Assembly: GCF_964204645.1 (NCBI RefSeq)
Contig: NC_134028.1
Coordinates: 18,545,653-18,609,652 of the forward strand
From: Tubulanus polymorphus
Taxonomy: Eukaryota; Animalia; Nemertea
Direction: 5' to 3'
DNA: 64,000 bases
Made by a program: the position numbers and the translations under genes. Of this stretch, positions 1-64,000 are shown piece after piece. The notes beneath the pieces are model-generated. The model had not been told where the DNA came from and did not search any database. It saw only the letters and a program-made list of their open reading frames with translations. How positions within the stretch are numbered: the stretch's first letter is position 1; each line of letters begins with the position of its first letter.

Positions 1-1240
1 AAGACAAAGCCGGGCTAGGACTATATAAATCGACACACTTACTAAGTTCGAGATACTAAATTAGAGAGCCGACTCTATTATAATCCTCACAACCGAACAA
101 ACTAACAGCGAACTAAGCTCGGCACAAATATAAAATGAATTGCTCGCCATTTTGTGACTCCCGAAATTACGTCAGAGGTGCGAAATTCCCGGAAATTCAG
201 AGAATTTCCCGTTTTCACATCGGAAACTCAAATATAGGTCAACACAAGAAACTTATAGAAAGCGAAGAATTTTCGATGCTTTTCGCGTTTTTCTCGAAAA
301 ATATTGCATCGTCCGTTCGAAGCTTACCGGCCTGACCTCTGCGCATCATTTCTACTTGCTTCACGATATAAGACAACCTCGTAAGTATTACCACTAAATT
401 TTGTGCCGCGATTTAACATACTCTTGGCAGACTGCCAACCAACAGCCATAACATAGGTAAACCAAAAAGTCTCTGTGAGTACATCCCTGTTGAATATAAA
501 TCCTTAAACCCAAGTCCAAGACGTCTCAGAATGGGGATTGATCAGCATGGAAATGTGCCGAGTGGTGATTAGGAAAGTGCTTCAGCGCCATCAGACATGT
601 CCCAGGGTTCTGAATCAGAATCAGACAAAACATCATCTGATAGTGAGGAAAAGTAAGGCTTAATTTAATGCTCACATGAGGTATTGAATTGATATCTATA
701 TGGAATTAGAATGAGAAGTTTTGCATAAAAAATCAATTTTCACATCTGTGCTACCTGTTTGAAAATCTATGTTGGTTATTTGGTTCATGCACGGAAATCA
801 TTTACGTGTTCCAAAATGCGTTTAAAATTTTAGGCAAAAATCCCAAGCTGGGGCAAATTGTATTTTATGTACATTTCGCATACTGTTCATTTCATGAAAA
901 CATGCAATTTTTCAAGAGTTGTTGTATTTTAAAAAATAAAATTCTATCTTAAAGAATCTTTTTGCTTTTTCTCAAAATGAACATTTTGTGGGTCGTCTGG
1001 TTTTTGCATGGTGCCACAGAGTTGTTTTACACAATGTTGTTTGACAACCATTGGGGTCTCTGTGAAAACTCCTATCGCCGATATATATCAGGTAGATGCG
1101 GTTCGTTTGGCTGGCTGCGATTCGAATTATTCAAATTTAAATTCAGTGAAACAAGTAGATGGTCTTGGAAACTGTACCTGTGACGTTAATCCAAGCGATT
1201 GTCAAGTGTCGTTGATTAATGGAAAAGGGTGGAATTCAGA

Positions 1241-2112
1241 TCAGAAGTACCGTCGTTTGAAGATAATGCATCGTTTAGAAAGAGTCTTCAGGAGATAATA
1301 TAAAACCGGACTGAAACTTAACCCAAAAGTGCCTGTTCGGACGTCGTTCTTTAATTCATCACAGTCATCGGATTTTGTACCAGGGATTGAAGCAGGTTCA
1401 TTGAAAGTGGAAGTGATTACGAAGTGGCCGACGCTGAAAACAGTAGAAGTTCCGGAGTTCATTTACCGACTACTATCGGAAATAAGGTAGTATCTTGGGT
1501 CCTTTCCTAGTATCCCATGGACTCCGGTAACGCTACCCAGATCCGGGAATAGAATATTCCACAAATGAGTCAATTTTTCGCTTAACTGTAACCAAGGAAC
1601 TGCTTCCATACCGTCGCACACTTTGTCAACAATGTAGAATAGCTGATATCCTAGAACGCGATCAGGATTACTAAAATGACCGATAGTGAGATCAGCGACT
1701 TTTGATTCCGCAGTGACTTGGGACTGTCGAATACTTTGACCTTGAATTGTTTGCTTTTTCGTTTTCAAATGACTATGCCCTGCTGCCACTTTCGAACTAA
1801 CATAACTAATATCGCAACATTCATCTATAAATACGATAATGCATTCTTTATATTCGCCATCTCCAATAAATATCGGAACTGTTCACATACCTATCATGTT
1901 TTTCTCACGACTATCGACTGTGAATGTAAGCAATGTGACTTTCGTTTGTTTCGGATTAGTTTCTGATGACAATTGTTCTAATTCTGGATTTCTGTTATTG
2001 TTTTCGGAATTGTCATTACTGCTAACTGGATTCTGAGGAGTCAGTTTTCTATTTCTATGCAGTAAAGGATAGTGCGACAGCTTACATCCAGACATATTAC
2101 ACTCGTTACTGG
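1241..2112 (-). pseudogene. BEL/Pao retrotransposon remnant: end of gag (third Zn knuckle) and aspartic protease
   Basis: Minus-strand ORFs 1883-2167, 1463-1789 and 1241-1462 are in one frame, separated by stops. They read CNMSGCKLSHYPLLH (BEL-type third knuckle) and then VFIDECCDISYVSSKVA (degenerate protease D-S/T-G region). Confidence 0.75.
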
Positions 2113-2247
2113 TGTTATGTATTTGATATTGTATACACTGTACAGTGATGACATCTGGTGGTAACAATATAAGTTAGATTTTATCTCCAACATGGCTTCC
2201 TTGTTGTAATTGTATTTTGAGCTCTAGGACAACTCAAGGATCTAACA
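2113..2247 (+). repeat. 5' LTR of Gypsy-1
   Basis: Direct repeat of 6816-6950 with 2 mismatches seen in 135 bp. Confidence 0.97.
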
Positions 2248-2259
2248 TGGTGTCAGAGT
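2248..2259 (+). promoter_or_regulatory. Primer-binding site, probably tRNA-Leu
   Basis: TGGTGTCAGAGT directly after the LTR resembles the complement of a tRNA-Leu 3' end (TGGTGTCAGAAGT). Confidence 0.75.
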
Positions 2260-2295
2260 AGTGATTGGACCAGAATCGTAAGTCATCTGTTAAAT

Positions 2296-5200
2296 ATGGA
2301 GCTCCTGCAACCTCCGAAGTTCACTGCGAACAAAGCTGGTCCCAATTTAGCCAAAGAATGGGCTGATTTTATAAGCGAATTCGACATCTACCTCGTTGCT
2401 TCCGGCAAACAAGATGGCGCAAAAGACAATAAAAAAATCGCCCTCCTGTTGTACGCGATGGGGCGAGAATACCAGACTGTATTCACAAACCTTACATTTA
2501 CCGAAGGTATGGATAAAAAGAAATATGATGTCAAAGGGTCATTTAACGACTATTTCGAGCCCAGAAAACTCCGTAAGGGTTATATTACGTTATTTCAAAA
2601 CCGGAAGCAAAACGCAAATGAGTCCATCCAAGAATATATCACCGTTTTAAAAGACTTGGCCAGTAAATGTGAATATATTGAACCGAATTTGTCCGAACAA
2701 CTGTGCGTGGCACTTAGTAACGGCATCAGGGACAGTAAATTACGTGAGAAATTATGGGCGGAAGATCTAAAACTGTCATACGAAAAGCGATACAATTCGA
2801 ACAACAACAATTTATGAGACCACTATACGATAGGTCGAACCCTCCTAGCGCAGACATAAATGCCTATAGCCGTGGACGCAGCACGTTTAGAGGCTATCGC
2901 GGGCGTGGTGGTGGTGCACGCTCACGCGCACCGTCCCAACGTGGTCGGGGAAATGGTACGACTACAAGTTTCGATAACCGGATTCAGTTTTCACCACGTG
3001 GACGTGGTAGATGGCAGCAATGAGCTGGCTATAATAATAATAGTGGTAATTTTAATAACGCGTGTGTCCAGTGTGGTGGTCGCCATCCACCTGCACGATG
3101 CCCTGCGTATGGTAAGACCTGCAGACACTGTCATAAATACAACCATTTCGAAAAATGCTGCAGAACTACAAATCGTGTGTACGAAAATTACGCTGACATA
3201 AACGAACAATCCAATTTGTACGATTATAATGCTGATCAGTACGTCTCAGCTGATCGACTGCAGTCTGGAGTATGGCAAGCGTCCGTACAGAGAGCAAACA
3301 ACCGAGAACCGAACAACTGGAGCTTTAAACTGCAGACTCCAGGTTGTGGCTACGTCAACTTTAAAATCGATACTGGGGCTGAGATCAACGCTATTTCAAA
3401 AGGTTGTTACAACAGTATGAGAATTAAACCTCCGATTATGTACAGCGATACGATAATTTACGGCTTTGGTCAACAAACAGTGAAACCGGTTGGATGTGTG
3501 AAGATTCCTGTAGTGTACAAAAATAAAGGAGAAACTTTACGATGCGAAATAATAGACGGCGAAGTACCGAACATTTTGTGTTTAAACAGTAGTATTAAAT
3601 TAAATCTGGTGAAACGTATCTATTCCGGTACTAACAAGGAGCACCAAGGTCCAGTATTAAAAAACTCTAATGACATTCAGAATCAACAGAAACATGAAAA
3701 TATCGAAAAATGTACGGATCCGAAGATAAAAGAACTCTTGTATGAATATATTGATGTATTTGATGGAATCGGTATGATTCCCGGTAAAGTATCGCTCAGG
3801 TATGACCAGCATGCCACACCCGTTTCACACCCTCCTCGAGGCGTTCCTGTGCCATTGCGCCTTCCCTAAAAACGGAAGTTAGAGGAACTAGTGGGGCTGG
3901 ACATACTTGAGAGAGTACCTGATGGTGAAGAAACACCATGGTTAAGTAGTGTTCACGTTTTATTAAAGAAAGACAATGTCGATGTTAGAGTTACTATCGA
4001 CCCTAAAGATTTAAATGAAGCCTTAATAAGGGAAGTTTTTCCTATGACTACTGATGATGAAGTGCTCACCAGGGTTCATGGCAGCAAACTATTTACGGTT
4101 CTAGATGCTAACTCTGGGTTTTATCAGCTGGAATTGGATGATGAGTCAAAGGCTTAAACTAGTTTTAACACACCTTTTGGCCGTTTCCGATATAAAAGGT
4201 TGCCAATGGGTATAAAATCGGCACCGGAATTATTTCAACGCCGAATGGTTGATATCTTTGGTGATTTGCCAAACGTGAACATTATAGTTGATGATATGTT
4301 GTTAGACTCTAAAGATACTATTGAACATTACCGTGTATTAAAAAGTGTTCTTCAGAGAGCGAGAGAAAAGAATGTTAAATTCTCATTACGGAAACTGGCA
4401 GCTTGTGCGAGCTCAGTTAAATATTCAGGTCATATCTTATCTGATGAAGGTTGTAAGATTGACCCCGAGAAGGCAAAAGCGGTCACAGAAATGCCTATGC
4501 CCAGTTCAGTAGGCGAAATTCAACGGTTGCTAGGCATGGCAACCTACGTCTGTAAATTTCTACCTCACCTGTCACACATCACAGAACCGCTTAGGCAGTT
4601 AATAAAAGAATCCCATAAAGAGGATTTCATGTGGCACTTTGATAAAATCCACAGTGACGCTGTTAATAATATTAAGCAGGCGATGACCAGTGCACCTGTG
4701 TAAAAATTTTATAGTGTAACCGATCCGATATTGATCCAATGTGACGCTAGTCAATCTGGTCTAGGTTGTATATTGATGCAAAATGAACACCCTGTTGTTT
4801 TTGGGTCTAAGGCTCTTACTGATGCTGAATACGCATATGCCCAAATAGAAAAAGAGCTTTTAGCTATTGTGTTTGCGTTAAGAAAATTCCATACGTATGT
4901 ATATGGTAGACAGGATATAACTGTCGAGACCGATCATCTGCCACTTATAAGAATTTTTCAAAAACCTCTTAACCAGGTACCTCTTAGGTTACAAAGAATG
5001 CGGTTGAAATTGCAGCAGTATGATTTCAAAATTGTTCATGAAAGCGGAAAAGATATTCCAGCTGCAGATGCCTTAAGTAGGGCATATTTACCCGAAACAG
5101 GTCCAGCTCTTAATGACTTCAGTCACATATTTTCTATATCGAGTAACGAAGTAAAAATGGTGTACTATTTGAATTCTCAAAAGTTAGATAAGGTTACATT

Positions 5201-6482
5201 AGAAACTGGGAAAGACGACTCATTACAAGAATTGATTAAGTATGTAGTATCTGATTGGCCTGCAAGTAAGCAGAGCCTTGATTCTAGAATTAGAAATTAC
5301 TATGATTATAGAGAGGAAATTTGTTATACAGATGGTATTTTGTTTAAAGGGGAAAGAATTATCATTCCCTCTACATTAAGACATACAGTATTATCGGACA
5401 TTCATAGTAGCCACCAGGGTATTGTTAAAAACAAGAACTTTGCGAGAGAATTGTTTTTCTGGCCTGGAATTACCAAAGAGGAAGAAGACATGGTAGCAAA
5501 ATGTGAACGTTGTCAGGAGAACAGAAGACAGCAAGAAAAGGAGCCTATGATTGCATCTCCAGTACCAACGTTACCATGGAAACATGTGGCTGTAGACCTA
5601 TTTGATTTTGAAAGTGAGAAATGGTTGATATGTGTTGATTACTATAGCGAGTACTTTGAGATAGAGAAATTATGTCCAGATGCTACTGGTCCAACAGTCA
5701 TCAAACAGCTGAGAAAATGGTTTTCGACACATGGTATACCAGATACAGTCACGTCGGACAATGGCCCACCATTTGATAGTTTTGAGTTTGGGAGATTTGC
5801 TGAACGATATGGATTCAAGCATGACCCATCTTCACCGAAACATCCGCAAGGGAATGGTCTCGCTGAGAAAGCGGTAGGCATAGCTAAATCAATGCTGAAA
5901 AAATGTGCACAAACTAACCAAGACCCCTATTTGGCTTTACTGGTTATCAGAAATACACCTCGTGACAATATTGTGGGTTCACCTGCACAGCGAATGTTCA
6001 GTAGGCGTACGAAAACTCACTTGCCAACAGCACCCGCTAGATTACAGCCTGAGATTCGAGAACCAGAAGCTGTGAGAGCCCATATGGAACATCACAGGGC
6101 TAAGGCTAAAGCCTACCACGACAAAGGAACAAGACCTCTCGATAGGCTGAATACTGATGACACAGTCAGGATTAGAACTGGTAAAACTTGGACTCCAGCA
6201 CTGATGTTACCAGAAGAAAAACAACCCCGGAAACCCAGATCATATGCAGTATTAACCCCTAATGGCACTATTTTTGATAGGGCAGAGAGGATACATACTG
6301 ACAACGACGCTCAAGAGGTTGACCCTCAGGACATATCAGACCACAGGGTACTAAATGTTCCAAAACAAAATGCTCCAAAAACACCGATCAGGGTTCCTGC
6401 GACTCCTGAAGCCAGAACTCCTGATATTCAGCCTCCTATGCGGCACAGTCCTATTCCTATGTTAGTAGATAATTTCCCTTAA
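2296..6482 (+). pseudogene. Gypsy-1 gag-pol, broken by stops and frameshifts
   Basis: Gag (2296-), protease FKIDTGA, RT LDANSGFYQ..MPMGI..IVDD, RNase H CDAS..IEKELLA..ETDH, integrase HHCC and D,D(SDNGP),E. Split over at least 6 ORFs. Confidence 0.95.
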
Positions 6483-6815
6483 CCTAGTGTTCAACCTAGT
6501 CCTATCTCTGTCAAAGCAGATTATGGTCAAAATACTACTAGGTCAAACAACCCGCTAGGTATCTAAACACTATTTGGGTAAAATTGGAACCCCCTGATAA
6601 GTAATGGTCGTAAAGTGTTATTATGCTTATTTTCTATATCAGACAGTTTTTACTTGTAACTAGTTCAGTTAACAGGCTGGTTTTACTATTTTTGAGTATC
6701 CCAACCTATTTTAGTGTACGTTAGTGTTTAAGTTGATTTGTGTAATTTTCATATGGTTACTGATCATTGTTATTTTAGGATATTACTTTTCTTTAATTTT
6801 TGTTAAAAAAGAAGA

Positions 6816-6950
6816 TGTTATGTATTTGATATTGTATACTCTGTACAGTGATGACATCTGGTGGTAACAATATAAGTTAGATTTTATCTCCAACATGGCT
6901 TCCTTGTTGTAATTGTATTTTGAGCTCTAGGACAACTCGAGGATCTAACA
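6816..6950 (+). repeat. 3' LTR of Gypsy-1
   Basis: Direct repeat of 2113-2247, preceded by AAAAAAGAAGA and followed by the TSD ACTGG. Confidence 0.97.
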
Positions 6951-6955
6951 ACTGG

Positions 6956-7379
6956 AACTACAATTCGAACCGAGATGACTGGGTAATAAACAGCGGAAAC
7001 ATAAGCCAAATTTCTTGGCTGCAAGCCAACGATCATCAACACTTCTCGACTTAAACTGATAACATTTGGGTGCGCAGTGATTCTGACCACAAATGTGATA
7101 TTTCGCAACATTTCCGACAAAAGTACCTCGCCTTCTCGAACTATCTCACGATCTTCGTTTTCCCACATTGGAATCAGTATTTCTATCGCCGCTGACAGTA
7201 TGCAGACCTCTAACTGATTCATGCGCTCTAATTTTTCTATTGATGATTTCGGCAAACCATTCACTTAATGTTGAGCAATCTTTCCATATATTCAAACATG
7301 CAACCAAACATAACGATTCATTCAAAGTGCACAGTGTCACTGGACAAAGTAACATCAATTTGATTGTTGTGGAAGGCAA
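6956..7379 (-). pseudogene. BEL/Pao gag remnant (first two Zn knuckles), upstream half of the element split by Gypsy-1
   Basis: Minus strand reads ..EWFAEIINRKIRAHES..HICGQNHCAPKC..RWLAAKKFGLCFRCLLPSHLGSNC and continues at 2112 once Gypsy-1 is removed. Confidence 0.8.
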
Positions 7380-7478
7380 GTATTTAGTACATTTTTCGAC
7401 TCCCGGTTTTTGTATTTAATTGCTTACCATACAGTGCTGCGACCAGGGCACTTGGTACTACTTTTGGCGGTTAATTCT

Positions 7479-7868
7479 GTTGTATATTAAGCCGCCATAG
7501 TTGTCGTTAGTGAATAAATGGTGTGTTGATATTCTTATAAATATCTCTTATGATTCATTTATTTCTCTAGGTAAGTGTATTGTTATTATTGACGTTATAT
7601 GCAGCTCGGTTAAAGCGCGTAGGATGGTGTATAAAGGTATCAATTATAGTTATTCTTTGAAGATCAATATGGCTGGCCTATATGAGTCAGTGCGTGCTAC
7701 ATTTGTAAGTAGAGTGAAACTATGAATATAATGGTGCTTTATAAGTCTAGTAAACAATTATAAATGGTGAATTCGGTTGTATATTAAGCCGCCATAGTTG
7801 TCGGTAGTGAATAAATGGTGTGTTGATATTCTTATAAATATCTCTTATGATTCATTTATTTCTCTAGG
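7479..7868. repeat. ~93-bp direct repeat (7479-7571 and 7776-7868)
   Basis: GTTGTATATTAAGCCGCCATAG...ATTTCTCTAGG occurs twice, nearly identical. Confidence 0.9.
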
Positions 7869-9129
7869 ATTAAACCGAGGTCTAAGGTGTGAGGTTGTCC
7901 ATCTTGCAGGTGTGGCGCTGGGAAGTGTGTCAAAGAACCTGTGAATAGCAGCTCTTCTGGTCCCCACACGTCAGAAACTCGAACGATCGATTAGGCCTCA
8001 CTGCATCCGTTATGAACCGGTTCAAAGATCATTAAGGCCGACTGAGTTTAAAGGCATCATTCCTGGCTGTTATATTGTGATAAAAAATTAAGTCACATAG
8101 CTAGCCACAAACAATCTACGTCACACATAACAAATGTTACAAAATCAATAACTGTACATACTCATTTCTTTTCACGGATGTATCTGATAACAATGTTTTT
8201 TACAGTTTGAGGCTTCTGCAACAAAATTTCAAGTCCCAAATCGTATATGGACTGGCCATGCTGTCATTATTCATCATCCTGTTTTCAATTTCACCATCGA
8301 AGGCATACACGTCATTACCACCAGACATCCATTCATACCGCTGGACTCCATGCCCAAATTCATACAAATGTAACAACTGAAGATTTTGCTTCACCAGCCT
8401 CATTACTTTCTACCACGAAGATGTTCATGTCAACGTCAGAATTGATGATTTGGTTAAAACCTATGGTGGCTTCGTATGTGATGGACAACACAGTGCCCCA
8501 GTCTCTCATGTTTTATTCTCGACAAGGGGCCATCTTCTACATTCCTGAGAAGTTTTGAGGTCGTCGGGGTCGAAATAAAGGTTTGACAGTCCCCCGAAAA
8601 GTGGTTCCCCAAATATCGGGACCTAAAAATTGGCCTCCGGAAAATGGTTATAATTCCCCTCGCGAGGGTCTGAGGTACTATTAACTCATTTGCGCACTAG
8701 CACCAGGCCTTCTACTATATGCCTGAGAAATTTCAGCAAGTTCTGAGTCGTTTGAAGGGTTATAATAATTTTTAGAAAATAGTCACTCTCGGGCCTAAAA
8801 ACGGATTCGCCGCTATTTTATTTGACTGTTTTAGTATAGTTCCTTGCTGTAAATAGTGCGTTATCGATCGTCTGCTCGACCGGAGCTAAAATTGAGAAAA
8901 TTTACCGGAACTATTTTTGATCGATTGCGCTGTAAATAGGACGAATAGGTAAGGGTTTTTAATCATTTTATCATCCAAATTGTACATAAAAAAGGTCTAT
9001 GATAGTTTTAAACAGTTTAAGATAGTTTAAAGCGTAATATTTGAGAATTTTTGAACTTTTTATAGGATGAATGCTCATTGCAGGTCACTGTGTCCCAATT
9101 CAATAAAATTTTACTGAAAAGACTACTAG

Positions 9130-9560
9130 ACCCGCTGTCAAATTTTGTTCTATGAAATTAGATGTTGTGAGGTTATTCATAAAATTTCAGGACGCACGGT
9201 ACCCTAAAAATATTTTTCATACCCCAAAAACCCTGAAATATTATCATTTTAGGAGTCATTTGGACCCGCTGGTTTTTGGTTGATCCGAGATCCGGTGTCG
9301 TATTTTTCTACGATACATTAGATACTTTTACGTGTACCCTAGAAGTTTCAGGGCACTCGGTACCCTAAAAATATTTTTTAGACCCCCAAAATGCCTTAAA
9401 TTGGCAAAATATTGATTTTTTCAGAGTCATTTGTACCCGCTGGTTTTTTGGTTGAACCGAGATCTGGTGTCGTATTTTTCAATGATACATTAGATACTTT
9501 AACGTGTACCCTAGAAGTTTCAGAGTGCCAGGTACCTTAGAAATATTTTTTAGACTCCCC
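9130..9560. repeat. ~173-bp tandem repeat, about 2.5 diverged copies
   Basis: ACCCGCTG...GATACATTAGATACTTT..GTGTACCCTAGAAGTTTCAG..GGTACC.TAAAAATATTTTT recurs at ~9130, ~9263 and ~9436. Confidence 0.8.
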
Positions 9561-10277
9561 GAGATACCACAAATTTGCAAAATATTGATTATGTATTGAT
9601 GTCTTTCATTTCAGCAGGGAAGCGGATTCTGATTACGATCCATTCGCGGATGAATCCACAAATATCGACACGGATGGTTAGGATCTTACTGCCATCTATG
9701 GTTTTGTACTACTGAACATACTTCTAATTACAATTTGACTCAATTTCAGTATCAAGCGATGAGTTGGAGAAGTCGACTCCGTCCAAGAAATTGAAGCTGA
9801 CTACGTCGAAGTCGACTCCATTGAAAAAGATGACTCTGTCGAAAAAGATGACTCCGTCGACGAAGTTCTATGAAAATTCGTGAACCGAACAAAGCTGCGA
9901 ATCCAGTCCCGGCTCCGGCCCCGGCAAATCAGTTGCGTCGGAATCAACTGGACTGGAACGACTTCCAGTATGCGATTCCCCCTGAAAAGTTTGAATTGTA
10001 TGTCCATCAAATAAGTTTGATGGAGTTGCAACTGTGACGAAATCGGCGTGGCGATACACTGACAAATCACCGTTATTACCTGATTTCATCACATATCTAT
10101 CTGGAAATTTGATGGAAGTGAGTACCAGATATCTTATTGTCACAATGAGATTCCACGTATATTTGTATGTTACCTTTTATTTCCAGCTTCTGACCGCAAC
10201 CACCGTCGATACACTAAAGCGACTCGACCAGCACCTCAAAAGCGTGCACCGAACCATTTGCCCTCGCGTCAGGGAGA

Positions 10278-10590
10278 TGTTAGAATCTATCTAATTATAT
10301 TGCTATTGTGATCTAACTTCTTTCATGTCTCTGTATCTAGCTGCCACCTGTTGGTAATTATGTGAACTTGTCAGACTATCCTTAAGATACTGACATTACT
10401 ATATATGGTAATGCAGCAAGTCACTGCACCATTATGAATATTCATGAGATGATGATATTTCTGTATTTGGAGGAATAAAGTTTAGTTCTGGTTTAGGCTT
10501 CAAGAAGTGAACATCCTTGTTGCTGTTGTCTCTCTGGTTTTGGTCTATCCACCATCAAGATCTACCATGGACGCCTCCTAAGGTTTAACA
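10278..10590 (+). repeat. 5' LTR of Copia-1
   Basis: Direct repeat of 14588-14889 with several substitutions and indels. Confidence 0.95.
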
Positions 10591-13500
10591 GGTTATGGGC
10601 CCAGGAGGCTTGTTTTTGATGGTGAAGAGAAAAATTATGAACTCTGGGAGATAAAGTTTATGGGCTTTATGAGAATCAAAAAGTTGATTAAAATCTTCGA
10701 GCCAGCCCCTGATGCTAATTCAGATGATGCTTTCAACAGCTGATGAAAAAGCTCAGACATTCGCGGAATTAATCCAGCTGTTAGATGACCGCAGCTTATC
10801 GCTAGTAATGAGGGACGCTAAAGACGATGGCCCGAAAGCATTAGAAATATTGCGAGAACATTATAGGTCGAAAGGTAAACAGCGCATTATCGGACTTTAT
10901 ATTGCATTGACCAACCTAAAAAATGGATAAGATGAAAGTATAACGGACTATGTGATTCGTGCAGAAAATTCTGTGACTACCCTGAGAAGTGCTGGAGAAG
11001 AAATAAGTGACAGTCTCTTTATCGCGATGGTGATGAAAGGTTTACCGAGTGAGTATAAACCTTTTAATATTGTAATTACTCAGAATGACAGTGATAAAAA
11101 GATGTGGTTCAGTGAATTTAAAGTGGCACTAAGATCATTCGAGGAATCAGAAAAATGTCAGCAGGGTGCCAGTGCTGGTGAAGACAGTAGTCATCAGAAT
11201 GTCATGAAAATTCAGGCAGGACCTATGCCTAGAAAAAACATTGTATGTTTCCGTTGTAACAAAACGGGACATAAGGCAGTGAACTGTTATTGTAATAAAG
11301 GCAGAAATAATATGCCAAAACCGTGACAAAAATGGTGTGGAAACTGTAACTCCCATAATCAAAACGAGTGTAGAAAATTGAAAGACACATCAGGCATTAA
11401 ATCAGTGGATGATAGTGAATCTTTCCATTTTAATGTTCGTGTCGGTCCTGGACATGAAAGGCAGAGTGATGACAGCCTTCTTGTCGTTAGTGGGGCTACA
11501 TCACACATTCTCAATGACAGATCAAAATTTGTTAAGTTTGATCCAACGTTTGATCCATCCAGGTATTTCATTGAGCTTGCAGATGGTAGCAGGACAAATG
11601 AACTGGCAAAGAATAAAGGTGATGCGGAAGTATGTATGATTGACAGTTTGGGGATTCCCCGCAAATTTGTAATGAAGAATGCATTATTTGTACTGTCATT
11701 CCCGGATATATTCTCTGTTCGTGCAGCTACAGAGCAGAGTGGATGTACTGTCTCGTTCAAACCCGATTCATCGGAAATAATCACTCGTGATGGAATAAAG
11801 TTTGACGTTGAAAAACATGGAACACTTTATCATGTGAATAACATGATGTCAACATTCAATGATACGAACACACTAAAGGAATGGCATGCGATATTAGGAC
11901 ACTGTTACGTCGAGGATATTGTGAAACAAGAGTCAGTCACCAAAAGAATAAAAATAAAAGGAGATAAATCGGATTTTCAATGTGAGCCTTGCGTTATGGG
12001 AAAAATGGCACAATATATAAACGGAACTCCGGACAAACGTGCAACTCGTGCATTTCAATTTGTGCATTGCGACCTTTCGAAAGTGGAACCAGCATCAAAA
12101 GAAGGTCACCAATATGCTTTGTGCTTCATTGACGATTATTCAGGGACATTAATGACTTACTTTTTGAAAGAGAAAAGTGATGCAGTTGAAGGATAAAAAC
12201 GTTTTCTGGCGGACAGCGCTTTGTAAGGAAAAGTCACAAGTCTAAGAAGTGACGGTGGTGGTGAGTTCATTTCTGAACACTTTTTTAGGGTTTTGGTAGA
12301 AAACCATATCAAATTTGAGAAGAGTGCACCTTACTCTCCCCACCGAAATGGCACGGTAGAGAGAAGTTGGAGGTCCCTTTTCGAAATGGCAAGGTGCATG
12401 TCTCTCGAGTCTCAAGTTCCTAAGTATTACTGGACATATGCAGTAATGGCAACAGCATACATTCGGAAAAGGTGTTTTAACCGTAGGCTTGGTATGACCC
12501 CTTATGAGGCAATTCTAGGTAAACAGCCCGATATAAGTCATATGCATCCTTTTGGTTTGAAGTGTTATGCCTACATCAATATCAAGAAAAAGTTAGATGC
12601 AAGGGCTGAGCAGGGTATTTCCCTTGGTTATGACAGGCACAGTCCTGCATATCTTGTGTAAATTAAAGAAAAAAATGTTGTAAGGGCAGTCAGATGTGTA
12701 AAATTTACTGACAAACCAGTAGTTGATTTTATTGCCAATGATTCTGAAGAGTTAATACCTGACACCCCAGGATTCGAACCCCGAACCTCGAAAAGAGGAA
12801 GGAGACGAGAGGCGCTACCCACCTAGGGAACATAAAAAGCCAACCTACCTTAAAGATTATGAAACAAATGATGATAAAGCAAATTGTAGTGTAGATTATA
12901 CGTATAAGGTGTTGTATCATGTACCCTCAAATTATGAAGAAGCAATGTCCTGTAGTGATTCGAACCTTTGGCAAAAGGTTATGGACGAGGAAATGGATTC
13001 TCTCAAAGAGAGCAATACTTTTACATTGACAGCCTTACCCCCAGGTAGAACTCCAGTGGGGGGTAAATGGATTTATGCTATTAATGAAATACCACAAGGA
13101 GTTAAGAGATACAAGGCTAGGTATGTAGCGAAAGGGTACAGCCAAATAAAAGGCATAGATTTTGAAGAAACCTTTTCACCTATGGCAAAACTAACATCAT
13201 TACGGGCATTAATGCAAATTGCTGTACAGTATGATATTGTTTTTCATCAGATGGATGTGAAGATGGCATTTTTAAATGCACCTATAGATGTAGAGATTCA
13301 TGGTTATTTTGTTGATTCAGATACAGGTGAAACTCTTGTTTGTAAGCTGAATAAATCTATTTATAGATTAAAACAGTCCGGTAGAAACTGGAACAGTGTT
13401 TTACATGCATATCTTGTTGACAGTAGCTTTCTTCAGAGCAAGGTTGATCCGTGTATATACATAAAACATGTCAAAAATGATGTAATTGTGATCCTAGTAT

Positions 13501-14441
13501 GGGTTGATGATTTACTTATAGGGTCTACTAAAGAACCCTTATGCTCTGATGAGAAAGAAGGTCTTAAAAGAAGGTTCAAAATAAAGACTTAGGTTTATTG
13601 AATTATTTCCTAGGTATGGAATTTGTACAAAATGATAATGAGATTACAATGTCTCAGAAGCAATATGTATCAAAGTTGATTGAAAAATTTGGGATGTCGG
13701 ATTCAAAACCTAGAAGTACCCCAAGTGAGTCAAAGTTTATATCTGTCTCAGATAAAGAGGTTGATGAAACATTGTATCGTGAAATTGTTGGAAGCTTAGT
13801 ATATGTTATGATATGTACTAGACCAGATATCAGTTGGACCATAACAAAATTGTCACAGTTCTTGTCAAAACCAACACATGATAATTTTGTAGCAGCTAAG
13901 CATGTACTTAAATTTCTCAAAGGTACAATCGATTATGCTTAGAAGTTTAAGAAATGTGAAGATGGTTTACAAATAGTGGGCTATAGGCGATGCTGACTGG
14001 GCATCGTCGTTAGAAGACAGACGAAGCAAAACAGGATATTGTTTTGGTCTTAGTCAGACAGGCCCTCTTATTTCATGGAAATCACGTAAACAGCCTACTA
14101 CAGCATTATCTTCATGTGAAGCCGAATATATGGCTATAGCAGCGGCTGTTCAAGAAAGTTTGTATTTGATTCAGCTCATGAAAAGCTTTGATTATAAATG
14201 TAATTATGATTCATGTACTGTTTATGAAGACAACCAGGGTACAATAGCATTGTGTAAAAATCCTGTAGATCATAAGCGATCTAAGCATATTGACATTAGG
14301 TACCACTTTATTCGTGAAAAGTTGGCCAGTGGAGAAGTTGATATAGTATATTGTCCCACGGATTGTATGGTTGCAGATATACTTACAAAGCCAGCTACAA
14401 AGTGTAAATTGAGCAAGTTTAAAAACTTCACGTTCGGGTAA
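10567..14441 (+). pseudogene. Copia-1 gag-pol polyprotein, many stops and frameshifts
   Basis: CFRCNKTGHKAVNC knuckle, SGATSH protease, WH..LGH/C..C and GKM integrase, KARYVAKGYSQ, QMDVKxAFL, VWVDD RT, YEDNQG..KHIDIRYHF..ADILTK RNase H. Confidence 0.95.
10591..10604 (+). promoter_or_regulatory. Copia-type PBS (internal half of initiator tRNA-Met)
   Basis: GGTTATGGGCCCAG immediately after the LTR, the same motif as the Drosophila copia PBS. Confidence 0.9.
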
Positions 14442-14587
14442 ATCCTATTAAGTATCGTTTACTATCCAGTGTATGTTTTTCTAGAATCAGCTGATAATAT
14501 CGCAGTGTTTTGAAATTTTTTCAGTGTGTCAATGTTATTTGTATATAGCCTATGTTATTATTGAAAGAAGATAAGATCAAGTGGGGG

Positions 14588-14889
14588 TGTTAGAATTTAT
14601 TTAATTATATTGCTATTGTGATCTAACTTCTTTCATGTCTCTGTATCTAGCTGCCACCTGTTGGTAATTATGTGAACTTGTCAGACTATCCTTAATATAC
14701 TGACATTACTATATATGGTATTGCAGCACGTCACTGCACCATAATGAATATTCATGAGATGATGATATTTCTGTATTTGGAGAAATAAAGATTAGTTCTT
14801 TTTGAACATCCTTGTTGCTGTTGTGTCTCTGGTTTTGGTCTATCCACCATCAAGATCCACCATGGACGCCTCGCAAGGAAGGTTTAACA
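14588..14889 (+). repeat. 3' LTR of Copia-1
   Basis: Direct repeat of 10278-10590, followed by the TSD GGAGA. Confidence 0.95.
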
Positions 14890-16569
14890 GGAGATGCTGA
14901 TGGCGATGTACAGTAAGTTTACTTATAGAATACCATTACAGGAAGGAACGGACATGGTTCAATTTTGATACACTGTTATTATTTTCAGTCGACATCGCTG
15001 AAAAGAAAAACTTGTTAGACGCCGAAGAAAGATGGATCAGATTCAACAAAGTTTTTAAGTTATACTAACAGTCACTTTTCAATGTAGCAACTTACTGTAT
15101 GAGATACATTGCAAAACGAACATATTTCAGTATGCGGACGTGTGAATGCAATGAAAAATTCCGGCGATTTAATCGGTATGGCAGTTGAATTGTTTTGAGT
15201 TCATTTGCCTTTAAACTCGTTCTATTTGAACTCGTTCTAGCTTTATGTTTTGTTCTACTTGGAAGTTAGTGCTTGTTCAATTGTTTTTCTCTTTGTGAAT
15301 TATCCACTCATGTTCCACTGTAGAAATCGACGAAGAGTACTTTTTTAATTTTTCACGAGAGGCACCAATAAACACGGAATCGACGCCGATGAAAATACGC
15401 AAAACGACATCCAAAACGAAAGGCAAAAAACGCAAGGGCAAAGTAAGTATTAGCCTAATTATTTGATCTTCTATTGTGAAAAATCTTTTGAAAACGCTAC
15501 TTTTCTTCAGCGCAAGCAACACGCCTGCCCGGTTTGTTCAAAAATGATAACGCAAATGCCGGAGCATTTGCGAAATAAACATGAATGGAGCAGGGAAAAT
15601 ACACGCAACTGGCAACGTTTAGAAGGCTCGTCAGGAATGGCCCCTCGTTCCAATCTGCGCGGAAAATATCGGCAGTTAAAACAGTGCGCGCAGTGTCGGT
15701 TGTTTTTGTTGGCTGGGCGAGCATATCCGGTGCATGCCAGGTCAGTGATAGAAAGTTTTGACGATCTTTGCAAGTGCATTTAGGCGATGAAATGAAATGT
15801 TTTTCTCTTTTTTGCTTAGTCGACCCTGATGACAATAAATCGACAAAGGAACCGAAAAATGACGTCGACAAAAAGCATGATTCAGATCCGCTGCCGACGG
15901 ATTCAGATTCCGATCCTGTTTCATCTGTGAATGTTAGCTACAGCAGCGGCGGCGGCGGCAGCAGCAGACTAGCGAATCGGATGAAGTTCCCGTTGTGCTG
16001 TTGGAAAGTAAGTCCCTACTTATTTTTTCTCATATTTTGTGTGAGCTGCATTAGGTGTTCGTTGTTTTCCTTGCAGAGTTTCAGGGAGACTATCGCGAAT
16101 GGCTGAAGCAAGTTTCAACAGACGAGAAACCGGTCACTGGATATATTCGAGACTCTATGAATTATCTTAAGTTTGCTAAAGGCAAAGTGAATGCAAACAG
16201 CGCATCCTTGTGGATTTCACAAGAAATGGAAACGAAACAGCCGGGAAAGATTCGGAGTTATATGTACACACTTCGAAAGAAACTTATAGAATTTATGTGA
16301 GATCTGAGTATTATTACAATATCAACATTAACAATGTTTCAACTGAACACATTGATGATTGTGACTTTTAGTTTGGACTAGAAGATTGCGGCTGCTCCGA
16401 AGAAATCCTAACCAGATTAGAACGTCGGCTGGTTAGGTTGGCGGAGGTCAATGAACAGGTCCACAAAGAACGATTCCATGAGGTCCATGAACTCCAGAAA
16501 GGTGGGTATTATTATTTGTAACCCTTTTGCACAAATATCGACATCTGTTTATATTCTGTTTTCATGAAG

Positions 16570-17333
16570 CGCGACTCCTGAAACTAATGATATAAAGCAG
16601 ATTTTGAGTTCTGACATGTCCATCGAAGCTGTTCAACTCCTCAAGAACCCTCATGTAGATTTTACCCCGGAAGGTTTTCGCTTAGTGCGAAACTTTCTGC
16701 TCTTTGTCGTCACAGCTCTGGGTGCGAACCGACCCTCGCTGACAATAGGGATCACCCTGAACCATTTATTGCAGGCGAAACACGACGATAAGCGTGATCT
16801 GTACAGCATCAATGTATTTTGAACTATTTATTCATTGAAGAGAGTTCCAAAAATACATGTAAAACTTTTTCAGGTTGTCAGACACAAAACAACTGCTACA
16901 TACGGGGCCGAATTCATCCATCTAGAAGGAACACCGTATCGCATGCTACTTCTATTTGCCAAGTGCCTCTATGAAAGAACCGCTGATAAAACAATGTGCC
17001 GCACAAACAAGGGAGTGGAACTCAACGCCACATATCTCAACAAGTAAGATAAATATACATTTTATTAACAAATTCAATGGAAAATATTTAATGTTTTCTT
17101 TTCTTAGACCGTTAGCCAGCTACCTCAGTTGCACCATCGAAAAAAAAAGCATTACGCCTACTTCAATACGTAAGAGTATCATGACAGCTATGTGCAATAC
17201 TGACGGTGCTACGCGAACCAAGCTAAGTCGATATATGTTACATCGCCCTCAAACCGCAGAAAGATTCTACAACCTGGAGGAGGGACATCTACACACAATG
17301 GACGTTGCGCGTGATTTAAGGAGAACATTTGGA
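16570..17333 (+). CDS. Tyrosine recombinase catalytic domain (exons ~16570-16813, 16874-17043, 17108-17333)
   Basis: In-frame splicing gives RNFL..GANRP (R), VVRHKT..YG (K), TPTSIRK (second R), MLHRPQTAERFY (H and nucleophile Y), in the phage-integrase-family order. Confidence 0.85.
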
Positions 17334-18127
17334 GTATGTATATCGACTCAATACAACTTGCATTTAAAGGTTCCGGCAAGCATGACATTTCACTTTTTTC
17401 TGTAGTTGGACTGTGGCGTTTTGGAAACGTAACGAAGAGGCAGCGCCATGGAATCGGCGGGCAAAGCCTCCAGCGAGCCCGCAGCGGTAAGTGACTTCTC
17501 ATTCGATCAATGACAGCTTTCTATTCACAGCAGCTGCTTCAATCGTCAATGTTTATCCTCTTTTTCAGACGGTTACGAACGAAGAAAAGTGTCTGACAGA
17601 ATCAAAGGGCGATGAACCAAACCAATCAAGCTCGAGCGAAGAAACAGAATTGGACAAGGGAGCATTATATTTGCCATCCCCCCGAAGAAAAAAACAAGGG
17701 TAAGTGTGTCGCACAGGAGGTGTTATCATTGATGAAATGGAAAATCATACTCATTCAACTTCTTTTTCAGTCAGGGCCAGTAAAGCGACAAAAATAAACT
17801 GCAATTGAGCAGAGAGTGATTCGCCGCACATTCCACGAATATCGTTCGACAGAAGAAATCAGGGCTGTTACAAAAAAAGAATGGTTTGATTAATAAAATT
17901 GTTGCCAAATATCTAAATGGGGTTGAAAAAATGCGCCAATTTCTGAGAAATCTTTGAAATTTTTGTACATGGACATGAAATAAACATGATTTTGCTGATT
18001 TGAAAAGAATATTTTTTGTTTGTCATAAACTTTGAGTCACACTACCAGTTTCTGCTTTCAATGACTAGGATCCTTCTCACTGTGGAATCGTAACAGTAGG
18101 CAGCATTAAAAAGCTTAATTCTTCTTA

Positions 18128-18912
18128 ATTCGAACCCAAATCTCTAGGGTTAGTGCTGTCTTCTAACCCGGTTGGCCTTGGTGCACGGTTGACTTAAATG
18201 AATATCGGGATTCGAACCCTAATCTCTAGGGTTAGTGCTGTCTTCTAACCGCTTGGCCTTGGAGCACGGTTGACTTGACCGTTTTTCCAGCGTAGTTCTT
18301 AGACGATCGTGACAACGTTTTGAAAGCAGTAGCTTCTAGCTACTAGGGTATTGAGCACCAAATAGCTCTCACTTATCCTACGCCCATACCCCCAGTGTCA
18401 CCTAGAAATGGTGTTAAATACCCCTCAAAAGTGAACCGAGACGTTAGAGCTGTCTTCTAACCCTTGGCCTTGGTGCACGGTTAATTTCGGGATTCGAACC
18501 CACATATCTAGGGTTAACTCTGTATTCTAACGAGTTGGCCTTGGGGCACGGTTGACTTTGTCATTTTTCACCGAGTTCTTCGCTGGCAAGAAATCGGTTT
18601 TAATACCCCCTTAAGTGATCAGGCGTTAGGGCTAAGCACGCGTAAGAGTCATTGGTCTTGGCGCATAGTTGACTTTGTCGTTTTTCGAAGAGTTCTCCGA
18701 CGCCGAAGGTAGGTTTTCAAAGTCCGCCCTTAAGGAAACTAGAGTCTCGAGCACCAAATTACTATTACCTACCCGAAGCAGGCACCCCGACTATAGGCCG
18801 GAAACATATGGTTACGGTAGAAAGCCTAGAAATCGTTTTAAATACCCCTTGAAAGTGGACCAGAAACGTTTAGGGTTAGAGCTGTCTTCTAACCCTAAAC
18901 CTTGGTGCACAG
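18128..18912. repeat. Array of degenerate units containing the palindrome GGGTTAG(A/T)-GCTGTCT-TCTAACCC and TTGGCCTTGG.GCACGG
   Basis: Copies at 18147, 18229, 18443, 18511 and 18868, the last a perfect 13-7-13. A related unit lies at 26138-26200. Confidence 0.85.
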
Positions 18913-18988
18913 ATTTCTTTCGAAGGTTTTCGAGGGACCGAGCTTAAGCTTTATGGGTTTAGACTACCGAAACGTTATCGTTTACCGA

Positions 18989-19411
18989 TGTTCGAGGTTA
19001 TATAAGCTGTAGATTTGTATCGAGTATTGTACTGTGTTTGTGTGACTGAGAATCTATTATAATGTCACTTTGTAGGGTCTATGTAGAGTTCAGCTCAGTT
19101 TAGTATAAACATTCCTTCTCAACCAATCATGTTAACTGTTGAATTTTGAGATTATCTAAACCTCAGAAATGCTTAACACATTTTGTACTGAGATTTTATC
19201 ATGTGAGGACCTTCAGTTCAGAGTGCAAAATATTACGGTATGTTCAAACTAAAATTGATTTCCATTGTTTATTTGAATCTGAATTTACTATAAGTGTTAT
19301 ATTTGAAGTCTAAAATTGTATAATTATTATGTTACAGTTAATCGTCAAAATCGTCATCGAAATAAAGAAGTAATTAAAGCAAGGACGCATCAATGTATAT
19401 TTTGGTGAAGA
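18989..19411 (+). repeat. 5' LTR of BEL-2 (3' end eroded)
   Basis: Matches 25622-26052. Confidence 0.9.
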
Positions 19412-19459
19412 AAGGCCCTTACATTTATTAACGTAATATGGCATCGAAAGAAGATTGGC

Positions 19460-22400
19460 TTGGAACGGAAAGTCAAAATACCAGCACACGAGGTAAAACG
19501 TACACAGAAGTTGGACTTAGTTATCCAAAAGAAGTTAAAAGAAGTTAATCCATTATCAAGATCGCTGCAAAGAAATCATGATGCTTTGCAAAGTTTGGTA
19601 TCTGGAGAAAGCAGTAATTATTCTAAAGCCCAGACTTCATATTGTTTATGGGCTAATGAGTATGACCTCTATCTCAGAACGAAAGAACAGTACTGCAGTC
19701 TGCTCACGAAAGAAGAAAAACGCGATTACTCAATGGAAACCATGGAATGTGATAAAAAATTACGGCAGATGAAATCGTCAGTTGAACATGATTTGGTTGA
19801 AATGTCGTCGGAGGCTATGCTAATGAGGCCTCAGGACTCTGCATCGCAGCGGTGCCAGTCTCACTCAGCGACATCACGATCAACTCATCGTTCATCAATA
19901 AGTATAATGTCAGCTAAGTTAAAAGAAGAACAAAGAAAAGCTGAATTAAGTGTTCTTTTGAATAGTATGAAGAAGAAGCAAGACCTTCGAAGGAAGCAGC
20001 TCGAATTTCGACAATTAGAAGAGACACTAGATTGCGAGACTCAGATGGAGATTTCTGAGGCAAAAGGTCCAGCTAATGATATGATAGACGGGATATCAGA
20101 ATGCGAATCATCAACTAAAAAAGAGAAAACTTTGCAGGTTGTTAATTTCCCTGTGGATCCACCGCCGCTGAATCCACAGGTACCAGAATTCATTCCATAT
20201 CAGCCTCTGCGTCAGCCTCCAGTTACCAGCCATGATTCTTCTACTGCTGAACTCGAGACCATCGTCAAGCATATCAAAAGACCAGCGATAGAAATTAGGA
20301 AATTTGACGGGAATCTTTTGGAATTTCAAAAATTCAAACGGCAATTCTTATCCGGTATTGTTGCGAACACAGATCGCGACTACGAACGCTTGAATTACTT
20401 TGATCAGTACACAACAGGAGCAGCCAACAAGATAGTTTCTGGCTTGAGTTACTTGGAGCCATCCCGAGCATACGAGGTGGCATTACTTGAGTTTGAAGAA
20501 AGATATGGTGGGCCTAAAATTATTGCGAACGCTTTCATCAATAAAGCTGTCAACTGGCCCAATATAAAATATGACAACTGCAAGGGTCTTGATGAATTCT
20601 CGTTGTTTCTGATGGAGGTTCATAATGCGGTAAAATACATCCAAGCTCTGAAACTATTAGACTATCCTGAAAATCTTCGTAAACTGATCTGTAAATTACC
20701 GCAAAATTTACAAGAAAGGTGGCGCTCTGTTGTGCAATCTACAAAATCAACTGGTAATGCAGTTTCATTAACGACGCTGGTAGACTTCGTTCGAATAGAA
20801 TCGAAGAAAGTGAACGACCCTACCTTTGGGCGAGATATGATGCGTTTTTATGATGAAAGAAATACGTTGAAGCCCCAGAGAGCCGCAAGAAGAGGCTTCA
20901 CCGCGGCTATTGTTTCTAGCAGCTGTAGAGAACATTGTGTCTACTGTAAAAATGATCATATGACAAAAGACTGCAAATCAATGATGAAAATCCCATATAG
21001 AGACAGAGTGGAAATACTTTTGAAGAATGGTTTGTGTTGGGGTTGCCTAAAAACCGGGCACCAACTCTATCTGTCATGATAAATTGTTATGCCAGATACG
21101 TAAACGACTCCACCCAACAGTCATGATGAGAACCGGAGTTTCCTGCGTAATCGTGAGCAATCTGACCAATCAAAATTGTCTACAGATGCAATGCTGTAAA
21201 TAGCTCAGAAAATGATAATGGAACCTGGAGGAAAGATTACTCATCAGCTACTAAAGCTAAAGACCGGTTTGGTTTCTGTACTATGGCAGTAATACCTGTG
21301 AGAGTAAGATTGAAAGGAACATGTAACGATGTACTGACATATGCATCTCTAGATCCTGGGAGCAGTGTGTCCTTTTGAGTCTCTGATGACAAGGCTCAAA
21401 GTTAGTGGCAAAAGGGTTAAATTAGATCTTCAAACTATGAACCAATCTGGCCCGATAGATACGCAAATGTTGAATGGTCTAGAGATTACGAGTATGGATG
21501 AGAGTAGTCCAGTTTCATTACCAGTTGTGTACTCAACCGAATCGATGCCTATAACAAAATAGCTCATTCCAACTCAGAGTGACATAAGCAAATGGTCTCA
21601 GTTAAATGATGTAAAATTACCTCCAATGATGGATACAGATGTTGGACTTTTGTTGGGCAATGGAGTTCCTGATGCATACTCACCACTCGATGCCAGAACT
21701 GGGCCGAAAGGCACTCCGTATGCAGCGTTGACAAGATTTGGATGGGTTGTGTGGAGTTTAGTAAGACTCCAATGTGAAGAGAAAGCTACAGATAAAGTGA
21801 AACTGATGAATATGGTTATTTCCGACCGAGACGAACTTCAAAATTTGGATCGGTTAGTCTGTGGAGCTGTTAAATTGGACTTTCCCGAGTGTACGTCTGA
21901 AGAAAAACATCATTGGTCTGTTGAAGATAAAACATTCATGATGAAGATGGATGCATCTTTTATAAACTAGGGGTCCAGGGACACCATGCCCACTTGGGAA
22001 GTGGTTCCAAATGCTCAACAATCTAACAATTTCAATATTCAACGCCCCCCTGGTGACCATAAACAAAAACCAATGACCTTGAAACTCACCACAATCATAG
22101 AACATGTCAGCAGCTATGATTTTGTAATTGATTGTGATAACAAAATATGCCTCGTTACCAATTTAATATGGAAATACTAAATTACTGTATTATTCAACAC
22201 CCCCTGGTGACCATATTCAAAACCCAATGACCTTGAAACTCACCACAATCATAGAACATGTCATGAACTACAACTTTGCAATTGATCATGGTAACAAAAT
22301 ATGCCTAGGTACCAATATAATAAGTAAATACTGATGAATTCTACTATTCAACGCCCCCTGGTGACCACATAGAATAACTAATGCCCTAAAAACTCTCCAC

Positions 22401-25400
22401 AATAATAGATGATGTCATGAGCTACAACTTTCCAATTGATTGTGGTTACAAAATATGCATAGGTACGAATATAATATAGAAATGCTAAGATATTGTATTA
22501 TTCAACGCCCCCTGGTGGCCATATACAAAATCCAATGACCTTGAAACACTCAACAATCATAGAACACGTTATGAGCTACTACTTTCTAATTGATTGTGGT
22601 GACAAAATACGCTTAGGTATCAATATAATGTGGAAAAACTTTTTCCCACTTACGAATGAGTACTGGTGACACCAAGATGGCCGCCAATTGCGTCATAACT
22701 GGTTGATGAAAAATACCTGTATAAAACATCCCTTTCCAAAGAATACCCATCACAAATTGCAATGAGAAATGGCAAACTAGTAGGAAGCTACAGGACTCAG
22801 AAGTCGGGCCAAAATTAACATTTTTGGGCACTAAAAAGATTATAGGACAGCCATCTTGAGTCCGATCGGCCGAATTTTTGTTAAGCTGATGGGTCCTGGG
22901 GGGATTCACATATATCCGTAAGATCATGGTAATTGATCAAAGCATCTTCAAAATTTCCCTCAAAAAGTTCAAAAATGTGTAAAAAGTGCTGATTTTGGCG
23001 AACAACAATGGCTGCCAGTCGGCCATCTTGATTCTGACAGGGCCAGTTTTTGGGCTGAAGATGTGTCTAGGGTAGATACATGTGTAACCCAAATATCAAG
23101 ACATTACCTCTAAGCGTCTTCAAAACTTCCCAAAATAACTGGATTCCGTCTACGGACGGACGGACGGACGAAAAGTGAACGCAATAGCCCGCTGGGACTA
23201 AAGTTCCAAGTGGGCTAAAAAAGATAACGACTATCAGTTACCATTGCCTTGGCGAAATTCTGAAATTAAGCTGCCAAATGATATCCACCTTGTACAGAAA
23301 AGATTGTCAAGTTTGAAAATGAAGCTACAAAGAAATGAGAAATTTCGTTCTGACTACAATGACTTCATGGAAAACATTATCAACAAAAAATATGCTGAAC
23401 GAATCCCTCCGGAAGAAATTGAGAATTGCTGCAAACAAGTAAGGTACATTCCTCATCATGGTGTGTACCACCCTAAAAAACCAGAAAAGGTCAGGGTGGT
23501 TTTTGACTGTACAGCTTCATACAAAGGGATGTCATTAAATGACTTACTGTTACAGGGACCTGATCTAACGAACAACCTGGTTGGAGTCTTGATTCGTTTT
23601 CGTCAAGAAAGTATAGCATTTATGGGCGATGCAGAATCTATGTTCTACCAAGTATTGGTCGACCCATGTGATGTAGATTCATTGAGATTCCTTTGGTGGC
23701 CTGATGGAGATATCGCCAAAGACGCAGTTCCATACAGAATGCTAGTACATTTGTTGGCGCCATATCTTCCCCAAGCTGTTCTAATTGGGCGCTTCGAAGA
23801 ACGGCCACAGATAATGTCGATAAGTATGATTCTGAAGTCATAAACACCATCAATAAGAACGTCTATGTAGATGACTGTTTAAAATCGAGAAGAAATGATG
23901 GTACAAATGTAAGTTTCATTAAAGACCTGATATCTTTGTACGCTGATGGCGGATTCCGGTTGACAAAATTCATCAGTAATGAAGTATCTGTAATGAAAGG
24001 CTTACCAGAAAGTGAGCTAATCAAATCGTGTCAACAATAAGAAAAAAGCTTGGATTTTGGTTTACCCACAGAAAGAGTTCTCGGAGTTCATTGGAACTTG
24101 GTGCACGATAGCTTTTGTTTCAAGATCGTAATCAAGGATAAACCAAATACCAGAAGAGGAATATTGTACGATATGACCCTTTAGGATGGGCAGCGCCATA
24201 CGTCTTTCCTGCAAAGATACTTCTACAAGACTTATGTAGATTAAAAATTGGCTGGGATGAAGAGATACCGGAAGAATATCTGAATGTATGGTTAAATTGG
24301 AAGAAAGATGTGTCGAAACTGGAGAAGTTAAATGTCGCGAGATGCTACAAATCAGATGTATCAGATGAATTGAGATCGTGTCAGTTACACCATTTTTCTG
24401 ATGCATGCGAAGTTGGATATGGTTCAGCCTCATATCTTCGCATAGAAGATAAAGATGGAAAACTGAGTAATTCCCCTTAAAAAAACGTTAACCATACCAC
24501 GCTTGGAGTTAACTGCAGCAACGTTACTCATCAAAATCAACAAGATGGTCTTGAGTGAAATTGAATACCCAATTTCAGAGGTACACTTCTGGACTGATAG
24601 CACTGCTGTATTAAAGTTCATCATTAATGACACGGCCCGCTATAAAACTTTTGTAGCGAATTGAGTGAATACAATAAGAGAAGGCTCAGATGTCAAACAA
24701 TGGCATCATATCGATGGTAAACTTAACCCCGCTGACATGGCTTCGAGAGGATTATCTTTAAGAAAGATTGAACCAAACAGTGAAGTCTGGTTAAATGGTC
24801 CCTCTTTCCTGAGACATCCGGATTTCCATCTCACAGTGGAATCAGAATCGGATTCATGATTCTATGCTACAACATAGTGTTTAGTGGGAGTTTAATCCTC
24901 CCGGTGCCTCTCATTTTGGGGGTGTCTGGGAACGATTGATACATTCAATCCGGAAAGTTCTATACGCTTTATTAAAAGAACAAGGTTCACACCTTACCGA
25001 TGAGAACCTCAACACATTGTTTTGCGAGATTGAATATATATTGAATAGCCGTCCGATATCTCGCATGAGCTCCGATCCGAACGATTTAGATTCGTTAACT
25101 CCGATTCATTTGCTATTACTTCATCGTTCATCTAATTTTCCTCCGGGCGTATTTGATCATTCAGATACGTATGCGAAACGACGTTGGAAGCAGGTTCAAT
25201 ATCTGGCGGATATATTCTGGCGAAGATGGGTTGGTGAATATTTACATATGTTGCAGGAATGTATTTAATGGACCCAAAAACGACGGAACGTTAAAATCGG
25301 TGATATCGTTTTGATTGTCGACAGCGCCGTTAGAAGTTCGTGGTCGATGGTTAGAGTCGTAAACGTATGTTGCGATAAAAATGGTTTTGTCCATTCGGCG

Positions 25401-25475
25401 ACTATTGAAACAAGTTCGAATATAATTCGGCGACCAATCGACAAGTTATCTATGCTAATTGAATCCGACATTTAG
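19460..25475 (+). pseudogene. BEL/Pao gag-pol
   Basis: Gag KFDGN..CVYCKNDH..C..LCWGCLKTGH, RT YIPHHGVYHPKKPEKVRVVFD..LLQGPDL..YVDD, Pao RNase H TIPRLEL..FWTDS..NPADMASRG, integrase GGVWER..LNSRP..FWRRW. Confidence 0.93.
21965..23219 (-). mobile_element. Non-autonomous Helentron/HINE (DINE-1-like) insert with ~154-bp internal tandem repeats
   Basis: Inserted in an A-run with no TSD, and the BEL frame rejoins as ..FIKDNDYQLPLPW. Subterminal inverted motif GCCCACTTGG/CCAAGTGGGC, (GACG)n at 23152-23171, short terminal hairpin near 21970-21985, four core repeats at 22037, 22192, 22346 and 22500. Confidence 0.8.
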
Positions 25476-25621
25476 TTGCTTTATTATGTACGCAAAACAT
25501 CGTCTGCTCGCGCTGTATTGTGAGATATATTAAATTAAGAATTTTGAATTATTACTAGGGTTTACTGTAGTTTTGATTATATTGATTCAGTAATTGAATT
25601 TCCTCAATTAGGGGATGGGGT

Positions 25622-26058
25622 TGTTCGAGGTTATATAAGCTGTAGATTTGTATTGAGTACTGTACTGTGTTTGTGTGACTGAGAATCTATTATAGTGTCA
25701 CTTTGTAGGGTCTATGTAGAGTTCAACTCAGTTTAGTATAAGCATTTCTTCTCAACCAATCATGTTAACTGTTGAATTTTGAGATTATCTAAACCTCAGA
25801 AATGCTTAACACATTTTGTACTGAGATTTTATCATGTGAGGACCTTCAGTTCAGAGAGCAAAATATAACGGTATGTTCAAACTAAAATTGATTTTCATTG
25901 CTTATTTGAATCTGAATTTACTACTTAGTGTTAAGTGTTATATTCGAAGTCTAAAATTGTATAATTATTATGTTACAGTTAATCGTCAAAATCGTTATCG
26001 AAATAAAGAAGTAATTATAGCAAGGATGCATTAATGTATTTTTTGGTGAAGATTTACA
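25622..26058 (+). repeat. 3' LTR of BEL-2
   Basis: TGTTCGAGG...TTTACA, direct repeat of the sequence starting at 18989. Confidence 0.92.
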
Positions 26059-26832
26059 ACTGATGCTAGGTATCCCCATGTCGCGATGTTCGACGACCTT
26101 AGAATCGGTTTAAAGACCACCCTAAAAATCGACCGGGCGTTAGGGTTAGGCTTAAGTTAGAGTCATTGGCCTTGGGGCGCGGTTGACTTGGTCGTTTTTC
26201 GAGTGGTTTCCAAGCCCTCGGGGTCCAACTTTACCGCCCTACCATTGGTAATTGACATCGGGTACCCCGAGTCCATACCCGGTCTACCATTCGGTAATTT
26301 GGCGTCGACGTCGACCGACTATAAGGCGTTTTTTAAAGCCGCTCAAAATAGCCGACGGCAAAAAACGCGTTTCGGAAATCCTCTGGACCCTCTTCTCACC
26401 CTCTTGACACTAATCCTCTCCTCTCTAGACCATAATCCTAAATTCGATATAAAACCGATGTAAATATAGAATTTACGACTGCTTTACGACGCCGTAAATA
26501 TAGCCACTTTGTTCAGGGTAGGCCTAAAAAACATGTTTTTTACTAGTCTGAATACCAGTCATTATTACCAGTTCCCTACAACGTCTGACGCTTAAAGTAT
26601 CATAAAGAGGTTAACTCCTGTTAATTGCAATGTAACAACTGAAAAAATTATCGCTGGTTTTAAGTGAATCCTCCATGAACGCATTGTAGAACTCACCAAT
26701 GAATGTAAAGCGCTCACGCGGAGTAACGCCCAGGAATGTGCGACTCCCCCCAATGACACACCGCAGTCAGTCGCCCCTTTTCGGCTTGCTAACCACTATT
26801 CGAAGAACAATGAAGCTGACAGACATGAACCG

Positions 26833-27399
26833 GTGGCTGAAACGGTCACTCTGTTTTTGGGGGAAAGCATGTCAAAATTTATTGACTTAAAACAAATCGA
26901 AAACAGCTATAGGAAACCAATCGAGGTCCGGAAAGCAGCAAGAATTAAGAGCATCCCTAAAGGAGAAGAAATCTCGAAATCCTTCCAGAACGTAATTATT
27001 CAAACGGGTGTCAATGATTTGCGTAACCCAAAAGAGGGAGTGGAGCCAATTTCGACGGCCTTTGTTGATCGAGTGAATGATATTTCGATTCGTGATGGTT
27101 GCATGATCCTAGTGTGTTTACCGATTGTGTCCATGGTCGATCCGTTCAACTATCGTTCGTCTGATCGTAATCCATTCGACTGTAGTCCGTCCGACCGTGA
27201 TCCGCTTGATGGTAGTCTGTCCAACAGCAACCTGCTCGTCCGTAGTCGTCGGGTCGTTACCCGCCCTACGATAGTCCATCTGGTAGTAATCCGTCTGATC
27301 ACAAACGGCTTGGTCATAAACCACACGCTCGTAATTCGTCTAGAAGAGGGAACCGAAACCCCCCTAATAGAAATACCAGCTGTGTCACAGATCATCTAA
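26833..27399 (+). pseudogene. LINE ORF1 remnant with SGNH/esterase-like motifs
   Basis: LFLGESM (GDS-like) and IIQTGVND blocks, upstream of the ORF2 remnant. Confidence 0.6.
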
Positions 27400-27802
27400 G
27401 ACATGACAGCCACCATGACATCAAGGGGAACTCCGCTCTCCTGATTAAAACTCTTATCCACGCGTTAAATAAATCGTGATGAAGCTCGGTGCTTTTCATC
27501 GCGTGGTACAGGATACGTCCTATAGTCATTAGTTAGAGATAAAGAAAAAACCGCATCGGCGAAAAAAATACGAAATGGAAGAAAGAAAATTGTATCAATG
27601 TTAGTTCTTTTATCCCTATACATATATGTTCTGATACAACTTAACGCATACTAGATCAAAGAACCCTTATCGGTGCATTTTCAGATTCGAACTAATAAGT
27701 AAAAGCATTTAAGTACTCAGTTTTGAATCTCTTTTATCAATGTATGTGCAGTTTCAACCAAGTGTTATCACCAAATATTTGGTTTTGTATCTTTTTTTTT
27801 TT

Positions 27803-27980
27803 ATGTATGTTCAGATAAAGCATATCAAATTCTATCATAAGTATTCGGTTATGTATGTTTTTAATGTATGTTCAGATACAGCATATCAAATTCTATCATA
27901 AGTATTCAGTTATGTATCTGTTTTTAATGTATGTTCAGATACAGCATATCCAACTCTATCATATGAATTAGGTTATGTAT
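27803..27980. repeat. ~60-bp tandem repeat x3
   Basis: ATGTATGTTCAGATA.AGCATATC.AA.TCTATCATA occurs three times. Confidence 0.85.
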
Positions 27981-28660
27981 CTCTTATATCACTTTTTAAT
28001 AACCACAATGTATATAGAACTATGAACATAAGGTCTCTTAGAATGCTGATTGAAGCATTGCTTTACGGGTTTGTGTTTTAAAGAAGAACCAAAGCCTTCG
28101 TGTAAACAGTACAAGTTTATTTTATCCCATTTGTGACTTTAGTGTCAACTAAAAATTGTTACTGGTTGTAAGTCTAATCACCCTGTTACTATCATTCCTC
28201 AGGTGCTCTTGAAGTATACTTATTACTGGCTTTTAATTTTACTATGTCTTGTAATAATAGGTATAAGCTTTCAGTGAGTAGTTGGAACTTTCATGGTTTG
28301 TAATACACTGACGAAGATAATGTTCTTATGTGTAAGTTGGATGATCCTCACTTTTCTTTGAATTTCAAGGAGGACATAATTTGCTTACAAGAAATTAAAG
28401 CGGGTGAAAGGGATGTTTGATCTCTTGAAGGGTATCTTTCTTTAAATAAGGTTAGAAAGAAGCGTGAGACAATACTCCTCGTTCTCTATGAAAAATAAGG
28501 AGTATTTAAATACGTTGGAGAAAATTGAAATTGATATTTGTAACTATTCTCAAGAAGGTGATATTTTGATATTAGGAGACCTAAATGCTAACATTAATTG
28601 TAACGACCTCGACTATATAATTGCGGATGATGAGGAGAATTGGAAATCCAACATCCCCCT

Positions 28661-28855
28661 GCTCTGTATATATACCCCCGTTTTTAATCTTAATCTCACA
28701 CCTGACGATGATCTCTAGGGTGAGATCGAAACGTCGTGTCTTTTATATATTTTTGATTGAATAAATAAATTCTGGTTTTTAAATTCTTTTAATCTGTAAA
28801 TAGTGGGATTTTATCTTATTATCCGTTCACCACGTTTGAGTGTGGTTATCGTTCT
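28661..28855 (+). mobile_element. Short Penelope-like (pLTR) or retrozyme fragment inserted in the LINE
   Basis: Flanked by the 8-bp direct repeat ATCCCCCT (28653-28660, 28856-28863). Contains a hammerhead motif and AATAAA. Confidence 0.7.
28698..28739 (+). ncRNA. Minimal type I hammerhead ribozyme
   Basis: ACAC-CTGACGA-T-GATCTC-tagggt-GAGATC-GAAA-CGTC-GTGT: conserved CUGANGA and GAAA core, 6-bp stem II, stem I ACAC/GTGT, palindromic ACGT in place of stem III, GUC cleavage triplet. Confidence 0.85.
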
Positions 28856-30557
28856 ATCCCCCTCCTGCCTTCATATAGGCCTATATGCAACTCTGTTCTA
28901 TTAAAATGGAATTCCACAAAAGATGTCCCCACGGATGCTCACGGAAACCAAGTGCTGGACCATTCTGGCCCACAACAGCTATACGGACAAGGAAGGGGTA
29001 GAAAATATGACCAAAGAAATGGTGGAGGTTTTTGGCTAAGTTTAAGACACCTTGGGTGTGTCGGAAGTGGACCAACACCTCAAATGAATATAACTTCAAA
29101 CATAAACCTCGGTTCAATGATAGATGTAAGACAATGAAAAGAACCCTGACTAAACTGGCTAGTCACATCTCGAAGGAACCTCAAAATAAGAGTTTAATTG
29201 CCCAATATTATTTACTTAAAAAAGATTATAAGAAATCATTGAAAAAGGCTAATAGAGAATATAGAAACACTATTTTTGATAGCCTTAGTAAACTAGAGGG
29301 TAAAAACCCCAAAGCGTTTTGGGATATAATTAATAACTCAAGAATGGGGATTCCATGTCTAAAGCTAATAACGTATCCCCGTACGAATGGTTCACTAATT
29401 TCAAAAAAATTTTTTCATCTTCTTACCCAGATCTTGATAATTTGCCCGGAAAGACAAACTTCACGTGCCTGGACAATGGTGAGTTTACGTCCGAGGAAGT
29501 GCAAAAAGCCATTAATACATTAAAAAATGGTACTAGCGCCGGTTTGGATGGTTTACGGAATGAAATGTTAAAAGGCATAAACGACATAGTGTTAAAATGT
29601 TTAGTAAAGCTATTCAATCTGATTTATATGTAATGGTACCTACCCTAATGATTGGAGGAACTGTGTCGTAAAACCCATATTTAAGGCTGGTAGCCCCAGT
29701 GACTTAGGAAGCGTCATAGACACTATTGTAAGTACCAGAGGGGGAATCCCCTTTTAACCAAAATGGCGGAAATTCCGTCTGCTGCGCGCGATTTTGAATT
29801 TGGATATTCCGGAGTGAATGAGTTAAGATATAATCTCTCCCAACGCCTAGATTCTTTCACCAGTTTTAATGATCTTGATGATGGGTGTAAAAGCGTCCTT
29901 CTGGTCAGCTCAGAAGAAACTGACATCCTGATACCTTCAATTCAATATGTCGGTGATTGTTTTAGGGCCAGGGTTACCATTAATAATAATGTTTTATTAA
30001 TTAATAACCTAGTAATCTCTTGTGTAGCCAGTCTTAGCCAGACTGAACCTGTACAGAACTCACTGTTTTCAAAAGCTTTGCATTTGATGTTTTAATGCAC
30101 GTTATATTTTATGTAGGCCTATCAATCTCCTAAAATGAAAATTTCATTCTGTCTGTCCACTTTATTGTTACTAAACCAATGGTGATGTTAAATTACTAAG
30201 GATCAATAAAGTTAATTTGTATTTCTATTTCTATTTGTAATGGCCTACAAGCCATTTGGCAAATTACTATTGATAAAGATGTAGAATGGCTTCCTGTGAT
30301 TATATAATGAGCTCTATTTGAACGTTGAAATGTTATAGCCCTATCGCATTGAAAATCATTAGAAGATGTTTTGTAATAGTAAAGGATATATGATTATATC
30401 AGAAGCGGCAGGCATAAATAGAAATGATAAGTAAATCGGATTATTCGGTCAAAATGGCGGATGTATACACGATACAGGTTTCTTGAGATTAGCAATTTAT
30501 AATAGCATAGGCCTAGCTGTCATATACGGCTCCGCGTTCTCTGATGGCATGTGTAGG

Positions 30558-33155
30558 CAGGGTCTTAGCCAGCACCCGTCCTACCCCTCATTTACGACGG
30601 GGAGAAAATGAAAAACATAAATTGACGGGACGGGAAAATTTCAGTCTAGACGGGTCAGAATGTAAAGCTTTTCTTAAATATGACGGGCTGGAATATTAGA
30701 ATAAAGAATGCATCTTCCAGGAAAAAGTCTCTTCTCGACCACTGCCAGTCTGTGGATCATCGTCACGCAGTTGAGATGAACGACCCTAATCAGCAGAAGT
30801 TCGTTGATGACTCAAAAGAATAACACAGCCGGTATATCATTTAAATGCAGCTGTTGCTGGTTTGAAAACTGTGTATTTCTGCGTAATGAATGAATTGCCA
30901 AATAGTAAGTTTAAGCCTCTACAATCATGGGGACGCAACATGGGCATAAAAGAACTCCATGACCTACGAAAAGGACGAAATGCTTCTCACAATTCTCCTG
31001 AAACATTTAACGAGGTGAATAGACATTTTTTTTAATATCGCATTCTAAAGAACTTCAAAATCATACAAACATTTTAATTCAATATGATATGTATTCTCCA
31101 CTGGTCGGTATGTTTGACATTAATTAACTTTCAGATGTTACACTGCTTGAGTGATGTCCTCGATGATTAATTAAAAGAAATCCTGAAAAAATCACCCTTC
31201 CTAGGAATTGGCATGGATGAAAGTACTGACAGGTCATCCGAGCAACATTCAGTCATCATCATTCGGTATGTATTAATTCTCTTCAGTTCAGTAGTGATAA
31301 CTATATCTAGTCACAGCACAATGAAAACTTGTGAAAAATATTTTTTTCAGATACATAAATCCAGATTCAGCATATGTCGTTACAACTTATCTGAAAATGA
31401 AAGAATTAAAAGATGGTTCAGCATCAAGTATATACAATACATTACTATCAGTTTTGGGGGATTATGGTTTAAACCCAACGTCTATAATTGGCTTTGGCTT
31501 GGATGGAGCCAGTGTATTCACTGGTCGAGAAAATGGCGTTGCGAAAAAACTATACAATGATAATCCATTTGCAATCCCTGTACCACAGATTACACCTTGC
31601 CATCAGTCAAGTGTGCAAGAATATTCGAGATATGAAGGTAAATTAGTCATTCAAAATTCTTCTTTCAACTAAAAGATACATGTATTAACATAACTTGTCT
31701 TATAATTGCAGGTTTTAACCACCATGGTATCTACAATTTATACCTTCATCCAGCTATCCCCGAGAAGACTGGTCATGTTTAAGGACATGGCAGAACTTTT
31801 GGAAGTTGATTCATTGAAATTCAAAAAACTGTTTGAAATCAGATGGCTCTCACTTGGTGAATGTCTGGGATCAATTATTCGTAATTATGAACCACTCACT
31901 TTGCTTGTGTCCCAAGAAGCTGGAGAAGGCGATGCAACAGCAACTGGGCTCTATCAACAGTTGACATCATACAAGTACCTTGCACTTCTTCATATGGTGG
32001 CTGATGTAACAAATGCGTTGAATCACCTCTCAAAAATCTTTCAGTACAGGGACGTTTCATTCAGTGCAGTGAAATCAGCTGTAAGCAAAAATTTATAACC
32101 TGTTTATATCCATTTGTTCTAACATATAGGCCTATGACTAAAAGTTTTTTTAGACATTGTTTTTTTTTAAATATATTTTGATTTGTTTTATTACGGAATT
32201 CTCTTAAGCTCGAAGACTGTAAATCTTCAATACGAGATATGATTGACCACAATGGGGATAATCTGACTGAGTTCCAGGAAAGTTTTGACCTCAATGGACA
32301 ATATAAGGGCAATAATATTACAACAGCAGCACCAGGTCGGAGAGCAGCTGGTGGTGATGCAGCTGAAGGAAACCAAATTGCCCAGTTTAGGAGATTGAGA
32401 GCTACTGTTCTCAACAGTCTCTTAGACAATCTAGAACAGCGATTTCCAGCCATTGATTTGATTGATGCAATGCAGGTAGGCCTTACCAAGATGATTTTTA
32501 CAGTTACAATGAACATATATTTGTGTATAATCATTGTGTTGTTTACCTGAAATTTCTTTTAGATCTTTGATTGTAAATCACTGCCTGAAGATAACCTGCT
32601 GCAATGGGGTGTTGCCCACTTGGCTACTCTATTACGTCACTTTGGAGAGGAGAAAGTGGTTGATAACAGAGTATTTCCCCCATTAGTAGATGCTGAGGTA
32701 GGCTTTTCGTATTAGGGCTGGTACTGCACTCATTCCTTTGCAAACTTGTAATTTATTCATCTACTCATTGTAGATGTGTCGTCAAGAATTCCTGATGTTC
32801 AAACGTGTAATGGTGCGGCACAGCCTTGTTGATGAACAACAACATCGCAGAAGGAGACCTCTTGAACTATTCAAGGTCCTTTTTGAGAATCATGAGCACA
32901 GAGAGCTGTTTCAAGGTACCTTACTTCATAAATTACATTAACCAAAACAAAACCGATTTTCTAAATGTTCTCAGAACCGAACTAAAATCATTTTCAGGGA
33001 TGTACAAGCTATTTTCCTTTTGCTGCTTGGTAATGATGGGCAATGCTGAAGCCGAGAGGGCGTTTTCTGTTCAAAACAGAGTCAAGACAAACCTGAGAAA
33101 CCGCCTAAGTATAATTCAGCTAGATCGCCTTATTCGAGTGATATATGCAGACCCC
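30558..33155 (+). pseudogene. Decayed intron-containing hAT transposase (ZNF862-like); one probable TIR end (CAGGG at 30558)
   Basis: GMDESTD, FGLDGASVFTG..NGV, EIRWLS, NAEAERAFS.QN..KT.LRNRL dimerisation domain, GT-AG introns, stops and frameshifts. The right end was not found. Confidence 0.85.
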
Positions 33156-33317
33156 ACGCAGGGGCGTAGGAACGTCTCGGGCCTACGCCGCTCCGTGTCA
33201 ATACAGTATCATCATAGCTACATTTATTAGTTGGGCCCCCCTAAATTTGGCTCTAGATCCTCCCCTGGATCGTCACAATTTTTGAACCAGGCGCCATATT
33301 GGATGGGTCGATCTGAA

Positions 33318-34253
33318 CACAGGGGCTTGTAAACTGGCTTGGATTTTACTTCCGTGTTGTTGATAATCTCGCGAGAATGGCGCTAAATTTAAACTGCAAA
33401 TAAATTCAAAATATCACAGAAATACCTCTTGTTGATTGATGTTGTTTATTTATCCACTATAGAGTTTCGATAAACAATTGGCTGTTAAGGATCAGTATCA
33501 GCGGGCGCGACACCTTACTATATTAAAATAACAAGGGATGAAACGGCTTCGCTTTTGCCTGTGACCGTATTGATGCGGCGGAAACCACTGGGCATGCGCG
33601 GCAACTTCCGAGCGCAAGTGAGCTGTCAATCAAACAACACATTATAGTTTTTCTACATCAATTAAAAAATTGATAATTTCCTTAGAAGTGTGATTGCCTT
33701 GGCTTGACATAGGTTTTTGAGAAGAATCAATTGATCTTGAACTGATCTTAACCTTTCGGAAAGTTGCCGCGCATGCGCAGTGGTTTCCGCCGCATCAATA
33801 CGGTCACAGGCAAAAGCGAAGCCGTTTCATCCCTTGTTATTTTAATATAGTAAGGTGTCGCGCCCGCTGATACTGATCCTTAACAGCCAATTGTTTATCG
33901 AAACTCTATAGTGGATAAATAAACAACATCAACAAGAGGTATTTCTGTGATATTTTGAATTTATTCATCAGAATGTCACGTGACTGTCCCAACTTTCTGG
34001 CTGAAAATTTAAGTACAGCGGAGGCCTGGCGTTTCATCCCTTGTGATTTTATATAGTAAAGCGTGACGACCGTCTGATAATGATTCTTAACGACCAATTG
34101 TTTATCAGAACTTTATAGCGGATAAATAAACAATATAAACACAAGGTATTTCCGTGATATTTTGAATTTATTCGCGGTTCATATTTAGCGCCATTCTCGC
34201 GAGATTATCAACAACCCGGAAATAAAATCCAAGCCCATCGCCAAACCCCTGTG
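33318..34253. mobile_element. Foldback/MITE-like element with long inverted repeats
   Basis: Left arm 33318-33611 is mirrored near-perfectly at ~33756-33966 and again, more diverged, at ~34030-34253. Termini CACAGGGG/CCCCTGTG. No TSD seen. Confidence 0.8.
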
Positions 34254-34256
34254 GCC

Positions 34257-34349
34257 TAGATCATCCAGTAGGCCTATCCCTGGTCCTTATATAGGCCTAC
34301 ATAAAAAGTTCTTTTTATATATATAGGACCAGGGATACTGGATGATCTA
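34257..34349. repeat. Short hairpin element (~39-bp arms) with two GGCCTA insertions in the left arm
   Basis: TAGATCATCCAGTA[GGCCTA]TCCCTGGTCC.. versus ..GGACCAGGGATACTGGATGATCTA. Confidence 0.85.
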
Positions 34350-35104
34350 AGCTACAGTTCACCCCCAAACTTATGATACGAGCCCCTGTGAATTCAACAT
34401 TAGCTTATCCCAGAAATTCTAACCCTTTTTTCGCAGCAGGCGTCAAATAATTTATTAAAATTATTTTCTTGTTACTTACTATTCATACATCGGCAAGGCG
34501 AATCCTTCGAATATGATATCCTCACAATACGTCAGATACGATGAAACATTACTTCAAAGGCTATATATTCCTTCGAGTGTCAGAATTACAAAAAAAAACA
34601 AATCCAGAGCGTCAGACGCTCAAAATAGGATTGATGTCTGTCTGCAGAGTTTCCAGAACCTGTCATGTCAGGTCCCGAAAAAACCCAAACTCATGACAAT
34701 ATTTGACGAAACGGCGAAATATCTAGGCATGTGCTAGACGAATGGAAGAACATTTTGAGTTGAATGAATATTCTGACCCGTCGTTAATAGCGAAAATGAT
34801 TCAACAATAACGATAAGGAAAATGTTGTGACAAATAATTCATTTGAAAGGTTGATTTATAAGAAGAAAATATTTATGTGTAAACTATGACTTATTTCTGT
34901 ATTAAAGGGAAAAGATAAGTTTCAGGCATAGATGAATTGATTAATGTAGAACTAAGAGCACATTATAAGAGCATTTTTTCGCTAGATGAATCGAGGTCTT
35001 GATATTTCGTTTCCGCAATAAGACACTGAAAATTATCTGCTCACTATCACAGTTCGGCAGACTGATTTTATTGAGACTGATTTTAAATCAACTCATCAAT
35101 TTAA

Positions 35105-35243
35105 AGCATGAAGTTTTTTTTCTATCTATATCAGTTTTAATGCAGACCTGTAGCCACAGGTCCCGAGAAGCTCTGTAAAATGGCGCGAGCTGCCGTGTGA
35201 GGTCTTGCTTCATAATTATTGTTTTATAGTAACTTAAGATTAA
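35105..35243. repeat. Partial unit of the ~190-bp satellite, left of Gypsy-2
   Basis: Same sequence as the units at 50385-51724. Confidence 0.9.
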
Positions 35244-35435
35244 TGTGATGGAATATGTCCATCAGTCGTTTTCTATGTTGTAACTGGAGGGTGCTGCCCT
35301 CTCTCTCGAAAATACAGAACAATAGGTGATTGTGTTAATATCTTTTGTCCGCCTTTTTACTGGTTTTTGGGCTCTCAGAGTCGATATTTGGAGGAAACTT
35401 CTACTGTGGAACAGGCAGAATAGGACCTCGTTACA
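35244..35435 (+). repeat. 5' LTR of Gypsy-2
   Basis: TGTGATGG...GTTACA, identical to 50193-50384. Confidence 0.97.
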
Positions 35436-35437
35436 TC

Positions 35438-35457
35438 TGGTGGCAGCGTAGTGGGAT
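35438..35457 (+). promoter_or_regulatory. Primer-binding site, tRNA-Leu type
   Basis: TGGTGGCAGCGtaGTGGGAT resembles the complement of a tRNA-Leu 3' end (TGGTGGCAGCGGTGGGAT). Confidence 0.8.
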
Positions 35458-36166
35458 TTGATTGTGAAAAAACCAGTTGAAATTGAGTTGAAGCGGTGAA
35501 CACGTTTTTCTCCGTTTAGTCTGTGTAAATTACTGTTACTTTTTGTGTGTACTTAACGTATTTTTTTTACCTACTTCGTAATTCCTAGTACATATTTAGT
35601 ATTTTTAAGTGCCTGTTTCCCCTACATTTATTTGCGGTCCTGTATTTTCTGTGTCATTTATATAAAAGAATAGTAATTATGTCGGATGTTGAGAATGATG
35701 TGTGTGAGCCCTTGGCCTTATCTAGGCCTATGTTAGGGATTTCAGGTTGAAAATTTCTATGTGTCCTATGTGTCTTTCTAATAGCTTAAAATGAAGAAGG
35801 GGATAGCATAAGCATACAGCACTTTACAGAATCGAAATTGGTCAAGCGGTTCAAAAGTTATAAGCAATCTAAGGGTGGAAATTTGGGGTATTTTTGTCAT
35901 TCGATTGCAGGGCTGCCAACCCTCCCGAATTATTCGGAATCCTCCCGATTTGCGTGAAGAAATTCCGACGATACGATCGGGTATACAAAATTCCGATTTT
36001 TTTTCCTTTTTCGGCGATGTCCAATTTTCCACCCGCCAGCGCGTTGTAACACAATATGATGACTTGGTAGAACAGAATTGAATAGGTGGGGAATATATAT
36101 GCACGCGCGCGGCGGATGAGTGCGTCGCTATATATACTGTGTACGTGGGTCAGGCGATAAACAGCG

Positions 36167-36809
<643 letters not shown>

Positions 36810-37345
36810 AGAGTAACTGTGTTATTGATTTTATCTACGCATGGCGCACGATTATTTCGTAGTAGGAGAGCAGCTTCTTAATTTGTTTCAAGAATCAAAA
36901 TAAAGTTCATTCGTTTTAAAATACGTTGTTTTAAATCATTCTTGTGAAAATATTATGACATGTGGCAAAATGTGATTGTTATTGTCAAATTGCTCTGCAT
37001 CGTTTCGGAGAAGAATTGGTTTACTGCGGTAATTAGCTCGTTTTCGCAACGCGATGAGCATTCGAAGATCCGGGTTAGATTTCAACGTGTGGACTCGTTA
37101 TTTGTGGTTGAATTGTTTCGGTAAGCAATTGCTTTGTTAGTTTGAACCTTAATGTTGTCACTCTTGTATTAGTTTGATTTAAAAAGATAATTTAAGATGC
37201 TTTTGAGCAGTGCATCTCAAAGTAAACTTTTAGTTCGCATATTTGGCAGATGGCAGCACCATCGAGTTGCATGTAGATTTAGAGACTTTTTACTGTTTGT
37301 ATCTTTCAGTTCTGTACGTGGAATTAATGCTGGAAATTAACAGAA

Positions 37346-40218
37346 ATGGATTTATTTACTGTCACTGAAACAGGATCTGAAGTTGAAGACGAAGAACCTT
37401 TTCCCTCCGATGTTGGTGATGACACCAATGACGATCGTGAGCCTCCTCCGAAAAAAACCAAAGAAAATGAATCTAGTAAAACGAAGCAGAGGTTTAAGAA
37501 CGAATATTCTCAGAAATATTCTTTTATTAAACCTAGTTCGCTAGGCCGTTATTACGCATACTGTGATAGATGTGGTTCGCATATCAACATATCGCATGGT
37601 GGCCTTAATGATATAGAAAAAAAACATTTTTCCACAACTAAACACAAGTCAGCAGCTAATGTAGAAAAAATCTCGAAGTTTTTTAGTACTTCGCAGGAGA
37701 AAGAAAGTTTGATCAAGGCTGAGACATTATTCACAGTCTTTGTGGTTATGAACAGTTTACCTCTCGCAGTTTCCGATAAGGCTGGGCAACTATTCAGAGA
37801 TATGTTCCCTGGCCATCCGAATGCTACGAATTATAAATGCGGTCGCACCAAAACAACTCATATTGTGAATGCGGTTGCGACTGATATCGTGTCATCTACT
37901 GTATCGAGATTGAAATCATCTCCCTTTGTTCTTGGTGTAGATGGTTCTACGTACAAACAAGAGACATATTATCCAATCGTTGTGAGATATGTGGATGAAC
38001 AGTTAGAAACAAAATTGGACCTGTTAGCTAACCCAATATGGAATCAGTCGCACACAGGAGAGGCAATATTTAATATAATCAAAGCAGAATTAGAAGTGAA
38101 CGCTATACCATGGGAGAATCTACTTTCGCTTGTGTGTGATAACACAAATAGCAATGTTGGAAGACACAAGGGTGTAATAAAATATGTTAGAGATCACCAA
38201 AAAGAGGTACACCTCGCTGGATGCGTTAATCATTTGCTCCATTTAGCATTGAAGAAAGGCCTGAATACAGCCATTAAGGTAACTAAGATTTTACTTTTGA
38301 TTTCATTTTCAATATGTAGTAATTTCACCATCTTCTAATTTTCATCAACTCAGAAACTCAGATAGGATAGCCTTATTCGTTCAGCTTACACGTGCTGCCT
38401 TATGGTTTACACATAATCAAATGACATAAACTCAATAAAGTTAAAGTTCTAGAAACTTGTAGTTGCTATTCTGCTGTACCATTGTTATACTTTCATCGTT
38501 TGAAATCGGTGCGCATATCTTTTGTTTACAGCCTTTATTTGACTTTGATGATCTATTACGCCAGCTGCATTGGTATGTAACCAAAACGAGTAAAAGATCT
38601 GCAAGTTTTCAAACCATCCAGAAGGAATGCGGCCTGCCAGATCATACGATACTGAAGCATGTGGCTACACGCTGGCTCAGTATGGGCCCAGCCCTTAGCA
38701 GGATGCTGGAACAATGGGAAGCGCTGAGGAGATATTTTGCGAAAGAGATAGGCCATGATACTGATGGAGATGATGATCAAGAGTTTCTCGACGATTTTGA
38801 TGATGGCCCTGTCACCGCAGGAGCGATAAAAACTAAATTACACAAGTTTTTCCAGAGACGCACATCAAAACTATACACTGCATTTCTGATTAAAGCGATC
38901 TCGGTAAGCATTATATCACCAAGTCATAACCCTAAATAATTAGGATTATAAACTTTTTTGTGTTTTATAGGGTCTTTCTTACTGATAAAAGATTTTATTT
39001 CACAAGCTCTTATGATTTCTTTTTTTACAGGTGTTTGAGAGCACAAATGGATACCTTGAAACTGAAAGTGCATTGGTTCACAAAGTGAAACGAATTTTGG
39101 AGCGACTTATGTACAGACTACTTCTCTGTATATGCAAGCCAGCAGCATTTAACCAGGGTTGTACACCTTACTCAATCGATTTCACCTCAAGGTATTTTTC
39201 ATCCATCCAGTGTCATTGTAATTCCTTTGTAAGTGAATAAATTTTTTTCACTGGAGTAGATTCTTTTAGGCCTACATAAAGAAATGTAGTGAGTTTCATT
39301 TGCATTACACTACTTCTTCTGCTGTTAACTATTATTAATGCTGTCTGATGTAACTTTTATTCAGCTCCTTGCATATGTATTTATGATAATTTTCTTTACC
39401 CCTAGGTATAATATAAAAGACAAAAAAGACCTGTTCATAGGGGATGAGGCTCGGAAATTGGTGGAAACAGTCACTGACGAAACCAAGAAGAAATTCTATC
39501 AGGATGTTGTGAAGTTTTATTCAGCTGCCTGCACCTACCTGAAGGAGAAGGTGAATCCAAAAGACCAGCCTCTTTGGAGTCATGCTGAGGTAAAATATTC
39601 ATTGAATTTGAGAACTCAAAAGAGTATTTATTCTTTCGTAATTGTATTGTTTCATAGACTTATCAACTTTTGTGTAACGATTGATAATAATAATTTTTGT
39701 AGGTAGCTGATCCACTGATGCGTAAGGTTAGATCATTCCAGTCAGTGATATACTTCATGGACAGATTCCCTGTAATTCTTGGAGATATTGTTTTTAGAGA
39801 TGACTTGGAAATCGAATATGCTGACTTCCAAACTTTGCATGATGATGATTTTCCATCTGGTTTCCATAGTCCACCAGCAAGGGCCGATGAAAAATCAAAA
39901 GAAGTGACTGTTGAGACACAATGGAAAATCATACATAAGATGTTGGATGATGTTGGGTCGATACGTTTCAGATTGCTGCCAAGGGTGATGTGTCATATAT
40001 TGCTTGTACCAGTCAGTAATGCTGGCTGCGAAAGAATTTTTAGTTTCGTAAGGAAGAACCGTACGGATTCAAGAGCAGCTTTGGGTCAGAAGACCTTGCA
40101 GTCACTGATGGTTATGAAAACATCCACACAATGCAAAGACTTTCAACCATCCTCAGATTTGCTTAAGAAAGTGAAAAGTGCGACATATAATGCTTTGAAT
40201 AATATTGATACAAACTAG
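37346..40218 (+). CDS. hAT transposase, 5 exons (37346-38278, 38532-38903, 39031-39191, 39406-39589, 39703-40218), 721 aa
   Basis: All introns are GT-AG and phase-compatible, with no internal stop. BED-like CDRC..H..H, LGVDGST (D), CDNTN (D), CVNH, TRWLS, SNAGCERIFS (E). Confidence 0.9.
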
Positions 40219-42932
40219 ACAATCTGAATGGTGACTATGTCTCTGGTCTATACTGACTGACTCTTGTCTCTGAAAAAAATGTGAAAATCTCAAATTAGTA
40301 GAGTTATCAGTATTCTGGAGTTAAATCTAAATTAGATTTCAATAATAATAGTTGATTTGAATATTTTTTTATTTTAGCAAGATGAAAACAGAGTTGAAAT
40401 TTGACCCATGACTGTAGTTGTATTTAAGTTAGGCAATCTATGTACAGTATGCCAGGACAGTATTTCCATTTTAAGGGTTTATATTGCAATCTGTCACATG
40501 ACAGCTGTATAGTGTTATGTAATTCGTTTGACAATTTATGCCAGTTTAATGTTCTTATTTTTAGTCTATTGTATATTTTTGATAAACACTGTTGATTTTT
40601 ATCTTTCATAAAATAATAAAGAAAAAATACATTCTGTTGAATTTGCTGATTTTTTATTTTGCTAATAGATAATTTCATCTTTCATAAAATAATAAAGAAA
40701 AAATACATTCTGCAGAACTTGCTTATTGGTTTACCTTTGTTAGCGATATGAAGTTGGCATTGAGCCAATTCATGTAAAATCGCGGTACGTTTTTTTATGT
40801 GAGCATTTGTTTCATTGGTTCTCGGCTTAAACGATGTATAATCGATGCGATTGAAGACATGGCGAACCTCCTAATTGAAAGCAAAATATTCCTACTTGGA
40901 AAAGTCACAATTTCTTCGGTTTCGATATATTCCTATTGAAACCTTCAATATTCCTAATTAATCTGCCATTCATCCCTAAATGGAATTTTGAAAGGTTGGC
41001 AGCCCTGCGATTGCGCAATACACTTTAGTTCATTTCCAATGAAAGTAACAGACAGGAAGTGTCTAGGTTTTGCTGCTTTTTAGCCAGATAAAGGAATTAA
41101 ATTTAACATTAAAACCAATATAACTCCGAGAATTTTTATCTGTTTAAAACCAAACTTGGTCAGTATGTTGTCTATACAAAGTTTGTTTAGATTCATGTAA
41201 GTAATTGCACAAATACGTAAATTAGGCTAATTTGCATACTAATTATCTAATTAATACCCACTTCTATAACCATTAACACGCAATACTATAGTTTATTTCT
41301 CAAGATAAATGATACTTAAGACATGGAATATCAATTTTGAGATAATATACCGAAGATATCGTGCATCAGGGTGATACCGATTACCACGGTAACCATAAGG
41401 TAAGTATCAAGGCGGCCATCTTGAATCTAATTAACTACATCTTTAATGTATTTAGTTGATTCGATATGGCCTTATAGACCTTTATTATTTGAAATAACTA
41501 ATCTTAGTGGATAAGTTCAATGTTTTAAAGCCTTCTGAAATAAAAGATACTAATAATATCATTATATTTCAGATACTCACTTGCCGCAGAAGAATAGGAT
41601 AAAGCGTTGAAGAGATCTACGTACTACATGGTTTTCCGAAATTAAATCAAATTGAAATGAATGGAAAAGCCTTTGTTTTTCTTTAGATATCCCTAGGCCC
41701 TAACAGATTTACCCATGAAATATCTATATCATGATATCTCAAATTGAGGCTCGAGGAATGGCGGCCATCTTGTTTTGCGTCGATATTTTATCGGAAAGTC
41801 AATTTTAAAAAAGTATGTCATGTTTGGTATCTAATTAAAGGTCTCCTTCTAGGCAAGTCATTCGAATGAAAAAGAAAATTAATAATATAATCCTCTAGAA
41901 TCTATTTGATTAACCACTGGTTGGTGGGTATTTTAGGCCTAGCAGCGGCAGTTATTTAGCGAAAGGGTCGACAATTGGAATTGAAAAACCATGAACAAAT
42001 GAATAACAACTGCTTTTCAGAGGGATATCCTAGTATTCAAGATGAGATGGTTACCTAAAGGTGAAGCAGATAGGAAAAATAAAATTTCTTTTTAGCAAAA
42101 AGTGAGCTAAAATTTAGACAAAACTTGGATTCTTGTGCAAAATACACAAAGTTTTTAAATTGGGTAGGCCTAACCATTATTCGTCTTATATATTGCCGAT
42201 TTCGTAATAAAGTATGAGTTTATTGAGTGAAAGTGACGTTTTACTTGTTAAATTGACATTTAGAGTGGTAAAAATGAACCAGGAAGTGTTTTGATTGATC
42301 AGCTGGCAGCCGGTGTGAGCCGGCAGTGACCCGGATGTAAACAATTTGAAGCGCCTTGCCGACTTTAGGTCAAAATCCGCGAAAGACTACTAAATCAATC
42401 TTAAAAGTAATAATTGAAAACAATATATAAAGTATCTTATTTTATCATGTAGTAGAGTGCAAGTTGTTAAAATTATTAATTTTAGCGTATGAGCACTTAG
42501 AATTATGTTTACGACTTTTTCCGAGTGATACAGGGCCTACCAAAACTTGCACGCACCGACATGCTCTACTTGAAACATGTTCTTAAAATATTCTGAGGTC
42601 AAATATCCAGCCAATCAGCAGCCGGCTCGCGGATTTGACCCAAAAAATTGCTTGCGTTTTTCACGTGTTTTAAAATGCATGAACAAACATGGCCGCCATC
42701 TTGTTTCCTAGAAATGAGCCAACGCGCGCCGAACTACGACTTATTGCTCCGTAACTAGGCAAGATACACTCATGAAATTTACACCACAACAAATAACCGG
42801 TAAATTGAGTATACTGAGCAAGTTTGGCTTCAATCGGATATAGAATACGTTTTTTATGAGCGATTGAAAATTTGAAGCGTGGAAAACGCTAATTATGACA
42901 CATTTTGATCACGTGACCTGAAATCCCTACCT

Positions 42933-44000
42933 ATGTCACCAACGGCCGGAGCTGCACATCATGACCTCCTGGTTAGTGGGGAGGGTAACCTCTCGTTAAA
43001 ACCAAAACGTGGCCGTCCAACGAAGACAAAAGCCGAAAATTTGAAAACATCTGAGGATTCCATCCTCCAGCGACTGACTGAAGTGATGGAGAGGGTCGTG
43101 ACGAGAGATGCACCCACCCCGAAAATGCACAATATTCTGGCACCCAAGCCCTATACCATGGGACACAATTTCCGCGTTTGGCTCGAAAGGTTTGACGCGT
43201 TCGCTGACCTGGCCCAGATTAGTTCTCGCATCAACGGGGGCGAACAGCGTAAATCACACCTGATGATGCGACTTGACCATGAGGCATACCAGGCTGTCTC
43301 GAACCTACGTCTCGACTCGAGCCTGTCGTATAATGATTTCTGTCGGCGGCTATCATCCCGTTTCCAACAAACAAAGACTGTGGATGACTTTAAGATGTTG
43401 TTGAAAGGGAGGGACCAAAAGACAACTGAATCTGTGGAACGCTATGCCGACGAGGTAGCAGAGCTGGCAAGGAACGCATACCCTGGCATTGCCTTCGAGC
43501 TGCAGGATGAATTGGCCAAAGACCAATTCCTTAAAGGTAATAGCCTACCCGTCTCAGCGAAGCAGTCAATGTATGCGGCCCAGCCAAGTTCGTTGGCTGC
43601 AGCAGTCGCTCAAGCACGGACTCTGGAAACAGCGAGACGGTTGACTGAGGGCACGACTCATAAACAAAAAGTATCCGTTAACCAGACCCAGCTCGACTCG
43701 ACTAGCTCAGCCATAACCAAACAACTCGACGAATTGAAGTCGATGATGGGAACGCTGATGACTCGAGTAGGCCATTTGGAAGCAGTTGTCTCTGGTAATG
43801 GCAATCGTCGACCACCCGCCGATGACAAATGTTGGCGTTGCAGGGATGCAGACCACCCCAAAAACTTGTGCCCACAAGTTAAATGCTATAATTGCGGGGG
43901 GAGTGGTCACTATTCAAGTAACTGCCACCTACCTAAGGGAAACCAGGGAAACGAGAAGCAGGGTTTTCAGGGGGGCAGTGGAAACCCCATCAGGAAATAG
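42933..44000 (+). CDS. Gypsy-2 gag (true start at 35679, cut off by the nested TIR element)
   Basis: Capsid-like Q...ESV..YA motif and two CCHC knuckles (CWRCRDADHPKNLC, CYNCGGSGHYSSNC). Confidence 0.93.
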   Translation: MSPTAGAAHHDLLVSGEGNLSLKPKRGRPTKTKAENLKTSEDSILQRLTEVMERVVTRDAPTPKMHNILAPKPYTMGHNFRVWLERFDAFADLAQISSRINGGEQRKSHLMMRLDHEAYQAVSNLRLDSSLSYNDFCRRLSSRFQQTKTVDDFKMLLKGRDQKTTESVERYADEVAELARNAYPGIAFELQDELAKDQFLKGNSLPVSAKQSMYAAQPSSLAAAVAQARTLETARRLTEGTTHKQKVSVNQTQLDSTSSAITKQLDELKSMMGTLMTRVGHLEAVVSGNGNRRPPADDKCWRCRDADHPKNLCPQVKCYNCGGSGHYSSNCHLPKGNQGNEKQGFQGGSGNPIRK

Positions 44001-44008
44001 TCCCCCCT
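43937..44008 (+). promoter_or_regulatory. -1 ribosomal frameshift signal: G_GGA_AAC heptamers plus H-type pseudoknot
   Basis: GGGAAAC at 43937 and 43946 in the gag frame. Stem 1 is 43961-43968/43980-43987 and stem 2 is AGGGGGG 43969-43975 / CCCCCCT 44002-44008. The -1 frame is open from 43952 into pol. Confidence 0.8.
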
Positions 44009-44050
44009 GTACCGCTGTATATACCCCCGGCAAGACGTAGGAAAAATCGG

Positions 44051-47000
44051 ATGAATACGGCAAATGGTCTAACGTGCGATGCAAGTAGAGATGCACCTAT
44101 TGATGGTTACCATCATACTAGCCCCACCACCGTGAGACCATCAAACCATATTCAAATGATATCGAGACCATCAAACCATATTCAAACGACACCTCAAGAT
44201 GGATATGTGGTTGCTGGCCCGGCATGTGATTCTAGTGGAGATACACCTACTGATGGTCTGCATCCTACTAGAACCATCACTGTTAGACCACCACAACATA
44301 CCCAAAGTATAGAAGAAAATCGACGTGACCCTTCGGAGAACAGTGAGGCTCCCAGTCCGGCTACGGAAAACACTTGTCACAAGTTGCGCGACACCAAGGT
44401 TCAAACAACAGGGACAGAACCAGCCCAGACGAGCTTAGTTACAAACATCGGAACAGTGAGGCTCCACGCCTCGGGCCTTTTCTGTGATGCCGTAGTAAAT
44501 GACCATTTGAAAGCGGTGGTACTCCTGGACACTGGTGCCTCCTGCACAATCATTAGAGGTTCGGTATGGGACTCTAGCAGCCCGACTGGTGAAGCCGCTG
44601 CACTGAGGCCAATCGAAGGAATCGTGACAACGGCTACCGGTCAGCCAATGGAGTTACGTGGATTAGCTGATGTATGTCTGAGAGTTGGAACTGAAGAATT
44701 TCATGTCCCCATGATCGTCAGTGAGGATTTGGCACAAGACTGCTTGCTTGGAAGTGATTTCTTCGAGAAATATGGCTGCAACATAGATTACCGTAACAAA
44801 GTGCTCCGCTTCGGAAGCCTCAGCGAGGTGCCTGTCCGCCAGAGCCCCAAACGCGCGAGCGCTTGCAGGGTGTTCATCAGTAAGAGCCAAATCATTCCAG
44901 CTGGATCCGAGGTGGTGGTAAATGGATACATGAAACGGAGTTATGCTCATAATAATTCGACCTCAGGGATGATCAGCAGCTGTGGACGGAATAATTTTTG
45001 CACTGGGAAAACACTGGTGGTACCGGAGGCAAACCAGATACCGGTTCGGCTGGCTAACTTCTCGGATGAGGCTTGTAGAGTCGACAGGGGCCAGACTATT
45101 GGTCTATTCTGCCCCCTACAGTCAGTTGACATCATGACTGTCGACGACCATGCTCAAAACCCGTCAACTCCAAAAATCCAGCTGCAGGGTGGTGACAATA
45201 CTGAATTCAAGGACCTCTTGAGAGAATTGAAAATCGACCAGCTTGAAATCCCCACTGACATGAAAACACAGCTTGTTGACATCATACGGGAGCTAAAGTC
45301 AGTATTCTCGATGGGAGACTTTGACATTGGTCGAACAGATTCGCTTGAATTCGAGATTGACACCGGTGACCACCCACCGATAAAACAACATCCCCGTCGG
45401 CTACCCCCCGGTAGGAGAGCTTTTGTTGAGGGGACGACCAAGGAGCTTTTAGAACACGACTTGATCCGGCCATCCACCAGCCCGTGGTCAAGCCCAATAG
45501 TTCTAGCGAAAAAGGCCGATGGTTCCCTGCGTCTATGCTGCGATTACCGCCGACTCAATGACGCAACAGTCAAAGACGCTCACCCATTAGGTCGAATAGA
45601 CAGTACCCTAGAGGCTTTATCGGGCGCAACCTGGTTCTCGTCCCTCGATTTAACTAGCGAATACTGGCAGGTCCCAATAAAGGAATCAGACAAACATAAG
45701 ACCGCATTCACGACTGAAAACCATCTATTTGAGTGGAATGTCATGCCGTTTGGAGTCTGTAATGCCCCGGCGTCATTCAGCAGACTGATGGCAATGGTAC
45801 TGGATGATGTTGCATGGAAAACATGCCTTATCTACCTGGATGATGTAGTGGTGTTTAGTCATGATCTACCAACCCATCTGACGCGATTACAAGAGGTATT
45901 TCGTTGCTTTCAGAAAGCCGGTCTCAAGCTAAAACCGAGGAAGTGCTCGCTTTTCCAGCGGCGCCTCAAGTTTTTGGGGCATGTAGTAAGCGAGGCCGGT
46001 GTCGAAACCGACGGTGCCAAATGCGATAGAGTCAGGGATTGGCCGACCCCAACGTCAGTTACCGAACTGCGTAGTTTCCTTGGTCTTGTGACATATTACT
46101 CGCAATTCATCAAGGATTTCGCCGACTTGACAGCCTCGCTACACCGCCTTACGAGGAAAAATAAACCATTCGTCTGGACATTCAAGCAACAACTAGCGTT
46201 TGACGGACTGAAAGAAAAGCTGACCAGCTCCCCTATCCTGGCATTCCCAGATTTCTCGGAGGGTGCTGGAGAGTTCATTTTGGACTGTGACGCCTCTAAC
46301 TGGGCTATCGGAGGGGTGCTGTCACAACTACAACACGATGGTTCTGAGAGAGTGATCGAGTACAGTAGCCGCACGCTGAAAGGTGGAGAGGAGAACTATT
46401 GTGCCACCAGGCGCGGAATGTTGGCCTTGGTTGACATGATTGATCACTTCCGCCACCATTTACTAGGCAGGAAATTCAAAGTTCGCACAGACCACGCAGC
46501 ACTCAAGTGGCTACAAACCTTCAAAAACCCTGAGGGCCAAGTGGCTCGGTGGCTTGAACGCCTGTCGGAATATGATTTCGTGATCGAACATCGAGCTGGA
46601 AGCAAACATTTGAACGCAGACGCCCTGTCTCGCATCCCTAAGAGACAGAGGAAACATGGGGACTGCCCAACTTGTGGTGACACTGGTCCATCTATATACC
46701 AGGTGACTGCAAAACATCAGGGCGATTTGACAGCGCACTCCACTGGCTTGTCCAGGAACAAAATAATCGAGGCGCAAGTAAATGACCCAGAAATATCAGA
46801 AATTAGGGAGTTCTTGGCCGGAGATGGGGTCAAGGACAAGAAACGGCTACAACGGTGTGGTAGAACAGCGAGGAGCCTCTATAGTCTGGTTGAGCGTCTA
46901 GAGCTTTTAGATGGCATTCTTGCGCTTAAACCACTTCCGGGGGCTACCTCAACGAGACACCGAGTGGTACTACCCATTTCACTGACTGATGGAACCATAG

Positions 47001-48597
47001 GAGTCATACATCAGGGATTTGCCGGGAAACATCTCGGTACCAAAAAGACAGAGTGCAAAATTAGGGAAAGATTCTGGGTATTAGGCCTCTCAGCTAGGGT
47101 CAGGGATTTTGTTCGGGGCTGCAAAACTTGCCAAGAGTGCAAGTCCCCGTCCAAACTACCAAAAGCCCCAATGATGTCTACACCGGTACGGCGACGCTTC
47201 CAGCGTGTACATATAGACATCGTGGGCCCATTACCGAGAACCCGCCGCGGCAATGTCTACATTCTAGTGGCTCAAGATGCATTCACTAAGTGGCCCGAAG
47301 CATGGCCAATTCGCACGGAAAAGGCCTCCGTGGTGGCACGTGCCCTTGTGAACGAGTGGGTCACCCGTTACGGCTGCCCTGAATCCATCCACTCGGACAA
47401 AGGCACGAACTTCGAGTCGAAAGTTTTCATGGAGATGTGTAGGATCTTGGCTATTGAAAAGACCAGAACCACTGCCTACCATCCTATGGGCAATGGGCAG
47501 GTGGAAAATTTCAATAAGTCCCTGAAGGCCATGCTGACTACAGCCGTCAATGAGTGTGGAACAAACTGGGACGAGGAACTACCAGCGTGTTTGATGGCAT
47601 TTCGTTCAAGCGTCCAGCACTCCACTCTTGAAACGCCGTTCTACTTGATGTACGCCGAGGAAATGTCACTACCAATCGACATCAGCGTAGGCTTGCCCGA
47701 GGACCACCAACCAAGGACTAAGTATGGCATGGACCTCTCTGACCGCCTCACGTCAAGTCACACAACATTGTTCGTGATCGACTAGTGATGGCACAAAGGC
47801 GTCAGAAAATGGACTATGACCGTTTCGCAAAACGCGGGGGTTACAAGGTCGGGGATCGCGTGTGGCTGATGAGCCATTTCTTGAAGAAGGACGAGGCATC
47901 TAAGTTCCACCGGAAATGGAAAGGGCCTTACGTCGTGACCGAGAGACTATCGGAGGTGAATTACAGGGTTGTCCTGGAACCAGGCGCCGATCCGAGGGCG
48001 GTGAAGAGAAAGCGGGTTGTGCACTTCAATGATATGAAACCGTGCTTCCTGTCTAGTGAGGCCGTGACCATAGGTCATAAAAAACCTAGACAGGAACCGG
48101 TTAAAACGACCGATCCCGAGGAGCAACCAACCCTCAATGACGACGAGGGGGAGGAAGATGAAGACTGTGTCTGGACACGGTCACACCCCGAGACAACGGC
48201 AGTTATTCAAGAACCTCTTGTAACAAACCCTACCCAAAACCATCGCGAGCCTCCTACTCAAAACCGCTCCAAGCCTGGGCCTTTGAACATTACAAACACT
48301 GAGGGGCACAGAAGACTCAGGCCCAGAGTAGGGATCAGGCGCCCTAGTCGGTTCGTAAACTCATGTACAGTCAAGAACGATGATTCGCTAGCCAACCAAA
48401 ATAGGGCCTCAGACCCTTTGGTGGATCCAAACACACTTATAGGACCTCCAGTCGCCTCGGACAAGATTGAGCAGAACAACATTTTTGATATAGAACTGAT
48501 CCAAAATTGCCAGAAATGTCGCGAAGTTCGGTCCCGGATTAACATGAGGAAAGGCTACTGGTTAGAAATGGGCCGGTACCTTAAATCAAAGGGTTAA
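44051..48597 (+). CDS. Gypsy-2 pol (PR-RT-RH-IN), one frameshift near 47760
   Basis: LLDTGA, PWSSP, DYRRLN, MPFG, YLDD, DCDAS, RTDH, HHCC, DIVGP..SDKG..E. The C-terminal KWKGPY module is in ORF 47785-48597. Confidence 0.95.
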
Positions 48598-48843
48598 ATC
48601 CTATATATATATTTAGTACCCTTGTATATAACCCTGTATATATATTTACTTAGTTTTAGTAGACAGTTTATTATCATTTGTAACTGGTGGTGACTAGGAT
48701 TTCAGACCCCTTGCACCTCCTGATGGTATGCTTGGGACCACCCACCTTGCATGATTCGGGTGGTATCTGAATGAACGGAATCTCCGCCATTTAGTCTTGT
48801 CGTTGCAGCCAACTCATGTTTTGAACTATTTATCGTTTCTAGC

Positions 48844-49677
48844 ATGGACTGTATCGAGTTAGACCAGTTATCTAGCCTCCACGAGGCGACACAGACCCTT
48901 AAACGGCAGGTCTCGAAAGAAGTCTGTTCCACCCTTCACAGACAGGACAAGACCCTCAGCGAATTGAGAGCCAAGATGGGCAGACTTTATAACTCTGCCG
49001 TAGAACAGTCGTTTGTGGAGGATCCTGGTCGCATAGTAACCGGTGCGGTAGTAACCGGTCTCAAGACGACAAAGACCCGACGTTTTCGGCCGAAGATGAG
49101 CACAGCTGCATTTGAGTACATCAGCCAGGAACTAGTGAACGCCCTGGCCGAATGTGGTGGTGACTCCTCGTACATCTGGTCGAAACTTGGAGACTTGAAA
49201 CAGAGGGCAGTTGAGGACTTACCAATCGTGTTGCTGGGAGACTCGATGTTTACGGGGCTAAAGGCCAGCGGCGGTTTGATTCCAATTTGCCACCCTGGTG
49301 AACGACTCGGTGATTTGTTGGAGTACCTCCCACATGTATCCTTTAGGGCAAGAGCGATTGTGGTCACGCATGGTATGAACCATGCCGGCGATTATGGCAG
49401 GACGACAGAGGAGTTGGCGGAAGTTTTGGCGCTACTCAAGGGCAAGCACCCTTCTGTTCCCCTTTTCCACCTACAGACCCCTGTCCCTCCTTGCTGGCGT
49501 GGTGACCACAATCGGGTAAACAACATCAACCGGGTTAACGTCTTCGCCCTCCGTGCCGGGTTCCAACAGGCCGACCATCCAGATATCCCGGATTCTGATT
49601 TTGTGGGGATCCACTACAAAAAGTCGGCCATGCACTATGTCTGTCGGGAAATAATCCGTGTGGTAGATCGCGCCTGA
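48844..49677 (+). CDS. Gypsy-2 ORF3: coiled-coil + SGNH/GDSL hydrolase-like protein, 277 aa
   Basis: Intact ORF between pol and the 3' LTR, with blocks LLGDSM, HPGER, HGMNH and DFVGIHY in SGNH order. Confidence 0.75.
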   Translation: MDCIELDQLSSLHEATQTLKRQVSKEVCSTLHRQDKTLSELRAKMGRLYNSAVEQSFVEDPGRIVTGAVVTGLKTTKTRRFRPKMSTAAFEYISQELVNALAECGGDSSYIWSKLGDLKQRAVEDLPIVLLGDSMFTGLKASGGLIPICHPGERLGDLLEYLPHVSFRARAIVVTHGMNHAGDYGRTTEELAEVLALLKGKHPSVPLFHLQTPVPPCWRGDHNRVNNINRVNVFALRAGFQQADHPDIPDSDFVGIHYKKSAMHYVCREIIRVVDRA

Positions 49678-50192
49678 ATGTGTTTCCTTCGGTACCTAAC
49701 GATGGTTCACCTGGAGTCGCTTATTCTTTGTAATGTTAGTGACAAAAAGCCATTCAGTCCAAATACTACCACACGTGACCCCCCAGATGTAGCACACCCC
49801 ATTGCGTACAGTTTCTTTCCGTTTTCTTTTGATTGTATTTTTCAGCTTCCCAGGACGAGGAACAGTGGCAGAGGGGCAAGCCAAGTGCAGTGTCCATTGG
49901 CCGTATCTACCTTTTGATGGTATAGATATTTTTGGTTAGACACTACGCTTAGGTGCGCCCCGAAAACAAACCACAAACCATTAGTGGAGATCGAAAGCTG
50001 CATGTATTATCATCACTGAGATGCAACCCTAATGCGAAACAACGACTACGCCATGTTAGATGTCTACTGTATCCAGAGCCGAGAAGTTTGGAGCTTAATA
50101 TACTATAATAAGGACTATAATTTAATTTGTGTAGATATTTTGACTATATATTCCTGTTCAAATAGGAGTTTGAACAAGTTGAAGGGGGGTGG

Positions 50193-50384
50193 TGTGATGG
50201 AATATGTCCATCAGTCGTTTTCTATGTTGTAACTGGAGGGTGCTGCCCTCTCTCTCGAAAATACAGAACAATAGGTGATTGTGTTAATATCTTTTGTCCG
50301 CCTTTTTACTGGTTTTTGGGCTCTCAGAGTCGATATTTGGAGGAAACTTCTACTGTGGAACAGGCAGAATAGGACCTCGTTACA
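50193..50384 (+). repeat. 3' LTR of Gypsy-2
   Basis: Identical to 35244-35435. Confidence 0.97.
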
Positions 50385-51724
50385 TTAACTATATATTAAC
50401 TATATTCGTGGTTAGCAATCTATATTATACTCATTACTATAAAGATACCATAAAAAAGGAAGTTTTTTCCATTTCACCAGTTTTGATGCAGACCTGTCAC
50501 CTCAGGTCCCGAGAAGCTCTGCAAAATGGCGCGAGCTGCCGTGTGAGGTCTCGCTTCATAATTATTGTTTTATAGTAACTTAAGATTAACTATATCCATG
50601 GTTAGCAATCTATATTATATTCATTACTATAAAGATACCATAAAAGTTAATGTTTTCCTTCATTTCATCAGTTTTAATGCAGACCTGTCACCACGGGTCT
50701 CGAGAAGCTCTGCAAAATGGCGCGAGCTGCCGTGTGAGATCTCGCTTCAAAATTATTGTTTTATAGTAACTTAAGATTAACTATATCCATGGTTAGCAAT
50801 CTTTATTATATTCATTACTATAAAGAGACCATAAAAAATAAAGTTTTCCTTCATTTCATCAGTTTTAATGCAGACCTGTCACCACAGGTCCCGAGGAGCT
50901 CTGCAAAATGGCGCGAGCTGCCGTGTGAGGTCTCGCTTCAAAATTATGGTTTTATGGTAACTGAAGATTAACTCTATCTATGGTTAGCAATTTATATTAT
51001 ACTCATTACTATATAGAGGTTATAAAAAGTAAAGTTTTTTCCATTTCATCAGTTTTAGTGCAGACCTGTCACCACAGGTCCCCAGAAGCTCTGCAAAATG
51101 GCGCGAGCTGTTGTGTGAGGTCCGCTTCATAATTATTGTTTTATAGTAACTTAAGATTAATTCTATCCATGGTTAGCAATTTATATTATACTCTTTACTA
51201 TAAAGAGACCATAAAAAGTTGTTTTCCTTCATTTCATCAGTTTTAATGCAGACCTGTCACCACAGGTCTCGAGAAGCTCTCTACAAAATGGCGCGCGTTG
51301 CCGTGTGAGGTCTCGCTTCAAAATTATTGTTTTATAATTACTTAAGATTAACTATATCCATGGTTAGCAATCTATATTATATTCATTGGTTAGCAATCTA
51401 TATTATATTCATTACTATAAAGAGACCATAAAAATTAAAGTTTTCCTTCATTTCATTAGTTTTAATGCAGACCTGTCACCACAGGTCCCGATCAGAAGCT
51501 CTGCAAAATGACGCGCGTTGCAGTGTGAGGTCTCGCTTCAAAATTATTGTTTTATAGTATTTCAAGATTTAATCTATCTATGGTAAGCATACAATTTTAC
51601 ATTCACCATTAGAAAGAGATCATAAAAAGTTCAGGTTTTTCTATTTCATCAGTTTTCAAGCAGACCTGTCACCACAGGTCCCGAAGCTCTGCAAAATGGC
51701 GCGAGCTGCCGTGTGAGGTCTCAC
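50385..51724. repeat. ~190-bp satellite, 7 units
   Basis: ACCTGTCACC marker at 50492, 50683, 50874, 51064, 51252, 51471 and 51664. Confidence 0.95.
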
Positions 51725-53044
51725 TAATTAATCAGTGTTATGTCTAATTTATCCTATGTCAACTTATAAGCTTGGACTGAAATGTTTTTAAATTGCATGT
51801 GCACCTGGTGAATTAATTATATTGCGAGTAATTAATAATAATATGTAAATATATAGGGCCTAATCATAATGAGTATAATCATTGTTATTAATACTGATTA
51901 TGAGTACATAAGGCACTACTGGTATCATTGCCTGATCTTGATATTTTCATGTTTCATGTTACAAAAAAATAAATAAATTGTAAACAATTCTTTCAATGTT
52001 CTCAAATCATTCACCATCATTGCATCTTTATTATATACAAGGCGATATAGTTCAACAACTTTTTATAAACGGACAAACATAAATTCTTAAATAAATTCAT
52101 AACACATAATAGTTTGTTTTTTGTTTTTGAATAATATATTCAGAAAGCACTAAGATATGTTCTTTTTGTTTCTTATCGGCTATCATTTGTTCTAAATCCG
52201 CGCCTATCATATCTTCTAATCGCCTATCATCGGTTCAGTCATAACGATTTTCATTTTAGCGAATCGACCTGTCACCTGAGGTCCCACCTGTCATGTCAGG
52301 TCTTGGGCCCTGACATGACAGGTTCTGGAAACTCTGCAGACAGACCTAAATGGTGCGAAGAGCAAGACTGGTTGCGGTGGCAGCACATGACGGCTTCACC
52401 CAGTCCAGTAGTGTGGTTATTCTGCGGATTTTCCAGAACCTGCCCTGAGAGACCACCTAGCTTCTCAGGACAGGAACCTGCCCTGAGAGGCCAAGCGTTT
52501 GAATCAATAGAAAATGAAAACCCATTCAACAGATTGAGCTGAAACGGTGGCAAGTCAAGGTGATCGGGATAGTTCGTATTCAAACTAAATACAAGTTTTC
52601 GATCATAAAATTGAAGACTACGCTGTATTCTATAGAAATGAATTAAGAATTACAAATGCTTTAAATCATATTAAGCTAAAACAGTTAAAAAGTCAAGATG
52701 ATAGGGAAACGGGTTTCATGCGGAATGCCCGTATACAAGTAAAATCAATAATATATGTATTTTTGCTGAAATATATAAGAAAATAGAATTAAAATTGATA
52801 TTTTTTCAGAAACAAATTAAGAAATACAAATATTTTTCTCTGTGGGAACATTTTCATCAAAAATTTCATCTATAACTAATAGGCCTATCTGAAAAAGAAA
52901 AATCACAATTATTCTCAGGAATAAGATTTTGCTGCTATACTTATATAAGGCTTAAATGGGACAGCCAAAAGGATATTTCCGCGTTGTTATTTAATATAAT
53001 CAACTTTACGAAACTCTCAAAGAAGACAAATATTGTAATGCAGT

Positions 53045-53447
53045 AGCTATAACGCCCTGTAATGCTATGTGAAACCCTAGTAACTAAAAGTGAAATATGT
53101 GTAACGCTATGTAACACCCTATAACAAGGGTGTAACAGGCTGTAACGCCCTGTAACGCTATATGAAACCCTAGAAACTAAGGGTGAAATATGTGTAACGC
53201 TTTGTAACACCCTATAACAAGGAACCAGGATGTAACACCCTGTAACGCTATATGAAACCCTAGAAACTAAAAGTGAAATATGTGCAACGCTTTGTAACAC
53301 CCTGTAACAAGGGTGTAACCGGCTGTAACACCCTGTAACGCTATATGAAACCCTAGAAACTAAAAGTGAAATATTTGTAACGCTTTGTAACACCCTGTAA
53401 CAAGGGTGTAACAGGCTGTAACACCTTGTAACGCTATATGAAACCCT
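53045..53447. repeat. ~89-bp tandem repeat rich in GTAAC sub-repeats, about 4.5 copies
   Basis: TGAAACCCT marker at ~53070, 53163, 53253, 53346 and 53439 (period ~90-93 bp). Confidence 0.9.
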
Positions 53448-55480
53448 GAGAGATCACTATCTGTCCAAAGGTAAGTCGAAGATAATTAGTTTGTATCACG
53501 AGCTAACCTCGCTGAAGAAAAGTATCGATGAAAATTTAACCGATTACGTTTTACGGACAGAAACTGCTGCGGCATCTCTTAAATCGGCCGAAGAGAATAT
53601 CAGCGATAGCTTGCTGGTGGCGATGATAATTAAAGGCTTGCCCGTAGAATTCAAACCGTTCTGTACCGCCATCAATCAAAGAGAAAAGACCGTGTCTTTT
53701 ACCGACTTCAATGTCGCATTGCGTAATTACGAAGAGACCAATAAGTCCCAATCGGACAATTTTGAAGAAGATCGTGTTTTGAGAGTTAACTCAGCGCATC
53801 GTTCATCCCGCGATCGCGTAAGACCTGGGAATAGCCAATCGTTGGTGTGTTTCCGATGCAATAAACCAGGACACATCGCGGCGAACTGTAAAGAAAATTC
53901 GCGTAGGGAAAATTCGCGTTGGTGTGTAAATTGTAAATGTAGAACGCATGACACTAAATACTGCCGTAAAACTCGCGATAAAGTGAAACTTGCCGACTCC
54001 GACACCGTTAATGACGGAGACAACTTCTACTTCAGAATAACCGTTGATTCTGCCAGCTCCGTACACAACGTTAATAGTTTGTTGGTGGATTGTGGGGCAA
54101 CGAGCCACATAATAAATGACGAATCAAAATTTGTGTCGTTTGATAAAAGTTTCAACGCTGATGATCATTTCATTGAGCTTGCAGATGGATCGCGAATGAA
54201 AAATGTGGCGCTTAAAAGAGGAGACCCAAGGGTGCAGCTTACCGACTCAATGGGTAGAATATGTAATGTTGTGTTAAGAAATGTTTTATATATTCCTACA
54301 TTTAAGCAAAACATCTTCTCAGTTCAGGCGGCCATTGAGAATGGTGCACATTTACAGTTTAAATCTAATTCTGGTAGCCTTTCAGCTTCTAATGGTACTG
54401 TATTTAATTTTACGAGACGTGGTCGATTGTACTATATGTATGCTTGTAATACTATTTCCTCTGATCAGAATGAACACAGTTTACTTGTGTGGCATAGAAT
54501 TTTGGGTCACTGCAATGTTCAGGATATACTCAAATTGCAAACAGCTGTAACGGGTATGAAAATCTCAGGTTCTGGGAAAGATGTAACGTGTAAAGATTGT
54601 ATTCTAGGTAAAATGACCCAAAATAGAAGTAGGGAACCAGACGAACGAGCTAAAGCCCCATTTCAGATTGGTCCATTGTGACTTAGCGGGTCCCATTCAC
54701 CCTCCAGCTATAGACGGGTATAGATATGCACTTGTCTGTGTTGACGATTACTCAAACATATTGCCAGTATACTGCATTAAACAAAAGAGTGTGACGCGTT
54801 ACAGGCCTTTAAGACCTTTCTGGCTGATATATCACCATATGGTAAGCTTGGCGTGGTGAAAAGTGTTCGTTCAGACAATGGTGGTGAATTTATTTCAAAA
54901 GATTTTGAATCGTTCCTTATTGAAAACAAAATCAGGCATGAAAAATCCTCGCCACATTCGCCTCACCAGAATGGAACAACAGAAAGGGCGTGGCGGTCGT
55001 TATTTAAGATGGCACGCTGCTTATTGTTGGAATCTCGTTTACCCAAGCAATTGTGGTCTTACGCAGTCCTGGCATCGTGTTATATCCTAAATCGTTGTTT
55101 GAATAAACGATTGAATAAAACACCCTACGAGGTGCTTACAGGTCGAAAACCTAACCTTAGCCATACCGGTATGCACATTTTTGGTTGTACATGCTATGCG
55201 TACCTGCAGGATAAAAGCAAACTTGATGCAAGATGTGATCAGGCTATATTTATTGGGTATGACCGATCGAGTCCGGCGTATTTAGTTTATTTTGACGGAA
55301 ATGTCAAAAAGGTAAGGCGTGTAAAGTTTGACGATAGAGTAGATATTATGCCAACCGATTTTATAGAAGATATACCCATACAGAATGAGAAAGGGGATCA
55401 AAACTCAAACGGTCAGATCGAGAGTGTACCTAACACACCAAACATAGATAACACCCCAGTTAAGACTGAAAAATCATGGA
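53448..55480 (+). pseudogene. Copia fragment (gag C-terminus, protease, integrase), no LTRs, no RT
   Basis: CFRCNKPGHIAANC, LVDCGATSH, WHRILGH, GKM, VRSDNGGEF, PHQNG..ER, KLDAR. Same clade as Copia-1 but a different family. Confidence 0.93.
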
Positions 55481-56135
55481 ACCTGCCCTGAGAGGCCCAG
55501 TGGCGTGATTAAGCAGTATAAATGGAAAACTCGGCTATGATTCTGATGAAACGGCGAACTATCTCGCCGATGTTTGAGGTGCACCTTGTCGAATATCATG
55601 AAATTAAATGGATTAATACATCGACACTTAACAAATAGAACGAAAGTAATATTTTGATTAAAATTCATTCACGATAAGAAATGTATTTTCAAAAAATCAT
55701 GTAGTCTGTTTACCGACGACGGAAAGTATAAATGGTGATTATATTAATTTCAAAGCATATAATCTAATCATTCAGATAAACAATTTGTGTCGTCGGCTTA
55801 AATCATATCGGTGCGTTTAAATACACTGTATATTCTAATTCAACTGTGAATTTTTCCGGGGTTTCTACTGCTTTCGCAGAAACTCTGTTGTAATTCTGCT
55901 ATTATATTATTCTTTATATTATATTTTTCTTCTCCGGGGTAGAGGTTGGTTGATCGGTTTCATATTATTTTTTCGTTAGGCTAATTACCTGAGTGCTGCC
56001 CAACTTAAATCAGTTTTAATGTTTATCTAGTGTCAATGGCATTATTATAGTTGCCACATGCAATAAGGCATATGCAATTGAATCTTATCTGATCAGCCCT
56101 GCGGGTGTAATTATATACCTAGTCTACTGTCGTCC

Positions 56136-57131
56136 AACCTGCCCTGCGAGGCCAGTTTTATTCTGCAGATATCACCTGCCCTGAGAGGCCAGTTTAATTC
56201 TGCAGAAATCAACCTGCCCTGAGAGGCCAGTTGAACTGCTGCAGTTTGACTTCCGATATCAACCTGCCCTGAGAGGCCAGTTGAACTGCTGCAGTTTGAC
56301 TTCGAATATCAACCTACCCTGAGGGGGCCAGTTTCATTCTGCAGAAATCAACCTGCCCTGAGAGGACAGTTGAACTGCTGCAGTTTGACTTCCGATATCA
56401 ACCTGCCCTGAGAGGCCAGTTGAACTGCTGCAGTTTGACTTCGAATATCAACCTACCCTGAGGGGGCCAGTTTCATTCTGCAGAAATCAACCTGCCCTGA
56501 GAGGCCAGTTGAACTGCTGCAGTTTGACTTCCGATATCAACCTGCCCTGGGAGGCCAGTTAAACTTCTGCAGATATCACCTGCCCTGAGAGGCCAGTTTC
56601 ATTCTGCAGAAATCAACCTGCCCTGAGAGGCCAGTTGAACTGCTGCAGTTTGACTTCCGATATCAACCTGCCCTGAAAGGCCAGTTGAACTGCTGCAGTT
56701 TGACTTCCAATATCAACCTGCCCTGAGAGGCCAGTTTCATTGCTGCGGTTTGAGTTCTGATCAACCTGCCCTGAGAGGCCAGTTTCATTGCTGCGGTTTG
56801 AGTTCTGATCAACCTGCCCTGAGAGGCCAATTCATTTGCTGCAGTTTGACTTCCGATATCAACCTGCCCTGAGGGGCCAGTTTCATTCTGCAGAAATCAA
56901 CCAGCCCCGAGAGGTCAGTTCAACTGCTGCCGTTTGACTTCCAATATCAACCTGCACTGAGAGGCCAGTTAAACTTCTGCAGATATCAACCTACCCTGAG
57001 AGGCCAGTTTCATTGCTGCAGTTTGACTTCTGATATCAACCTGCCCTGAGAGGCCAGTTCAACTGCTGCACTTTGACTTCGATATCAACCTGCCCTGAGA
57101 GGCCAGTTCAACTGCTGCAGTTTGACTTCGA
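56136..57131. repeat. Minisatellite of about 22 units (38-50 bp), each starting CAACCTGCCCTGAGAGGCCAG
   Basis: Read directly. Two main unit types alternate in a ~140-bp higher-order pattern. Confidence 0.95.
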
Positions 57132-58203
57132 ATGTAGGTAAAATTCTCCCCGGTAAAAATCCCCCCAGTAAAAATCCCCCCAGTTCAGTTTTCTATCAAA
57201 TTTAAGTAAAAAACCTAAATGAAAACCGATAATACTTTTTTACAATAATACTCAGATAATACATAGATAGGTACACAGATATTTTGCTATTACTTTTAAC
57301 TTAGATTTCTTCATAGAAATTTTCAGAAATACGATAATATCATTTTCATTTTTACTAGCTAAAAGTCACAGAATAATGTCATTTTTATGCACGTAGCTTG
57401 GTCAAAGCAGGGAAGTGTGATGAGATGGAATACGGACGCTTTTAATTGCCGGATGTAGGCTATTCAATTCAGCCCGTACATCAAAGGTTACCGCAACAGC
57501 AGTAAGTTTGCAAAAGGTTGAAAGCCTGTTTTGGTCGATGGCGAGTGACGTCACTAGTACAAATTCCGAGCGGTTCGAATCCCACAATACGCCAAAATCA
57601 CTACGGCCGCTCTGAGCGCACATCGCATTTCAACGTTGCCGTTTAATAATTGTAAAATAACTAATACTAGTTTTATAAGGGTTAGAAGTACATTATATTT
57701 ACTGCTAGTGTATGTATATATCATGTGCGGTTGCGAGAAATCCCTGCCCTGGTTAAACATGAGTCCACTAAACCTTTAAATTTTAAGTTGTTTAATGAAT
57801 CTATTGTTTTAAATTGTTAAAACTGCAAACTATGGTTGTCGAAGATGCACCTTCTTCACATCCTTTGAAATCCTGGATAGCATCGCTGTCGGCAAAAGCC
57901 TTCAGGTCTGTCTTCAACGGCACATCGCTTTGGAACAAGCGACTACTGTGTTATCAAATCTGAACTAGGTAAAAACATGTTCCCCAAAAATAAAGACAAG
58001 TAAACGGATTAATTTGAGGTTTGAATGTTTTTGTTTATTCGTTGGTTCAAATCGAACCCTCGTCATCCCTGATCTCCATAAATCTAGGAAAAATATTCGC
58101 ACACTTAAAACAATAAAATACGAGCAATAAGCAATAACATCAGACCGGAGTAAGTAACTTTACTTAATTCACAGATACAATCCTACACAAAAAAATAGCT
58201 ATT

Positions 58204-58445
58204 CAGTGGCGGATCCACCCCTTTATTTTTACCGATGTAGCCGCAAATCTATGCGTTACTGAGTAAAAACCGAATGAAATCTTTCTATTAAGTAATGCTC
58301 AGAATGCACCTGCTTGCATCTATTTTTCCAAAATTTTTTTAGGGAGGGTCTTCGCGTTATCGGTGCTTGTTCTGGAATGGCTTATAGCCATCTGTTGTTG
58401 CTTTCATTTGCCCCCCCCCCCTTCAAAATGCTGGATCCGCCCCTG
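58204..58445. mobile_element. hAT-type MITE remnant
   Basis: Imperfect TIR CAGTGGCGGATCCA / TGGATCCGCCCCTG. No TSD visible. Confidence 0.6.
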
Positions 58446-58579
58446 AGTGCAGACAAAATGATCGACAAAGACATACAGAACTCTAAAACAAGTTAACAAT
58501 TTAAGCAACGATAGACAAAACAGATAGCTGATTACTTTACAAACCTGTTGTCAGAACCTTAATTAGTTTTACATGTACA

Positions 58580-59490
58580 TACAGAGGACTGTTAACAATT
58601 CAACCAATGAAATTGCGATAGAGATACAGAACATACAGCTTTAACAGTAAACAATGCAACCAATGAACTGCGATTAACTAAGACCTACGAGCAATTATCA
58701 AGTTTGATAATTGCTCGTAGCTAAGACATACAGGACAAACAGGACTAACTTAATTGCGATAGACATACAGGACATACAGAATTAACAGCAGACAATTCAA
58801 CCAACGAATTGCGATTAACTAAGACATACAGGACTAAACCACAGGACAAACAGGACTAACAGTAGACAATTCAACCAATGAATTGCGATTAACTAAGACA
58901 TACAGGACATACAGGACTAACTTAATTGCGATAGACATACAGAATATACAGGACTAACAGTAAACAATGCAACCAATGAATTGCGATTAACTAAGACATA
59001 CAGGACTAACTTAATTGCGATAGACATACAGAATATACAGGACTAACAGTAAACAATGCAACCAATGAATTGCGATTAACTAAGACATACAGGACTAACT
59101 TAAATGCGATAGACATACATAATATACAGGACGAACAGTAAACAATGCAACCAATAAATTGCGATTAACTAAGACATACAGGACTAACTTAATTGCGATA
59201 GACATACAGAATATACAGGACTAACAGTAAACAATGCAACCAATGAATTGCGATTAACTAAGACATACAGGACATACAGGACTAACAGTAGACAATTCAA
59301 CCAATGAATTGCGATTAACTAAGACATACAGGACATACAGGACTAACTTGATTGCGATAGACATACAGGACTAACAGTAAACAATGCAACCAATGAATTG
59401 CGATCGCGATCACAAAGACATACAGTCAGGACAAACAGGAATAAACCACAGTAAATTGCGATAAAAAAGACATACAGGACTAACTGCAGT
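58580..59490. repeat. Compound minisatellite (GACATACAGGACTAAC / AATGCAACCAATGAATTGCGAT modules, ~87-bp period in the core)
   Basis: Read directly from the sequence. Confidence 0.92.
58685..58720. other. 36-bp palindromic insertion (17-bp arms) flanked by a 7-bp duplication
   Basis: CTAAGAC-CTACGAGCAATTATCAA-GT-TTGATAATTGCTCGTAG-CTAAGAC. Neighbouring repeat units lack it. Confidence 0.9.
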
Positions 59491-60299
59491 AAATATATAG
59501 GGCCTTAGGAATGCAAAATACATTCATTTTGTCGAATTTAAACATTCCACAACTTAATTCATTATGTCATTTCCAGTTTTCAAAGGGAATTTTCTTAACT
59601 TCAGATGCCTCGAGGACATAAACATATAGAAAGATCTGTCCCAAAAAAAAATGTCAAGTGTCTTTCTTAGTGCAATGGGCCCTGGTTTCCACGTTTATAT
59701 ATCACATATAAAATTCTACAGAAACAATCAATGAATAAGTGAAAATTTACGAATAAGAAACAAGACATTCAAGCAGTTGAGTAAGTTAAAATGGGACCAA
59801 TCTATATATATTATATATGGATTATACAATTTAATTAGGGACAGCCTTGAACCGAGGTTGATGTGTCCATACACTCTCCTCATACACTCTCTGAACATGC
59901 ATGTATGTATACTGCTGCCAATTGATGATAAGTCAAGGATGTTGAAGTTCTAGACATGGTCAGAATCATCCAGAGACATCGGCACGCATCACAATAACTG
60001 ATGATTTTGCAGTAACCTGTAACATAAAAAATCAAGCGGTAATCTATTCACAAAATATATTTTCCTGAAAGAAAAAACCTGAAATAGAGCACTATAAACA
60101 CCAGTGCATATACATTGCTTCTTAACCTTATATATAATCGAGTAAATATATAGGTGACTAAGTGACGGTCATTATAGGCTTCTACGTTCACCATGGGAAA
60201 TGAAAATATTTCTAACGTCAGGGATTCATTCGAAACCCGATCAATAATATTCAATACAAACTATTTAGGAAATTGGGTCACAATGAAAACAAAACCACC

Positions 60300-63200
60300 T
60301 GATATGTTCAGGAGGAGCCTCATTGATTGGAGCACATTTCCAATGACAATTATCTATGGCAATTATCACATTCAATTGAGAATGTGGACTTTTTCTTAGG
60401 ATTAGCATTGCAGTTTTTGTGGCAGACAGGGCAGGTTTCAGCAACTAACTGAGAAGGGGTTTTTGAAGGGGTTTTTTTCAACTGTTGATGACAAAAGATA
60501 ATCTAGTTTCAATTTTGCTAGGTTTTGGAGGCCTGCATTTCCAGGTTGATCTATAAGAATTTCTAATTCTTTTTCAGAATTGGAATTATTGATTTCTGTA
60601 ATAGGAGAACTGTTGAGATAATCATCTTTATTATTATAATCGATTACAATAGATTTTTTCTTATGATGATAATGTTCAATACGAATGTGCTTTTGAAGGA
60701 ATGTTTCACTTGCATATGAATTAATAAACCCCATCTGCTCAACAAATAGCACATGAGATAGGTTTCAAAGATGAATGAGAAGTGGATATGTGCTTATCTA
60801 GTTCCCTGCGACTTGAACAAAGATATGGAGGATTTATTTTGTCTTTAATACAAAAGGAACAGACAATACTTTTTCCAAATAAAACAGACTTCGAGTCATT
60901 TTTAACAACTGGTATTGACTTAATATCTTTTGGTTTGGTATCTTTTGATTTTTTCGGTAAGGATGATTTATTCTGACTTAAAATATCTGCTGAAAATTCG
61001 ATATCATTGCCAGGATCTGGATCAGTGGAGTCTATGGTTTCAATTTCTGATATTTTAGCTTTTTTACCTAGTTTGATAGCAGCATTTTCAACCATAGCAG
61101 AAAAGGATACACCTCTGTTAGCAGGTCTAATTATCTTTCGCCCTCCGTGTCTTGCATTCTCAGCATCTTTAGGCATTGTAACCTTAAGGCAGTAAGGGTC
61201 TATCACTTCAAGTTCAGGAAGGTTTATGGAAACCTGATTGTCCTTGATTGGACCCTCGGCACGCCTATGAGCCATATTGTGAGGTTGTCGTTTGGCAGGT
61301 CGTCCGCTTATTAACTTATATCCACAGTGGCTTTCATTATGTAAAATACTTAGAATGTGCCCTTTCCTAGCAGCATTGATATCATTCGAGCTAGCAATGT
61401 GGGAATGATCTTTTAACTTATCAATGAGGGTAGATGAAACAGAACTATTTTGTCGAGTAAAATTGTAAGTTGGCAGAGGCTCCACAATGTGGAATTTATA
61501 TGCATCAATTAAAGCCTTCGTTGAGGTTATATTGTTTTTTTGGGCAAAACAGGCAAAAAGATGTTTGCAAAAATATGGTTGTCCAATCATTATAAAAGCT
61601 TCACAAGTACATATACCTAGTTTCAAATTGATTAAATGGCAATTACAATCTACGTATGAAAGACAATTTTCAGGAACGATTGTAATAACGTAATTGAATA
61701 AGATACGACTGGATATTGAATCTAAATTTCCTATGTACCTTCGGCATTTTTTTGAAATGTCATATGAATGTTCCTCGGATATTGATACTTTATCGGGGAA
61801 TCTTTCTTCTAAAACATCAAGCTGATTGAATGTATATTGAGTATCACCATTGAAAAAATTATCATTATCTTCTAACCTATTTAAGTTCTTTCGTGAAGAA
61901 CTCTTCACAACAAACCAACTAGTTTCTTCATCATATTTAAAAATCTCATTATTCTGTAATAAATCAAAGGCTCTTTTGCAACACATCTTTTCAAGGTGAC
62001 GTATATTCTTAACTCGTTGGTCAAGTTGCTTAAATTGGAGATTGTTCATATTTGTCGCTTTTATCTCATCATTAAAAACATTTTCAAACAGTAATCGTAT
62101 AAAAGATGATATCAGTTTATTTAGGTGTCCACTTAAGTAGACATCATCTATTTGTTTGAATTTGCGCTCAGTAATATTATCAGTTAATAGCAAAGGGTTA
62201 TTTCTGTGAGATTGGTCTGACTGATAAATTGATTCAGCATTGAATGCATCAGACCAAATTTGGGAATTAAACCAATTCTTCTTAAGGTAATCAATAAATA
62301 ATGTTTTTGTATCTTGCGACATAAGGTCTAAAGAAATATCATTCTCAATAAAACTATAAATGAATTGGCTATATCAGTTCTAGAGGAAGCATCCCATGAT
62401 CTCATAGTGCATTTGAAACCAGTTTCTAGAGGCTTGCAAAATAAGCGAAGTTCTTGATTTTCATTCATGAAGCGACGAATACACTGCAGGACATGAAAAT
62501 TACATAGTACTGATTTAAGATTATTGTCAGATGCTCCTTGCTTTAAACTTGCATCTTTATCATGTTGTACAAAAGGACAAAATCTAGATGTCGATGAACA
62601 TGGCTTGATTCTGAAAAAACCATTGCCATCATTAAATATATAGAATTCAGATGGATGATTACATTTTTCGTCTTTACATGGTGTATTGGCTAGAACTAAC
62701 TGGATGGTAGTTGCATGAGTAGCCCCCCCTTCATCACTACTAATTGATGCAGCAGCAATACGTCCTTCATTTTTGTTGTCTGCAAAAGTTACAAATGAAG
62801 TTTTGAATTTCCACGAATTGAAATCATGTTTCACGTCAATACCAATGACAGATTGTCCAAAGTTGGATAAATGTTCCACAGAACGAGGATCAGAGAGAAT
62901 AATGTGATAATTACGTTTGAGTGTGGCATCCCCTCGTTGAAATAAAAGGACAGATTCATAGTTACCCTCTAATAATTTTTCAGTATTTCTCCAATCAGAA
63001 CTTAGAATAGGTATTTCGTCTTGAGATTTCATATGTAATTTTATCGAAGATTTATCAATATATTTCAATCTATTTGAAATTTGATCTAGGGTATGGTCAT
63101 GACCGGCGCCATCATTTACATTTGATACATGAAGGTTATTGTGAGCATTGGTGGCAGAAAGAACCTTCATTGCTGTGGCATTCATCATGACTCTATTTTC

Positions 63201-64000
63201 ATCCCATCTATCTCTAGTAGATAAATTAGGTCGCTTTTTAATTTGTAAAGGAATATTTTCATGATATTGACCATTAAGTGGTTTGCTGAAGATTCTCCAC
63301 TTGGATAAATCAGTACTAAATAATACAAGTTTCGTTGCCCAATAACACATAAAATGAGGGTGAATTTTTTGGCTCAAACTGCTGCCTTAACTTCGCAGGA
63401 CGATCACGTTTATTCTTCAGCTTATAGTTGTAACAGTTGGAACAAAATGTTTCACCATCAGCATTTTTCCTCCATTTGTTAGACATGGTAATGGAGCAAT
63501 GAATACATTGTTTATCATTTAAAACAACGTCAATTTGACATGAGGGACAATTAGTGATGTTACTGGACACATTCAACTTTGAAAGATAATATCCACATGA
63601 TGATTTATATTGAAGACTTTGACGAACATTTTATGAGCATTTCTGCAGCCACAAATTGAGAAGTATCCTCAACAATTGGCTCAATAAATTCAAATTTATT
63701 ATCTAATCTATGGGTTTCCCAATTCTTTTTTAATGTTAAGGAAGCTTTCATCGTTGTCAGGTTACCAACAAATGAAGGCCGCACATTCTTATGCAGACGA
63801 ACTGTTTTTGTTAAATCAAAAGGGAATCTATCGAAATAATATTTTGTGTCAGCACCAGTCATTACTTCCCCATTTTCAACCCATTCATCACTAAGTGGAT
63901 TCTGGTTGTTGAGGTATTTCTTGATAGTGTCAATGGCTACCTGGTCATTTGTACCTTGGTCTGTACAATGAAAACTTTTATACTTCGTCTTACTGTCAGT
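60300..64000 (-). pseudogene. MULE/Mutator-like transposase with GATA, SWIM, C2H2 and PHD fingers, frameshifted; runs off the window
   Basis: CIHC-X17-CSNC (GATA-type), IGIDVKHD (D), HDKD (D), LCNFH, FIDYLKKNW, TDNITER (E), CTC..CKH (SWIM), then C2H2-like motifs and CPVC..IECDNC..(H..C) near 60330-60436. Confidence 0.8.

Follow-up and report, generated by a model that had tools for sequence, protein, structure and literature searches.

A decayed, intron-rich gene of predicted tyrosine recombinase type beside a degenerate repeat array with a single loxP-shaped palindrome in the nemertean Tubulanus polymorphus

Introduction

The sites of Cre (loxP), Flp (FRT) and XerCD (dif) consist of inverted arms around a short asymmetric spacer. 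A 64-kb stretch of Tubulanus polymorphus DNA (the window, to which all positions refer) harbors a site of this shape at 18868-18900, where a perfect 13-bp inverted repeat encloses a 7-bp spacer, 910 bp from a gene of the tyrosine recombinase (YR) type. Is the palindrome the working target of that enzyme? The initial annotation of the locus had proposed an animal Cre/lox-like system whose sites mimic or target telomeric DNA. The part of this proposal that gained support is a dead, intron-containing YR-type gene of Crypton type present in few copies; a conserved loxP-like site and telomere mimicry did not gain it. The locus is best explained, with a probability of roughly 0.6, as a decayed low-copy Crypton-like element, comprising a broken 14-intron gene for a predicted zinc-finger YR and an array of seven repeats, one of which became palindromic by template switching.

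Results and Discussion

Structure and decay of the gene

The YR-type gene starts near 9615, well upstream of position 15500 from which it had been annotated, and consists of 15 exons (∼840 codons) separated by 14 GT-AG introns, 13 of them of 60-83 nt and one of 273 nt. The exon boundaries were set by hand from the sequence alone. The features of the gene are as follows:

9615-9676, 9750-10117 and 10187-10277, plus strand: 5' exons, with GT-AG boundaries
10278..14889, plus strand: Copia LTR retrotransposon in exon 3 (Pfam gag, integrase and RVT_2)
14895..15442, plus strand: rest of exon 3 (14895-14912) and exons 14989-15050 and 15324-15442
15511..15740, plus strand: C2H2 zinc finger exon (CPVC...H...H) with a second, degenerate Cys pair (sequence, Pfam)
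15820..16501, plus strand: linker exon and helical exons 16077-16307 and 16382-16501
16570-16813, 16874-17043 and 17108-17333, plus strand: predicted YR catalytic domain (spliced frame, identity to the homologue P0001 and its Atlas model)
17406..17957, plus strand: 3' exons, encoding an acidic linker and a small C-terminal helical domain

The copy in the window is a broken, intron-containing pseudogene. Its N-terminal part (9615..10277) is of low complexity and carries stops, an in-frame stop lies at 16298 within the linker/helical region, and the C-terminal helical domain is interrupted by a stop (17795) and, near 17875, by a frameshift that is an indel relative to other copies. The gene is also disrupted by the Copia element, which is flanked by the target duplication GGAGA (10273-10277 and 14890-14894) and has LTRs that are 96% identical. 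In a by-eye comparison, nine reads of run X4 (raw reads of a second sample, 626 of which were placed on the window sequence) entered the upstream exon instead of the Copia LTR. The copy is thus dead, as had been noted from the Copia insertion and the stops.

The gene had been described as encoding zinc fingers and a YR domain with the residue order R-K-R-H-Y. The order holds in the spliced frame, but only one clear C2H2 finger is present (Pfam zf-Di19, E 0.0015, below the cut-off), next to the degenerate Cys pair. The helical exons 16077-16307 and 16382-16501 are presumed to form the core-binding/SAM-like region, a name taken from their position, and profile searches with the exons of 15820..16501 gave no informative family match. 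The C-terminal domain showed 34% identity over 32 amino acids to the C-terminal part of P0001. A Myb-like assignment of this domain, suggested by resemblance, was dropped, as Pfam searches with P0001 gave it no support.

Identity of the predicted recombinase

The residues R16730, K16886, R17169, H17241 and Y17268 follow one another in this order within a single open frame after splicing (225 codons, 16491-17429), and we take their catalytic roles to be those given by the order of the motif. The usual YR motif contains H-x-x-R; the frame follows the order R...K...(H)xxR...H/W...Y except that the first His is Thr. From this residue order and the predicted fold of its sole close relative, the gene is predicted to encode a tyrosine recombinase.

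The relative, P0001 (XP_074661520.1, uncharacterized protein LOC141914152), is itself from T. polymorphus. It shares 46-48% identity with the three catalytic exons and has a similar short C-terminal segment, but it lacks the N-terminal part, has a Cys in place of the Tyr and shows a weak WSC match at its end. Its Atlas model matched a named Phage_integrase cluster with a TM score of 0.73, and unnamed chordate and Preplasmiviricota clusters with scores of 0.88, 0.78 and 0.72. ESM Atlas feature scores of 0.92-0.98 pointed to unnamed eukaryotic clusters (molluscs, chordates and arthropods), and one further lead, with a score of 0.87, was a cluster with 12% DUF3504. Two AlphaFold models of P0001 had pLDDT values of 45 and 41, and three fold searches returned no meaningful match.

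No YR profile match was obtained in Pfam, PHROGs, NCBIfam or PDB sequence searches, and neither the exons nor P0001 gave a Pfam match to DUF3504 (PF12012), the domain that marks CryptonA. A set of 5.8 billion proteins, queried with exon 17109-17333, P0001 residues 1-215 and a four-row alignment in a word-limited search whose negative outcome is weak, returned P0001 alone. A search of 1.84 billion proteins returned two matches, P0001 and P0002, of which P0002 was discarded as a tandem-repeat artefact. Viral contigs contained no relative and no match to the repeat, the metagenomes searched gave no match to the repeat, and tblastn against phages gave no match. One metagenome locus (L001) was dismissed as a chance match, since it contained a stop and none of the other exons. 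The gene likely represents an unnamed zinc-finger YR element lineage in animals, with one close database relative and several unnamed Atlas clusters. No description of the lineage was found in the literature searched, a collection without Repbase Reports and most subscription journals.

The repeat array downstream of the gene

Downstream of the gene lies an array of seven degenerate direct repeat units, interrupted by a second retrotransposon:

18120-18206 and 18204-18297, plus strand: units 1 and 2, arms pairing at 8/13 and 7/13 positions
18401-18490, 18486-18580 and 18586-18698, plus strand: units 3, 4 and 5, arms pairing at 8/13, 4/13 and 4/13
18825-18935, plus strand: unit 6, with the perfect 13-7-13 inverted repeat at 18868-18900
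18989..26058, plus strand: BEL/Pao LTR retrotransposon inside the array (Pfam DUF1759, Peptidase_A17 and DUF5641; LTR pair)
26097-26211, plus strand: unit 7, past the BEL element, with arms pairing at 3/13 (non-palindromic) and a direct run resembling TTAGGG
26212..26520, strand not assigned: stretch rich in GC and CpG following unit 7, by its composition a candidate for the right end of the element

The array had been annotated as five sites, and two units, 18586-18698 and 26097-26211, neither of them palindromic, had been missed. The four degenerate copies reported beside the palindrome exist in the same orientation, three with the spacer GCTGTCT and the fourth with TCTGTAT, but their arms pair at just 8, 7, 8 and 4 of 13 positions. 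The BEL element is flanked by the target duplication ACCGA/ACTGA and its LTRs are ∼96% identical; as unit 7 lies beyond it, the array extends ∼235 bp past the palindrome once the BEL element is removed. Units 1 and 2 are probably a duplication local to the window copy, given the single-copy read depth over 18031-18304. The array showed no similarity to the region upstream of the gene, comparison of the left and right flanks (blastn, nhmmer) revealed no terminal inverted repeat (TIR) and no significant shared repeat, and Rfam gave no match on 17900-19000.

The description of the sites as made of telomeric repeat was overstated. Each arm of the palindrome holds one full TTAGGG hexamer, within TTAGGGTTAG, and no tandem telomere hexamer or pentamer was found in the 64-kb window. 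Unit 7 carries an exact TTAGGGTTAG, and six of the nine near-matches to TTAGGGTTAG in the window fall inside the array; owing to this concentration, the telomere-like core is not obviously meaningless. Its orientation alternates in the head-to-tail units.

Origin of the palindrome in unit 6

The perfect 13-7-13 repeat reported at 18868-18900 was confirmed and is beyond chance: when the window was simulated with a third-order Markov model, 3 of 200 runs contained any such repeat. A contig from run X1 covers 17936-18985 with one differing letter, so the palindrome probably does not stem from misassembly, although X1 could be the sample behind the assembly. The geometry of loxP, FRT and dif sites (arms of 11-13 bp, asymmetric spacer of 6-8 bp) was found in unit 6 only, the six paralogous units pairing at 3-8 of 13 positions. 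Conservation within the unit is highest in the downstream CTTGG tail and at a few core bases rather than in the arms, and the arms showed no covariation across the seven units, since 133-197 of 500 shuffles reached the observed values on five measures. The 7-8-bp inverted core is common to units 1-3 and 6, and some dyad symmetry is therefore older than the perfect site.

No other unit has the outer right arm of unit 6. Bases 18897-18899 are AAA in this unit and TGG in the six others, so that the conserved tail is preceded by TAAA in unit 6 and by TTGG in all the others, and all three adjacent changes create pairs with the left arm. Three adjacent unit-specific bases that complete a hairpin are the signature of a template-switch correction. 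In template switching, a near-perfect inverted repeat is made perfect by several clustered, neighboring changes (Loytynoja and Goldman, 2017; PMC5453318), and unit 6 resembles such cases in that the adjacent changes lie in one arm; the event here is deduced from paralogous units and not from a parent-offspring or outgroup comparison. A single copying error is the likely source of the palindrome, and a role as the working target site of the enzyme is poorly supported. The array continues past the palindrome, and other copies share 18936-18985, so the site does not mark an element end or junction as a crossover point would; it may still have served in internal resolution.

Other copies in sequencing reads

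The reads indicate ∼2-4 diverged copies, the repeats of which differ at and around the palindrome site. By identity to the window, the X4 reads comprised 221 at 99% or more, 58 at 95-99%, 206 at 90-95% and 141 under 90%, and their depth was 21-29 over 16113-17345 as against ∼8.5 over 18716-18852. A variant unit from the other copies (joint 18381>18463; six reads and two contigs) pairs at no more than 5 of 13 positions by eye, and the joints 18665>18936 and 18198>18936 return to the window sequence downstream of unit 6. As far as the reads show, the other copies lack the palindrome and the unit ends elsewhere; the 13-7-13 arrangement, perfect in one of seven units, is neither conserved nor co-varying.

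These data bear on the proposal closest to the initial annotation, in which unit 6 retains the working loxP-like site for crossover or resolution, the remaining units have decayed from duplicates of it, and the TTAGGG content allows the element to recombine with telomeric DNA or to mimic it. A real, rare 13-7-13 repeat with an asymmetric spacer close to a YR-type gene, and the same spacer with a 7-8-bp dyad in three other units, speak for it, as do the nimaviral and CryptonV precedents discussed below. Against it stand the perfection of a single unit with a right arm peculiar to it, the absence of covariation, the non-palindromic variants that rejoin the window downstream of a site internal to the array, the absence of a telomere tract from the window, and two further inverted repeats with arms of at least 13 bp (52286-52323 and 58685-58720) that have no YR gene nearby. 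We consider this reading improbable, and equally so its extension to undescribed intron-rich animal YR transposons with telomere-like (TTAGGGTTAG) dyad arrays bound and recombined by a zinc-finger recombinase, unit 6 being the surviving consensus.

Other copies leave the window sequence at 18029 and re-enter it at 18362, and no contig in the X1 or X4 data joins gene and array in another copy. The array might then be a minisatellite, or the relic or terminus of another repeated element, unrelated to the recombinase, in a window dense with unrelated elements and satellites; its dissimilarity to the region upstream of the gene agrees with this. However, read depth over array-like sequence is about as low as over the gene in both X1 and X4, unlike that of an abundant unrelated repeat, and the 64 kb contain no further occurrence of the unit. 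A separate origin is accordingly judged unlikely, and the linkage of gene and array at other loci is deduced from their similar low depth.

Of 27 exon differences between copies, taken from the 40 of 378 rows listed, seven were synonymous and 20 were not, as neutral decay would give, with no purifying selection. Such selection would be expected of a recently active host gene, and its absence weighs against an alternative in which the locus was no small autonomous transposon but is a segmentally duplicated pseudogene, derived from a domesticated host gene or from a gene carried along by a much larger element such as a giant transposon or an endogenous DNA virus. Fourteen introns, only ∼2-4 copies and the lack of recognized ends would suit such an origin, as would the Preplasmiviricota cluster among the structural neighbors and the multi-exon YR genes of endogenous nimaviruses. 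However, no viral hallmark was found among 55 ORFs scanned with Pfam, which gave only transposon-type or weak zinc-finger and enzyme matches, several ORFs having none. This origin is unlikely.

Comparison with known systems

Crypton DNA transposons are reportedly the subject of work by Goodwin in 2003. The element in the window resembles them in its introns, its animal host, the lack of recognized TIRs and a YR as sole apparent transposase: the reverse transcriptase domains in 9615-26211 all lie within the Copia and BEL elements, both of which have LTRs and a target duplication of their own, and the element itself has no reverse transcriptase. It differs in lacking a DUF3504 Pfam match; the terminal 4-6-bp direct repeats of Cryptons were not identified here, and its near-end repeat array does not appear in the Crypton descriptions consulted (Kojima and Jurka, 2011; PMC3212892).

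With Cre/loxP, Flp/FRT and XerCD/dif, the locus shares the 13-bp inverted arms of unit 6, a short asymmetric spacer and a YR-type gene nearby. It differs in that the dyad is present in one of seven units, internal to the array, not conserved between copies and without covariation.

Nimaviruses already provide an example of animal YR elements that target telomeres (Kawato et al., PMC10871703), their YRs being telomere- and 28S-associated (Kawato et al., PMC10871703; Bao et al., PMC7016691), and CryptonV families that target microsatellites are also known (cited in PMC8869645). The nimaviral YRs, compared here by description, are animal YRs with a C2H2 finger and an N-terminal SAM-like part, encoded by multi-exon genes, associated with telomere motifs and distinct from Crypton, DIRS and Starship YRs. 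The predicted YR in the window may share these features, its finger lying below the Pfam cut-off and its SAM-like region being presumed from position; no nimavirus genes and no flanking telomere tract were seen in the window.

If the Crypton-like reading holds, the locus is of modest value, pointing to an unnamed animal zinc-finger YR element lineage and providing a clean caution that a loxP-shaped palindrome near a recombinase can be a mutational by-product. Were the Cre/lox-like case true, it would provide a new site-specific recombinase and the first defined dyad target of an animal YR DNA transposon, and would suggest how insertion might be directed to telomeres.

Proposed history of the element

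The reads and window analysed revealed neither the ends of the element nor its target duplications or empty sites, and its mobility is presumed. The recombinase would have excised the element as a circle, as proposed for Cryptons, and the circle would have reinserted via recombination of short sites at the true ends of the element. The head-to-tail repeats near the right end most plausibly bound the element's own DNA-binding domains rather than serving in crossover. After the death of this copy, the Copia and BEL insertions and local repeat duplications would have followed, and in unit 6 an existing 7-8-bp quasi-palindrome was likely completed to 13 bp by a single template switch.

Structure and decay of the predicted recombinase gene

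The broken gene, predicted to encode a tyrosine recombinase (YR), comprises 15 exons at 9615–17957, about 840 codons, and its 14 introns are all GT-AG, 13 of 60–83 nt and one of 273 nt, as read by hand from the sequence. A 172-bp degenerate tandem repeat (9182–9590) lies immediately 5' of the first exon called. From an N-terminus of low complexity, the predicted product runs through a C2H2 finger, a helical region and the catalytic region to a C-terminus that is short and helical. Once spliced, the exons for the catalytic region form a 225-codon open frame (16491–17429), which contains R16730, K16886, R17169, H17241 and Y17268. Of the zinc fingers plus YR domain described in the initial annotation, the R-K-R-H-Y series was found in one frame and the fingers were reduced to a single clear C2H2 finger. 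Thr stands in place of the first His of the H-x-x-R motif usual in YRs.

10278–14889, Copia element within exon 3, GGAGA duplication, LTRs 96% identical
15511–15740, C2H2 finger exon, one clear finger

The Copia insertion in exon 3 and the stops at 16298 and 17795 bear out the earlier view that this copy is dead. A frameshift lies near 17875, and additional frame changes occur upstream, some possibly boundary errors of the hand reading. Nine raw reads of a second sample (run X4), compared by eye, pass from 14897 into the upstream exon instead of Copia, showing that Copia-free copies exist.

Assignment and relatives

Profile libraries gave no match to the product. A search of 1.84 billion representative proteins returned two matches, one dropped as a repeat artefact and the other P0001 (XP_074661520.1, uncharacterized protein LOC141914152 of Tubulanus polymorphus), a true relative (E 2e-19, 46–48% identical over three exons). 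Structural comparison was made with the ESM Atlas; separately built models were too poor for fold comparison. In a comparison of features, residues 1–215 of P0001 matched unnamed clusters from chordates and arthropods (0.96–0.98); by structure they matched unnamed chordate clusters (TM 0.88, 0.78), a named Phage_integrase cluster (TM 0.73) and a Preplasmiviricota cluster (TM 0.72). The window exon 16571–16813 matched unnamed mollusc-rich clusters (0.92–0.95). These relatives, like the short GT-AG introns, suggest an invertebrate animal as host. The catalytic Tyr column is Cys in P0001. Taken together, the product is likely, on indirect evidence, a tyrosine recombinase.

We read the locus as a dead, low-copy, Crypton-like element, with a probability of roughly 0.6. 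Such an element would have moved by YR-mediated excision followed by reintegration at putative short terminal sites, the mode proposed for Cryptons in passages of PMC3212892. The element would work like a Crypton, but it did not pass those tests for CryptonA and for nimaviral YRs that were run. According to Kawato et al. (PMC10871703), the YRs of nimaviruses combine a C2H2 finger with a SAM-like domain, are sometimes multi-exon and accompany insertion into telomere repeats; a telomere–YR link is therefore not new in animals. No description of the present lineage was found in the literature covered, to which Repbase Reports did not belong.

On the guess that its ends are marked by CpG-rich sequence near 8560 and 26520, the element would measure roughly 6 kb without nested LTR elements. 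Paired GTAAATA motifs, presumably forkhead-like, were seen by eye near both candidate ends (8849–8856, 8932–8939, 26460–26469 and 26494–26503).

The palindrome and the repeat array

The perfect 13-7-13 inverted repeat at 18868–18900 was confirmed; of 200 Markov simulations, 3 produced such a repeat. The window also contains perfect inverted repeats at 52286–52323 (15-8-15) and 58685–58720 (17-2-17), both with arms of at least 13 bp, which lie distant from any YR gene and are unrelated to this one. The repeats downstream of the gene also exist, as seven units rather than five: a profile built from these same units found exactly seven in the window (E 2e-28 to 9e-22) and no further match better than E 0.67. 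Six lie in 18120–18935 and the seventh at 26097–26211, beyond an inserted BEL element, so that the array extends about 235 bp past the palindrome.

18989–26058, BEL element between units 6 and 7, ACCGA/ACTGA duplication

In the palindrome register, units 1–7 pair at 8, 7, 8, 4, 4, 13 and 3 of 13 positions. The loxP-like site proposed earlier is thus poorly supported, one unit of seven being perfect and the others pairing at 3–8. Nor was covariation between arms seen, 129–197 of 500 shuffles matching the measures (low power, with seven related paralogues). The four bases ahead of the conserved tail are TTGG in six of the seven units and TAAA in unit 6, whose three altered bases are all complementary to the left arm, an outcome expected about 1 in 27 times if the substitutions had been independent. 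Template switching that completes an almost perfect inverted repeat is a mutation class described in passages of PMC5453318, and the perfect dyad of unit 6 would be such a one-off mutation in an array of putative accessory binding sites.

Each arm holds TTAGGGTTAG, which, with one mismatch allowed, matched nine times in the window against 3.5 expected; six of these lie in the array and are homologous copies. Unit 7 contains a degenerate direct run of four telomere-like words. A second dyad in unit 2 (18213–18235) reads AACCCTA-5-TAGGGTT; along the array, words resembling the telomere repeat therefore occur in alternating orientation. The core held by the arms may be a real telomere-like binding motif. 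No tandem TTAGGG or TTAGG run occurs in the 64-kb window, which weakens the suggestion that the site mimics or targets telomeric DNA; a true lox-like, telomere-mimicking palindrome appears quite improbable.

Other copies in sequencing reads

Four runs were aligned to 14880–18985. Among X4 raw reads, from a different sample, 221 of 626 were at least 99% alike and 347 below 95%. Their depth was 21–29 over 16113–17345, 6–8 over 18031–18304 and about 8.5 over 18716–18852, which suggests about three gene copies, with the window's form of units 1, 2 and 6 in only one. Contigs of run X1, possibly the source sample, gave the same pattern, contig depth being a rough guide. A variant unit joining 18381 to 18463, seen in six reads and in contigs of both X1 and X2, retains the outer part of the left arm and pairs, by eye, at no more than 5 of 13 positions. 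Joints from 18665 and 18198 both re-enter the window at 18936, so other copies have the sequence just 3' of unit 6 without unit 6 itself. Conservation of the 13-7-13 site across copies was accordingly not borne out in these reads. In the four runs, no record joins gene and array in other copies; that the array is an unrelated repeat is nevertheless unlikely.

Of 27 exon differences between copies, drawn from 40 of 378 rows, seven were synonymous, as neutral decay would predict, and frameshifting indels occur in other copies too; a domesticated or passenger gene is a distinctly unlikely reading. In other copies, about 118 bp at 17466–17585 is duplicated in tandem, in two variants.

Surrounding repeats

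Transposable elements lie nested throughout the window, with Gypsy, Copia, BEL/Pao and hAT domains, and several satellites accompany them.

2114–6950, Gypsy element, 134-bp LTRs 98.5% identical, stops in pol
22036–22629, satellite array, period 154 bp
26668–29700, 243-codon ORF without Pfam match, which we take to resemble the esterase-like ORF1 of L2/CR1 LINEs, then a decayed, shortened LINE-like region
30600–33200, intron-containing hAT-like transposase fragments, by eye
33318–34253, nested long inverted repeats, MITE- or foldback-like, 172 bp at 99% and 132 bp at 83%
36168–36806, pure (TG)n tract, about 320 units
39703–40215, separate hAT dimerisation domain
42909–49677, Gypsy-type element, 1282-codon open pol frame, then a 300-codon ORF
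48775–49677, that 300-codon ORF, weak GDSL-lipase-like Pfam match (E 0.01)
50395–51722, satellite array, period 191 bp
53046–53447, satellite array, period 93 bp
56135–57133, satellite array, periods 50/89/139 bp
58734–59483, satellite array, period 89 bp
60438–63630 (minus strand) and 37328–38338 (plus strand), long ORFs of 544, 352 and 336 codons, no Pfam match
63316–63630, ORF adjoining these, weak zinc-ribbon matches
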